Assembly (NCBI RefSeq): GCF_035084215.1
Contig: NC_090363.1
Coordinates: forward strand, 3,224,001 to 3,288,000
Source of the DNA: Heptranchias perlo
Lineage: Eukaryota
Reading direction: 5' to 3'
Length of the DNA: 64,000 nucleotides
Below, piece after piece: positions 1 through 64,000 of this stretch; positions within the stretch are counted from its first letter, which is position 1; the number at the start of each line of letters is the position of its first letter. The position numbers and the translations under genes were made by a program. Under the pieces are notes generated by a model. It searched no databases. It saw only the letters and a list, made by a program, of their open reading frames with translations, and was not told the DNA's origin.

Positions 1-1562
1 CTGTCTCCCCACAGCTCGTTCCCTCAACTGTGGACCGACACTCGCAGTCTGTGGGTGCTGTACTGATGTGTCTTCAGCCTTTGTCCCACCGCCCACACAC
101 TGGTGATATTTCTCCCATTGTTTCTGCACAGGAATCGAGCAGCTCACAGAACCCTGAGTTGTGATGGAAAGTGGTCACATTTAACCATGGGTTAAAAAAC
201 ATGAGAACCTCCATGGCTCCAAACCAGTGGTGACGCTTGGCACTGTACAGGCCACGTTACATCACCATCCAGCGCACGGTTTTGTGACCCATTATTTCTG
301 TTCTTGGGATGTGGGCGTTGCTGACACGGCCGGCATTTATTGACCATCCCTAGTTGCCCTGAGAAGGTGGTGTTGGGCCGCCTTCTTGAACCGCTGCGGT
401 TATTGTGTTGATGGCGTTGGGTGGGGAGTTCCAGGATTTTGACCGAGCGATGTACGGTGTGATTTGGGACTTCAACCTGTGCTAATGTCCCAACTCGGCT
501 CGAGCCAAATTTTTAAAAATTTGTTCACGTGATGTGGGCGTCCCTGGCGAGGCCGGCATTTATTGCCCATCCCTAATTTCCCTTGAGAAGGTGGTGGTGA
601 GCCGCCTTCTTGAACCGCTGCAGTCCGTGTGGTGAAGGTTCTCCCACAGTGCTGTTAGGAAGGGAGTTCCAGGATTTTGACCCAGCGACGATGAAGGAAC
701 GGCGATATATTTCCAAGTCGGGATGGTGTGTGACTTGGAGGGGAACATGCAGGTGGTGTTGTTCCCATGTGCCTGCTGCTCTTGTCCTTCTAGGTGGTAG
801 AGGTCGCGGGTTTGGGAGGTGCTGTCAAAGAAGCCTTAGCGAGTTGCTGCAATGCATCCTGTGGATGGTACACACTGCAGCCACTGTGTGCCGGTGGTGA
901 AGGGAGTGAATGTTTAGGGTGGTGGATGGGGTGCCAATCAAGCGGGCTGCTTTATCTTGGATGGTGTCGAGCTTCTTGAGTGTTGTTGGAGCTGCACTCA
1001 TCCAGGCAAGTGGAGAGTATTCCATCACACTCCTGACTTGTGCCTTGCAGATGGTGGAAAGGCTTCGGGGAGTCAGGAGGTGAGTCACTCGCCGCAGAAT
1101 ACCCAGCCTCTGACCTGCTCTAGTAGCCACAGTATTTATATGGCTGGTCCAGTTAAGTTTCTGGTCAATGGTAACCCCCAGGATGTTGATGGTGGGGGAT
1201 TCGGCGATGGTAATGCTGTTGAATGTCAAGGAGAGGTGGTTAGACTCTCTCTTGTTGGAGATGGTCATTGCCTGGCACTTGTCTGGCACGAATGTTACTT
1301 GCCAGTTATGAACCCAAGCCTGGATGTTGTCCAGGTCTTGCTGCGTGCGGGCTTGTACTGCTTCATTATTTGAGGGGTTGTGAATGGAACTGAACACTGT
1401 GCAATCATCAGCGAACATCCCCAATTCTGACCTTATGATGGCGGGAAGGTCATTGATTAAGCAGCTGAAGATGGTTGGGCCAAGACACTGCCCTGAGGAA
1501 TTCCTGAAGTAATGTCCTGGGGCTGTGATGATTGGCCTCCAACAACCACTACCATCTTACTT

Positions 1563-1778
1563 TGTAAGGAATCTTACAACACCAGGTTATAGTCCAACTG
1601 TTTTATTTGAAAATAACAAGCTTTCGGAGGCTTTCTCCTTCGTCAGGTGAGCTCACCTGATGAAGGAGAAAGCCTCCGAAAGCTTGTGATTTTCAAATAA
1701 AACAGTTGGACTATAACCTGGTGTTGTAAGATTCCTTACATTTGTCAACCCCAGTCCATCACCGGCATCTCCACATCA
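1563..1778. mobile_element. Penelope-like element terminal fragment: 178-bp palindrome plus tail
   Basis: Arms 1563-1650 and 1653-1740 are near-perfect reverse complements; direct repeat catcttactttgt at 1553-1565 and 1777-1789; same family as the GIY-YIG-bearing copy at 54.9-55.7 kb. Confidence 0.85.
1653..1689 (+). ncRNA. Minimal type I hammerhead ribozyme motif
   Basis: tcac-CTGATGA-a-ggag(aaagc)ctcc-GAAA-gc-TT-gtga: conserved core, stems I and II, palindromic AGCT stem III. Confidence 0.7.
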
Positions 1779-3240
1779 TCTTACTTTGTGCTAGGTATGA
1801 CTCCAGCCACTGGAGAGTTTTCTCCCTGATTCCCATTGACTTCAATTTTGCTAGGGCTCCTTGGTGCCACACTCTGTCAAATGCCGCCTTGATGTCAAGG
1901 GCAGTCACTCTCACCTCACCTTTGGAATTCAGCTCTTTTGTCCATGTTTGGACCAAGGCTGTAATGAGGTCTGGAGCCGAGTGGTCCTGGTGGAACCCAA
2001 ACTGAGCATCGGTGAGCAGGTTATTGGTGAGTAAGTGCCGCTTGATAGCACTGTCGACGACACCTTCCATCACTTTGCTGATGATTGAGAGTAGACTGAT
2101 GGGGCGGTAGTTGGCCGGATTGGATTTGTCCTGCTTTTTGTGGACAGGACATACCTGGGCAATTTTCCACATTGTCGGGTAGATGCCAGTGTTGTAACTG
2201 TACTGGAACAGCTTGGCTAGAGGCGCAGCTAGTTCTGGAGCACAGTTCTTCAGCACTACAGCCGGGATGTTGTCGGGGCCCATAGCCTTTGCTGTATCCA
2301 GTGCATTCAGCCGTTTCTTGATATCACGTGGAGTGAATCGAATTGGCTGAAGACTGGCTTCTGTGATGGTGGGGAGATCGGGAGGAGGCCAAGATGGATC
2401 ATCCACTCGGCACTTCTGGCTGAAGATGGTTACAAACGCTTCAGCCTTGTCTTTTGCACTCACGTGCTGGACTCTGCCATCATTGAGGATGGGGATGTTT
2501 ACAGAGCCTCCTCCTCCCGTTGATTGTTTAATTGTCCACCACCATTCACGACTGGATGTGGCAGGACTGCAGAACATTGATCTGATCCGATGGTTGTGGA
2601 ATCGCTTGGCAGGATATTTTTTCCCGAGTTCATTTCTTGCTGTCAGTGGATGAGATGTACATCGCCTTTGACAATGGCGGGGGCTCTTCTGCCTCACCTC
2701 AGTGTGGATCGCGATTTTTCATTCCCCTCCCTCCGTCCCACTCTGCTCAGCAACTCCCCGTTATTTCACAGCTCAGGTCTAAGTGGGGGAACTCATTGTG
2801 AGGTTGGGGAAGCTTTCCGGACAGGAAACCACAGCCCATGGTGCAGTGGGTTCTGCCACACTGACCTGGTCATTGGCCTTGACTTGAAAATGGCCAAGTG
2901 GTGCTGACAGGTGCAACCTTCCCTCCCCCATCGAAAGGCCAGTTGGGAGCTGTACTGAAGGGAACCAGTAATCTTTAGGGTAACCATGCGGGGCCTCGAT
3001 CGTGGGAATGGAGCTTTAAGCAGAGGTTTTTAGTGTTTGGCTGTGGAATATTGAGGACTTCTTCAACACAGACTGCAGAAGCTGTCCCTCAACACCCAGC
3101 GATCTGACTGTATTTGGGTGGGAATTTGATCTTGCCGAGTTTGGGAGTCCAAATTGCCCTGAAAACCAGTGAAACTTGTGCCCTATTCTCCTGAATATTC
3201 TTATAGAAACCGAGTGTGTGTTTTCTGCTCTGTTTTTCAG

Positions 3241-3336
3241 GCGGCCTGGTCTGTCGAGGTATTCTCTCCACGATGCCAGACCACAACGTGGACACCTTGA
3301 TATCTCTGTCCTCTCCTCAGCTCGGCCAGTATGGCG
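3241..3336 (+). CDS. PPT2: PPT2 internal coding exon ([32 protein letters not shown])
   Basis: Acceptor ttttcag|, donor |gtaagt, phase 1-1. Peptide matches the segment right after the catalytic-Ser motif of vertebrate PPT2 ([32 protein letters not shown]). Confidence 0.95.
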
Positions 3337-3637
3337 GTAAGTTCGAGACGTCATCTCGCTCACTGTGCCACGAGGAGGTGAAAATCAGGAGAGTAGAAAC
3401 GAATGGTGGCACTGGATGAGGGAGCAGGTTGGACATCTCTTGGGAGCTACGTTCAAATTAAGCCCAGACGCTCTCTGCTTGTTGTACGAGTGCTCTGCAA
3501 ATAGGATTTGGACAGTCTCAATCGAGTTCCTAGTGGACATGGGCCTAAAGCACAAACTAAACCTAGTGCAGCAATAATTGGCAATGTCATTCAAACAGGA
3601 CACGTGCCACAAACTCTCACTCTATGCCTCTAGATCA

Positions 3638-6325
3638 GTGACTGACCCTCGCTGTCTGTGGGGCCTGTAGAGCGGTGACTGATCCTCACTGTCTGTGGGG
3701 CCTGTAGAGCGGTGACTGATCCTCACTGTCTGTGGGGCCTGTAGAGCGGTGACTGATCATCACTGTCTGTGGGGCCTGTAGAGCGGTGACTGATCCTCAC
3801 TGTCTGTGGGGCCTGTCGAGCGGTGACTGAACCTCACTGTCTGTGGGTCCTGTCGAGCGGTGACTGACCCTCGCTGTCTGTGGGTCCTGTCGAGCGGTGA
3901 CTGACCCTCGCTGTCTGTGGGTCCTGTCGAGCGGTGACTGACCCTCGCTGTCTGTGGGTCCTGTAGAGCGGTGACTGACCCTCGCTGTCTGTGGGTCCTG
4001 TAGAGCGGTGACTGACCCTCGCTGTCTGTGGGTCCTGTAGAGCGGTGACTGACCCTCGCTGTCTGTGGGTCCTGTAGAGCGGTGACTGACCCTCGCTGTC
4101 TGTGGGTCCTGTAGAGCGGTGACTGACCCTCGCTGTCTGTGGGTCCTGTAGAGCGGTGACTGACCCTCGCTGTCTGTGGGTCCTGTAGAGCGGTGACTGA
4201 CCCTCGCTGTCTGTGGGTCCTGTAGAGCGGTGACTGACCCTCGCTGTCTGTGGGGCCTGTAGAGCGGTGACTGACCCTCGCTGTCTGTGGGGCCTGTAGA
4301 GCGGTGACTGACCCTCGCTGTCTGTGGGGCCTGTAGAGCGGTGACTGACCCTCGCTGTCTGTGGGGCCTGTAGAGCGGTGACTGACCCTCGCTGTCTGTG
4401 GGGCCTGTAGAGCGGTGACTGACCCTCGCTGTCTGTGGGGCCTGTAGAGCGGTGACTGACCCTCGCTGTCTGTGGGGCCTGTAGAGCGGTGACTGACCCT
4501 CGCTGTCTGTGGGGCCTGTAGAGCGGTGACTGACCCTCGCTGTCTGTGGAACCTGTAGAGCGGTGACTGACCCTCGCTGTCTGTGGGGCCTGTAGAGCGG
4601 TGACTGACTCGAGCTGTCTGTGGAACCTGTAGAGCGGTGACTGACCCTCGCTGTCTGTGGGGCCTGTAGAGCGGTGACTGACCCTCGCTGTCTGTGGGTC
4701 CTGTAGAGCGGTGACTGACCCTCGCTGTCTGTGGGTCCTGTAGAGCGGTGACTGACCCTCGCTGTCTGTGGGGCCTGTAGAGCGGTGACTGACCCTCGCT
4801 GTCTGTGGGTCCTGTAGAGCGGTGACTGACCCTCGCTGTCTGTGGGTCCTGTAGAGCGGTGACTGACCCTCGCTGTCTGTGGGTCCTGTAGAGCGGTGAC
4901 TGACCCTCGCTGTCTGTGGGGCCTGTAGAGCGGTGACTGACCCTCGCTGTCTGTGGGGCCTGTAGAGCGGTGACTGACCCGAGCTGTCTGTGGGGCCTGT
5001 AGAGCGGTGACTGACTCGAGCTGTGTGTGGGGCCTGTAGAGCGGTGACTGACCCTCGCTGTCTGTGGGGCCTGTAGAGCGGTGACTGACTCGAGCTGTCT
5101 GTGGGGCCTGTAGAGCGGTGACTGACCCTCGCTGTCTGTGGGGCCTGTAGAGCGGTGACTGACCCGAGCTGTCTGTGGGGCCTGTAGAGCGGTGACTGAC
5201 TCGAGCTGTGTGTGGGGCCTGTCGAGCGGTGACTGACCCTCGCTGTCTGTGGGGCCTGTAGAGCGGTGACTGACCCTCGCTGTCTGTGGGGCCTGTAGAG
5301 TGGTGACTGACTCGAGCTGTGTGTGGGGCCTGTAGAGCGGTGACTGACCCTCGCTGTCTGTGGGGCCTGTAGAGCGGTGACTGACCCTCGCTGTCTGTGG
5401 GGCGTGTAGAGCGGTGACTGACCCTCGCTGTCTGTGGGGCCTGTAGAGCGGTGACTGACCCTCGCTGTCTGTGGGGCCTGTAGAGCGGTGACTGACCCTC
5501 GCTGTCTGTGGGGCCTGTAGAGTGGTGACTGACCCTCGCTGTCTGTGGGGCCTGTAGAGCGGTGACTGACCCTCGCTGTCTGTGGGTCCTGTAGAGCGGT
5601 GACTGACCCTCGCTGTCTGTGGGTCCTGTAGAGCGGTGACTGACCCTCGCTGTCTGTGGGGCCTGTAGAGCGGTGACTGACCCTCACTGTCTGTGGGGCC
5701 TGTAGAGCGGTGACTGACCCGAGCTGTGTGTGGGTCCTGTAGAGCGGTGACTGACCCTCGCTGTCTGTGGGGCCTGTAGAGCGGTGACTGACCCTCGCTG
5801 TCTGTGGGGCCTGTAGAGCGGTGACTGACCCTCGCTGTCTGTGGGGCCTGTAGAGCGGTGACTGACCCTCGCTGTCTGTGGGGCCTGTAGAGCGGTGACT
5901 GACTCGAGCTGTGTGTGGGGCCTGTGGAGCGGTGACTGACTCGAGCTGTGTGTGGGGCCTGTAGAGCGGTGACTGACCCTCGCTGTCTGTGGGGCCTGTA
6001 GAGCGGTGACTGACCCGAGCTGTGTGTGGGGCCTGTAGAGCGGTGACTGACCCTCGCTGTCTGTGGGGCCTGTAGAGCGGTGACTGACCCGAGCTGTCTG
6101 TGGGGCCTGTAGAGCGGTGACTGACCCTCGCTGTCTGTGGGGCCTGTAGAGCGGTGACTGACCCTCGCTGTCTGTGGGGCCTGTAGAGCGGTGACTGACC
6201 CTCGCTGTCTGTGGGGCCTGTAGAGCGGTGACTGACTCGAGCTGTCTGTGGGGCCTGTAGAGCGGTGACTGACCCTCGCTGTCTGTGGGGCCTGTAGAGC
6301 AGTGACTGACCCTCGCTGTGTGTGG
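3638..6325. repeat. 37-bp minisatellite, about 72 copies (gtgactgaccctcgctgtctgtggggcctgtagagcg)
   Basis: Direct tandem periodicity; the 37-aa periodic ORF equals three units. Confidence 0.97.
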
Positions 6326-6354
6326 ACTGCTACAAAGTCTAGGGTTATGGTACT

Positions 6355-6858
6355 TAAAGAAAGTACTTACGTTTATATAAAGCTCCTTTCGTGACCTTGG
6401 GACGTTACAAAGAGGTTCACAGTCAATGAGGTATTTTTGAAGTGTAGTCGTTGTTGTGATCTATGGAATTGCAGCAGCCAATTTAGTTTAGTGATGTTTG
6501 AAGTATAAATGTTGGCCAGGACACCAGGAGAACTCTCCTGCTCCTCAAAAAATAGTGCTATTATGTTCACCTGAGCGGGCAGACAGGACCTCTCTTTAAT
6601 GCCTCATCCAAAAGACGGCACCTCTGACAGTGCAGCACTGGAGTATCAGCCTACATTAGGTTGGAGTGTGTGTGGGTCCTGTAGAGCGGTGACTGACCCT
6701 CGCTGTCTGTGGGGCCTGTAGAGCGGTGACTGACCCTCGCTGTCTGTGGGGCCTGTAGAGCGGTGACTACATTAGGTTGCTTAAGTCCTGGAGTGGGGCT
6801 TGAACCCATGACCTGACCCCGAGGTGAGAATGGTACCACTGAGCCAAGGCTGACACCC
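6355..6858 (-). mobile_element. tRNA-headed SINE (DeuSINE/SacSINE1-like) carrying a minisatellite insertion
   Basis: tRNA-like head at 6790-6858 (cttgaaccc), central tcatcc..aagacggcacct..gacagtgcagcact; near-colinear copy at 58430-58880. Confidence 0.7.
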
Positions 6859-6869
6859 GAGGACAAATT

Positions 6870-8050
6870 GCTCTGTGAAGAGGTAGGAAGGGTATCGGAG
6901 AACAGGATAGTTAGTGTAATGGGAGACTTCAGCCAACCTGATATCAACTGGGAAAACCCAAGTTTTCCGAAATCAGTGATCGCAAAACAAATGCGTGACT
7001 GCTTCATGATCCAGTGTGCTAAGGGAGCATCGAGAGGCAATACGTATCTTGACCCTGGTATGTGTAAATGACCCAGTTCATGTACAGGAAACGGGAGTCA
7101 AAGTATCCCTGGGGGGCAGAGGGCACAAAATGATCAAGTTTAACGTGATCTGGGAGTCAGAAATACACCACACCAGGCGCCAGGCACAAAAGTGCTAAAT
7201 TCAACGAAAGGCCATTCGGCCCAACAGGTCTATGCTGGTGTTTATGCTCCACACGAGCCTCCTCCCATCCCTCTTCATCTCACCCTATCAGCAGATCCTT
7301 CTATTTCTTTCTCCCTCATGTATTTATCCAGCCTCCCCTTAAATGCATCTATGCTATTCGCCTCAACTACTCCTTGTGATAGTGAGTTCCACATTCTCAC
7401 CACTCTCCGGGTGAAGAAGTTTCTCCTGAATTCTCTATTGGATTTATTAGTGACTATCCTATATTTATGGCCCCTAGTTCTGGTCTCCCCCACAAGTGGA
7501 AACATCTTCTCTATGTCTACCCTATCAAATCCTTTCATAATCTTAAAGACCTCTATCAGGTCACCTCTCAGTCTTCTCTTTTCCAAAGAAAAGAGCCCCA
7601 GTCTGTTCAATCTTTCCTGATATCCTCTCAGTTCTGGGGGAAGTTATTTGACAAAACCTCAGTAGAGAATACCTTTAAAGGTATAATTCTGAGCATGCAG
7701 GATAAATACGAACCAAAAATCAGCAAGCTCAGACTAAACAAATGTGACCCTCAATGGATCAATTCAAAGTGATGGAAAGAAAACAAAAATTATCTCGACA
7801 AATTCTGTTCTGGGGAATGGGGAAGAGGTTCACTGGCATGAATGTAGGAAACTGGAGAAACAGAGAGACCAATGAGAGAACTAGTGAAAGGTATAGCAGC
7901 AGAGGCTAAATAGAGCAGTCAATAAATCTTTCAGTACGACAACAGTGAGGGAGGTGTGAAAGAAGAGGTGAAAACCCACGAAAGATGCAAACAGAATCGA
8001 AACTGAGGACGAACACAAGACAGTTATCATTCTGAGTGATTACTTCCTCC
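6870..8050 (+). mobile_element. Old degenerate CR1 endonuclease region, interrupted by a minus-strand CR1 3' end (about 7205-7620)
   Basis: VMGDFSQPDINW motif; inner ORF 7275-7610 LGLFSLEKRRLRGDLIEVFKI...RRNFFT.RVV..WNSL. Confidence 0.7.
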
Positions 8051-8509
8051 AGTTTGGTTAAATAGGATTAATCCTTTGCCCTTGTATAACTAAACACAGG
8101 AGAGTTAGTTTACGACCCTTGCCTCTTCGTGTCCCTGTGACACCTGTTATTGGTGTCCCCTTTCGAGTGCCAGACTGTTGATTACACCATTCTTGTTCAT
8201 GTGACCAGTGACTTCAGACACCAGAAATAAATGTGCTCGCAGAGAAGTTTCAATCAACAGAATTTATTCACAGTACTGCACAGATCGAGAATGAATCACC
8301 GTTGCCTGATCCGGGGGAACTGATCTATTGTTGCAGATCCCTCCTCCCGCCTGGATCCGTTCTAAAACACAGCGACCAACTCAGCTATTTTATAGCTCAC
8401 TCTTACTAATTTATTACTGATTATCATTATTCGAGGATACCTGTACAGCCATTCCTGCGTTTCTCTTTTATCTCAAGTCAGTTAAGAACATCTGTTCCCA
8501 TGCAGTTCC

Positions 8510-9207
8510 TTGTTACATAGAATGTGCAGCACAGAAACAGGCCATTTGGCCCAACTGGTCCAGTCTAGTGTTTATGCTCCACACGAGCCACCTCCCACCC
8601 CTCATCATCTCACCCTATCAGCATATCTTTCTATTCCTTTCTCCCTCATGTGTTTATCCAGCTTCCCCTTAAATGCATCTGCACTATTCACCTCAACTGC
8701 TCCTTGTGGGAGTGAGTTCCACATTCTCACCACTCTCTGGGTAAAGAAGTTTCTCCTGACTTCCCTATTGGATTTATTAGTGACTATCTTATATTTATGG
8801 CCCTTGGTCGCCCCCACAAGTGGAAACATCTTCTCTACGTCTACCCTATCGAACCCTTTCATAATTTTAAAGACCTCTATCAGGTCACCCCTCAGCCTTC
8901 TCTTTTCTGGGAAAAGAGCCCCAACCTGTTCAATCTTTCCGATAACCTCTCAGTTCTGGTATCATCCCAGTAAATCTTTTTTTCACCTTCTCTGGTGCCT
9001 CTATATAATTTTTATACTATGGAGACCAGGACTCTTCACAGTTCTCCAAGTGTGGCCTAACCAACATTCCAAACAAGTTTAACATAACTTCCCTGATTTT
9101 CTATTCTATCCCTCTAGACATGAACCCCAGTGCTTTATTTGCTTTCTTCATGGCCTTCATAACCTGCGTTACTACTTTTAATGATTTGTGTATCTGTACC
9201 CCCAGAT
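8510..9207 (-). mobile_element. CR1 LINE 3' portion (continues at 9661-9715 and about 14540-14950)
   Basis: CR1 ORF2 C-terminal peptide in ORF 8605-8862; sequence resumes after two nested insertions. Confidence 0.85.
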
Positions 9208-9660
9208 TTTGTAAAATTTCAAAATATACTTTATTTCATAAAATTTAAAGATACCACAATTCCAAGGTGATATAATTCAAAAACACAACACTGATCACAA
9301 TATGATTCCAATATTACAATTTAAAACCACAGTAATACCTTATAATACATGCTGTACAATACAAAGTGCGATGGCCTTTCCCCATAGAGCCCTTGGGTAC
9401 GCTGCACATCGCTTCAGTGCGTCCCACTGCACGTACTCCCGGACCTTGGAGTGTGCCAGTCGGGAACACTCGGTCGTGGACAGCTGGAAGACCAGCAGGT
9501 TTCAGGCGGACCAAAGGGCCTCCTTCACCGAGTTGATGGTCTTCCAGCTGCAGTTGATATCTGTCTCGGTGTGCGTCCCGGGGAACAGCCCGTAGAGCAC
9601 AGCGTCCTGTGTTACCGAACTGTTGGGGATGAACCGGGACAGATACCAACTCATCACGGC
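9208..9660 (-). mobile_element. 5'-truncated L1/Tx1-type LINE 3' end with 15-bp TSD
   Basis: TSD tctgtacccccagat at 9193-9207 and 9661-9675; minus frame reads SSVTQDAVLYGLFPGTHTETDINCSWKTINSVKEALWSA; AATAAA near the 3' end. Confidence 0.7.
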
Positions 9661-9715
9661 TCTGTACCCCCAGATCCCTTTGCTCCTCTACCTCATTTAG
9701 ACTCTTATTTTCCAA

Positions 9716-12700
9716 GGAGAGTCCGAGAGGTGAGCGCAGTGTAAAAGGAGAGTCTGAGAGCGAGAGGAGAGTCCGAGAGGTGAGCACAGTGTAAATCTAA
9801 GGCAAGTCATGGCAGCACAGCTCGCACCCGTGATATGCTCCTCCTGCACTATGTGGGAAGTCATGGTGTCCCTGGCGACCATGTGTGCAGGAAGTGTGTC
9901 CAGCTGCAGCTACTGGCTAACCGCATTTCGGAGCTGGAGCTGCGGGTGGATTCACTGTGTAGCATCCGTGATGCTGAGATTATCGTGGATAGCACGTTCA
10001 GTGAGATGGTCGCACTGCAGGTAAAGATTACACAGGCAGAAAGGAAATGGGCGACCGCCAGGCAGAGTAAGAGGACTAGGCAGGTAGAGCAGGAGTCCCT
10101 GGGGCCATCTCCCTCTTAAACAGATATAGCGCTTTGAATACTGTTGGGGGAGATGGCTTATCAGGGGAAAGCAGCAAGAGCCAAGATCGTGGCACCACGG
10201 GTGGCTCTGCTGCACAGGAGGGGAGGAATAAGAGTGGCAGGGCTATATTGAGAGGGTATTGAATTGTAAGGGGAACAGATAGGCGTTTCTGCGGCCGCAA
10301 ACGTGACTCCAAGATGGTATGTTGCCTCCCTGGTGCGAGGGTCAAGGATGTCACGGAGCGGCTGCAGGGCATTCTGGAGGGGGAGGGTGAACAGCCAGTA
10401 GTCGTGGTCCATATTGGTACCAATGACATAGGTTTAAAAAAAGGGATGAGGTCCTGCAAGGTGAATTTAAGGAGTTAGGAGATAAATTAAAAAGCAGGAC
10501 CTGAAAGGTAGTGATCTCAGGATTACTACCAGTGCCACGTGCTAGTGAGTATAGGAACAGGAGAATAGACCAGATGAATGTGTGGCTGCAGGGATGGTGT
10601 AGGAGGGAGGGATTTAGATTCCCAGGACATTGGGACCGGTTCTGGGGAAGGTGGGACCTGTACAAGCGGGACGGGTTACACCCGAGCAGGACCGGGACCG
10701 ATGGCCTCACGGGGGTGTTTGCTCGTGCTGTTGGGGAAGGTTTAAACTAGAATGGCAGGGGGATGGGAACATGAGAACATAAGAAATAGGAGCAGGAGTA
10801 GGCCAATCGGCCCCTCGAGCCTGCTCCGTCATTCAATAAGATCATGGCTGATCTGATTCTAACCTCAAATCTAAATTCATGTCCAATTTCCTGCCCGCTC
10901 CCCGTAACCCCTAATTCCCTTTACTTCTCGGAAACTGTCGATTTCTGTTTTAAATTTATCTAATGATGTAGCTTCCACAGCTTCCTGGGGCAGCAAATTC
11001 CACAGACCTACTTCCCTCTGAGTGAAGAAGTTTCTCCTCATCTCAGTTTTGAAAGAGCAGCCCCTTATTCTAAGATTATGCCCCCTCGTTCTAGTTTCAC
11101 CCATCCTTGGGAACATCCTTACCGCATCCACCCGATCAAGCCCCTTCACAATCTTCTATGTTTCAATAAGATCGCCTCTCATTCTTCTGAACTCCAATGA
11201 GTAGAGTCCCAATCTACTCAACCTCTCCTCATATGTCCGCCCCCTCATCCCCGGGATTAACCGAGTGAACCTTCTTTGTACTGCCTCGAGAGCAAGTATG
11301 TCTTTTCTTAAGTATGGACACCAAAACTGTATGCAGTATTCCAGGTGCGGTCTCACCAATACCTTGTATAACTGCAGCAATACCTCCCTGTTTTTATATT
11401 CTATCCCCCTAGCAATAAAAGCCAACATTCCGTTGGCCTTCTTGATCACCTGCTGCACCTGCATACTAACCTTTTGATTTTCTTGCACTAGGACCCCCAG
11501 GGAGACAGAGGAGGGGGAAACAAGGATAGAAACAAAAGACAGAAAGGGAGGAAGCAATCGTGGAAAGCAGAGAAAACAAGGGCAAAAAACAAATAGGGTC
11601 ATAGTGCAGAATAAAACTAAGATGACCAGCAATCTTAAAAAGACAAGCCTAAAGGCATTGTGTCTTAATGCGCGGAGCATTCGCAATAAGCTAGATGAAT
11701 TAACAGTGCAGATAGATATTAACGGTTATGATATAGTTGCGATTATGGAGACCTGGCTGCAGGGTGACCAAGGATGGGAACTGAACATCCAGGGGTATTC
11801 AATATTTAGGAAGGACAGGCAAAAAGGGAAAGGAGGTGGGGTAGCGTTGTTGGTAAAGGAGGAAATCAATGCAATAGTGAGAAAGGATATTGGCTCGGAA
11901 AATCACGATGTGGAATCTGTATGGGTGGAGCTAAGAAACACCAAGGGGCAGAAAATGTTGGTCGGGGTTGTCTATTGGTCCCCAAACCGTAGTGGAGATG
12001 TAGGGGAGGGCATTAAACAGGAAATTAGAGACACGTGCAAGAAGGGTACAACTATAATCGTGGGTGACTTTAATAGGCATATAGATTGGTCAAACCAAAT
12101 TAGCAATAATACTGTGGGGGAGGAATTCCTGGAGTGTGTACGTGATGGTTTTCTAGACCAATACGTTGAGGAACCAACTAGAGAACAGGTGATCCTAGAC
12201 TGGGTATTGTGCAATGAGAAAGGATTAATTAACAATCTTGTTGTGCGGAGTCCCTTAGGGAAGAGTGACCACAACATGATAGAATTCCTCATTAAGATGG
12301 AGAGTGAAATAGTTGAATCTGAAACTAGGGTCCTGAATGTAAATAAAGGAAATTACGAAAGTATGAGGTGCGAGTTGGCTATGATAGATTGGGGAACTTT
12401 ACTAAAAGGGATGACGATGGATAGGCAATGGCTAATATTTAAAGAACGTGTGCAGGAATTACAACAATTATTCATTCCTGTCTGGTGCAAAAATAAAACA
12501 GGAAAGATGGCTCAACCGTGGCTTACAAAAGAAATTAGGGATAGTATTAGATCCAAAGAGGAAACATATAAAATTGCCAGAAAAAGTGGCAAGCCTGAGG
12601 ATTGGGAGCAGTTCAGAATTCAGCAAAGGAGGACAAAGAGATTGATTGAGAGGGGAAAAATAGAGTATGAGAGTAAACTAGCAGGGAACATAAAAACTGA

Positions 12701-14537
12701 CTGTAAAAGCTTCTATAAATATGTCAAGAGAAAAAGATTAGTGAAGACAAATGTAGGTCCCTTACAGTCAGAAATGGGGGAAATTATAATGGGGAACAAA
12801 GAAATGGCAGAACAATTAAACACATACTTTGGTTCTGTCTTCACAATGGAGGACACAAATAACCTGCCAGAAATGTTAGGCAACCAAGTGTCTAGTGAGA
12901 GGGAGGAACTGAAGGAAACCAGTATTAGTAAAAAAAAATAGTGCTAGGGAAATTAATGGGGCTAAAGGCTGACAAATCCCCAGGGCCTGATAATCTACAT
13001 CCCAGAGTATTAAAGGAAGTGGCCCTGTAAATAGTGGATGCATTGGTGATCATCTTCCAAAATTCTATCGACTCTGGAACAGTTCCTACAGATTGGAGGG
13101 TGGCAAATGTAACCCCACTATTTAAAAAAATGAGGGAGAGAAAAACAGGGAATTACAGACCAGTTAGCCTAACATCAGTAGTGGGGAAAATGCCAGAGTC
13201 TATTATAAAAGATGTGATAACAGAACACTTGGAGGGCATTAACAGGATTGGACAAAGTCAGCAAGGGTTTATGAAAGAGAAATCATGCTTAACAAATCTA
13301 CTGGAGTTTTTTGAGGATGTAACTAGTAGAATAGATAGGGGAGAACCAGTGGATGTGGTGTATTTGGATTTTCAGAAGGCTTTTGATAAGGTCCCACACA
13401 AGAGTTAGTGTGCAAAATTAAAGCACATGGGATTGGGGGGAATATACTGGCATGGATTGAGAAATTGGTTGACAGACAGGAAACAGAGAGTAGGAATAAA
13501 CGGGTCTTTTTCCGAGTGGCAGGCAGTGACTAGTGGGGTACCGCAGGGATCAGTGCTTGGGCCCCAGCTATTCACAATATATATCAATGATTTGGATGAG
13601 GGAACTAAATGTAACATTTCCAAGTTTGCAGACGACACAAAGCTGGGGTGGAATGTGAGCTGTGAGGAGGATGCAAAGAGGCTCCAATGTGATTTAGACA
13701 AGTTGGGTGAGTGGCCAAGAACATGACAGATGCAGTATAATGTGGATAAATGTGAGGTTATCCACTTTGGTTGTAAAAACAGAAAAGCAGATTATTATCT
13801 GAATGGTGATAGATTGGGAAAAGGGGAGGTGCAACGAGACCTGGGTGTTCTTGTACACCAGTCGCTGAAAGCGAGCATTCAGGTGCAGCAAGCAGTTCGG
13901 AAGGCGAATGGTATGTTGGCCTTCATTGCAAGAGGATTTGAGTACAGGAGCAGGGATGTCTTACTGCAGTTATACAGGGCCTTGGTGAGACCACATCTGG
14001 AGTATTGTGTGCAGTTTTGGTCTCCTTATCTGAGGAAGGATGTCCTTGCCATGGAGGGAGTGCAACAAAGATTTACCAGACTGATTCCTGGGATGGCAGG
14101 ACTGATGTATGAGGGGAGATTGGGTCGACTAGGCCTATATTCACTCGAGTTTAGAAGAATGAGAGGTGATGTCATCGAAAGATATAAAATTCGAACAGGA
14201 CTAGACAGACTAGATGCAGGGAGGATGTTCCCGATGGCTGGGGAGTCCAGAACCAGGGGTCACAGTCTCAGGATACGGGGTATGCCATTTAGAACCGAGA
14301 TGAGGAGAAATTTCTTCACTCAGATGGTGGTGAACCTGTGGAATTCTCTACCACAGAAGGCAGTGGAGGCCAAGTCATTAGATGTATTCAAGAAGGAGAT
14401 AGATATATTTCTTAATGCTAAAGGGATCAAGGCATATGGGGAAAAAGTCGGAACAGGGTACTGAGTTAGACGATCAGCCATGATCATTTTGAATGGGCCG
14501 AATGGCCTCTCTTGCTCCTATTTTCTATGTTTCTATG
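9716..14537 (+). mobile_element. Near full-length CR1 LINE (ORF1 zinc finger + SGNH esterase; ORF2 APE endonuclease + RT), inactivated
   Basis: CSSC..C.KC finger, [57 protein letters not shown]; several frameshifts/stops; ttctatg tail. Confidence 0.95.
10775..11500 (-). mobile_element. CR1 3' fragment nested in the full-length CR1
   Basis: ORFs 11156-11686 and 10877-11149 encode the CR1 ORF2 C-terminus in the opposite orientation. Confidence 0.9.
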
Positions 14538-15375
14538 AGTATGTGGCTTCCTTATTCTTCCTTCCAAAATGTACCACCTCACACTTGTCTATATTGAAAT
14601 TCAATTGCCAATTACATGCCCATTCTACAAGTTTATTAATGTCTTCCTGTATTTTGTTGCAGTCCTCAATTTGGTGTTGTCCACAAATTTTGAAATTGTA
14701 CTTCCGATTCCAGAGTCCAAATTGTTTATATTAATGGTGAACAACAGTGGTCCCAGCACCGATCCCTGTGGAACATCACTTCCCATCTTTTGCCAGTCTG
14801 AGGAACTGCCTTTAACCTACTCTCTGTTTTCTGTTTTGTAGCCAGCTTGCCATCCATTCTGCTACTTGTCCCCTGACTCCACATGCTCTGACCTTCGTCA
14901 TGAGTCTACTATGTGGTGCCTTATCGAAGGCCTTTTGAAAATCCAAATATATTCCATCTCGAAGAAGATGCAGTTTTCCCCACAAAGAACATCTGTTTCA
15001 CATCCTATCACTGCACAATTAGTAATTAATTTACACAGGCACAACCCAATTAAGAACACTGGTGCCGACACAATTAAAGCAAATCCTGACTGAGGTGATT
15101 AACTCAAGCAAGCAGGACCGAAATAAACCGCTGATACCTGCAGTCAGAGCAAAGGTCACTTTTAGTTCAGAGGTTCAGTGGCCTCCATCTTGGACAGGAG
15201 GGTAGAACAGTTCAACAGTCCACTTGTCCAGTTACCAAAATCTCATCTGCTAACGTATGTATGTGTTTCTTCCCCCGCCCCCACCCCGGGAGCAGTGACT
15301 GACTCTCCCTGTGTGTATTTGTGAGTCCCCCACCCCACCCCGAGAGTAGTGACTGACTTCCTTTCTCTCTGACAG

Positions 15376-15483
15376 ATACTGATTACCTGAAATGGCTTTT
15401 CCCGCATTATGTGAAGTCCAATCTTTACCACTTCTGTTACACGCAATTTGGACAGTGTGTTTCCATCTGTAACTACTGGAACG
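15376..15483 (+). CDS. PPT2: PPT2 coding exon ([36 protein letters not shown])
   Basis: ctctctgacag| ... |gtgagt, phase 1-1; [10 protein letters not shown] and SICNYW motifs of PPT2. Confidence 0.95.
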
Positions 15484-15589
15484 GTGAGTAACCAAGATCG
15501 TGTGCTCTGACTGTGTACAGTGTAAATATCAGTCTGGTTACAGGCTGTCCCTGTGTTCTGACGATACAGTGTGACTATCAGTCTGATTA

Positions 15590-16060
15590 CACTGGACAAA
15601 TCAAACCCGGCCAATTACCGCCCCATAAATCTGCTCTCAAATATCAGCAAAGTGATGGAAGAAGTCGCCAATAGTTCTATCAAACGGCACTTTCTCACCA
15701 ATAACCTGCTCACCGATGCTCAGTTTGGGTTCCGCCAGGAACTGATTACAGCTTTGGTCCATACATGGACACGGAGTGAATTCCAGAGGTGAGGTGTGAG
15801 TGACTGCCCTTGACATAAGGCGACATTCGACTGAATGTGGCATCGAGGAGCCCTGGTAAAACTGGAGTCAATGGGAATCAGGGGGAAAACTCTCCAGTGG
15901 CTGGAGTCATACCTGGCACAAGGGAAGATGGTGGTGGTTGTTGGTGGCCAATCCTCTCAGCCCCAAAAACTCTCCAAAAACTGAACTGGACCAGCCACAT
16001 AAATGGCGTGGCTATTGGAGCAGATCAGAGGCTGGGTATGTGGCTCACCTCCTGACTCCC
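15590..16060 (+). mobile_element. Internally deleted LINE RT fragment, same family as 520-2605
   Basis: DKSNPANYRPINLLS...HFLTNNLLTDAQFGF, KLNWTSHIN. Confidence 0.85.
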
Positions 16061-18550
16061 TGACTGGGTACAGTGTGAATGTCGGTCTGTTACACACTGT
16101 CCCTGTGCTCTGTGTACAGTGTGAATGTCGGTCTGTTACACACTGTCCCTGTGCTCTGACTGTGTACAGTGTGAATGTCGGTCTGTTACACACTGTCCCT
16201 GTGCTCTGTGTACAGTGTGAATGTCGGTCTGTCACACACTGTCCCTGTGCTCTGACTGGGTACAGTGTGAATGTCGGTCTGTCACACACTGTCCCTGTGC
16301 TCTGACTGTGTACAATGTCAATGTCGGTCTGTTACACGCTGTCCCTGTGCTCTGTGTACAGTGTGAATGTCGGTCTGTTACACACTGTCCCTGTGCTCTG
16401 TGTACAGTGTGAATGTCGGTCTGTCACACACTGTCCCTGTGCTCTGACTGTGTACAATGTGAATGTCGGTCTGTTACACGCTGTCCCTGTGCTCTGTGTA
16501 CAGTGTGAATGTCTGTCTGTTACACACTGTCCCTGTGCTCTGTGTACAGTGTGAATGTCGGTCTGTTACACACTGTCCCTGTGCTCTGTGTACAGTGTGA
16601 ATGTCGGTCTGTCACACACTGTCCCTGTGCTCTGACTGTGTACAGTGTGAATGTCGGTCTGTTACATGCTGTCCCTGTGCTCTGACTGTGTACAGTGTGA
16701 ATGTCGGTCTGTTACACACTGTCCCTGTGCTCTGACTGTGTACAGTGTGAATGTCGGTCTGTCACACACTGTCCCTGTGCTCTGACTGTGTACAGTGTGA
16801 GTGTCGGTCTGTTACACACTGTCCCTGTGCTCTGACTGTGTACAGTGTGAATGTCGGTCTGTTACACACTGTCCCTGTGCTCTGACTGTGTACAGTGTGA
16901 ATGTCGGTCTGTTACACACTGTCCCTGTGCTCTGACTGTGTACAGTGTGAATGTCGGTCTGTTACATGCTGTCCCTGTGCTCTGACTGTGTACAGTGTGA
17001 ATGTCGGTCTGTTACACACTGTCCCTGTGCTCTGACTGTGTACAGTGTGAATGTCGGTCTGTTACACGCTGTCCCTGTGCTCTGACTGTGTACAGTGTGA
17101 ATGTCGGTCTGTTACACACTGTCCCTGTGCTCTGACTGTGTACAGTGTGAATGTCGGTCTGTCACACACTGTCCCTGTGCTCTGACTGTGTACAGTGTGA
17201 ATGTCGGTCTGTTACACACTGTCCCTGTGGTCTGACTGTGTACAGTGTGAATGTCGGTCTGTCACACACTGTCCCTGTGCTCTGTGTACAGTGTGAATGT
17301 CGGTCTGTTACACACTGTCCCTGTGCTCTGACTGTGTACAGTGTGAATGTCGGTCTGTCACACACTGTCCCTGTGCTCTGACTGTGTACAGTGTGAATGT
17401 CGGTCTGTCACACACTGTCCCTGTGCTCTGACTGTGTACAGTGTGAATGTCGGTCTGTCACACACTGTCCCTGTGCTCTGACTGTGTACAGTGTGAATGT
17501 CGGTCTGTCACACACTGTCCCTGTGCTCTGACTGTGTACAGTGTGAGTGTCGGTCTGTTACACACTGTCCCTGTGCTCTGACTGTGTACAGTGTGAATGT
17601 CGGTCTGTCACACACTGTCCCTGTGCTCTGACTGTGTACAGTGTGACTGTCGGTCTGTTACACACTGTCCCTGTGCTCTGACTGTGTACAGTGTGAATGT
17701 CGGTCTGTTACACGCTGTCCCTGTGCTCTGACTGTGTACAGTGTGAATGTCGGTCTGTCACACACTGTCCCTGTGCTCTGACTGTGTACAGTGTGAATGT
17801 CGGTCTGTCACACACTGTCCCTGTGCTCTGACTGTGTACAGTGTGAATGTCGGTCTGTTACACGCTGTCCCTGTGCTCTGACTGTGTACAGTGTGAATGT
17901 CGGTCTGTCACACACTGTCCCTGTGCTCTGACTGTGTACAGTGTGAATGTCGGTCTGTCACACACTGTCCCTGTGCTCTGACTGTGTACAGTGTGAATGT
18001 CGGTCTGTCACACACTGTCCCTGTGCTCTGACTGTGTACAGTGTGAATGTCGGTCTGTCACACACTGTCCCTGTGCTCTGACTGTGTACAGTGTGAATGT
18101 CGGTCTGTTACACACTGTCCCTGTGGTCTGACTGTGTACAGTGTGAATGTCGGTCTGTTACACACTGTCCCTGTGGTCTGACTGTGTACAGTGTGAATGT
18201 CGGTCTGTTACACACTGTCCCTGTGCTCTGACTGTGTACAGTGTGAATGTCGGTCTGTTACACACTGTCCCTGTGCTCTGACTGTGTACAGTGTGAATGT
18301 CGGTCTGTTACACACTGTCCCTGTGCTCTGACTGTGTACAGTGTGAATGTCGGTCTGTTACACACTGTCCCTGTGCTCTGACTGTGTACAGTGTGAATGT
18401 CGGTCTGTTACACACTGTCCCTGTGCTCTGACTGTGTACAGTGTGAATGTCGGTCTGTTACACGCTGTCCCTGTGCTCTGACTGTGTACAGTGTGAATGT
18501 CGGTCTGTCACACACTGTCCCTGTGCTCTGACTGTGTACAGTGTGAATGT
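16060..18550. repeat. 50-bp minisatellite (46-bp variants), about 50 copies
   Basis: Unit tgtgtacagtgtgaatgtcggtctgttacacactgtccctgtgctctgac; diverged copies at about 15500-15590. Confidence 0.97.
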
Positions 18551-18604
18551 AACGAGTGATCAGATCAGGTCCTAATGTCTGATTTGTTTCTGTGTCTGTT
18601 TCAG

Positions 18605-18688
18605 ACCCGCACCATCACGACCTTTACCTCAACACCAGTGATTACTTGGCCTTCCTGAACAGCGAGAGGGAAAACCCAAACGCCACAG
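18605..18688 (+). CDS. PPT2: PPT2 coding exon ([28 protein letters not shown])
   Basis: tgtttcag| ... |gtaaca, phase 1-1; matches PPT2 DPHHDDLYLN...PNAT. Confidence 0.95.
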
Positions 18689-18756
18689 GTAACACAGTCT
18701 GGTCTGATGGGCCGCAGGGCCGGGCTTATCACAGGTGGTACTTTCCAGAACACCAG

Positions 18757-19227
18757 TCACCATCAAACAGTCCCAGGGCAGGTACAGGGTTAGATACAGA
18801 GTAAAGCTCCCTCTGCACTGTCCCATCAAACACTCCCAGGGCAGGTACAGGGTTAGATACAGAGTAAAGCTCCCTCTACACTGTCCCGTCAAACACTCCC
18901 AGGGCAGGTACAGGGTTAGATACAGAGTAAAGCTCCCTCTACACCGTCCCATCAAACACTCCCAGGGCAGGTACAGGGTTAGATACAGAGTAAAGCTCCC
19001 TCTACACTGTCCCATCAAACACTCCCAGGGCAGGTACAGGGTTAGATACAGAGTAAAGCTCCCTCTACACTGTCCCGTCAAATACTCCCAGGGCAGGTAC
19101 AGGGTTAGATACAGAGTAAAGCTCCCTCTACACTGTCCCATCAAACACTCCCAGGGCAGGTACAGGGTTAGATACAGAGTAAAGCTCCCTCCACACTGTC
19201 CCATCAAACACTCCCAGGGCAGGTACA
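18757..19227. repeat. 63-bp minisatellite, about 7.5 copies
   Basis: Unit gtcccatcaaacactcccagggcaggtacagggttagatacagagtaaagctccctctacact. Confidence 0.95.
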
Positions 19228-19458
19228 GCACTAGCTACCTATCGTGGAGCGCCCTCCACTGGTCCTCAGCCCTGTGTAGGGACAGTGCACTCTGTTGTAA
19301 AAGTGTGTAATTTTTCATTTTCCACACCAGCTATGTTTGTTGTGTCCCTGAATGGCAGACCAGCAGATTAGGAACTGCATTGATCATCGCCCAAATTGAG
19401 CCATGATAGCCAATAGAGAGAGAGAACTTACATTCAGTTAACCTGGACTGGAGTTGAA

Positions 19459-20235
19459 CCCAGTCCCAGAGGGGGAAAGGACAGTGTCTGACCCACTGTC
19501 CCGCCCAGTCCCAGAGGGGGAAAGGACAGTGTCTGACCCACTGTCCCGCCCAGTCCCAGAGGGGGAAAGGACAGTGTCTGACCCACTGCACCACCCAGTC
19601 CCAGAGGGGGAAAGGACAGTGTCTGACCCACTGTCCCACCCAGTCCCAGAGGGGGAAAGGACAGTGTCTGACCCACCGTCCCACCCAGTCCCAGAGGGGG
19701 AAAGGACAGTGTCTGACCCACCGTCCCACCCAGTCCCAGAGGGGGAAAGGACAGTGTCTGACCCACTGTACCACCCAGTCCCAGAGGGGGAAAGGACAGT
19801 GTCTGACCCACCGTACCACCCAGTCCCAGAGGGGGAAAGGACAGTGTCTGACCCACCGTCCCACCCAGTCCCAGAGGGGGAAAGGACAGTGTCTGACCCA
19901 CTGTACCACCCAGTCCCAGAGGGGGAAAGGTCAGTGTCTGACCCACTGTACCACCCAGTCCCAGAGGGGGAAAGGACAGTGTCTGGCCCACTGTACCACA
20001 GTCCCAGAGGGGGAAAGGACAGTGTCTGACCCACTGTACCACCCAGTCCCAGAGGGGGAAAGGACAGTGTCTGACCCACTGTACCACCCAGTCCCAGAGG
20101 GGGAAAGGACAGTATCTGACCCACTGTACCACCCAGTCGCAGAGGGGGAAAGGACAGTGTCTGACCCACTGTACCACAGTCCCAGAGGGGGAAAGGACAG
20201 TGTCTGGCCCACTATACCACCCAGTCCCAGAGGGT
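19459..20235. repeat. 45-bp minisatellite, about 17 copies, resembling a tRNA-like SINE head on the minus strand
   Basis: Unit cccagtcccagagggggaaaggacagtgtctgacccactgt(a/c)cca. Confidence 0.95.
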
Positions 20236-20348
20236 CCAGTGTTTCTTGTACCTGCTCCGTGGGATGTAATGGCGGTTGTTTACCAGACTCTGGCGGGGTT
20301 TCTCGTTCTTTGATCTGTTGATTTTTTTTTTTGTCCTTTTTTTATTAG

Positions 20349-20433
20349 AATGGAAGAAAAATTTTCTGAGGATCAAGAATCTCGTTCTGATTGGGGGACC
20401 GGACGATGGGGTCATAACCCCGTGGCAGTCGAG
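20349..20433 (+). CDS. PPT2: PPT2 coding exon with catalytic Asp ([28 protein letters not shown])
   Basis: ttttattag| ... |gtacga, phase 1-2; [13 protein letters not shown] is diagnostic. Confidence 0.96.
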
Positions 20434-20440
20434 GTACGAG

Positions 20441-21380
20441 TGGGAGGGGGGGGGTGTTGTGGTGAGGTGGGTGTGGTGACGGGGGGGGGGGGGGGTGTTG
20501 TGGTGAGGTGGGTGTGGTGACGGGGGGGGGGGGGGGTGTTGTGGTGAGGTGGGTGTGGTGACGGGGGGGGGGGGGGGTGGTGTTGTGGTGAGGTGGGTGT
20601 GGTGACGGGGGGGGGGGTGTTGTGGTGAGGTGGGTGTGGTGACGGGGGGGGGGGGTGTTGTGGTGAGGTGGGTGTGGTGACGGGGGGGGGGGGGTGTTTT
20701 GGTGAGGTGGGTGTGGTGACGGGGGGGGGGGGGTGTTGTGGTGAGGTGGGTGTGGTGACGGGGGGGGGGGTGTTGTGGTGAGGTGGGTGTGGTGACGGGG
20801 GGGGGGGGTGTTGTGGTGAGGTGGGTGTGGTGACGGGGGGGGGGGGGGTGTTTTGGTGAGGTGGGTGTGGTGACGGGGGGGGGGGGGTGTTGTGGTGAGG
20901 TGGGTGTGGTGACGGGGGGGGGGGGGGGGGTGTTGTGGTGAGGTGGGTGTGGTGACGGGGGGGGGGGGGGTGTTGTGGTGAGGTGGGTGTGGTGACGGGG
21001 GGGGGGGGGTGTTGTGGTGAGGTGGGTGTGGTGACGGGGGGGGGGGGGTGTTGTGGTGAGGTGGGTGTGGTGACGGGGGGGGGGGGTGTTGTGGTGAGGT
21101 GGGTGTGGTGACGGGGGGGGGGGGTGTTGTGGTGAGGTGGGTGTGGTGACGGGGGGGGGGGGGTGTTGTGGTGAGGTGGGTGTGGTGACGGGGGGGGGGG
21201 TGTTGTGGTGAGGTGGGTGTGGTGACAGGGGGGGGGGGTGTTGTGGTGAGGTGGGTGTGGTGACGGGGGGGGGGTGTTGTGGTGAGGTGGGGGGGGTGAT
21301 GGGGTGGGGGGGTGTTGTGGTGAGGTGGGTGTGGTGACTGGGGGGGGGGGTGTTGTGGTGACGGGGGGGGGTGTGGGTGG
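20441..21380 (+). repeat. G-rich tandem repeat, poly-G(10-16) + tgttgtggtgaggtgggtgtggtgac, about 25 copies
   Basis: Seen directly; begins 8 nt after a PPT2 donor site. Confidence 0.95.
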
Positions 21381-21787
21381 GAGTGCGGGGAGAGGGAGGT
21401 GCCCTCTGTTTCGAGACTCCTCTCTGGTAGCCTACATTGTGCTGCTGAGATGGGGACAGAGCAGCGGTCTCCAGACCGTTGCCAGCATCTGTCCCCATTG
21501 TTAGTGCGAGATACAGGAGAAGGTGCAATAAAGATTCACAAGGATGATCCCAGAACTGAGAGGTTGTAACTATTTCTGTGCTGTTAATTCTGTGTAATAT
21601 GTATATACACATGTCCCCTTTAAACAGATTGTCTGGGGGAGGGGCTCTTTCTGTTGACGGCCTCACACCCTCATTTCACCACAGTCTAAGTCAACTTTGT
21701 TTAAAAATGAACCCAGTCGGAGGATATTTGAAGTTCTGTAGTTTTTTTTGTTTTGAGCTCCTTGTTGACTGCCTGTTTCTTTTACAG

Positions 21788-21842
21788 TCACTTTGGGTTT
21801 TACGATGAGAATGAGACAGTGGTGGATATGAGAGAGCAGCTG
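21788..21842 (+). CDS. PPT2: PPT2 coding exon (SHFGFYDENETVVDMREQL)
   Basis: ttttacag| ... |gtaagt, phase 2-0; matches PPT2 FGFYDANETVLEMEEQL. Confidence 0.95.
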
Positions 21843-22039
21843 GTAAGTTGTCAGGCACCCACAGGAATGAGTTGCAGAGTCTGCAGCTCGAGGGGAGGAG
21901 GGGGGTGGGTGGGAACGGTGAAAGGGAAGCTCCAGGACCCCCCTATCGGTACCCGGCCTGCACAGTGGTCCGTCCTCCAGGGATCGACCTGCCTTTCTTC
22001 CACCACATTCTGGTCCACGGGAGACGACTCCACTTTGCC

Positions 22040-22410
22040 AGGTTTTCCAGACTTCCCTCCCCCTCTGCTATTCTGCTTTAACCATTTACACCTCCCCTGG
22101 ACCCATCTCTTGTTTCTTTACTTGTCCCATTCCCACCGTCCTTGCCTTGCACCATCATCCCTTTTGTCATTTAACCACTCCTGCCCACCACCCTATCACA
22201 GACCTTCCCTTTTGTTGTTCCCACCCTTTCCTTGGCTCTGTATTTGGTTAAAATATGTTCATCGCTAACATCTTCCAGTTCTGATGAAAGGTAATCGATC
22301 TGAAACGTTAATTCTGTTCCTCCTTCCACATATTCTGCCTGACCTGTGTGTTTCCAGTCTTTTCTGTTTTTATTTCAGATTTCCAGCATCCGCGGTGTTT
22401 TGCTTTTGAT
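22040..22410 (+). mobile_element. Second Penelope-type terminal repeat family with a hammerhead motif at 22277-22313
   Basis: agtt-CTGATGA-a-aggt(aatcg)atct-GAAA-cg-TT-aatt followed by the tail ttttatttcagatttccagcatc; reverse-strand relatives at about 34090 and 54280-54385. Confidence 0.6.
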
Positions 22411-22806
22411 TTAAGAACCATAAGAAATAGGAGCAGGAGTCGGCCGTACAGCCCCCCGAGCCTGCTCCGCCATTCAATCAGATCGTGGCTGATCTTCGAC
22501 CTCAAATCCACTTTCCCGCCCGATCCCCATATCCCTTGATTCCCCGAGAGTCCAAAAATCAATCGATCCCAGCCTTGAATATATTCAACGACTCAGCATC
22601 CACAGCCCTCTGGGGTGGGGAATTCCCTATGGGGTAGTTGTCCAGAGCTTTTGATCCCTTTTTATTAGAAGGGGGGTGTTGTGGCCTCAATGTCACTCTT
22701 TTGTATGTGTTGGGAGGATGAAAAGAGCCTCATCCTTGAATTATTGGGGCGATTGGTGGATTGTTAGAATGTGCGAATGAAAGTAAAATTGGACAGTGCA
22801 ATACCA

Positions 22807-25800
22807 CCGCCACCTGGCCGAGAATGGTATTGCAGGAATAGAAATTCGGATTTTTTTTTTTAAATAGTGCAGCAGCACCACCTATTGGCTTGTGGTGATA
22901 TTGCAGCAACATTTTCCCCTGTTCTATTCCTAACCAGCAGGTCGGTCGCACTATTATATTGTGTAAATACGTATAGTTTACTTGGTGCAACAGCGCCACT
23001 TGCCAGTGAAACAGAAAACATAAAACCACAAGGAGTCTACGGAATTATTTTTTTAATCTAGTAGTTACTATGAATTTGTATTCATCATTTAGTAGGGAAC
23101 ATCGAAGCAGGAGTGCGCCATTCAGCCCCTCGAGCCTGTTCTGCCATTCAATTAGATCAACTCAACTGAATTTACTGTCTTATTCGATGTCAGATCCTCA
23201 GTCACAATGTTTCTGACACTAGGTCTTCAGGGTTGCTGTGGTATTAATATTTATTGGGTAATTATTAAGGTAGGTGAACAAAACAGTATTTACTGTTAAA
23301 AATCCTATTTTCCATGGAGCAACACCACCACCTGCTGGCTGATATCGGGACTTCACAAATTTATTTTTTCCTGTGATACCAATTTTGGTCACCTGGTGGT
23401 GGTATTGCACTCAGGTTTTTCGAAGTCAACATTTTTGCCGATAACTGGACTATTCTGGGGGCTGGTGGTGTGGCCGTTCACGAACTTTCAATAACTAGTA
23501 CAGAGTGGATTAGTGGAGTGCTGTTTGTGGCTGCGAATGGCGGAGTTACATTATTCAGAAACGGACTTTCACTGCGTCCCAAAGGCACTTGGGGGCGTAT
23601 TACAAATATTGGTCATAAACAAGTTACAGCGCCATCTGTTGGATGAGATCGGAATGGAACCAAGCTGCTTTCCGCAGTACCGTTCCCCACCAGCTGGTGG
23701 TGGTGTTGCATCGTGTATAAAGATAAACATTTTTTTAAAACGATGCAACAGCGCCATCTGTTGGATAAGATCGACATCGAACGAATACATTTTCCACAGT
23801 ACCGTTGTCCACCAGCTGGTGGTGGTGTTGTATGGTGTACAAATCAATATACAAAAAATCAATGTAACAGCGCTATTGTCAGAGCTGTAACAGCACTGCC
23901 TGTTGGATGAAAGTTTCATTGCACAAATATATTTTCTGCTGTATCACTCTCTGCTGACATGTGGTGTTGTAAATTTAAAAAATAAAATTCTCCAGATGCT
24001 GGAAATATAAAACAAAAACACAACGCAGGAGAATCTCAGCAGGTCAGACGGTAGCCGTCAAGAGAACATAAGTTGATCTTGTTTTGGATGTTGCATGTGG
24101 GCATCTGTTGGATGAGATTGCCATATTTAAGGAATAGGGAAATGGCAGAGACGTTAAACAAATATTTTGTATCTGTCTTCACAGTAGAAGACACAAAAAA
24201 CATACCAGAAATAGTGGGGAACCCAGGGGCTAATGAGAGTGACGAGCTTAATGTAATTAATGTCAGTAAAGAAAAAGTGCTGGAGAAATAAATGGGACCA
24301 AAAGCCGATAAATCCCCTGGACTTGATGGCCTACGTCCTAGGGTTCTAAAAGAGGTGTCTGCAGAGATCGTGGATGCATTGGTTGTGATCTTCCAAAATT
24401 CCCTAGATTTGAGAACAGTCCCAGCAGAATGGAAGGTAGCAAATGTAACACCGCTATTCAAGAAAGGAGGGAGAGAGAAAACAGGGAACTACAGGCCAGT
24501 TAGCCTGACATCAGTTGTTGGGAAAATGCTGGAATCCATTATTAAGGAAGTGGTAACAGGGCACTGTCATAATATGATCAGGCAGAGTCAACATTGTTTT
24601 ATGAAAGGGAAATTGTGTTTGATAAATTTATCAGAGTTTTTTGAGGATGTAGCTAGCAGGGTAGATAAAGGGGAATCAGTGGATGTCGTATATTTGGATT
24701 TTCAAAAGGCATTCGATAAGATGCCACACGGACGGAAAACCGAGACTAGGGATAAATGGGTCATTTTCAGGTTGGCAGGCTATAACTAGTGGAGTACCTC
24801 AAGGATCAGTGCTTGGGCCTCAGCTATTTACAATTTATATTAATGTCTTGGATGAAGGGACCGAGTGTAATGTATCCAAGTTTGCTGACGATACAAATCT
24901 AGGTGGGAAAGTAAGCTGTGAGGAGGACACGGAGTCTGCAAAGGGCTAGAGACAGGTTAAGTGAGTTGGGCAGGAAGGTGGCTGATGGAGTATAATGCGG
25001 AGAAATGTGAGGTTATTCACTTTGGTAGGAAGAACAGAAAAACAGAATATTTTTTAAATGGTGAGAAACTATTAAATACTATTGGCGTTCAGAGAGATTT
25101 GGGTGTCCTCGTACAAGAAACACAAAAAGTTAGCATGCAAGTACAACAAGGCATTAGGAAGGCAAATGGCATGTTGGCCTTTATTGCAATGGGGTTGGAG
25201 TACAAGAGTAAGGAAGTCTTAGAACAATTGTACAGGGCTTTGGTGAGACCTCACCTGGAGTACTGTGTACAGTTTTGGTCTCCTTATCTAAGGAAGGATA
25301 TGCTCGCCTTAGAGGCGGTGCAATGAAGGTTCACTAGATTGATTCCTGGGATGAGAAGGTTGTCTTATGAGGAGAGATTGAGTAGAATGGGCCTATACTC
25401 TCTGGAGTTTAGAAGAATGAGAGTTGATCTCATTGAAACATATAAGATTCTGAGGGGGTTTGACAGGGTAGATGCTGAGATGTTGTTTCCCCTGGCTGGA
25501 GAGTCTAGAACTAGGGGGCATAGACTCAGGATAAGGGGGTAGGCCTTTTAAGACTGAGATGAGGAGAAATTTCTATACTCAGAGGATTGTGAATCTTTGG
25601 AATTCTCTACCCCAGAGGGCTGTGAATGCTGAGTCGTTGAGTGAATTCAAGGCTGAGATCGATAGATTTTTGGACTCGAGGAGAATCAAGGGATATGGGG
25701 ATCGGGCGGGAAAGTGAAGTTGAGGTCGAAGATCAGCCATGATCTTATTGAATGCCAGAGCAGGCTCGAGGGGCCTTATGGCCGACTCCTGCTCCTATTT

Positions 25801-25961
25801 CTTATGTTCTTATTTCTCCGCAGTACAGTTCTCCGCCAGCTGGTGGCGGTGTTGTACCGTGTAAAATTCGATAACAAAAGTAACAGCGCCATCTGTTGGA
25901 TGAGATCGGCATTGAAAGAATATATTTCTCCGCAGTACCGTTCTCTGCCAGCTGGTGGCGG
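22807..25961. promoter_or_regulatory. Array of about 14 CTCF-like motifs in alternating orientation within the last PPT2 intron (interrupted by a CR1)
   Basis: Cores CCAACAGATGGCGCTG (-: 23627, 23749, 25884), CCAGCTGGTGG(C/T)GG (+: 23690, 23812, 25836, 25948), CCAGCAGGTGGTGG (-: 23325), CCAATAGGTGGTGC (-: 22875); several are preceded by a (T/C)GCAGTACC-like upstream motif 8 nt away. Confidence 0.65.
24128..25810 (+). mobile_element. 5'-truncated CR1 LINE (RT), degenerate
   Basis: [45 protein letters not shown]1 3' tail. Confidence 0.93.
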
Positions 25962-26757
25962 TGTTGTACCGTGTAACAATCAATATATAAAAAAGGAACA
26001 GCAGGTGGTTCTAACGGACTGATTATTTTTCAACTGCGATTAAAAAGTTGAAATAGAAACAGAGATTATTGGAAATATACGAGGGGGAGTGGGACTGTCC
26101 GGAGATGACAGTCTTTATGTTAAAGTTTGGACTGGTCTTTTAAAAGAATCCAACAGGATATCCTGCTGTGGAAGAATTATGGAAACACAAAATTGTGGGG
26201 AATAGAAGGAAACTTGTTGACATTTCCCTTTTTTTGAAGGGCACTGAAGATTTTGGTTGGGACCCACTCATTTAGAAATTGTAACTCTTCCTGAGGCCTA
26301 GTCCCTTGGTGGGCACGTGCTTGGGCTGTTGCATTGTATAATGGGATGTCCTTGTATTCCCCTGTAAGTGTTTGTCCCTCTGTCCGTGTTCTGAGGGAAA
26401 ATTGCTCAAGACCTGAGTGCACGTGCCAGAAAATCTTTTTCTGATGAGCTCAAATGTTTAATTTTCCTTTCTTTTTTGTCCCCTCCACTCCTGAAGGGGC
26501 CGAGGGCGGTGCTGGGGCGGGGGGCCGAGGGCTGTGCTGGGGCGGGGGGCCGAGGGCTGTGCTGGGGCGGGGGGCCATGGGCTACAGGTGCCACCAATAT
26601 TTGGCCCAAGCAACCAGACTGACTGTGTGTCACAATGGGCGGGGAGAATCACAGTCCAGCCTGGGTTTGACAGTTTTAATTCGGAGCCACGAGTAATGTT
26701 GTGTTTAAGTGACAACCTCGAAATGTAATTTAAACTATGCTTTCTATTCCCATCCAG

Positions 26758-26901
26758 GTTTACCTCAAGGATGCGTTCGGCCTGAAAAGTCTGGACGCGA
26801 GGGGAGCCATTACCACCTTTGTGGTCAACAATGTGCATCACACCCAGTGGCACTCCAACCAGACGGTGTTTGACAACTGCATCATCAAGTGGCTCACGTA
26901 A
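26758..26901 (+). CDS. PPT2: PPT2 terminal coding exon with catalytic His ([47 protein letters not shown])
   Basis: cccatccag| acceptor, phase 0, TAA at 26899-26901; matches the PPT2 C-terminus (VYLRDSFGLKTL...HTAWHSNRTLYETCIEPWLS). Confidence 0.95.
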
Positions 26902-28163
26902 AAAATAAGCGGGACATCTGTGTAGTTAAGGGCGGGTGAACTGTGAACTCAGAACATGCAGCAAACCAAACCGAACGGCACAAAGAAGTTCCCTCTGCGA
27001 GGGGGTGGGGGGAACACACTGAAGACCTGGAAGGTTTTCTGTGGGCCCCCAGTTTAAATGCAATGACAATCGCCACTGGAGGCTGATCTGAGTGAATGGA
27101 TCTAACCAGGTGGCACCAGTGCCTGTTTTACCTGCCTTAGTGTGTGATGGAGGGAGGGGGCAAAGAGTCCTACTGGTGAAGTCCAATCCAGGAAGGGAGA
27201 GTCCCAGTGTGATTTTAAGAATAAGCAAAAAGTTTACAAGTAACTTTCTTCATTTAATTCTCACCCTTCTCGTTCTTTTCCTGTCCACCCCTTCCCACTC
27301 CCCGCTGAGAGGGAGAGGAGACAGGGAACCTGCTCCAATGCTGAGAAAGGAATAGAAGGATATGCTGATAGGGTGAGATGAAGTCAGGAGGGAGGAGGCT
27401 CGTGTGGAGCATAAACACCAGCATGGACCTGTTGGGCCGAATGGCCTGTTTCTGTGCTGTACATTCTATGTAATGCTGCTTTTTAAGCTGACTGCTAACC
27501 ATGCAATCTGAATCCAATGTACAAAACATTTTCAGATATTAAGATTGATTCTGAAATGACTACCTCAGGTGTTCTGCCCCTTGACTCTTTGACAAACACT
27601 AATTAAACGGAGTGCGGCGGGAGTGGAGAAGAGGCAGATGGGCCACTCAAAGTCAAAATTAACCATCGTCATGTGAAGGATGGAAATCAGTCTGATCTGT
27701 GTCGATTAATCTGCAACCCACCCAGTGATTTATTGTATATCTACACTCTGCTGCCTCAGCTCAAATACCTCCTGGACAGGTTAATATTTCCATCCCAGAG
27801 TTGATGGCTGGGATTCTGCTGTGGTCTTCACTGGTTGAATTTGACTCCCCAATGCCTCCTATTGATTTGATTTCCCCTTCCTGACAAAGTTCTGTATCTG
27901 ACCAGTTCGGTCTGGTTTGTCTCTGTTCAGAATTCCCTTCTCCTTTTGTAACCTGGATGTTTAATCGTTTCAAAGGAAATTTGTGTTTTTGAAGGGACGA
28001 AGAGTGTTTTCTATATCTAAGCTTTTAAAATCATATTTCAAAGGAGTAGTTTTGAATGAATGAACTGAGTTTTTAAGGAACAAATATTTGAGATTTTTGT
28101 CTTTTATATAAAATGTGAAAGAACATTAAAGCAGGAAAATGTTTGAGCATCAAAAGTGAGCCA

Positions 28164-28409
28164 TGATGTGGAGATGCCGGTGATGGACTGGGGTGGACAA
28201 ATGTAAGGAGACGGACAACACCAGATTATAGTCCAACAGCTTTACTTGAAATCACGAGCTTTCGGAGCTTTGCTCCTTCGTCAGGTGAACCCCCGGCCCT
28301 CGGCCCTGACCCAAACCCCTCGGTCCTGACGAAGGAGCAAAGCTCCGAAAGCTTGTGATTTCAAATAAAGCTGTTGGACTATAACCTGGTGTTGTGCGTC
28401 TCCTTACAT
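28164..28409. mobile_element. Penelope-like inverted-repeat fragment; intact minus-strand hammerhead motif at 28252-28288
   Basis: tgatgtggagatgccggtgatggactgggg tail; arms about 28201-28288 and 28325-28409; minus strand tcac-CTGACGA-a-ggagc(aaa)gctcc-GAAA-gc-TC-gtga. Confidence 0.85.
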
Positions 28410-28494
28410 CAGAAATCTGAGGAGGCCCAATTCTCTCCATTGAAGGGGGACAAAGAGGCTGGGAACGGTTCGGATTAAAATGAGCTGCTTTTCC

Positions 28495-28589
28495 TTGTAG
28501 TGCCGCGTTCTCCCAGCAGGGGGTGGTATTGCACCGCATTAACCGCGCGGTGCGACACTGCCACCCACTGGCCGAGAGCGGTGCTGCGG
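28495..28589. promoter_or_regulatory. Convergent pair of CTCF-like sites with upstream motifs
   Basis: + TTGTAGTGCC-n8-CCAGCAGGGGGTGG; - CCGCAGCACC-n8-CCAGTGGGTGGCAG. Confidence 0.65.
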
Positions 28590-29029
28590 GAACCGCCCGT
28601 CGCTTTAAACCGCGCTTCAGGTGAATCGCTGCAACATCCGTGTCCATTTGACGAATATTGTTCGAGTCCGTTGGGCCTGCTTCACAACTTGTCGACCTCA
28701 AATCACCGGTGTAAAGTGATCATTGTCTGGTGTGAAATGATTGTTGAATACGGGGAAGCAGTGGTTCAGTTTGTCCCTCCATTGATTTATTTCATGTCTT
28801 GTGTTTTCCCGGGCGGATCACTCACAGACCCCCGGTGAGAATCCTCTTCCGACCGGGCTTCATGCGGGAAAGTTTCTGATGATCCGAATAAGTGAGCGTG
28901 AGGTGGTGGGTGAGGAGAGCGAGAAATGGCAGCTCAAGGGAGAGAAAAGTGAGTGATGTGACTGTGGGGAGGAGCCCGGCCGCCAGTCACTGGCACAATG
29001 ACGGTCGGCTCTTCCGGATCGGGCGGAGG

Positions 29030-29310
29030 AGCAGACCCGAAACCCGGACCCCGGACCCCGCCCCGGATCAGACCCGAACCCCGGCCCCGGATCAGACCCG
29101 AACCCCCGGCCCCGGATCAGACCCGAACCCCCGGCCCCGGATCAGACCCGAACCCCGGCCCCGGATCAGACCCGAACCCCCGGCCCCCGGACCCCGAGCC
29201 CTGACCCGAAACCCGGCCCCCGAGCCCTGACCCGAACCCTCCCCCCGGCCCTGACCCGAACCCTCGACCCTCGGTCCTCGGCCCTGACCCGGACCCGAAC
29301 CTCGCCCTGA
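29030..29310. repeat. GC/CpG-rich 24-25-bp tandem repeat (ccccggatcagacccgaacc(c)ccgg)
   Basis: Seen directly, degenerating to the right. Confidence 0.9.
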
Positions 29311-29766
29311 AATAAAAACTGGAAATGCCCAGCGGGTCCACGAGGGTCTGAAGAGAGGAAGTTGATCAATGTTTCTGGGTGTCGGTCTTCACCAGAAGAG
29401 GCTGTCAAATGGTCTGCGGCTGGAACATTAAACCATCTCTCTTTTCAGATGCACTTTTAGTTTTTAAAAATCTTATAAGAAATGTAGTTTATTTTAATGA
29501 TGAGATTTGTTCAACTAATTCCCTGATAATATCCTGAGTGTGTAAACACTCTGAAGATGAATGGTAGAGTTTGGTTTTGATTGGGAATGTGTGAGAATGT
29601 GAAGGCTGAGGATCTTCCGCTGTGTCTGTTTGTTTTAGCCATGTACAAATCTCACTTGTTCCAGTCGATCTTTCTGCGGCTTTGCATTTCATACATTTTA
29701 AAAAGTCTTTAATTTGGTGTCACACTTGATTAAAGTCCAGTCTTTCTTTGTCCTGTTTACAAACAG

Positions 29767-29858
29767 CTGCAGTTGCACCAAGATCCTGACAGTGGCGCCA
29801 TTGAGTCTATAGGAATTCTCTGAACAGCGCCATCAACAGGCGTTTGGTGTTACTGCAG
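29767..29858. promoter_or_regulatory. Second convergent pair of CTCF-like sites
   Basis: + CTGCAGTTGC-n8-CCTGACAGTGGCGCC; - CTGCAGTAAC-n8-CCTGTTGATGGCGCTG. Confidence 0.55.
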
Positions 29859-30798
29859 CACCATGTCGGGAGGCAAAAACATCTCCTCAATTTAGCTTTT
29901 ACATTGGAACATGGGAACAGGAGTGGGCCATTCAGCCCCTCGAGCCTGTTCCGCCATTCAATTAGATCACGGCTGATCTGTACCTCAACTCCATTTAGCT
30001 ACCTTTGATCCATATCCCTTTAATTTGGTATATGTTAAGACATTACAATACCTCTTCCATGAGCTTAACCCAACTGCCTGATGTATGAACAAGAGCCCGG
30101 AAATTACACAAGGATATTATCCTACAAACACTTCACAATTCTATCGAACTCCTGTGTTGGCTATTTTAACGGCACCTTTATCCTATTTGATTTAAACTGG
30201 TAATGCCTCCAAGTTAAAAGTGTACAGAGGAGTTTGGTGAGTGCTGAGCACTCGGACAATGATAACATAAGAAATAGGAGCAGGAGCAGGAGTAGGCCAA
30301 TCGGCCCCTCGGCATCATTAACCCTCGGCATCATTACAGATTCTTAATCAGTTTACAGATATTCAACTCTTGTTAATAATTAGTTTGACAAAAGTTAATC
30401 CTTGTGGAAGAGAGACAAAAAATTGTGGGGTATATTTTAAATTCCTGACACACTTGATACATAAACATGGTGGGGGGGAGGTCATTTAGTTTGCAGGTGT
30501 GAGGGGGACAACTAATGCAATACACAATATTGTGCATTCAGTGTTACTGTGCATTTTATAAAGAATATCATCATTTTGACACACTGGCTGCTCTGCTTCC
30601 AGTGTTTCAACAGCAATAGAACTTTTAATTTTTAAATTATTGTGATTCTAACATGTCACTGCCGGGTGAATTCCTGGGCCCTGCCTGGATCAGCAGCTCA
30701 TCTCCTGTAATATAGACTTTATTTCACTAGTGGTTGCATATGCGGGTTGTGGGATTAGTGTTCATACCATTTGTATCCTTTGCACACTAGAAATGTTT

Positions 30799-30963
30799 AT
30801 TGTAAACAATTTTACAACACCAAGTTATAGTCCAGCAATTTTATTTTAAATTCACAAGCTTTCGGAGATTTCCTCCTTCCTCAGGCAAATGTTTCAAGAG
30901 CTCCTTGAAGCCTACGCATTTATACATATAGAACAATACATGGTGTTTACAGACTGCCCCTGC
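30799..30963 (-). mobile_element. Penelope-like terminal fragment with hammerhead motif (30852-30888)
   Basis: Near identical to 35016-35205 and to the left arm of 54903-55725. Confidence 0.8.
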
Positions 30964-33423
30964 AGAAATGTTTAGGATATTTCCCTTGTGTTGAAGAATG
31001 GAGGGATAAATAGAACATATCCAGACTGAGCACGACGAGATCCCAGGAGCAAATCTTCAGGTTTGCTGACAGCTTTCACCCGCTCCATCCGAGCTGTTTG
31101 TGAAGCTCTTCATCTGAGCCGGGTCTTTCCTCCCCTTCACTTTCAACTGTAGTTTTTGTTTCCGTTTTATTCTGGTTGAACGGCAAGAAGGATTCTTGTT
31201 TTAGCGACCAAACCCAGGAATAGTGATTAGTCCAAAATCCCGGAAAGCATAACCAGTGTCTGCTGTGATTGGCATGTGTAAATGAGAGAAGGGAAATAAT
31301 GCTTGAATATTTAATTTTCAGATCTATTGATATTTAATAAATAGATAGCGATGCAAAAACCTTTCCCCATGCAGTTCTCGATATGTGACTGTAATAGAGG
31401 TGGGGTTATCCATGACAGCTGCTGATTTAGAGGGAGCAAAATGTCCCATAGATGTTGATTATGAGGGTGCAATGCACCCCCAGTCTGAGGAGATTGGCTT
31501 TGTTCCATTCAGCGATGGGCTGGGCCCATTGTTTAATACAAGTTGGTGCCTATGGTGTCCAACAGTGATCTGGTAGGATGTTGTACACTGTAAGGCTGAC
31601 ATCATTATAGAGAGGGGTTCACAGTCAAATCCAGACATGGACTGGATATGTAGGGAAGGCAGTTCTGTAGGATATTGGCCAGAGCTGTAATATCTAGATA
31701 AACTGAGGGGGGGGGTGGAATATACTGAACCAGAATCAACCATATGTGATGATTCAACAAACTGAGCTTTCTCTGTAATCATTGTAACTTGTTTCCACCT
31801 TTTTGCAGATTGTTTGTAAATGATTCCAATGTTGCCTCATTCTTCTACTGTCCAATAAAAGTATTTTAAAGAGCGTGTGACTAGAGAATTTTAAAATCAA
31901 GGCATTCTCGGACTGGGAGGCAATATAGACCCTAAGCTCTGGAATTCCCTCTTTAAACCTTTCTGCCTCTACCTCTCTCCTCCTTTCAAGACGCTCCTTA
32001 AAACCTATCTCTTTGACCAAGCTTTTGGTCACCTGTCCTAATGTCTCCTTATGTGGCTCGGTGTCAAATTTTGTTTGATAATTGCTCCTGTGAAGCGACC
32101 TGGGACATTTTACTACATTAAAGGGTGGGTTGGGGGACAGGTAAAGAATGAACACCACCAGATCCCTTTCAGTGAGACATCAGCTGTTGCAGTCTGAGCT
32201 CCCACCACAGCAGCTCATTTGCTGCCCCATTTGCTGGGGCTTACTGTGATCTGTGGACCCTTTTCTCCAGCAAAGCTATAACAGGGCCTGGAGCTAACGG
32301 CTTCACAACCTGTGGAGTAAACTGCAAACAGCTTCATTGATTTGGTCGCAAAAAATAAAAGATGCGCCTCCACGTTTTATTCCTCAGGTATCCAGCAACA
32401 CATATCATTAGTGACAAGGGAAAAAAACTAACAATCTCTATTTAAAGAGGATTGAGGGAGTTTGGGAATCTTTAGTTTAAAGAGTTTTATTTTTCCTTGC
32501 AGTTCACTAGGGTACCAGATGGTTTTGACTATTTTAATTGGACTAAAAAGGGTGGCACTGGGACATAAATTGGGACGACAAGGGACAAGGGACCCCTCAA
32601 CCCGAGGAGGGCACCACTAATAAAACAGTCTTACACAAGGCCCAGCACTCCTACTCCTTCTGATCCTCAAGGAACCTTTCAGAAATGTTAAAATGTAATA
32701 CTTACCTGGGCTCTCTGGCCCTATACTGCTTGCACGATTCACACATCTGAGTTAAATTTATATCCGGGTCTGAATGATGTCATTGGACCTCGACATTTCA
32801 ACATTCGTGAGTGCCCCCCCATCTCAACACCGTGTGCAGCGGACTCACCTCCACACTCCCGAAACCCTGGGAATTGAAATAGCAGTGGAGGCACAGTGGG
32901 CTGCCATTTAAACCCCCAGGCAGGCGGGCAGGGTTAAAATCTAGGCCTGTGTGAAACAGAAAGTGTTACACACACTCATAAGCATAAAAACACGCTTTTA
33001 AAAAAGTTTATTGGTTAATCATTTGCGTTTTCTACTTCATGCACATTTTAAATCTATTACCAATTATAACTTGGATATCTTTGTTGGCTTAAGACTGCAA
33101 AAATACTGTTTCTTAGAAGGATGGGGGCACACATGGGATAGAGATCTTGAAGGGGGTTGCGCAAAAGAAGTTTGGTAATCACTGGAGTAGTGGAGGGTTA
33201 GAAAATTCATTGCATATTATTGTAACTTGTAATAAATCCCCAGGTTTTATGTAGTTTACATAAATGAAAAGCTCTTGAAATATGTTCTTCACAACACGGT
33301 GGTGACGCTGCTGTTTAAATCCAGATGTGCTGCTCCCTGCCCTGGGATTACACACGAGACCCGCCGAGTACCACTTGTTAGGAATGAGTGACCATCACTC
33401 AATTTGGTAACTCAACGAAAAGC

Positions 33424-33441
33424 GGAAGTGAAAGTGAAAGT
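33424..33441 (+). promoter_or_regulatory. ETS-IRF composite element overlapping an IRF-E/ISRE (GGAAGTGAAAGTGAAAGT), putative butyrophilin promoter
   Basis: Exact GGAAnnGAAA plus GAAAGTGAAAGT; lies about 90 bp upstream of a strong donor (GAG|gtgagt at 33530) in a locally CpG-richer stretch. Confidence 0.7.
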
Positions 33442-33449
33442 TTTCAGGA

Positions 33450-33530
33450 CTTGCTGCAGTGAATGTGCGCACTCGTTACAGATCGGTTGGAAGGCGGAAA
33501 ATCTTAGATCAGATTGTCGGAAAGTGAGAG
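33450..33530 (+). other. Putative non-coding first exon of the butyrophilin gene (start approximate)
   Basis: Consensus donor GAG|gtgagt just downstream of the ISRE-like element; next exon has an acceptor at 35281. Confidence 0.55.
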
Positions 33531-35015
33531 GTGAGTCCCAAATATTCTTTAATTCTCAGTGAGATTGGGCCGCTTTTATTAATGGTGAAAGGTCCCAACC
33601 TAATACAAGGTGTTGATCGGGGAGCTGCTGGAGATCGTCCAGCGAAACGTTGAAAACTTTATAAAATGTCTGTAATCATCGAACAGTGTGTGTAACTGGG
33701 CCCTATCGGTATAAGGGAACGGTAGGGAGAGGTCATTTTACATATTAAACCGTTAAGGGCAAACAGAGCGATCAGAAAGAGACACGGAAGTAAAATGGAG
33801 GAACAAAATCTTGGGCCGGCCATTAAATTAAACTTTACCCACTGGGTGTTTACATTTAAAGTCAAATAGTTCAGCCCTGTAGATAGTTGCGGAATCTCCT
33901 CTCTTGAAATAAATCTTTAATCCAAGAGCTTCATGTTAATTAATCTACACTGAATGCAGTTTGCTACTTTGCTTAAATACAGTCTCTTTAAGGCGTGGTC
34001 GGAAACATTAATTTCAACATTTGAAGTGTAATTCGAGCAGATCTCCTCTTGTGGCACTGCACTCGATAGCTCAGCGGATATTAATAAAAAGCACAATACT
34101 ACAGATGCTGGAAATCTGAAACAAAAGCGGAAAAAGTTGGGAAACACGCAACAGATCAATTACCATCGATAGTATCTCTTCCCTTGAAATAAATTTGTGT
34201 CCAAGAGCTTCTCCTGTGCTAAAACCACCCGCTATTGGTCTCTTGCACATCCTCCTTTTTAATCGCTCCACCATTGGTGGCCGTGCCTTCAGCTGCCTGG
34301 ACCCTAAACTCTGGAATTCCCTCCCTAAACCTCTCCACCTCTCTCCTCCTTTAAGACCCTCCTTAAAATCTACCTCTTTGACCAAGCTTTTGGTCACTGA
34401 TCCTAATATCTCCTTATGTGGCTCGGTGTCAAAATTTTTTTGATAATCACTCCCGTGAAGCATTCGTGGGACATTTTACTACGTTAAAGGGAATTCCAGA
34501 GCTGAGGCTGCTGAAGGCACGGCCACCAGTGTTGGAGCGATGAAAATCAGGGATGTGCAACAGGCCAGAATTGGAGGAGCGCAGAGATCTGGGAGGGTTG
34601 TCGAGCTGGTGGAGGTTACAAAGATAGGGAGGGGTGAGGCCATGAAGTAATTTGCACCCTGATCACTTATTCCTGGTTTAATTTGTTGACCCTTTTCACC
34701 CTTGGTGTTGCTCTGCCCTATGGAGCCTGACCTTGGTTTCTCATTAAAAAGGTTACTCTTGTGCTGGTCTTTTTTTAAAAAAAACATATTTTCTCTTGTG
34801 TGACAAAGTAAATGTAATAATCCATAAATTCAGGAATGTGAAAGCAAAATTCTATTAATAAGCAAAACTAGGAATGTTTTCAGAGTTATTTTACTAAATT
34901 CATAGTAGTTTATTTGACCATAAAAAGAGTTAAATCTGTGGAGTGAGAGTTTTACATTTCACCAGAAAAATGGTAGAAGTGGCACACAGTCTGTTTAACA
35001 ATGGCATGTTAATAC

Positions 35016-35205
35016 TGATGTGGAGATGCCGGTGATGGACTGGGGTTCACAATTGTAAACAATTTTACAACACCAAGTTATAGTCCAGCAATTTTATTTT
35101 AAATTCACAAGCTTTCGGAGACTTCCTCCTTCCTCAGGTAAATGTTCAAGAGCTCCTTGAAGCCTACGCATTTATACATATAGAACAATACATGGTGTTT
35201 ACAGA
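35016..35205 (-). mobile_element. Penelope-like terminal fragment with hammerhead motif (35105-35141)
   Basis: Same tail; flanked by the direct repeat tgttaatactg; minus strand ttac-CTGAGGA-a-ggag..ctcc-GAAA-gc-TT-gtga. Confidence 0.8.
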
Positions 35206-35312
35206 ATGGTGTGTTAATACTGCACATAGAACATAAGATTTATGACACATAATGAGAACTGCATCACTTTTCTATGATCAGGAGATGGTTATTCGGCTAA
35301 GATCTCACAACG

Positions 35313-35370
35313 ATGGAAGAAATGAACCTCATTGTGCTTTTACTCTTTGGGATTCTGTTCTCTGTATATG
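35313..35370 (+). CDS. Butyrophilin-like gene, signal peptide exon (MEEMNLIVLLLFGILFSVY)
   Basis: ATG in good context, hydrophobic leader, phase-1 donor G|gtaagg compatible with the IgV exon; acceptor tctatgatcag| at 35281. Confidence 0.8.
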
Positions 35371-36302
35371 GTAAGGAATATTAACATTTATTCATTTAAT
35401 TATATTTTTACATTTTATGCAATACCCAACATAATATTCTGCTGTGAAGGTGAAGCTGTGTCTCTTAAGACTGTAAAGTCTAATTATTAAGTAAACATAG
35501 GCTGAGGTCTTTCAGAATTTAACTGCTGATTGGTTAGTAGACTTTCTTTGGAAAAATGCTCAGACTGGAGGTTAGAAAAGCAGTTCAAGAGAAACCAGCA
35601 TCTTAAGATTGTTTTGTAGGAGTAGCAGATGCACAAAATCTGACATCTGCTTGCAATGAAGAACCATTTTTAATAATATTACAGGAACTATCACATTTCA
35701 AGATATCAGACCATGCCTGCAAGGGTTAGGGGGGATGCAAACATTAGTGTAATTCATGTTGAAAATACTACTATTGAGCTAAACTTAGCTCTGAAGGGGT
35801 TAAAATCACAGGCCAGTAGGGCTGGCGGATGTATATTACGTTTCAGATGGATGATCTAAATGACCGTCTTTCAGACAATGAAAGATAGTTGTTGCTATGA
35901 CAATCCCATTCATTTGAAATCAGCAGACATCATTGTCAAGTTAAGCTGATGGGCTGCACTCTTTGGGGGGGTGGTGGAGGTAACTATTTTGACTAAAAGC
36001 TAACACTGGAGTCAGACTTTTAAGAGGAGAGACACACAGCAAAAAAGGGTTTTGGAAACAAGACTGCACAGGCTGTCTGACAGCAGAAGGCTGTTAAAAA
36101 AAAAAAAGAGGCGTCTGCAGGGACAGGAGGCTCTGGAGGACTGCAGAATAGAATGCAGGCGGGCTATTCTGATCAAGTTAATTAAGACAATTCACTGAAG
36201 TGCGCTGCACAGTGCATTCATTATTTATTCATGTGATCACATGAAGATAAGTTATATCGATCGAATTAAGTGAATCTGATCTCAATTATTGATCTGTATC
36301 CA

Positions 36303-36508
36303 TGATGTGGAGATGCCGGTGATGGACTGGGGTGGACAAATGTAAGGAGTCCTACAACACCCGGTTATAGTCCAACCGCTTTATTTGAAATCACAAGCTT
36401 TCGGAGCTTTGCTCCTTTGTCAGGTGACGAAGGAGCAAAGCTCTGAAAGCTTCTGATTTCAAATAAAGCTGTTGGACTATAACCTGGTGTTGTAGGACTC
36501 CTTACATT
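36303..36508. mobile_element. Penelope-like inverted-repeat fragment with mutated hammerhead cores
   Basis: Inverted arms, direct repeat attgatctgtat at 36288-36299 and 36506-36517; cores read CTGACAA or are truncated. Confidence 0.8.
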
Positions 36509-38424
36509 GATCTGTATGTTTGCCTTGCTGTGAAATAAAGCATCTAAATACCTCACCTAGTATTGACTCGGTCTGCTGTCAGATTAAAGAAATGCACATG
36601 TGAAAGACACAGAGATGTGGTCCATATTGCAAGGAGTTGCATTGCTACATCTTTGGGTCTTGCCATTTTATGAATAGTTATAAAACAATTCAAGTCCATT
36701 CCCATAAAATTAAGATGCTTGGGTCACTTATGGGAGTGACTCTCAGTCTAGAACACAATTTATTATTGTGCTGAAGTATAGGTGTGTGACCATGCAAGTC
36801 TATTTGTTGTTGAATAATCATTGGGCAAGGTTCATTAAGGACAGTTAATAGTATTCAAGGCTACGGATTTACAGTTTCTCTGCAATTATGGACATAGTCA
36901 TGGAAATTGAGCTCAGAAATATGACCACTGCTCCCACAATACAAATGCAATTTGATTTATCCAATCACTGTAAATCAATGGTTTATAATATAAATCAAAC
37001 AATATATTTGATGTTACATGGGATAAAAAGTATATCTGCTTATTCACTCAGCAACGCCATTGGAGATCTGATATTTATATATTTGCTTCACTCTTTTGAA
37101 AGTCTTTTCTTATGCCCAGATATGATGTTAATCAAGTCCCTGTTCCACTGTCACCAAGTTTCCTTCTCTCCCTCGGTTCACTCACATGTGCTGTTTATTC
37201 TTCATTTTGCACTTTAATTCTGCACTCTACCTTTCCAGCTAACACATAGCTGAACATAACAAGGGACAACTAAAGGACGCAAGTATGCATAATATCTCCT
37301 ATAACATTAAAGGATTATAGAATAATTTAATAGATGTATTCTAATAGAGGAGATTTTATAGAGGTGTTCAAAATCATGAACGGTTTTAATAGAATAAATA
37401 AGGAGATATATTTCCAATGGCAGAAGGGTCAGTAACCAGAGGACACAGATTTAAGATGATTGGCAAAAGAACCAGAGGAGAGGAAAGAAAAATTACACAG
37501 CGAGTTGTTGTGTTCTGGAATGCACTGCCTGAAAGGGTGGTGGAAGCAGATTCAATAGTAACTTTCATAAGGGAATTGGATAAACACTTGAAAGGAAAAA
37601 AATTATAGGGCTCTGGGGAACGAGTAGGGCAGTGGGGCTAATTGGATAGCTCTACCAAAGAGCCGGCACAGGCATGATGGGCTGAATGGTCTCCTTCTGT
37701 GCTACATCATTCTATGATTCTATGTACTTTCCCTTTAACTGTACTTGAGCATACAATCTAGGCTGATACAATGCGGGGAGTGCTACACAGTCAGGGATGC
37801 CTTCTTTCAGATCAGACATTGAACTGAGATCCTGTCTGCCTCAGACCTCATGGCACTATTGAGACGAGCGGGGAGTTGTTCTGGTTAACATGTCAGTCTC
37901 AACCAACATCATCAAAAACAGTTTATCTGGTCATTCATTCATTTGCTGTTGTTGGAACCTTGGTTTCTGCAAATAGGCTGCTACATATGCTTGCAGTCAT
38001 TGGTTGTTGTGCACTTCAAACGTAATCCATGAGGATGTGATAAGACGCTATATAAATGCAAGTTTTTTCATCCTCTCTTTCTTTCTTTCTTCCTCCCTCA
38101 TTTACTTAGATATGCACAGAGAATATTATTTTTTAAAATAAACTATAGAAATATCCCAAATTAATAATTTCAGTTTGGTATTAAATTAGAAATATTTATT
38201 TACTGAGTTCATAGCCTCTTTTGCAAAAAAAAAGATTTAAAAAAAAATAAACCTTTTCTTCCAACAGCTATATAGAATGATAGATTTTATCTTCTGTTCA
38301 AATTAAGGACATTTGTTTATAATTGTTTAATTAAGAAAGGATACTAATGACAACGCTCGTTTTTAAATTTAAGAATTAAGACATTTTCCTAAGTTGAAGT
38401 AATTTTATCACATGAATTCAACAG

Positions 38425-38772
38425 GTAAATTCAGAGTTACTGGACCAATTCATCCTGTTGTAGCCGTTGTGGGTGAAGATGTTATATTGGACTGTCAGCT
38501 TGTGCCATCTATACCCGTCAGCAACATGGTGGTGCGATGGCATAAATCAGACCTTGGTTTAGCAGTACACATGTACAGAAATGGAGAAGATGAAACTGTT
38601 GCTCAGGATCAGAATTACAGAGGAAGAACTGAACTGTTTAAAGATGAACTGCCCAAAGGAAATGTTTCTCTTCGGATAAAGAACACAAGAGTATTTGATG
38701 AGGGGAAATACATATGTTCAGTTGATGATGAGACAGATTTTGAAGAAACTGTGATCGAGCTGAAAGTTGGAG
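38425..38772 (+). CDS. Butyrophilin-like gene, IgV exon
   Basis: KFRVTGPIHPVVAVVGEDVILDCQL...VRW...YRGRTELFKDELPKGNVSLRI...DEGKYIC...IELKVG, a typical BTN/MOG/BG-type V domain; acag| and |gttagt, phase 1-1. Confidence 0.93.
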
Positions 38773-38899
38773 GTTAGTGAACACATCTACTTACAAGCTG
38801 ACAACGTGGGGAAAATAACACGTCGTTAAAACTAACTTTTTGGTTAAAATTCAAGTGCTTTTTAAAATAAAAAGAATTCTTCATTCTCTGTTATGAAAT

Positions 38900-40990
38900 G
38901 TACCAGTGCACAAATATGATATGTGGAAAATACTTTCAACAGGGGCAAGATCTCTACTTGCCAAAAAAAACAGCCATGGACAACTTAAGAGGTGAGGGAC
39001 AGTATAAGACATAAGGAAAGGGCATACAAAAAGGCACAAAATGGCACAGATCCTGGCGAATGGGAAAGATACAAAGATCAACAAAGTGTCACAAAACAGA
39101 TAGTAAGAGCTACAAAAAGAGAGTATGAAAAAAAACTTGCAATGGATATTAAAACCAATACGAAGAACTTTTATAGTTATATTAGGAAAAAGAGGGTGGT
39201 CAGGAGCAGTGTTGGCCCCTTAAAAACTGAAAGTGTCATTGACAATGGGGAAATGGCGGACATGTTGAATAATTACTTTGCGTCAGTATTTACAGTAGAA
39301 AAAGAGGATAGCATGCCGGAAATCCCAAGAAAACTAATATTGAATCGGGGACAGGGACTTGATAAAATTAACATAAGTAAAGCAACAGTAATGAAGAAAA
39401 TAATAGCACTAAAGAGTGACAAATCCCCAGGACCAGATGGTTTCCATTCCAGGGTTTTAAAGGAAGTAGGTGAGCAGATTGCAGGTGCCCTAACTATAAT
39501 CTTTCAAAGTTCTCTAGATTCAGGAACTGTCCCTCTAGATTGGAAAATTGCACAAGTCACTCCGCTTTTTAAGAAAGGAGAGAGAGGGAAACTGGGGAAT
39601 TTTAGACCAGTTAGCCTAACATCTGTTGTGGGGAAAATGCTGGAGTCTATAATTAAGGATAGGGTGACTGAACACCTCGAGAATTTTCAGTTAATCAGGG
39701 ACAGCCAGCATGGATTTGTGAAAGGTAGGTCATGCCTGACAAACCTGATTGAATTTTTTGAAGAGGTGACTAAAGTAGTGCACAGGGGAATGTCAATGGA
39801 TGTTATTTATATGGACTTCCAGAAAGCATTTGATAAGGTCCCACATGAGAGGCTGTTAGCTAAGATAGAAGCCCATGGAATCGAGGGAGATGTACGGACT
39901 TGGTTAGGAAATTGGCTGAGCGAAAGGCGACAGAGAGTAGGGATAATGGGAAGGTACTCACATTGGCAGGATGTGACTAGTGGAGTCCTGCAGGGATCTG
40001 TCTTGGAGCCTCAATTATTCACTATTTATTAACGACTTAGATGAAGGCATAGAAAGTCTCATATCTAAGTTTGCCGACGACACAAAGATTGGTGGCATTG
40101 TAAGCAGTGTGGATGGAAACATAAAATTACAAAGGGATATTGATAGATTAGGTGAATGGGCAAAACTGTGGCAGATGGAATTCTATGTAGACAAATGCGA
40201 GGTCATCCACTTTGGATCAAAAAAGGATAGAACAGGGTACTTTCTAAATGGTAAAAAGTTAAAAACAGTGGATATCCAAAGGGACTTAGGGGTTCAGGTA
40301 CATAGATCATTGAAGTGTCATGAACAGGTGCAGAAAATAATCAATAAGGCTAATGGAATGCTGGCCTTTATATCTAGAGGACTGGAGTATAAGGAGGCAG
40401 AAGTTATGCTGCAGCTATACAAAACCCTGGTTAGACCACGCCTGGAGTACTGTGAGCAGTTCTGGGCACTGCACCTTCGGAAGGACATATTGGCCTTGGA
40501 GGGAGTGCAGCGAGGGTTTACTAGAATGATACCCGGACTTCAAGGGTTAAGTTACGAGGAGAGATTACACAAATTGGGGTTGTATTCTCTAGAGTTTCGA
40601 AGGTTAAGGGGTGATCTGATCGAAGCTTATAAAATATTAAGGGGAACGGATAGGGTGGATAGAGAGAAACTATTTCCGCTGGTTGGGGATTCTAGGAGTA
40701 GGGGGCACAGTCTAAAAATTAGAGCCAGACCTTTCAGGAGTGAGATGAGAAAACATTTCTACACACAAAGGGTGGTAGAAGTTTGGAACTCTCTTCTGCA
40801 AACAGCAATTGATACTAGTTCAATTGCTAAATTTAAATCTGAGATAGATAGCTTTTTGGCAACCAAAGGTATTAAGGGATATGAGCCAAAGGCAGGTATA
40901 TGGAGTTAGATCACAGATCAGCCATGATCTTATCAAATGGCGGAGCAGGCACGAGGGGCTGAATGGTCTACTCATGTTCCTATGTTCCTA
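38900..40990 (+). mobile_element. 5'-truncated CR1 LINE ORF2 (one frameshift near 40025)
   Basis: ORFs 38992-40032 and 39980-40909 with full RT motifs and the CR1 tail (gttcctat). Confidence 0.95.
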
Positions 40991-43051
40991 ACACAGGCTG
41001 GTTCAACAAAAGTATTCAAAAAGACAGAAACTAAGGGATGTTCAAATTAAAGACATTTGTTTATAATTGTTTAATTAAGGAGGAATACTAATGACAGTCA
41101 AATTTTAGATTTAAGATATTTCATTAAGTTAAAGTAATTCCATCACACAAGAAGTCATAAGCATCACTATTGGTTTCATCGTAGTGTATGTGGAAAATGA
41201 AGAATTAGAAAGTAAGTTACACTACCTGCTTTCAGTATTGACTTGGAATGTGGTTTATCCTCCACATACCTAATCTTCACATTCTGTTTCTTGTTGCTTC
41301 ACTTGTTTTTAACCTTTTTTTAAAAAAAAGTGTTCCCTTCACTGTGTAAGTCTGGTCCACCCTACAGGCTGACTAATAAAAGAATTAGGGAGTAAAGTTC
41401 TTCTTTTGAGCTTGTTTTAAGGTTCTTTGTATCCAAGATTAAATGAAAAAAGGAATAACTTTATTAAGGTTCAAAACACCTTTGTGTGTTGCTGGTTGGA
41501 AAGGCTCCTCATCAGACATCTGAATGAGTGGTGATTGCACAGTGCTTTTACCCATTCAGCCACTGGTGATGTTGGTGGTATTTAAATATTTGACATGACA
41601 CCGTCAGCCTAAATATCCACGGCAGCAGTAACACCACTGCAGCTTTCAGAGCTCCTCAGTCCTGAAGGAAGTACTTGGTATGTTTCCTGCTAGAAACCCA
41701 TACTGCTCGAGGAGATAATGTTAACTGGATCCTGCAGTGAGTGTACTTGAGTCTCCCGATCACAAATTGCAGTGCGGTGCCTAACTGGTTGGCCCCATTT
41801 TTTAAAGTCAGATATTGGTCATCAAGGAGGTAGTGAAAAGTGTCTTGCTTCATTTTGGCTTTCTTCACAGTGACATGCTCCTTCACCTGTTGAACTTGCA
41901 TACCTTGTGTGGTGGCACAGAGGGAGTGCACTTCTTTACCAGGTGTTCACCTATTTCAATACCATTGATGCTGGCAAATGCGTGCTGCTCGACAGGGATT
42001 TCAACTGCACAATTCCTGCTCTTGGTAAGCATGTATCATTGGTGGAAAGGTTGAAGGACTGGCTAAAGTTTTTCACATTGGTGGTCATCTGATGGTATCA
42101 CCATCCTGACTCCAGCTTCTTCATGTCAATGAGGGCTGGAGCCAGTTGGAGCAGTCAGTTGAGAATCAATGGCTGTTGCATTTCTTGTGTGTTCGCTTCT
42201 TGCACACTGTCTTCTGGGATGCACCCAGTGCCATCCATGGACAACCTCAGCCTCCCTCCCCACCTGTTGTCGATGAAGTTTGCTCTGTTTTGTACCCTGG
42301 TGGAGTTAATGTATTGGCATTTTTACAACTCATCCTTGGAGGTCAGTGCTTCCAGGATTTGTTTTTGTTGGTTCTGGACCAACTGGAAGAGGAAGAAGGG
42401 AGCTTCCCCTTGTGATGGTGGAATGTAGGCAGAGCTCAAATCGACACCTTCTGTCAAGAGTATATGAGGATGGTGACCAAGAAGCAAGATTGAGGGTCAG
42501 ATGGCTATAGAAGGAGTATATGATCTGGAGTCTTGCCTAGCTATTGCCATCAAAGATCCAACCTTGCAGCAGGCCACACTATTGCATGACTAGATATTGG
42601 CAGTAAAGTTAAGCTCCTGATCATAAGGGACAAGGGGTCCAATTAAGGGAAAGACCAGTGTTGCTGAACCTGAGAGAATATCGACAGCCAAACAAATTTG
42701 TAACCAGTGCAGCTGCAAATAGGAACTTTTCAAATTGGAAAGGGCTTCAAAATCAAAGGGCACTATTGGGACTGTTGGTATTTTTGTTTTTATATCTATA
42801 TCTATATTTATGTATTTATCTATGCATATAAAAATAAAATGTGACTTGGATGAAGGCAGCAACAGCAAAACCTTCCAAGTTTGTACATGAAGCCAAAAGA
42901 AGAGGCAGTGCAAATAATGAGAAATGGTGCAACCAGAATCAGAAGGTTTGGGGTATTTTAGTTAAATAGACCATTAGGTGGCAGATACAGTTCAACATAG
43001 ATATTTTATGTATCTATCAGTATGGCAGCAAGGAACCTAAAGAGAAAGTTT

Positions 43052-43811
43052 GGCCCTGAAATTCCTGGGCCTGGGAGGGTGGAACGAGAACACAAAGCGG
43101 GTGGGGGTGTAATTTCACGTGTGACCCATTTCCACCTGGTCTCCCTCTTCTCGCAAAATTGTGACAGGATGGAGGCACAGACATCCCACTGATGGACTGT
43201 AACCAGGGACTAAACTCACTCACAGTGTCAGCTCTCACTCCAGACCCTCCCACAGTAACTCCCACTGATGGACTGTAACCAGGGACTCATCTCACTCACA
43301 GTGTCAGCTCTCACTCCAGACCCTCCCACAGTAACTCCCACTGATGGACTGTAACCAGGGACTAAACTCACTCTCAGTGACATCATTGAAGAGGTGGGTT
43401 TCTGTGGAAATTCTGCCAGTTCCACTTTTCCTGTAGCAGGGGAAAGTATGCCTGCATGAAGCAGGTATGCTTACTCTACCAAAATGGAGTCGGCTTAAAG
43501 CTTTTTCGATTAATTACCATTAGGAAAATGACTGTAGCAAAATGGGTCATTTTAAAAAGGTCTTTGGCCTAATCGCTCTTCCCCCCCCCCCCCCCCACCG
43601 CCCACCCTTCATGAGGGAGTGGCAAGATGTTGCCCAAAATTCCTGTCTCTTCTTCCCCTGGGCGGATGCACGAGGATTGTTGTGAATGGTGGGGTGCCTG
43701 TCTCCTTTATGTAAAGGAGACCTTTCCCTGGATTGGGATGGGGTCAATGCCAGGTCATTCTGCCCCACCATATTTCTGGCAGTGGAGTGAGGCTCCAGGA
43801 ATTTCAGGGCC
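43052..43811. mobile_element. MITE / non-autonomous DNA transposon with 17-bp TIR, containing a 76-bp tandem repeat (43185-43378)
   Basis: GGCCCTGAAATTCCTGG at 43052 and CCAGGAATTTCAGGGCC at 43795-43811; the same left end recurs at 45182. Confidence 0.7.
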
Positions 43812-44783
43812 CATGTGTTTAAATGGAAGTGTTCACCTAGAGTATGTATCTTCAGCATCGAAGCACAAAATCTCTCAAAGGGTAAACAACATTTTCTGCA
43901 TCTTTTCTGAATTTCAAAAATAGCCTGCTGTGTATGCCCAGAGTTTCAGTTTTCAATTCAGATTTCCAGATTTTGCAGTTTTTCTCTTTTTGTAAATTTC
44001 AGAGACTTTGAAATAATTTAATTGAAATATCCAAGATTGTGAAAAGTATTGATAAAATTGGTCCGGGGACACTATTTTAAAAATTAGAAGTTGGGAATAA
44101 AAATGGAAAATTCAAAAGAACTCTTTTTTGAAATAAACTTGAGATATTTTCCCAGGGATGGCCAATGATGTGGGGTCAAGAAACCAAGTTCTTCTAGAGA
44201 AAGAAAAGACAAAAAAAGGACAGGCTTGTTGGGTCTAATGAATTTTTCCTGTTCCTTTTGAAAAGTTTAATGTTCTTTTTCTAATGAATCCACTCTCTTA
44301 TCCATACACCTTTTGAAAGTTATTTTTCCTTTTAATTTTCCTGAATAGGGTCTTCAAGTGCCTTCTGCTGCCAGGTATATTTAAGATTAATTGGTCAGTC
44401 ATACATATTTTTTCTCACCAATCTTTGCCGACAGTCATCTCCCCTCCTCTTTCCCACCCCCCCCCCCCCCCCCGCCTTCCCGAAGGTATTGTTTCCTAGC
44501 CGGGCTACAATTCCATGGGTACCGAATGTCCTCTGGTACCTCATCCATGTGGTCATAACTTAGTCTGAACAACTGGTAACTGATTTATATTAATTATTTA
44601 ATCATCTCTGATTGTTATATGAGGACATATTTTGAGAAGAAATTTAGTTCATATCCTATTAGTCATGTCACAGTAAGATTATGATGATCTATCTCTCAAT
44701 AACATTAAATGAATATTTTCCATGGATTAAAGGAAGCATTCCTAACACATGTTATTTCTAAATATGTTTATTGATCGTTGTAG

Positions 44784-45068
44784 GTTTGGGACGTGAGCAC
44801 TGGATCCAGATAGAGGGATACCGTAAAAATGGAATTCAGCTTGTGTGTGAATCTAATGGATGGTACCCTGAGCCAGGGATACAGTGGACTGGTGGAGATG
44901 GACAGAACTTAACAGCACAGTCTGAAACAAGTTACCATCAGGACTCTAAAGGCCTTGTAACTGTCCAGAGCCACATTGCTGTGACAAAAGATTCATCAAA
45001 CAGGTTCAAGTGTCTCGTACGGAGCAATCTGTTGAAAAAAGAACAAGAAACAACTGTCCAGATATCAG
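44784..45068 (+). CDS. Butyrophilin-like gene, IgC exon
   Basis: GLGREHWIQIEGYRKNGIQLVCESNGWYPEPGIQW...FKCLVRSNLLKKEQETTVQIS, with the BTN C-domain signature C.S.GWYPEP; gtag| and |gtctgt, phase 1-1. Confidence 0.93.
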
Positions 45069-45334
45069 GTCTGTAAATTATAAAATACTGTTAATTAAAG
45101 GGAATAGTTATTGTGGGAACAGTCTTGGTATTAGTTGCACTTGATGATTAATTTACCTCAGTTTATTTGTGTAAATGGTTTGGCCCTGAAATTCCTGGAT
45201 ATTGATCCACTGCTGAAAATGTGGCCGGGTGAAAATTCCTGACGTAGATTATCCCAAATCCCAGGACTGGGATCATTTACATAAAGAGGATGGGTAATTG
45301 TGCCATTTTCAGGGCTTCCTGGGTCCCAGAGGCC

Positions 45335-45760
45335 TGGACTAAAATCCAGAGTTAGGAATTCAAATCCCACCACGGCAGCTGGCGAATTTAAATTCAATTA
45401 ATTTATTAAATCCAATTAATTTATTAAATCCAATTAATTAAATAAAAAATCTGGAATTAAAATACTAGTATCAGTAATTATGGCCATGAAACTACCGGAT
45501 TGTCGTAAAAACCCATCTGGTTCACTAATGTCCTTTAGGGAAGGAAACCTGCCGTCCTTACCCGGTCTGGCCTATATGTGACTCCAGACCCACAGCAATG
45601 TGGTTGATTCTTAATTGCCCTCTGAGATGGCCTAGCAAGCCACTCAGTTGTAAAATCTCGCTAGGCGGCTCACCACCACCTTCTTGAGGGCAATTAGGGA
45701 TGGGCAATAAATGCTGGCCTCGCCAGCGACGCCCACATCCCGTGAACGAATAAACAAAAA
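45335..45760 (+). mobile_element. tRNA-derived SINE with LINE-like 3' tail
   Basis: B-box-like aattcaaatccc at about 45357; tail caccaccaccttct...gggatgggcaataaatgctggcctcgccagcgacgcccacatcccgtgaac matches the 3' end of the LINE at 520-610. Confidence 0.75.
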
Positions 45761-48129
45761 CGGGGCCAGGAATATTTAAGCGGGTGGACTGTTATGGCCA
45801 AAGATAGAAATATTTTTAAAGAACTTTGCCCCAATGGAAGTAATGTTGTTTATTTTCCTGTGAGTCCTTCCCGAGTACCTCGGGCTTCTGGAGATTTAAA
45901 ATCTTAATCTACTGTTACATGTTGGTGCTTAAAGCAGGTTTGGATTATTTGGTCCAGCAACAGATTAAATATTGATCATTCTTCTTTCTTTATTTTTCCC
46001 CACAGGGGCTGTTTACATACACTCTGTACTTTTTAACCGTATTTTTTTTATTTTTAAATTAATTATTCTTTGTTTTATGTACTTTTTTATTTGCAAAATT
46101 CTCCTCCTCAGTGTTCACTTGTGTAGCATTTGTTTCTGTCGGTATGTATCTGAAATTTTTCTTCATTTCTTTCTTGCTCTGTTAAGATGCTGTGTTTTTT
46201 ATTACACTGCAGGGTTAAGTACTGTAGGAGAGATTTTCTACTCCTGGGCATAAGCAGGTGCTGAGCAAGGGAGTGGGTATAAAATCAAGGGCAGAGGCCA
46301 GGCGCTTGAAATGCACTGCGAGCATCTGCCTAGTATTTTTCAACCAGGCAATGCTGTGGGAGTGGGAGGCTGGTGTCACTGGAGTGCACAAGCCTCATTG
46401 GAGCTTTAAAAATGAAGATGGTGTTTCCCTGTCCCACAGCTCCCAGTGGTTTGATCCCCCTACATGACATAATTCCCGTGCATCTCTATAAATAAGCACA
46501 TACACACACCAGGTCACAGCCAAGAGAAGTGACTTCCTAGTTGTCTTAAACCTATTTTCCTCTTGGTTTCAGAATTTTTTTTGTGTGGGTTGCGTTTTGC
46601 CTCTTTGATTTGCTTTTGTTGCATTTATTTCGAAGATTTGGTTTTATTTTTTGCCTTTCACCTTTTTTTCTTTTTACCACCTACCATTCAAGGTAGAATG
46701 AGCATTCCCATTGGAATTCCTCTTGCCTTCTGGGAGCTAGAGGATAAGGAGGAATAACAGAGGAATGAGCTACCTGTATCTGGGGCAGCTTCCACGGTCC
46801 TTCTCTTAGCCAAGAAGGTGGGTCCGCAGGCCCTGCCAGAGCTACTTACTGGGGCATGCCAGAGGACATATGCCTTTCCTTCCTACTCTTGACCAGGTAG
46901 TGTTGCTCCAGGTTCAGATTGTACCCTTGGGGACCCACCTTATACAATCAGAAAAGTAATCTTTAGACGCTGACAGTTGAAGGACCACATGCACAATGAC
47001 AGACGTGAACAGCCTGCATCGGTACGTGACTCCATCAAGCAGCTAGACTGTTTTACAAAAAAAAGAGTTGCTGTGGCCTTGGTAGATGTGAATGTAGCAA
47101 GTTTTTCAATCATACTTTGCATCTTGAAGATGTGTCCTACTGAGGACTGAACATGCGATGAAAAATACTGTAAAGTTGTATGGAAGCTTGGCATGGATTC
47201 CTTTACATGTGCTGCCACCTTGTGTGTCTGTTATCAGGTCCTGCGGGTAGTGTACACAGTGCTGAGCCTGGTTACCACCCACTGTCAGGAGTGGTGCACT
47301 ACTGTGCTCTAGGGAGGGTGCCCTAAAATGCCAAACACCCCCGCCTTATACCCACTTCATATAGCCATTTACCATCTATCAAATAGGGGAACTGTGTGCT
47401 GTATCACTCCAGCATGTGCCCATAGAATCTGTGCCTCCATATCGGATTTCCATTCACTTCGTTTATGCCTGACACTTCTCCCCCACCCCCGGCCAAGGCT
47501 GACAACATCTACTAATTTTGCACTCATGGCCTTTGAGAAATACCCTGCCTGCCTGTGGGATTTAACCCCTTGCATGCTGTTTGTAGTCATAAACTTTCAA
47601 TTGGGATTCTTTAATACAGACCAAAAATATATTCTTGTCACAGGAGGGTACAGGTGATTCTATCATTAGAGGGATAGGTAGCTCTTTCTGCAACCACAAC
47701 CTGGAGTCCAAATAGTCTGGTGACTCCCAGGTACTAGGGTAAGGAGCCCAACAGAGCAGGTGGAGAAGATTCTGGAAAGGTACGGTCAATATCTTGAAGT
47801 CGTGGTTCATGTTGGAGCCAGTAACGTAGGGAAGATCAGTAAGGAGATAATGCAAAGGGAGTTTGAAGAATTAGGTGTCTGATTAAAAAGCAGGGCTTCC
47901 AGGGAGTACTCTTGGGACTACTTCTGATGCCATTTGCTGGGCCAGTCAGGGAGAAACAGATTAGACACATCAACATGTTGCATGACAGGTGGTGTAGAAG
48001 GGAAGGTTGGATGCTCAGTCGTGGAGTATATTCAAGGCTGAGATCGATAGATTTTTGGACTCTCGGGGAATCAAGGGATATGGGGATCAGGTGGGAAAGT
48101 GGAGTTGAGGTCGAAGATCAGTTCTTTCA

Positions 48130-51100
48130 GTTAGTGGTAAACAAGCAGCCTGAGGTGGCAGTTGGTCACCTAGTTAATTAGGTGACTGGTTAGAACTGGT
48201 AATCTACTGTCAGCTGGGGCTGACTCAGGTGATTGGCATTCTAGCTAGCATAAATTCAGAAGGGTTTTGCTAACGCACGGAGTAGCAGCTATCGACAGAG
48301 TCTGGTTTTGACAGAGTCTATAATTAGGAATTTGGTGAGTGAGGGGATTCGGTGCAGTAAGGGGTGAGGTGCATTTGATTAGTCAGCAGAGCGGAGAGGA
48401 GCGTACCGAGAGCGGGTCACAGCAACAACAAAATAAAACTGCAGATTGACATCACAGGTAAGGCAGGTAGGTGGTTGGTGGTGAGTATCTCTTCTGTTTT
48501 CTTCTTTCTTAGGACTGTGGGCTAAGAAACTTATAGCATTAAACTACATTTTTAAAAAAAAACTAAACTTAATTTAGTTATAGCAAGTAGCGTTTTTTAG
48601 TGAATCAAAGTCCCTAGTGTAGTTAACATTCTCTAAATTAAGAGTAATTTAAAGGAGTAAACTCCTTTTAAAGGGAGTAACTAACGAGCTTAATCTAAGG
48701 CAAGTCATGGCAGGAGAGCTCGCATCCATGATATGCTTCTCCTGCGCTATGTGGGAAGTCATGGACACTACCGGTGTCCCTGGTGACCATGTGTGCAGGA
48801 AATGTGTCCAGCTGCAGCTACTGGCTAACCGCATTTCGGAGCTGGAGCTGCGGGTGGATTCATTGTGGAGCATCCGCGATGCTGAGATTATCGTGGATAG
48901 CACGTTCGGTGAGGTGGTCACACCACAAGTAAAGATTACGCAGGCAGAGAGGAAATGGGTGACCGCTAGGCAGGTTGAGCAGGAGTCCCCTGGGGCCATT
49001 TCCCTCTCAAACAGATATTCTGCTTTGGATATTGTCGGGGGAGATGGCTTATCAGGGGAATGCAGCAAGAGCCAAGACCGTGGCACCACGAGTGACTGAG
49101 CTGCATAAGAGGGGAGGAAAAAGAATGGGAGAGCAATAGAGATAGGGGATTCCATCGTAAGGGGAACAGATAGGTGTTTCTGCGGCCGCAGACGTGACTC
49201 CAGGATGGTATGTTGCCTCCCTGGTGCTAGGGTCAAAGATGTCACGGAGCGGCTGCAGGATCTTCTGAAGGGGGAGGGTGAACAGCCAGAGGTCGTGGTC
49301 CATATTGGTACCAACGACATCGGTTAAAAAAAGGGATGAGGTCCTGCAAGCAGAATATAGAGAGTTCGGAAATAAATTAAAAAGCAGGACCTCTCAGGTA
49401 GTAATCTCAGGATTACTCCCAGTGCCACGTGCTAGCGAGAGCAGAAATAGGATAACAGACCAGATGAATGCGTGGCTTGAGAAATGGTGTAGGAGGGAGG
49501 GGTTTAAATTCCTGAGGCACTGGGACCGATTCTGGGAAAGGCGGACGGGTTGCAACCAAGCAGAACCGGGACCAATATCCTCATGGGGGCATTTGCCAGT
49601 TCTGTTGGGGAGGGTTTAAACTAGTATGGCAGGGGGGTGGGAACCAAAGGGCAGGTACAGATAGGACAAATTCAGACCAGGAAACGGGAAGTAGAAAAAC
49701 AGTTAGTGACGTAGTTAGCGACTCAGAAAGGCAAAAGAAGCAAAGGTTAAATAGTGTTCAGCACAGGAATTTGACGGGGTTAAAGAGTATATACTTCAAT
49801 GCAAGGAGTATTCCAAACAAAGCAGATGAGCTAAGGGCACAGATAGACACGTGGCAGCATGATATCATTGCTGTAACGGAAACCTGGCTTAAAGAGGGGG
49901 ATAATTGGCAGCTCAATATCCCTGGATATAGAGTTTTCAGGCAGGAAAGAGTGGGTGATAAAAAAAAAAGGAGGGTGGGGTAGCATTATTGGTTATAGAA
50001 GCAATTACAGTTGTGAGAAGGGATGATATGCTAAATGGATCATCAATCGAGGCCATATGGGTTGAGCTAAGAAATAAAAAAGGGGCAGTCACACTACTAG
50101 GAGTGTACTATAGACCCCCAAATAGCGAAAGGGAGATAGAAGAACAAATATGTAGGCAAATTTCTGAGTGCAAAAATAAGAGGGCAATAACAGCAGGGGA
50201 CTTCAACTACCCTAACATCAACTGGGATTCAAACAGTGTGAGGGGCACAGAGGGCGCAAAATTCGTGATCGGTGTCCAGGAGAGCTTTTTTAGCCAGTAC
50301 GTGACAAGCCCAACAAGAGGGGATGCAATTCTAGATTTAGTCCTGGGAAATGAAGATGGGCAAGTGGGTGAAGTGACAGTGGGTGACCATATTGGGGATA
50401 ATGACCACAATTCAGTTAGTTTTAGCATTATTATGGAAAAGGACAGAGTTAAATCAGGAGTAAACGTTTTAAATTGGGGGAAGGCAAATTTTACAGAACT
50501 AAGAGGTGATTTGGCAGAAGTGGACTGGACACAACTACTTGAGGAGAAATCAGTGGCAAGCCAGTGGGAGGCACTAAAAAGTGAAATTCTACGGGTACAA
50601 TGCAGACATGTCCCCTCAAAGAAAAAGGGTGGCGCTGCCAAATTTAGAGCTCCCTGGTTGTCTAGAAGTATATGGGGCAAGACAAAGCAGAAAAAGAAAG
50701 TTTATGACTGTCACAGAAAACTAAATACTACAGAAAGCCTAGAGGATATAGAAAGTACAGGGATGACGTAAAAAAGGAAATAAGGAAAGCAAAGAGAGGG
50801 CATGAAAAAATATTAGCAAGTAAGATTAAAGAAAACCCAAAGATGTTTTATCAGTACATTAAGAACAAGAGGATAGCTAAGGAAAAGGTGGGATGATAAG
50901 GGTAACTTGTGTGTAGGGTTTTAAATGAATATTTTGTCTCTGTATTCACAAAGGGATGTTCCGGACGTAGTAGTTAAAGAGGAGAGGTGTGAAATATTGG
51001 ATAAGGTAAACATAATGAGAGAGGAAGTACTAGAGGGACTGGAATCCTTGAAAGTTGATAAGTCACCAGGGCCGGATGGATTGTTTCCTAGGCTATTGAA

Positions 51101-52700
51101 GGAAGCCATGGAGGAAATAGCAGATGCTCTGAGGATCATTTTCCAATCCTCACTAGGTACAGAGGAGGTACCGGAGGACTGGAAGACTGCAAACGTAGTA
51201 CCATTGTTTAAAAAGGGTACGAGGGAAAGGCCGAACAATTATAGGCCAGTCAGTCTTACCTCAGTGGTGGGCAAACTATTAGAATCAATACTAAGAGATA
51301 GGATAAACTGTCACTTGGAAAGGCATGGTTTAATCAGGGATAGTCAGCATGGATTTGTTCAGGGAAATGCCTTACAAATCTGATTGAATTCTTTGAGGAA
51401 GTGACAAGGAGGATTGATGAGGGTAGTGCAGTGGATGTTGTCTACATGGATTTTAGTAAGGCATTTGACAAGGTCCCACATGGCAGACTAGTCAGAAAGG
51501 TAAAAGCCCATGGGATACAGGGAAATGTGGCCAATTGGATCCAAAATTGGCTCAGTAACAGGAAACAAAGGGTAAAAGTCGATGGATGCCTTTGCGAATG
51601 GAAATCCGTTTTCAGTGGTGTGCCACAGGGCTTAGTGTTGGGTCCCTTGCTGTTTGTGGTATATATTAATGATTTGGACTTGAATGTAGGGGGTATGATT
51701 GGCAAATTTGCAGACGACACAAAAATTGGCCGTGTAGTTGATAGTGAAGAGGATAGCTGTAGACTCCAAGAAGATATCAATGGGTTGGTGGAGTGGGCGG
51801 AAAAGTGGCAAATGGCGTTCAACCCGGAGAAGTGTGAGGTAATGCAATTAGGGAGGGCAAACAGTAAAAGGGAATACTCAGTAAACGGGAATATATTGAG
51901 AGGGGTAGAGGAAGTGAGAGACCTTGGAGTGCATATGCACAGGTCCCTGAAGGTGGCAGTACGGGTAGATAAGGTTGTGAAGTAGGCATTCGGAATGCTC
52001 TCCGTTATTAGCCGAGGTATAGAATACAAAAGCAGGGATGTAATGATGGAACTGTGTAAAACGCTGGTAAGGCCACAGCTGGAGTATTGTGCGCAGTTCT
52101 GGTCACCACATTACAGGAAGGACGTAATTGCTCTGGAGAGAGTGCAGAGGAGATTTACAAGAATGTTGCCAGGGCTTGAAAATTGCAGCTACGAGGAGAG
52201 ATTGGATAGGCTGGTGTTGTTTTCCTTGGAGTAGAGGAGGCTGAGGGGAGACTTATTTGAAGTGTACAAAATTATGAGGGGCCTAGATAGAGTAGACAGG
52301 AAGTACCTGTTTCCCCTAGCGGAGAGTTCAAGAACTAGAGGACGTAGATTTAAGCTGATTGGCGGAAGGATTAGAGGAGACATGAGGAAAAACCTTTTTA
52401 CCCAGAGGGTGGTGGGTGTATGGAATTCGCTGCCCGAATTGGTGGTAGAGGCAGGGACCCTCAACTCTTTTTTAAAAAAGTACCTGGACTTGCACCTAAA
52501 GTGCTGTAAGCTGCAGGGCTACGGACTGGGTGCTGGAAGGTGGGATTAGAATGGGCACCTGGTTGTTCTTTGAGCCGGCGCAGACACGATGGGCCGAGTG
52601 GCCCCCTTCTGTGCTGTATCTTTTCAGTGGTTCTATCAGCCATAATCTTATTGAATGGCGGAGCAGGCTCGAGGGGCCATACGGCCTATTCCTGCTCCTA
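48130..52700 (+). mobile_element. Near full-length degenerate CR1 LINE (ORF1 + ORF2)
   Basis: CFSC..C.KC finger, GDSIVRG esterase block, FNARSI, ETWL, YRPP, GDFN, MDFSKAFDKVPH, FADD; many stops and frameshifts. 5' boundary approximate. Confidence 0.93.
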
Positions 52701-53841
52701 TGGTTACAGACATCTGGGGCATTGGAATGGTTCTGAACCTGGTGGAAGCTCTCCAGATGTTACGGGCTTCACCTAAACTGAACCAGGGTAAATTAAGCAG
52801 TGTGGGAAGGTTTAAATTGATATAACTGAGGGGAGAAGTAAACCTCGGAGCATATGGGGAAGGATTAAGAATAAATATTATGAAGGAACAAAGCACTTGA
52901 AAAGAGTAAGCTCAAAGGGAATATAGAGAGAAATGTTTCAGGGCATACAGGAGAGATGTTGATGAAAAGGAAAAGGTGAGAAAAAATCGAAAGGAAGAGG
53001 TACTGTGGAACATACAAACAGGGCAAGCAAAGACCATCAGGCCACTCCTGCTTGCCTCATTCAGTAGATGATATAAACCTTACACACTGACCACTCACAC
53101 CTTAGTAATTCTGCCTCCTGGGAGGGATAAAATAACCAAGAAAAAAACCTATACATAGCCAATTTACAAAAAAACGGAGAAATTCCTCTCATTCCCTAAG
53201 GAAATCAAGCAAGCTCCAGCAGAACGATGAATGGTTCAGGGTTCTGCTGCAGAAATCAGGCCCGGACTATTTTAACTCCCAGACCTCATTGATATGCCAC
53301 CAGTTCACCTCTTGCCTGGAAGTGGCTGCCGGCCTGTGAAAAACTGGGCAAACTATGGCTGTCCACCGGCATGCAGGTGGGGTGGGGAGTCTGGGGTAGG
53401 GGAGGCCTAAACTTTTCTTGCGGGGCCCAGAGGACCTCTTCACATCCCTGTCCTCTTCTGACTTGGTTCAGCCTGACGACAAAGCCGCAGCAACTTCCCC
53501 ACTCAGGCTGGAGTTAAGATTACATTCTGGGCCCAATGACGCTATCGGACCCTGATCCGCATTATTTCAAGAAGGACCCCGCCAGCTTTGGGCATTAGGA
53601 TTAGCTGCCCATTGAGAAGTCTGCGCAAAAATCGCGGTTGGTGGGATCCGAGCAGCTCGCGGACAGGTAAGTAACCTGGGCGATTTTAACTGCCTACTCG
53701 CCCGCGCAAACGCTCGTCTTTAACTCGGAGCTATAAATGTTTAACTTTGTTTTGCTAATATTGTGTATTCTAAAAGAATGATTTCCACGGGATATGTTAC
53801 AGGTAATATTATTATCTAATTTACTGGCATTTACTTTGCAG

Positions 53842-53961
53842 ATGATTTCTTCCCGACTGTCTCAGGCTGGCTCGTGTTTCTTTCTGTGATCATTTGTCTT
53901 CTAATCGTAGTTATTTCTACTGGGATCTGTTGGACTGTGAAACAATATAGATACGTTAAAG
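53842..53961 (+). CDS. Butyrophilin-like gene, transmembrane exon (DDFFPTVSGWLVFLSVIICLLIVVISTGICWTVKQYRYVK)
   Basis: ctttgcag| ... |gtacgg, phase 1-1; FFP..S.W start typical of BTN TM exons followed by a ~22-aa hydrophobic helix. Confidence 0.9.
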
Positions 53962-54902
53962 GTACGGTCTCAGTCTAACAATGATAATGGAGAATGGACT
54001 CAGGATTTAACAGAGAAATGTGCAAACAGGACCGGGTTTATTTTTCATGTTAAATTTGGAAGAAAAAAAATAACAGAAGTGAAATATAAGCAAATACTTA
54101 CATTTCCACTTGTCTGCTGACTGGAAGACTCTTCAATATTTACTTTTTTTTACAGTTAGGTTTGTACAGTTAAGCTGCCCATTGAATATTTGTGACTGTT
54201 ACTGTTACAGTAAATGTGCCTTTTAACATTTCTTTGAGCAAGTGTGAGAAAGGATAGTTCAGAATCAGACTTAAATGTAGAAATCAAAATCAGAAAAAAG
54301 CTGGAAAGACTAAGGTCAGGCAGCATCTGTGCAGAAAACAGAAGTCAGTCGACATTTCAGGTCTAGGACCCTTCCTCAGGACCCACGAAGGAAACTCTTT
54401 AGCTATCTACACTCTGCCTTTTTTTGCGTTGCTAACTTTGTTATCCCCATCTGACTTTTCTGTGATTCCTAGTCATCATTACTTTTTCAATCCTGCTAAC
54501 TTATTCTTTTTCCTTTCAGTATTATTACCCTCCAATGAAGGGCACTCACCTTCTGTTTTCTTTCTGATGTATGTTTACATCCCGCAGGGGTTCTGTGGCT
54601 GGCCTTTAGGCAACACTCATCAGCTACCTGGTGAGGACAACCCATCCAACTTTCCTGCCCAGGACAGTCCGTGTTTCCTTGTCTCTTTAATAATTCAGCC
54701 ACTATAGTTTTGGTCTCGATCGTGCTATTTTAATTCTTTCCCTCATGGAGACATCTTTGTTTTTAATTTTTCTTCAATATCTTCAAAAATACTTTGTTTA
54801 ATTTGTACTTCCATCTCCCACTTAATCCTCCCTAGGAATAAACCAATTACACAGTATAGCACCACATGAACTGTGGCATAGTCCATCACTTAAATACCTA
54901 AA

Positions 54903-55725
54903 TGTGGAGATGCCGGTGATGGACTGGGGTTGACAATTGTAAACAATTTTACAACACCAAGTTATAGTCCAGCAATTTTATTTTAAATTCACAAGCTTTC
55001 GGAGGCTACCTCCTTCCTCAGGTGAACGATGTGGAAATGAAATCCTCTAAATGAAATCGCATTTATAATTCACAGAACAATGCTTGGTGATTACAGACAG
55101 TTTTTTCAACTGCCCGTTGCCAAGGCAATCAGTGTGCAGACAGACAGGTGTTACCTGCCAGGTCTCAGAATATACAAATCACCAAAAAAAACAACAAACA
55201 AAAAAAAACAGAGATAGACATTCAGCCACCGACCTTCGGGTAAGCGTACTCCAAGGCGGCCTTCGAGACACACGACAACGCAAAATCGTCGAGCAGAAAT
55301 TGATAGCCAAGTTCCGCACCCATGAGGACGGCCTCAACCGGGATCTTGGGTTCATGTCACGCTACACGTTACCCCACCAGCGAACAAATGTTATCTGTTT
55401 TTAATATAACGGGTCAGTTGCTGTCTTTTCTATGTTTCTACCTCTCTATCTCTTTTTTTTGTTTGTTGTTTTTTTTGGTGATTTGTATATTCTGAGACCT
55501 GGCAGGTAACACCTGTCTGTCTGCACACTGATTGCCTTGGCAACGGGCAGTTGAAAAAACTGTCTGTAATCACCAAGCATTGTTCTGTGAATTATAAATG
55601 TGATTTCATTTCGAGGATTTCATTTCCACATCGTTCACCTGAGGAAGGAGGTAGCCTCCGAAAGCTTGTGAATTTAAAATAAAATTGCTGGACTATAACT
55701 TGGTGTTGTAAAATTGTTTACAATT
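54903..55725 (+). mobile_element. 5'-truncated Penelope-like element: inverted ~285-bp pLTR arms around the GIY-YIG endonuclease C-terminus
   Basis: HSATDLRVSVLQGGLRDTRQRKIVEQKLIAKFRTHEDGLNRDLGFMSRY; arms 54935-55218 and 55443-55725; TSD ttaaatacctaaa at 54890-54902 and 55724-55736. Confidence 0.9.
55634..55672 (+). ncRNA. Minimal type I hammerhead ribozyme motif (mirror copy on - strand at 54988-55026)
   Basis: ttcac-CTGAGGA-a-ggagg(tag)cctcc-GAAA-gc-TT-gtgaa with perfect 5-bp stems I and II. Confidence 0.75.
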
Positions 55726-55900
55726 AAATACCTAAAGATGATAGAAGTGGATGTATGCTGTACTGGAGAAAATGCTGATCATGATTTTTTTAAAATGGAA
55801 ATGAATCGTATTTATTCCTGTTAGTAAGTGAATGCATATCTGATTAAATAAGCCATTGTTTCTGATATTAACTGAAATTTATATTTGTTGAATTTTCCAG

Positions 55901-55933
55901 AACTAAAACATGACAAGTCTATCAAACAATACG
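55901..55933 (+). CDS. Butyrophilin-like gene, 33-nt juxtamembrane mini-exon (ELKHDKSIKQY)
   Basis: attttccag| ... |gtaagg, phase 1-1, open frame. Confidence 0.75.
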
Positions 55934-56629
55934 GTAAGGGTTTAACATTGAAATATCCACAATACGGCAAAGAATGTTGGGCTTGGGTATTTAGATGTAT
56001 AGATGGAATAGCTATACTGCTAAACAATGGCTCTTAAACTAATTCTTTAAATATTATTTTGTGCATAATTCACCTTTTGCATTATCTTCCAACATTTGCA
56101 AATAAATTTAAAAATAGATGAATAACTGTTAGTTATCTAAAATATTTCAAGCTATACCCCTTACATATTTGAACATTAACACACACTGATACAATAATGC
56201 ACCTTATTTTCAAATTTAAAACAACACCCTGCTGTACCAGTGTCACAGTTCTATTTCCCACACCACTGATCGTTTTGACCATTCTGATTTACATTGGTAA
56301 TATAATTTGTCCAGAACCATGAGCACATACTACTGTACAATCACATCCACTAGAAATTAGATTGACTGGCACAAGCTCATTTCATGCAGAACCAAAATAG
56401 CCAGCAGGGAGAAGAGACTTTCATTACATCAAGCCTGGAACCATACCCACATCCCAAAGGTAGAAGGATAGGGATAGCCCACTGTGCTACCCAGTTACCT
56501 TTTGATGAGCCTTTTAGCCATTGTATGCCTTTTGATTACTCTTACCATAAGGGTAATCAGCTGTGAGCACTATTCACTAGTTGTGTCAAAATATTTTTTA
56601 ATGATTAGGTATAAGCTAAAGACGCCCAG

Positions 56630-57590
56630 TTGACCCGGCAAAGTCCTTCTTGCCAACATCAGGGGACTGGTGCCCAAGGTGGGAGACCTGTCCGATAGGC
56701 TAGTGAAGCAACAGTCTGACATAGTCGTACTCAAAGAATCATATCTGACAGCCAACATTCTAAACTCCTCCAACACCATATATGGGTAAGTCTTGTCCCA
56801 CTGGCAAGGTGGGACACAATTATATAAAGTCAGGGTGAGTCCCTGGGAGTTCTGAATATTGACCCTGGACCCCATGAAGTCTCATGACTTCAGGTCAATC
56901 AAGGACAAGTAAACTTCCTGCTGATCATTATTTACCACCCCCTTGGGCTTATGAATCATCACCCATCCATGTTGAACAGTACCCAGAGGAAGCACAGAGG
57001 GAAGCGTGGAGAGGGGCTGTAGTGTCCAGAACTAAGAGGGGCTTGGTGGTTCTAGCACTGACCAATCTGGATGAATCCTGAAGGGCACAGCTGCCAGATT
57101 GGGCCTGTGTCAGCTGGTGAGGGAACCAATACAAGGAAATAATCGACTTGACTTTGTCCTCACCAACCTACCTGTTGTGACACATCTGTTCATGATAGCA
57201 TTGGTAGGCATGACCACCTCACAGACCATATGAAGACAAAGTCTCATCGACACACCCTCCATCATGCAGTGTGGCACTACCGCCATGCCAAGTGGGACAG
57301 AATAAGGACAGATCTAGCAGCCCGAAACTGTGCATCCATGAAGTGCTGTGGGCCATCAGCAGCAGCATAGCTGTTGATCCACACCATCTGTCACCTTATG
57401 GCGTGGTGCACCCCTCACTCCTCCATCAGCATCAAGCCAGATGACAAACTCTAGTTCAATAGGGAGTGTAGAAAGACATACCAGGAGCAGCAGCAGGCAT
57501 ACCTTATAATGAGGCACCAACCTAGTGAAGCTACAACACAGGGCTACCTGCATACTAAACATCAAAAGCAGCAGGTTATAGACAGAACTA
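56630..57590 (+). mobile_element. Highly degenerate LINE endonuclease region
   Basis: Fragments read LANIRGL, LDFVLTN, WHYRHAKWDRIRTDLAA. Confidence 0.6.
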
Positions 57591-58429
57591 AACTTTCCCA
57601 TACATAAAGATTTGCATTTATATAGTGCCTTTCACGACTTCAGGAAGTCCCAAAGATAAACCGATTGAGGCATATTATTTACTCTCCTCACATTTTCATA
57701 AATATAAATACTTAAAGAAGTAAAATAGTAAATAAATAAAGTTTAATAAATTGTTTGGGGTGAATGATTGTAATTAAGATGAGCGATGCAAGGACTGGAG
57801 TAGGTTGACCCTACTTTGCATGAAGGACTCTAAGATCAGGTAGATTTGATTGTACAGATGAAAGCTCCTTCTACACTTTCCCAATAACATGCCATCACTG
57901 TCAACCTCAAAATATGATGCACTAGTGTGGAAATCCCATTTCTCACACCAGCCGTTCTTGTAAATTTCCAATGGGAATGTCAAATTAGTGACGATAAATT
58001 GCCCTCCATCGCTCAGTGTGTAAAAACATTGTCCAGTATGGTAGAGAGCCATTTAGAGCCTAAGGCCCTGGTTAGATCCCTAATCTGTGCTGGATCGGCT
58101 GAACCTGCCTCCACACCCTGCACTAGGGAAGGGAAAATATCAACCAGGGTTCCCACTTCTTATTGCTATCCAGTGAACCCTGATAGAAGTGTGTGTGATG
58201 CCTTCTGGGATTGAATAGCCAGCTCATGCTCATTGGCTAGGCTCATACATGAAGAATGATCACATGGCAAAACACAACAGGGCTACCCAGCAAAATCCAG
58301 CACCTTCAGGACAGGAGAAAAAAAGGGACAATATTGAAACAGAAAACCGTCTCGCTAATAGGTGTTATAATTGCTTGAAAATACTTCATAATGGTGATAT
58401 ATTTTCACTGTTATAAAAGAGGGTTTCAT

Positions 58430-58880
58430 AAAGAACGAACTTGCATTTATATAGCGCCTTTCATGACTTCAGGATGCCCCAAAGGGCTTTACAAACGATG
58501 AGATATTTCTGAAGTGCAGTCACTGTAGGAAACACGGCAGCCAATTTGCGCACAGCAAGGTCCCACAAACAGCAATGAGATAAATGAGCAATTAAATTGT
58601 CATAGTGATGTTGGTTGAGGGATAAATATTGACCAGGAAACTGGGAGGACTGCCCTGCTCTTCTTCGAAATAGTGCCATGGGATCTTTTACGTCCACCTG
58701 AGCAGGGCCTCGGTTTAACGTCTCATCCGAAAGAAGGCACTTCCGATAGTGCAGCACTCCCTCAGTACTGTATTGAAATGCAGCCTGGATTATGTGCTCA
58801 AGACTCTGGAGTGGGACTTGAATCCACCACCTTCTGACTCGGAGGTGAGAGTGCTACCACTGAGCCAAGGCTAACACCGA
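58430..58880 (-). mobile_element. tRNA-headed DeuSINE-like SINE
   Basis: Colinear with 6355-6858; a + strand relative lies at about 37740-38065. Confidence 0.7.
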
Positions 58881-59010
58881 GCCCAGGCTAACACCCACAT
58901 ACTGAAATTTCAATATTCAAACCATTTCAAATGTGGGGAATGTGTCAATATTTGAATGTTTGTGACAATCAGATTAATAAAGTGTATTTACAGTACTTTT
59001 TAATTTTTAG

Positions 59011-59037
59011 AGCAGTGGAAACCTCTTGTTGAATCAG
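59011..59037 (+). CDS. Butyrophilin-like gene, 27-nt mini-exon (EQWKPLVES)
   Basis: taatttttag| ... |gtatga, phase 1-1. Confidence 0.75.
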
Positions 59038-59165
59038 GTATGACATTCTCTTTTACATAAACTGTTGTTGTATATTGATCCACCTAGTAAGTTACAGCAT
59101 CAGTTGCAGCCACTAATGCATCTGTTGCAATAACAACTCATATTTAATCTGATGAGAAATATACA

Positions 59166-59894
59166 GGCCAGAATTTGCTGTGGCAGAGCACCTAACGGCT
59201 TTTGCCGTTAGACTTGCCTCTGCACCCTTCAACTCAAAAGATTTTTGTACACAAAGCTGCTGAAAGCGCGAGCTGATAATGAGTGAAAAACAGGACATCC
59301 AGTCTATCTCCTTCAACAATGAGATTTAAGGATTGGGAAATAAACACGGGAAAGACTGAGAAGGAGGGTAAATTAAAGTGGGTGAATTCAATGTCAAATC
59401 AGGTACTGAAAGAGAATAAAGAGAAGGAAAGAAAGATTGGATTAAGAGAGAGAGAGAGAGAAAAAAAAAGAGACAGAAAGGAAAAGAAAAAAAAATTAAA
59501 TTTTAAATTTGACATTTTTAAAATCTCCCTGAAAAATTCAAAACCTGAAGGAATGAGATGCAACACTTGTAATAGCTAATTTTTGGTGACAGAAAGGTTG
59601 ATTGGTGGTGATTAACAATTATCACATTGTTAAAAGGGTACTTACGCTGATAATGACCAGACCTAACTTTCTGTGGCAAGTTTAATGGGAAAATACAGCA
59701 AATTCCTAAAAAAAAACAGGGAGACTAAGGCGAGATGCGTTTTCGCAAAGCTGACGGTGGAACGGCGCCACTCAGGCAGCAACTTTTGGATTTAATCGCA
59801 CATCTGCTCCTCGCCTGACGTTGCTCTACCATTTACCCATAAATAACGGCAAGTGCCGTTAGCCTTGCTGTTATTTTGGCAGCAAATTCTGGCC
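59166..59894. mobile_element. MITE-like element with 15-bp TIR
   Basis: GGCCAGAATTTGCTG and CAGCAAATTCTGGCC; subterminal taacggc...gccgtta hairpins at both ends. Confidence 0.7.
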
Positions 59895-60459
59895 CATTGC
59901 TACTGTGCTTTGTATCACCTGATTGCAATGTATTCTCACATAGCCGTCCAGGTTGTATAACTGATTTTATTTAAACAAACATTTCACCCCATGTTTGGTC
60001 TATTTTCATTGGTCCTTCCTGAAGTCTGGGAAATCGGCTGCATTTCTTCAGTGCCTGTTCCCAGTGACAGGATTGAGATTAGAATTCACCTTTTGGGAAA
60101 CTGTGACATGGAGCCTATCTATTATATAATAAAATCACTGAGTGGGTTGCAATATTCCATTTCAAATGCATTAAAAAGTCCCATGTCATACTACCTCAAT
60201 GGCAAAATGCATTATAAAGGTGTCAATATTTACCTGCAATACCAATTACGCCTGTAGAGGAAAAGTCTACTTCAGTCTTGCTCCCCTTCCCCCTGAACCG
60301 AGAAGGGGGTAAGTGAAACTCACCACATTGCACCCCCCTCACTGCTGCCGGGTCAATTATCCCCCACCCTCCTTGACCCGAATGCTACACTTGGTCTTGA
60401 CTGTCCATGTGCAACGCCACAGGAGATTGACTAGTATTAGATAATAAATGTACAGGATT

Positions 60460-61122
60460 ACCTGTTCAAATCTTTGAAGTTGGCAGGACAAGTAGTTGAT
60501 GCTGTTAAAAAAGCAAATGGGACCCTTGGCTTTATAAATAGAGGCATAGAGTACAAAAGCAAGGAAGTTATGCTAAACCTTCACTGGTTAGGCCTCAGCT
60601 GGAGTATTGTGTCCATTTCTGGCCATTGCACTTTAGGAAGGATGTCAAAGCCTTGGAGAGGGTGCAGAGGAGATTTACCAGAATGATACCAGGGATGAGG
60701 GACTTCAGTTATGTGGAGAGGCTAGGATTGTTATCCTTAGAGCAGAGAAAGTTAAGGGGAGATTTAATAGAGATCTTCAAAATTATGAGGGGTTTTGATA
60801 GAGTAAGTAAGGAGAAACTGTTTCCACGGACAGGAAGGTCGGGAACCAGAGGACACAGATTTGAGATCATTGGCAAAAGAACCAGAGGGGAGATGAGACT
60901 TTTTTTTTTAATGCAGTGAGTTATTATGATCTGGAATGCACTGCTGAAAGGGGGTGGAAGCAGGTTCAAGAGTAACTTTCAAAAGGGAATTTGATAAATA
61001 CTTGAAGAGGAAAAATTTGTAAGGCTTTGGGCAAAGGGCAGGGGAGTTGGACATTGGATAGCTCTTTCGAAGAGCTGGCACAGGCATGATAGGCTGAATG
61101 GCCTCCTTCTGTAATGTTCTAT
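60460..61122 (+). mobile_element. CR1 LINE 3' end (shorter CR1 tails also at about 22412-22625, 27340-27470, 37345-37725)
   Basis: KKANGTLGFINRGIEYKSKEV, LERVQRRFTRMIPG, LRGDLIEIFKI. Confidence 0.88.
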
Positions 61123-61889
61123 GAAATGTTTCCTTCTCACAGTCTATATTCTGAAGGCATTGAAGATTTTGCAGGGAGGGCAATTTTACATACTCATAAT
61201 TGGTGTAATTATTCAGCCCTGTTCTACAACCTGTATTTGTGTGTTCACTCATGCATATATAATGTCAGTATTTGTGGAATCGTTATGTGAAGACATGTTA
61301 AACTTCTTCCAGTTCTGCTGAGGCTGCGCAAAATCAATTCTCACCAGCAAGAAATTGTCAGCACAGGCATTGAAATTCATGCTATATTGTTCAGTCCCAG
61401 AAATTTAAAACCGTGCTGACTTTTAAATTTGCATTTCCCAGACAAACAGACCCACTTCCCTTGGGACCTAGTCCTGGCAGGCTAGTATGCAGTGGTAAAT
61501 AGTGTTAGGGGCAACTGTCAGGACCTCTGGCTGATGACGTCAGCCCACCAGTACCATCTCTTTTTTTTGTCCCCGCACAGAAGGTGTAGGACGCAAAAAG
61601 CGCCTGCCCCAATTGCCATGATATTTTGAAAGGGCCATGAAAAGAGGTGAAGACCCGTTGTAACCAGATTATGCTCCAAATTCCTCCCTTGTTCCCCCCC
61701 CCCCACCCCCCAACCACCACCCCCCCCCACCTGACAACCAGGGTCCTGGTAATTTCAGGGCTTATGTCTTCCAATTTACAGTCAGCAGTTAAAATTGTAC
61801 CTGAAGTTTTTTTCCATGGAATTATTTGCATGCTGATACCCTGTGAAAACTTCTCCAGTCTTTTACTGGTTTATTATTTCTGTTTTCAG

Positions 61890-61916
61890 ATTGGAAGAAG
61901 ATTTGTGAGTGTAAAG
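61890..61916 (+). CDS. Butyrophilin-like gene, 27-nt mini-exon (DWKKICECK), expected to precede a B30.2 exon outside the window
   Basis: tgttttcag| ... |gtaaga, phase 1-1; the W-K/R-K mini-exon normally precedes PRY/SPRY in BTN genes. Confidence 0.78.
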
Positions 61917-62937
61917 GTAAGATCCTCAAGTTATTGTAATGCACATTTACATCAATGTAATTGCAACTGATCTACTTCCTTGATCATAATCATTATAGCA
62001 CATGAAAATGTATTTGAAGAGATCCCCTCTCTTCACTCTCCATCTTCACTCTGGATATGTCAGGGTAATTTTGAGAGTTCATGCTGCTGGCTGAGAGCCT
62101 CAAACATCAGCAGCACATATTAGGAAATAACAGGTGCACTGCCCACAATTTTCTATCCATTAATTGGAATGGTTGGCAAATCTAGGGATGCGTACATGCA
62201 ATTTTCCAATGTGCATGGCTGCTGGGTGACCCTCCCAGCCAGCAGTGTAAACTCAGAAAACCAGCTCTTAAATGTGCAGAATTCATGGATTTCTTTGGGT
62301 AAAAAGCAAGGCCATCCACACATCAGCCTCTGCCACTTCCGTCCTCTTTGCTCTCCTGATTCCTGCCCTCTTCCTGATTAAGTTCCCATCCACACTGCAT
62401 TCGGCAATCTCTCCCACTCCACCCAACCCTCGTTACACTCAATTCATCTATCAGCTTCCTCAATCCCCTATGTTCCAGCTCTGAGCAGCCGAATTCCTCT
62501 CCTCAGCCCCAACCTCACTGACAACCTATCTGTCTTCTCCAGTATTGTCCTTATCTCCTTCCAAATTACCATAATCATCCCTTCACAAAACATCCATCTT
62601 CAACTCCTCCGTTTTCTTCAACTACCAACCTGTCTCCAAACTTTCCTTCCTTCCAAAGACCTGGATTGCATTATGCCTCGCAAATATGATCCCTTCTATC
62701 CTATTACTCCCTGTTTGAGCCCCTCCAATCCAACTTCACCCACCCACAGCATTGAGACTCCACAAACCAAAGTCATAAACAACATCATGTGCAATTGTGA
62801 CTATGGCTCACTTCTGCTCATCCTCCATGACCTGCTCTTAAGCTGCCTTTGACAGAATATCCTCTCCATCCTCCACCAACATCTGTCCACTGCAGTCCAT
62901 CTCCATGGCACTGCTCTCTCCTGGTCCCACTCATACA

Positions 62938-63142
62938 TGTTATAAAATTGGATAGCCCGGTGGTGAAGGATAGAATACTCGAGCCTGGTCTTCAGTTGCT
63001 TCCAAGCCTTTATTCACAGAGATCAATATTACCCACACCACACCCTGGATCAGCTCTCTTATAAAATGGATACAAGAGAGTCCCCAATTGATACTCACCA
63101 CCTAGATCCAATTAATTGATAATCACATAGATACAATTAACA
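62938..63142 (-). mobile_element. Probable solo LTR (205 bp) inserted in an old L2-like relic (about 62300-63700)
   Basis: TGTTA...TAACA termini, flanks ATACA/ATACG (5-bp TSD with one change), TATA-like then AATAAA on the minus strand. Confidence 0.6.
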
Positions 63143-63714
63143 ATACGTTTGCAACGTAGGCATCTTGAGATAAATTTTCCACTTCTGTGGAAATTAAGAT
63201 TAATGGACAGAATATCCTGGGCTTTCAGTGCACAATTTGATAATATACGCTCCTGGCATGCACTGGGAGTACGCAAGCAGAAAATATATTCTTGCATCTT
63301 CTCCAAAGATTTTTTCTTCTATATCTACATGGTCACATCTGGTATATGCAGAGCTCCAACTTTGGTCCCTTCCTCTTCATTATTTATATGTTATTCATCA
63401 GTGACATCATCTGGAAGTATAAGGTTGGCTTCTACATGGACGCCAATGACATCCAGCCTTCCTTTCTTCACCTCTTCCATCAATCCCAGACGGTTGTTAT
63501 ATTATACAATTGTCCATCTAACAGTAAGATGTGGATGAGCTAAAATTTCCTCCAAAATTATGCCACCAAATCTGAAGCCATCATCTACGTACCTCTATCC
63601 TTGACTCCATCAACCTCCCCAGCTACCCCCTCAGGCTCAGGTTAGAGGTGCATAATCTTTGCATACAGCTTGAACTCAAGTTGAATTTCCGTCCCAACAT
63701 TCATTCTGTTTTCT

Positions 63715-64000
63715 CAAATATTTGATCTTGGGATTTGGGCAACGCTGGCAATGCTGCATTTATTGGCCATCCTTAGTTTCCCAAAGAAGCTGCTGATGGG
63801 TAATCTCCTTGAACCAGTGCAGCCCTTGTGCTGATGGTGCCCCCACCATGTTGTTAGATAGGGAATTCCAGGATATTGACCCTGCTAAAATGAAGGAACG
63901 TTGGTACATATCCAAGTCAAGATGATGTGTGAGTTGGAGGGAAACTTTGAGGTAATTGGTGTTCCTTTGAACTTGTTGCCCCTGACTTTCTTGGTGGTCG
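63715..64000 (-). mobile_element. Diverged 3' end of the LINE family seen at 520-800
   Basis: Colinear with 525-800 (catttattg.ccatcc...gggaattccagga...gatgaaggaacg). Confidence 0.75.

Follow-up and report, generated by a model that had tools for sequence, protein, structure and literature searches.

A dense array of CTCF-type sites facing both ways in the last PPT2 intron, a candidate chromatin boundary beside a butyrophilin-like gene

The window analysed here, a stretch of 64,000 nucleotides, carries the housekeeping gene PPT2 and a butyrophilin/MOG/B7-like gene on the plus strand. The penultimate exon of PPT2 (21788..21842, +) was identified by its translation and AG/GT ends, with neighbouring exons matching PF02089, and the last coding exon including the stop codon (26758..26901, +) matched PPT2 in PDB entry 1pja (E 3.9e-12). 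Between them lies the last PPT2 intron (21843-26757), which hosts an array of CTCF-type sites; its placement there by the original prediction was supported by the agreement of Pfam and PDB matches with spliced RNA contigs. RNA-like contig cover of the PPT2 3' UTR reaches at least 28187. The immune neighbour that had been proposed for PPT2 was found next downstream in the form of butyrophilin-like domains, belonging to a gene (38425..53961, +) recognised by translation and domain matches, with exons for IgV (~38425-38772), IgC (~44784-45068), and a transmembrane segment (~53842-53961), all on the plus strand. The order PPT2 followed by a BTN/MOG-like gene is common to white shark and sawfish MHC class III, and based on this order and on the repeat types, we take the host to be a shark. 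An ISRE-like 15-mer (33426..33440, +), also matched by 19 of 100 shuffles at the tolerance used, lies in a CpG-retaining stretch (CpG O/E 0.89) that is probably the promoter of the butyrophilin-like gene. The intron also harbors a 5'-truncated, broken LINE of the CR1 type (24128..25810, +; RVT_1 E 2e-10 and 5e-8).

The array extends over 22797-25968, equivalent to about 1.5 kb of non-CR1 DNA, and comprises 10 strong CTCF-type cores and ~7 weak or decayed half-units. The CTCF core matrix used for scoring was not taken from a database, and non-overlapping matches of at least 12 bits were regarded as strong. With this matrix, the expected enrichment over shuffled sequence was evident, since 22807-25961 contained 10 such sites, compared with a mean of 0.11 and a maximum of 2 in dinucleotide shuffles (0/500 reached 10). 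As the copies are related by duplication, this means that the cluster is not due to chance, and nothing more. Scores of the 10 sites ranged from 12 to 20 bits (per-site p 1e-5 to 1e-7 with the same matrix), and 6 sites of at least 12 bits were located in the remaining 60.8 kb of the window. The weak or decayed half-units, compiled manually, are 22817-, 22934+, 23006-, 23585+, 23906-, ~23953+, and 24111-. With 10 strong and 17 recognisable sites, the earlier count of about 14 was fair. The family continues past the range first described, at 28495-28589 and 29820-29858, giving 13 strong sites across 22.8-29.9 kb (the array 10 and three at 28.5 and 29.8 kb). Five of the strong array sites are on the plus and five on the minus strand. 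The proposed alternation of orientation is strict from 23585 rightwards, but the left end reads -,-,(+),-,-,+; altogether, the leftmost sites are minus and the rightmost array site is plus, with both orientations throughout. Tandem Repeats Finder at score 30 did not report the array.

From left to right, the array begins with a minus site (22797..22835) combining an upstream motif of 9/9 with a weaker core of 8.5 bits and forming a 38-bp quasi-palindrome (22797-22834), the 9-nt ends of which are exact inverted copies. It is followed by the strong minus site 22888 (22868..22906; 14.0 bits, upstream motif 8/9), by its decayed back-to-back partner (22916..22954, +; PWM score -1.4, nhmmer match 22862-22973 with E 1.6e-6), and by a weak minus half-unit without the upstream motif (22986..23024; 4.2 bits). 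Dimer U0 is formed by two strong sites with upstream motifs of 7/9 each, the left half on the minus (23318..23356; 19.6 bits) and the right half on the plus strand (23371..23409; 12.2 bits). A weak possible half-unit (23567..23605, +; 3.8 bits) had no separate nhmmer match. Next are the intact back-to-back dimers U1 (23622..23710; 23642- with 17.5 bits, 23690+ with 13.3 bits) and U2 (23744..23832; 23764- with 17.8 bits, 23812+ with 13.3 bits), and the decayed, CpG-poor dimer U3 (23886..23973), both cores of which are broken. In U4, the decayed left half (24091..24127, -) is severed by the CR1 from an intact right half (25818..25856, +; 18.1 bits, upstream motif 7/9), and the array ends with the intact back-to-back dimer U5 (25879..25968; 25899- with 17.5 bits, 25948+ with 18.1 bits, upstream motifs 8/9 each). 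Further right, a homologous strong pair is arranged face-to-face (28495..28589; 28513+ with 17.8 bits, 28571- with 19.1 bits, nhmmer E 3-4e-4), and another minus site follows (29820..29858; 11.7 bits, upstream motif 8/9). A tentative partner of this site at 29788+ was not counted, given its score of -23 bits in the register applied.

The repeat unit is a back-to-back dimer, each side of which consists of an upstream motif, 8 nt, a core, and a conserved 7-nt 3' extension. Unit periods were as claimed, namely 122 (23626/23748) and 112 (25814/25926). Minus cores CCAACAGATGGCGC start at 23642, 23764, and 25899, and plus cores CCAGCTGGTGGYGG at 23690, 23812, 25836, and 25948; upstream elements were indeed located exactly 8 nt from the cores at 23371, 23672, 23794, 25818, 25930, and 22897-22906(-). 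Among 10 sites, the upstream motif peaked at a spacer of 8 only (mean 7.2/9; 1.4-4.3 at the other 20 spacers), its window mean being 2.7 (of 9). An alternative register of the plus core, CCACCAGCTGG, was rejected because the upstream motif fits the other register only. Thus composed, the sites match the extended CTCF motif originally suggested, i.e., a core plus an upstream element putatively read by ZF9-11 across an 8-nt spacer. The same upstream-motif geometry occurs in the IL3 and alpha-globin HS-94 insulator sites (PMC12885311, PMC11417384), and ZF8 stays clear of the bases over about 8 bp (PMC10484683). The 3' extension TRTTGCA, absent from the earlier description, is common to all sites and spans core positions 15-21, which equals the ZF3-ZF1 span, and conservation fades directly after it. 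ZF1 was reported to read a GAG triplet (PMC10484683), which the extension mismatches. In 9/14 intact sites, 7-9 of 9 positions of the extension correspond to the reverse-complemented upstream motif. Sites of the plus family carry a T instead of the A of the matrix in about 93% of cases, and 6/14 intact cores show T rather than the usual C at core position 12, a residue that CpG decay would produce. When 12 distinct cores are compared, their variation tracks the CTCF matrix (Spearman -0.68, p 0.007), in a partly circular comparison. Gaps between cores amount to 45-50 bp back-to-back and 30-67 bp face-to-face.

Eight diverged monomers, picked by core score alone, revealed identities of 0.56-0.62 in the upstream motif, 0.69 in the core, and 0.62-0.73 in the 3' extension, compared with 0.33-0.38 in the 8-nt spacer and 0.28-0.37 in the tail, and the upstream motif exceeded the spacer in 12/12 choices of representative (permutation p 0.001-0.012). 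This block-wise pattern matches the footprint expected of the CTCF fingers. Among aligned units including decayed ones, cores departed from the column majority at 21/168 positions versus 85/306 for spacers, linkers, and tails (p 7e-5); against the 8-nt spacer alone, again with decayed copies included, p was 0.054. For the upstream motif of young copies, the corresponding comparisons gave 24/107 versus 85/306 (p 0.17) and, against the 8-nt spacer, p 0.67. The statement that the spacers have drifted is therefore true of distant monomers, but young copies kept the 8-nt spacer as well as the upstream motif; likewise, selective retention of the motifs was found among the eight diverged monomers and for the cores, but not for the upstream motif of young copies. 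Intact units had CpG O/E values of 0.95, 1.19, and 1.12, compared with 0.32 for the decayed unit and 0.39 for both the CR1 and the window, and about 7/17 half-units are weak or dead. The array copies are not independent of each other, and gene conversion could inflate their identity.

The CR1 sits between 24111- and 25836+ in the U4 linker and had thus been correctly described as landing between the halves of one unit. It is 89.7-90.4% identical to its closest sibling pieces within the window; contigs of runs X1 and X4 both span its 5' junction, and no CR1-skipping joint (empty site) was among the 15 joints listed. Summed contig depth, taken from 2 DNA runs with one sample label at a likeness of at least 80%, which misses copies under 80% identity, was 12-22 in array bins, like unique flanks, and 1e5-3e6 for the CR1 and SINEs. 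Hence, the array carries no look-alike contig pile in these two runs at this likeness, as a dispersed repeat would, and at E<0.3, nhmmer placed all unit copies of the window within 22.8-28.6 kb. Run X4 differed from the window once in 23134-23828 and not at all in 23799-24160, too few for a selection test; of the X4 differences, one affects a weak core and another an upstream motif. Searches of contig collections not expected to contain shark DNA gave 0 matches to the full monomer pattern (metagenome and viral contigs) and 497 pattern matches to the PPT2 last exon, 0 of them confirmed (metagenome contigs). RNA-like contig cover was absent from array bins 23279-23917 and 25835-26473, which is no evidence on expression, since contigs show presence only.

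The sequence itself shows the anatomy of the motifs, their duplication history, conservation in the shape of a footprint, retained CpGs, and the gene context, and the density of CTCF-type motifs pointing both ways makes the array a likely candidate for a chromatin boundary beside the butyrophilin-like gene. CTCF binding is judged likely, and boundary function, given binding, would be fairly probable; the complete reading as a CTCF-bound, two-way loop-extrusion barrier is the one we lean towards. Inverted duplication of one extended ~39-bp CTCF site would have produced a back-to-back dimer about 110-122 bp long. Local amplification of this dimer would have followed, with some copies dying and one being split by the CR1, and the survivors may have been retained because CTCF binds with most of its 11 fingers. 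Minus sites would stall cohesin coming from the PPT2 side and plus sites cohesin from the butyrophilin-like side, so that the array and the sites at 28.5 and 29.8 kb could form a redundant barrier between the PPT2 promoter region and that of the immune gene, which would lie about 7.5 kb downstream. Binding of the two-part CTCF motif is documented for lamprey, chicken, and human (PMC5504073). Skate TAD borders display inward-facing CTCF motifs that are divergent at insulation minima (PMC10115646), and insulation is reinforced by upstream motifs (PMC11417384, PMC12885311). Occupancy of all sites at once cannot be taken for granted, since the sites are 30-70 bp apart compared with typically about 5 kb in mammalian boundary clusters (PMC6945661). 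A more far-reaching version, which we regard as very doubtful, would see in the array an ancient, conserved elasmobranch MHC class III border shielding PPT2 from an interferon-responsive butyrophilin cluster, built of a quasi-palindromic cassette that amplifies itself by inverted duplication and fold-back conversion, its back-to-back 11-finger dimers being packed tightly enough to form a nucleosome-free CTCF polymer and its 3' extension being a ZF1-2 or partner-factor element undescribed in mammals.

CTCF might also bind without creating a domain boundary, either in the manner of chained 2xCTS (closely spaced double sites for CTCF or CTCFL dimers) or as roadblocks flanking the last exon of PPT2 that would influence pausing, the selection of 3' ends, or transcriptional read-through to the immune gene. 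Adjacent cores 30-67 bp apart are within the 2xCTS limit of <100 bp (PMC5973138), homologous sites are found on either side of the exon, and CTCFL was proposed to be older than chondrichthyans (PMC5504073). We nevertheless consider both versions together unlikely, though deserving some weight, as all strong sites have the upstream motif, an insulator-type mark (PMC12885311, PMC11417384), and the left end points left and the right end right, as in a boundary. Selection would be dispensable in a neutral palindromic mini-satellite seeded by a CTCF-like sequence or transposon end and homogenised by fold-back conversion, with the motif match simply inherited. The quasi-palindromic monomer with its exact inverted ends, the decayed half-units, and the young copies keeping the upstream motif no better than spacers would fit this origin, as would the tail of 23764-, which equals that of its face-to-face partner at 11/11 positions and those of its own homologues at 6/11, a sign of local conversion. 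Neither descent nor conversion, however, predicts a near-random 8-nt spacer between two conserved blocks, and CpG retention limited to intact units as well as the lack of look-alike contigs at 80% likeness or more and of copies elsewhere in the window at E<0.3 also make this explanation quite unlikely.

Face-to-face pairs on the PPT2 sense strand could alternatively form an array of intronic RNA hairpins, i.e., pre-miRNA-like structures or editing substrates. Folding z-scores on the plus strand were -5.5 for 23670-23785, -6.0 for 28493-28592, -2.6 for 25816-25920, and -3.2 for 29770-29860, the first three folding better on the plus than on the minus strand, and 23694-23760 weakly matched an Rfam miRNA model (26.3 bits, cut-off 92, E 0.068); the Rfam scan of 21800-30500 yielded 3 matches up to E 1, all far below cut-off. 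However, folding is built into any face-to-face pair of one motif, two other such pairs were unfolded (z -0.6 and +0.4), whole-arm G-U bias was mixed (4:6, 5:5, 9:4, 3:1, 9:3), and the partnerless sites 22817, 22888, 23338, and 23389 hold the same motif blocks, so we regard hairpins as highly improbable. The same applies to conservation driven by another or second factor reading the quasi-palindromic monomer (TGCAATACC-like inverted ends) or E-boxes in the cores: it would account for a 3' extension that is the reverse complement of the upstream motif and conserved well above the tails, yet is not the reported ZF1 triplet, but this extension falls within the ZF3-ZF1 span, with conservation fading right beyond, and core variation follows the CTCF matrix, with the partial circularity noted above.

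Among known systems, the DXPas34 minisatellite at Tsix is likewise a short-period repeat with multiple CTCF motifs, but a direct repeat of simple cores, unlike the back-to-back dimer of extended sites. ICCE (NBDY intron) and DXZ4 (PMC6125249) resemble the shark array as tandem repeats, intronic in the case of ICCE, in which each unit has CTCF motifs in both directions, the motifs persist as the remainder drifts, and conservation reaches past the core; their units measure about 5 kb and 3 kb, respectively, compared with 110-122 bp, and they are bound on the inactive X, whereas binding of the shark array is predicted. Clustered-CTCF TAD boundaries, defined by two or more sites within 10 kb (PMC6945661), share with the array both orientations, old, young, and dead members, proximity to a promoter, and outward-facing sites on both sides, the shark locus having 13 strong sites. 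Their sites, however, have a median spacing of about 5 kb, are largely independent gains, and are 70% co-oriented, while those of the array all go back to a single monomer and switch orientation every 50-60 bp. With the IgH 3' CBE super-anchor (PMC10293834), the array has in common a cluster of about ten CTCF sites and its position at an immune locus; the ten IgH 3' CBEs are all convergent with upstream CBEs, whereas the array faces both ways (5 plus, 5 minus), so that the term super-anchor in the original prediction overstates the case; in geometry, the divergent IGCR1 pair comes closer. As with 2xCTS (PMC5973138), adjacent motifs are <100 bp apart, too close for a nucleosome to fit in. Mammals are well known to have both CTCF clusters and tandem repeats bearing CTCF sites, so that the concept is not a novel one; what sets the array apart are the density, the strict alternation (from 23585 rightwards), and the conserved 3' extension. 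If bound, the array would be a first candidate architectural element of the cartilaginous-fish MHC and a compact natural experiment on boundary birth and renewal, as living and dead copies together with a datable LINE would make site number, spacing, and orientation testable in under 1 kb.

The array of CTCF-type sites at 22797–25968 is real and well-formed. Using a CTCF core matrix and a threshold of 12 bits for strong, non-overlapping sites, we identified 10 sites in 22807–25961 and six in the remaining 60.8 kb of the window, while shuffles of the same interval gave a mean of 0.11 sites and none of 500 reached 10, so that with this matrix the predicted enrichment over shuffled sequence was confirmed. 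Seven further half-units of the array were weak or dead. The 122- and 112-bp periods, both core types, and the upstream elements were located as originally described. Two of the six strong sites elsewhere form a face-to-face pair (28513+ and 28571−, named by core start and strand) homologous to the array (nhmmer E 3–4e-4), and an additional site at 29840− scored 11.7 bits. A degenerate full-site pattern, itself derived from these sites, matched with up to three mismatches at nine places, eight in the array and one at 28.5 kb, and nowhere in 100 shuffles. Eight other cores checked in the window had upstream scores of 2–3/9 at spacer 8. A single site at 56384–56414 (+) within the butyrophilin-like gene (12.5 bits) carried an upstream motif of 8/9 at a 7-nt spacer, and a lone core of 16.9 bits without upstream motif was found at 19249–19262 (−) in an earlier PPT2 intron, directly after a 63-bp minisatellite.

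Each monomer consists of the upstream motif, 8 nt, a 14-nt core, and TRTTGCA, in this order. The upstream score averaged 7.2/9 at spacer 8 compared with 1.4–4.3 at the 20 other spacers. The same 8-nt geometry is described for insulator sites of IL3 and alpha-globin HS-94 (PMC12885311, PMC11417384), and zinc finger (ZF) 8 of CTCF is reported to bridge roughly 8 bp at a distance from the bases (PMC10484683). Back-to-back monomers have core gaps of 45, 50, 47, 47, 46, and 48 bp; face-to-face gaps are variable (30 to 67 bp). The proposed alternation of orientation is strict from 23585 rightwards and does not hold for the left end. Read on the opposite strand, the last two core letters together with the 3' extension reproduce the upstream motif (7–9/9 in nine of 14 intact sites), and this inverted match is exact at 22797–22834. 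The TRTTGCA extension spans the positions of ZF3–ZF1, yet differs from the GAG triplet given as the ZF1 contact in PMC10484683; it may be a contact of fingers 1–2, the site of another factor, or a relic of palindromic origin.

Minus copies are mutually identical at 33–36 of 40 positions and plus copies at 34–38, the two families sharing only 21–24/40; the minus sites 22817− and 28571− belong to the plus type but are inverted. This pattern points to an old inverted duplication, followed by tandem amplification and local inversions. As originally described, a CR1 element (24128–25810) lies between the two halves of one dimer, within its short linker; of these halves, the right is intact and the left has decayed. 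The CR1 differs by about 10% from those sibling pieces in the window that resemble it most, so the array is not of recent origin. One face-to-face pair shows symmetry beyond the motif (11/11 with its partner vs. 6/11 with its homologues), which suggests local fold-back conversion.

Regarding a dispersed repeat, contigs from two DNA runs at 80% likeness, which carry one sample label and of which X1 may be the source of the window, revealed no large look-alike family over the array bins. Summed contig depth, which does not equal copy number, was 12–22 in array bins, 9–30 in unique flanks, and 1e5–3e6 over CR1 and SINEs. Contigs covered 23133–24160 without difference, which shows a sound assembly over this part. 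Run X4 differed from the window at 23591, 25935, 26826, and 28822, and RNA-like runs agreed with it at both of these places that they cover; material with this one sample label thus includes a second haplotype. In seven aligned units, the decayed ones included, cores departed from the column majority at 21/168 positions and spacers, linkers, and tails at 85/306 (p 7e-5; core vs. 8-nt spacer alone, p 0.054), all p-values on selection being generous because the copies are related. The upstream motif was no better kept than spacers in these units (24/107 departures, p 0.17). Among eight diverged monomers, picked on core score alone with one per near-identical family, identity was 0.56–0.62 in the upstream motif, 0.33–0.38 in the spacer, 0.69 in the core, 0.62–0.73 in the 3' extension, and 0.28–0.37 in the tail, and upstream exceeded spacer in 12/12 choices of representative (p 0.001–0.012). 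Such a trough between conserved blocks is predicted by a CTCF footprint, not by plain descent.

CTCF-bound sites typically remain unmethylated. The intact units had observed/expected CpG ratios of 0.95, 1.19, and 1.12, compared with 0.32 for the decayed unit (23886–23973) and 0.39 for both the CR1 and the whole window, where 3.8% of 280-nt segments reach at least 0.9. Against selection, the plus family has T at core position 6 instead of the usual A, 6/14 intact cores have T at core position 12, and about 7/17 half-units have decayed. With regard to RNA structure, hairpin folding of face-to-face pairs on the + strand was strong in four of six (z −2.6 to −6.0; the others −0.6 and +0.4), G-U bias along the arms was mixed, an Rfam scan gave no match near cut-off, and sites without a face-to-face partner retain these motif blocks too. 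Within these limits the three tests of selection agree, and the array is probably selected; the presumed selective retention of motifs applies to cores and, among diverged monomers, to upstream elements, but not to the latter in the seven aligned units.

The assignment to the last PPT2 intron (21843–26757, +, from translation and splice ends) proved correct: four of five exon translations tested matched PF02089, the last exon matched human PPT2 (PDB 1pja, E 3.9e-12), and two RNA-like contigs (1553 and 1453 nt; the RNA nature of their runs is a guess) match only from 26757 on, as spliced mRNA would. RNA-like contigs of runs X5 (from 28592) and X7 (from 28568) extend beyond 29000 from a start at the right-hand arm of the hairpin pair at 28.5 kb; they represent a separate transcript or else a long 3' UTR of PPT2. 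Inside or just beyond the PPT2 3' UTR, a SINE-like element whose long inverted arms match perfectly (28165–28410; also about 36307–36510 and 1565–1778) could form double-stranded RNA; its match to a plant-miRNA model of Rfam (34.8 bits, cut-off 80) is spurious. Large minisatellites of 7–73 copies fill the PPT2 introns, namely 3626–6325 (37 bp), 16060–18550 (50 bp), 18760–19228 (63 bp), 19458–20234 (45 bp), and 20442–21361 (38 bp), and are almost absent from the butyrophilin-like side, the shift lying near the array.

A butyrophilin/MOG/B7-like gene with V-set and BTN-type IgC domains follows downstream of PPT2 in the same orientation. An ISRE-like 15-mer at 33426, within a stretch that retains CpG, only suggests inducibility of this gene, since the pattern also matched in 19/100 shuffles at the tolerance used. 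Behind this exact ISRE-like element lies what is probably a first exon, non-coding, with its splice donor (33426–33535 in all); the leader exon is probably 35282–35371, and a CpG-rich stretch directly ahead of the transmembrane exon (53500–53720) is probably a repeat. In white shark and sawfish, PMC10751288 places ppt2b with class III genes on the chromosome that carries the MHC, followed by one other gene model and a MOG-like or BTN1A1-like gene in the same orientation; in sawfish, an uncharacterised model on the opposite strand lies between ppt2b and the BTN gene.

CTCF most likely binds the intact sites, and the array would stall cohesin from both sides, forming a predicted redundant barrier that separates the promoter region of PPT2 from the promoter of the butyrophilin-like gene. 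The two-part CTCF motif is bound in species ranging from lamprey to human (PMC5504073), inward-facing motifs occur at skate TAD borders (PMC10115646), and a model predicts that more strong sites give more insulation (PMC11828424). Neither this element nor a CTCF array in a shark MHC was described in the literature searched, largely open-access text. The array, a candidate known here from sequence, would work in the manner of a clustered-CTCF boundary (PMC6945661). It is similar to the ICCE repeat, likewise intronic, but with a unit of about one-fortieth the length (PMC6125249), and has a site spacing similar to 2xCTS (PMC5973138). The "super-anchor" of the original prediction does not fit, as the sites of the IgH 3' super-anchor are co-oriented (PMC10293834), whereas those of the array are not.
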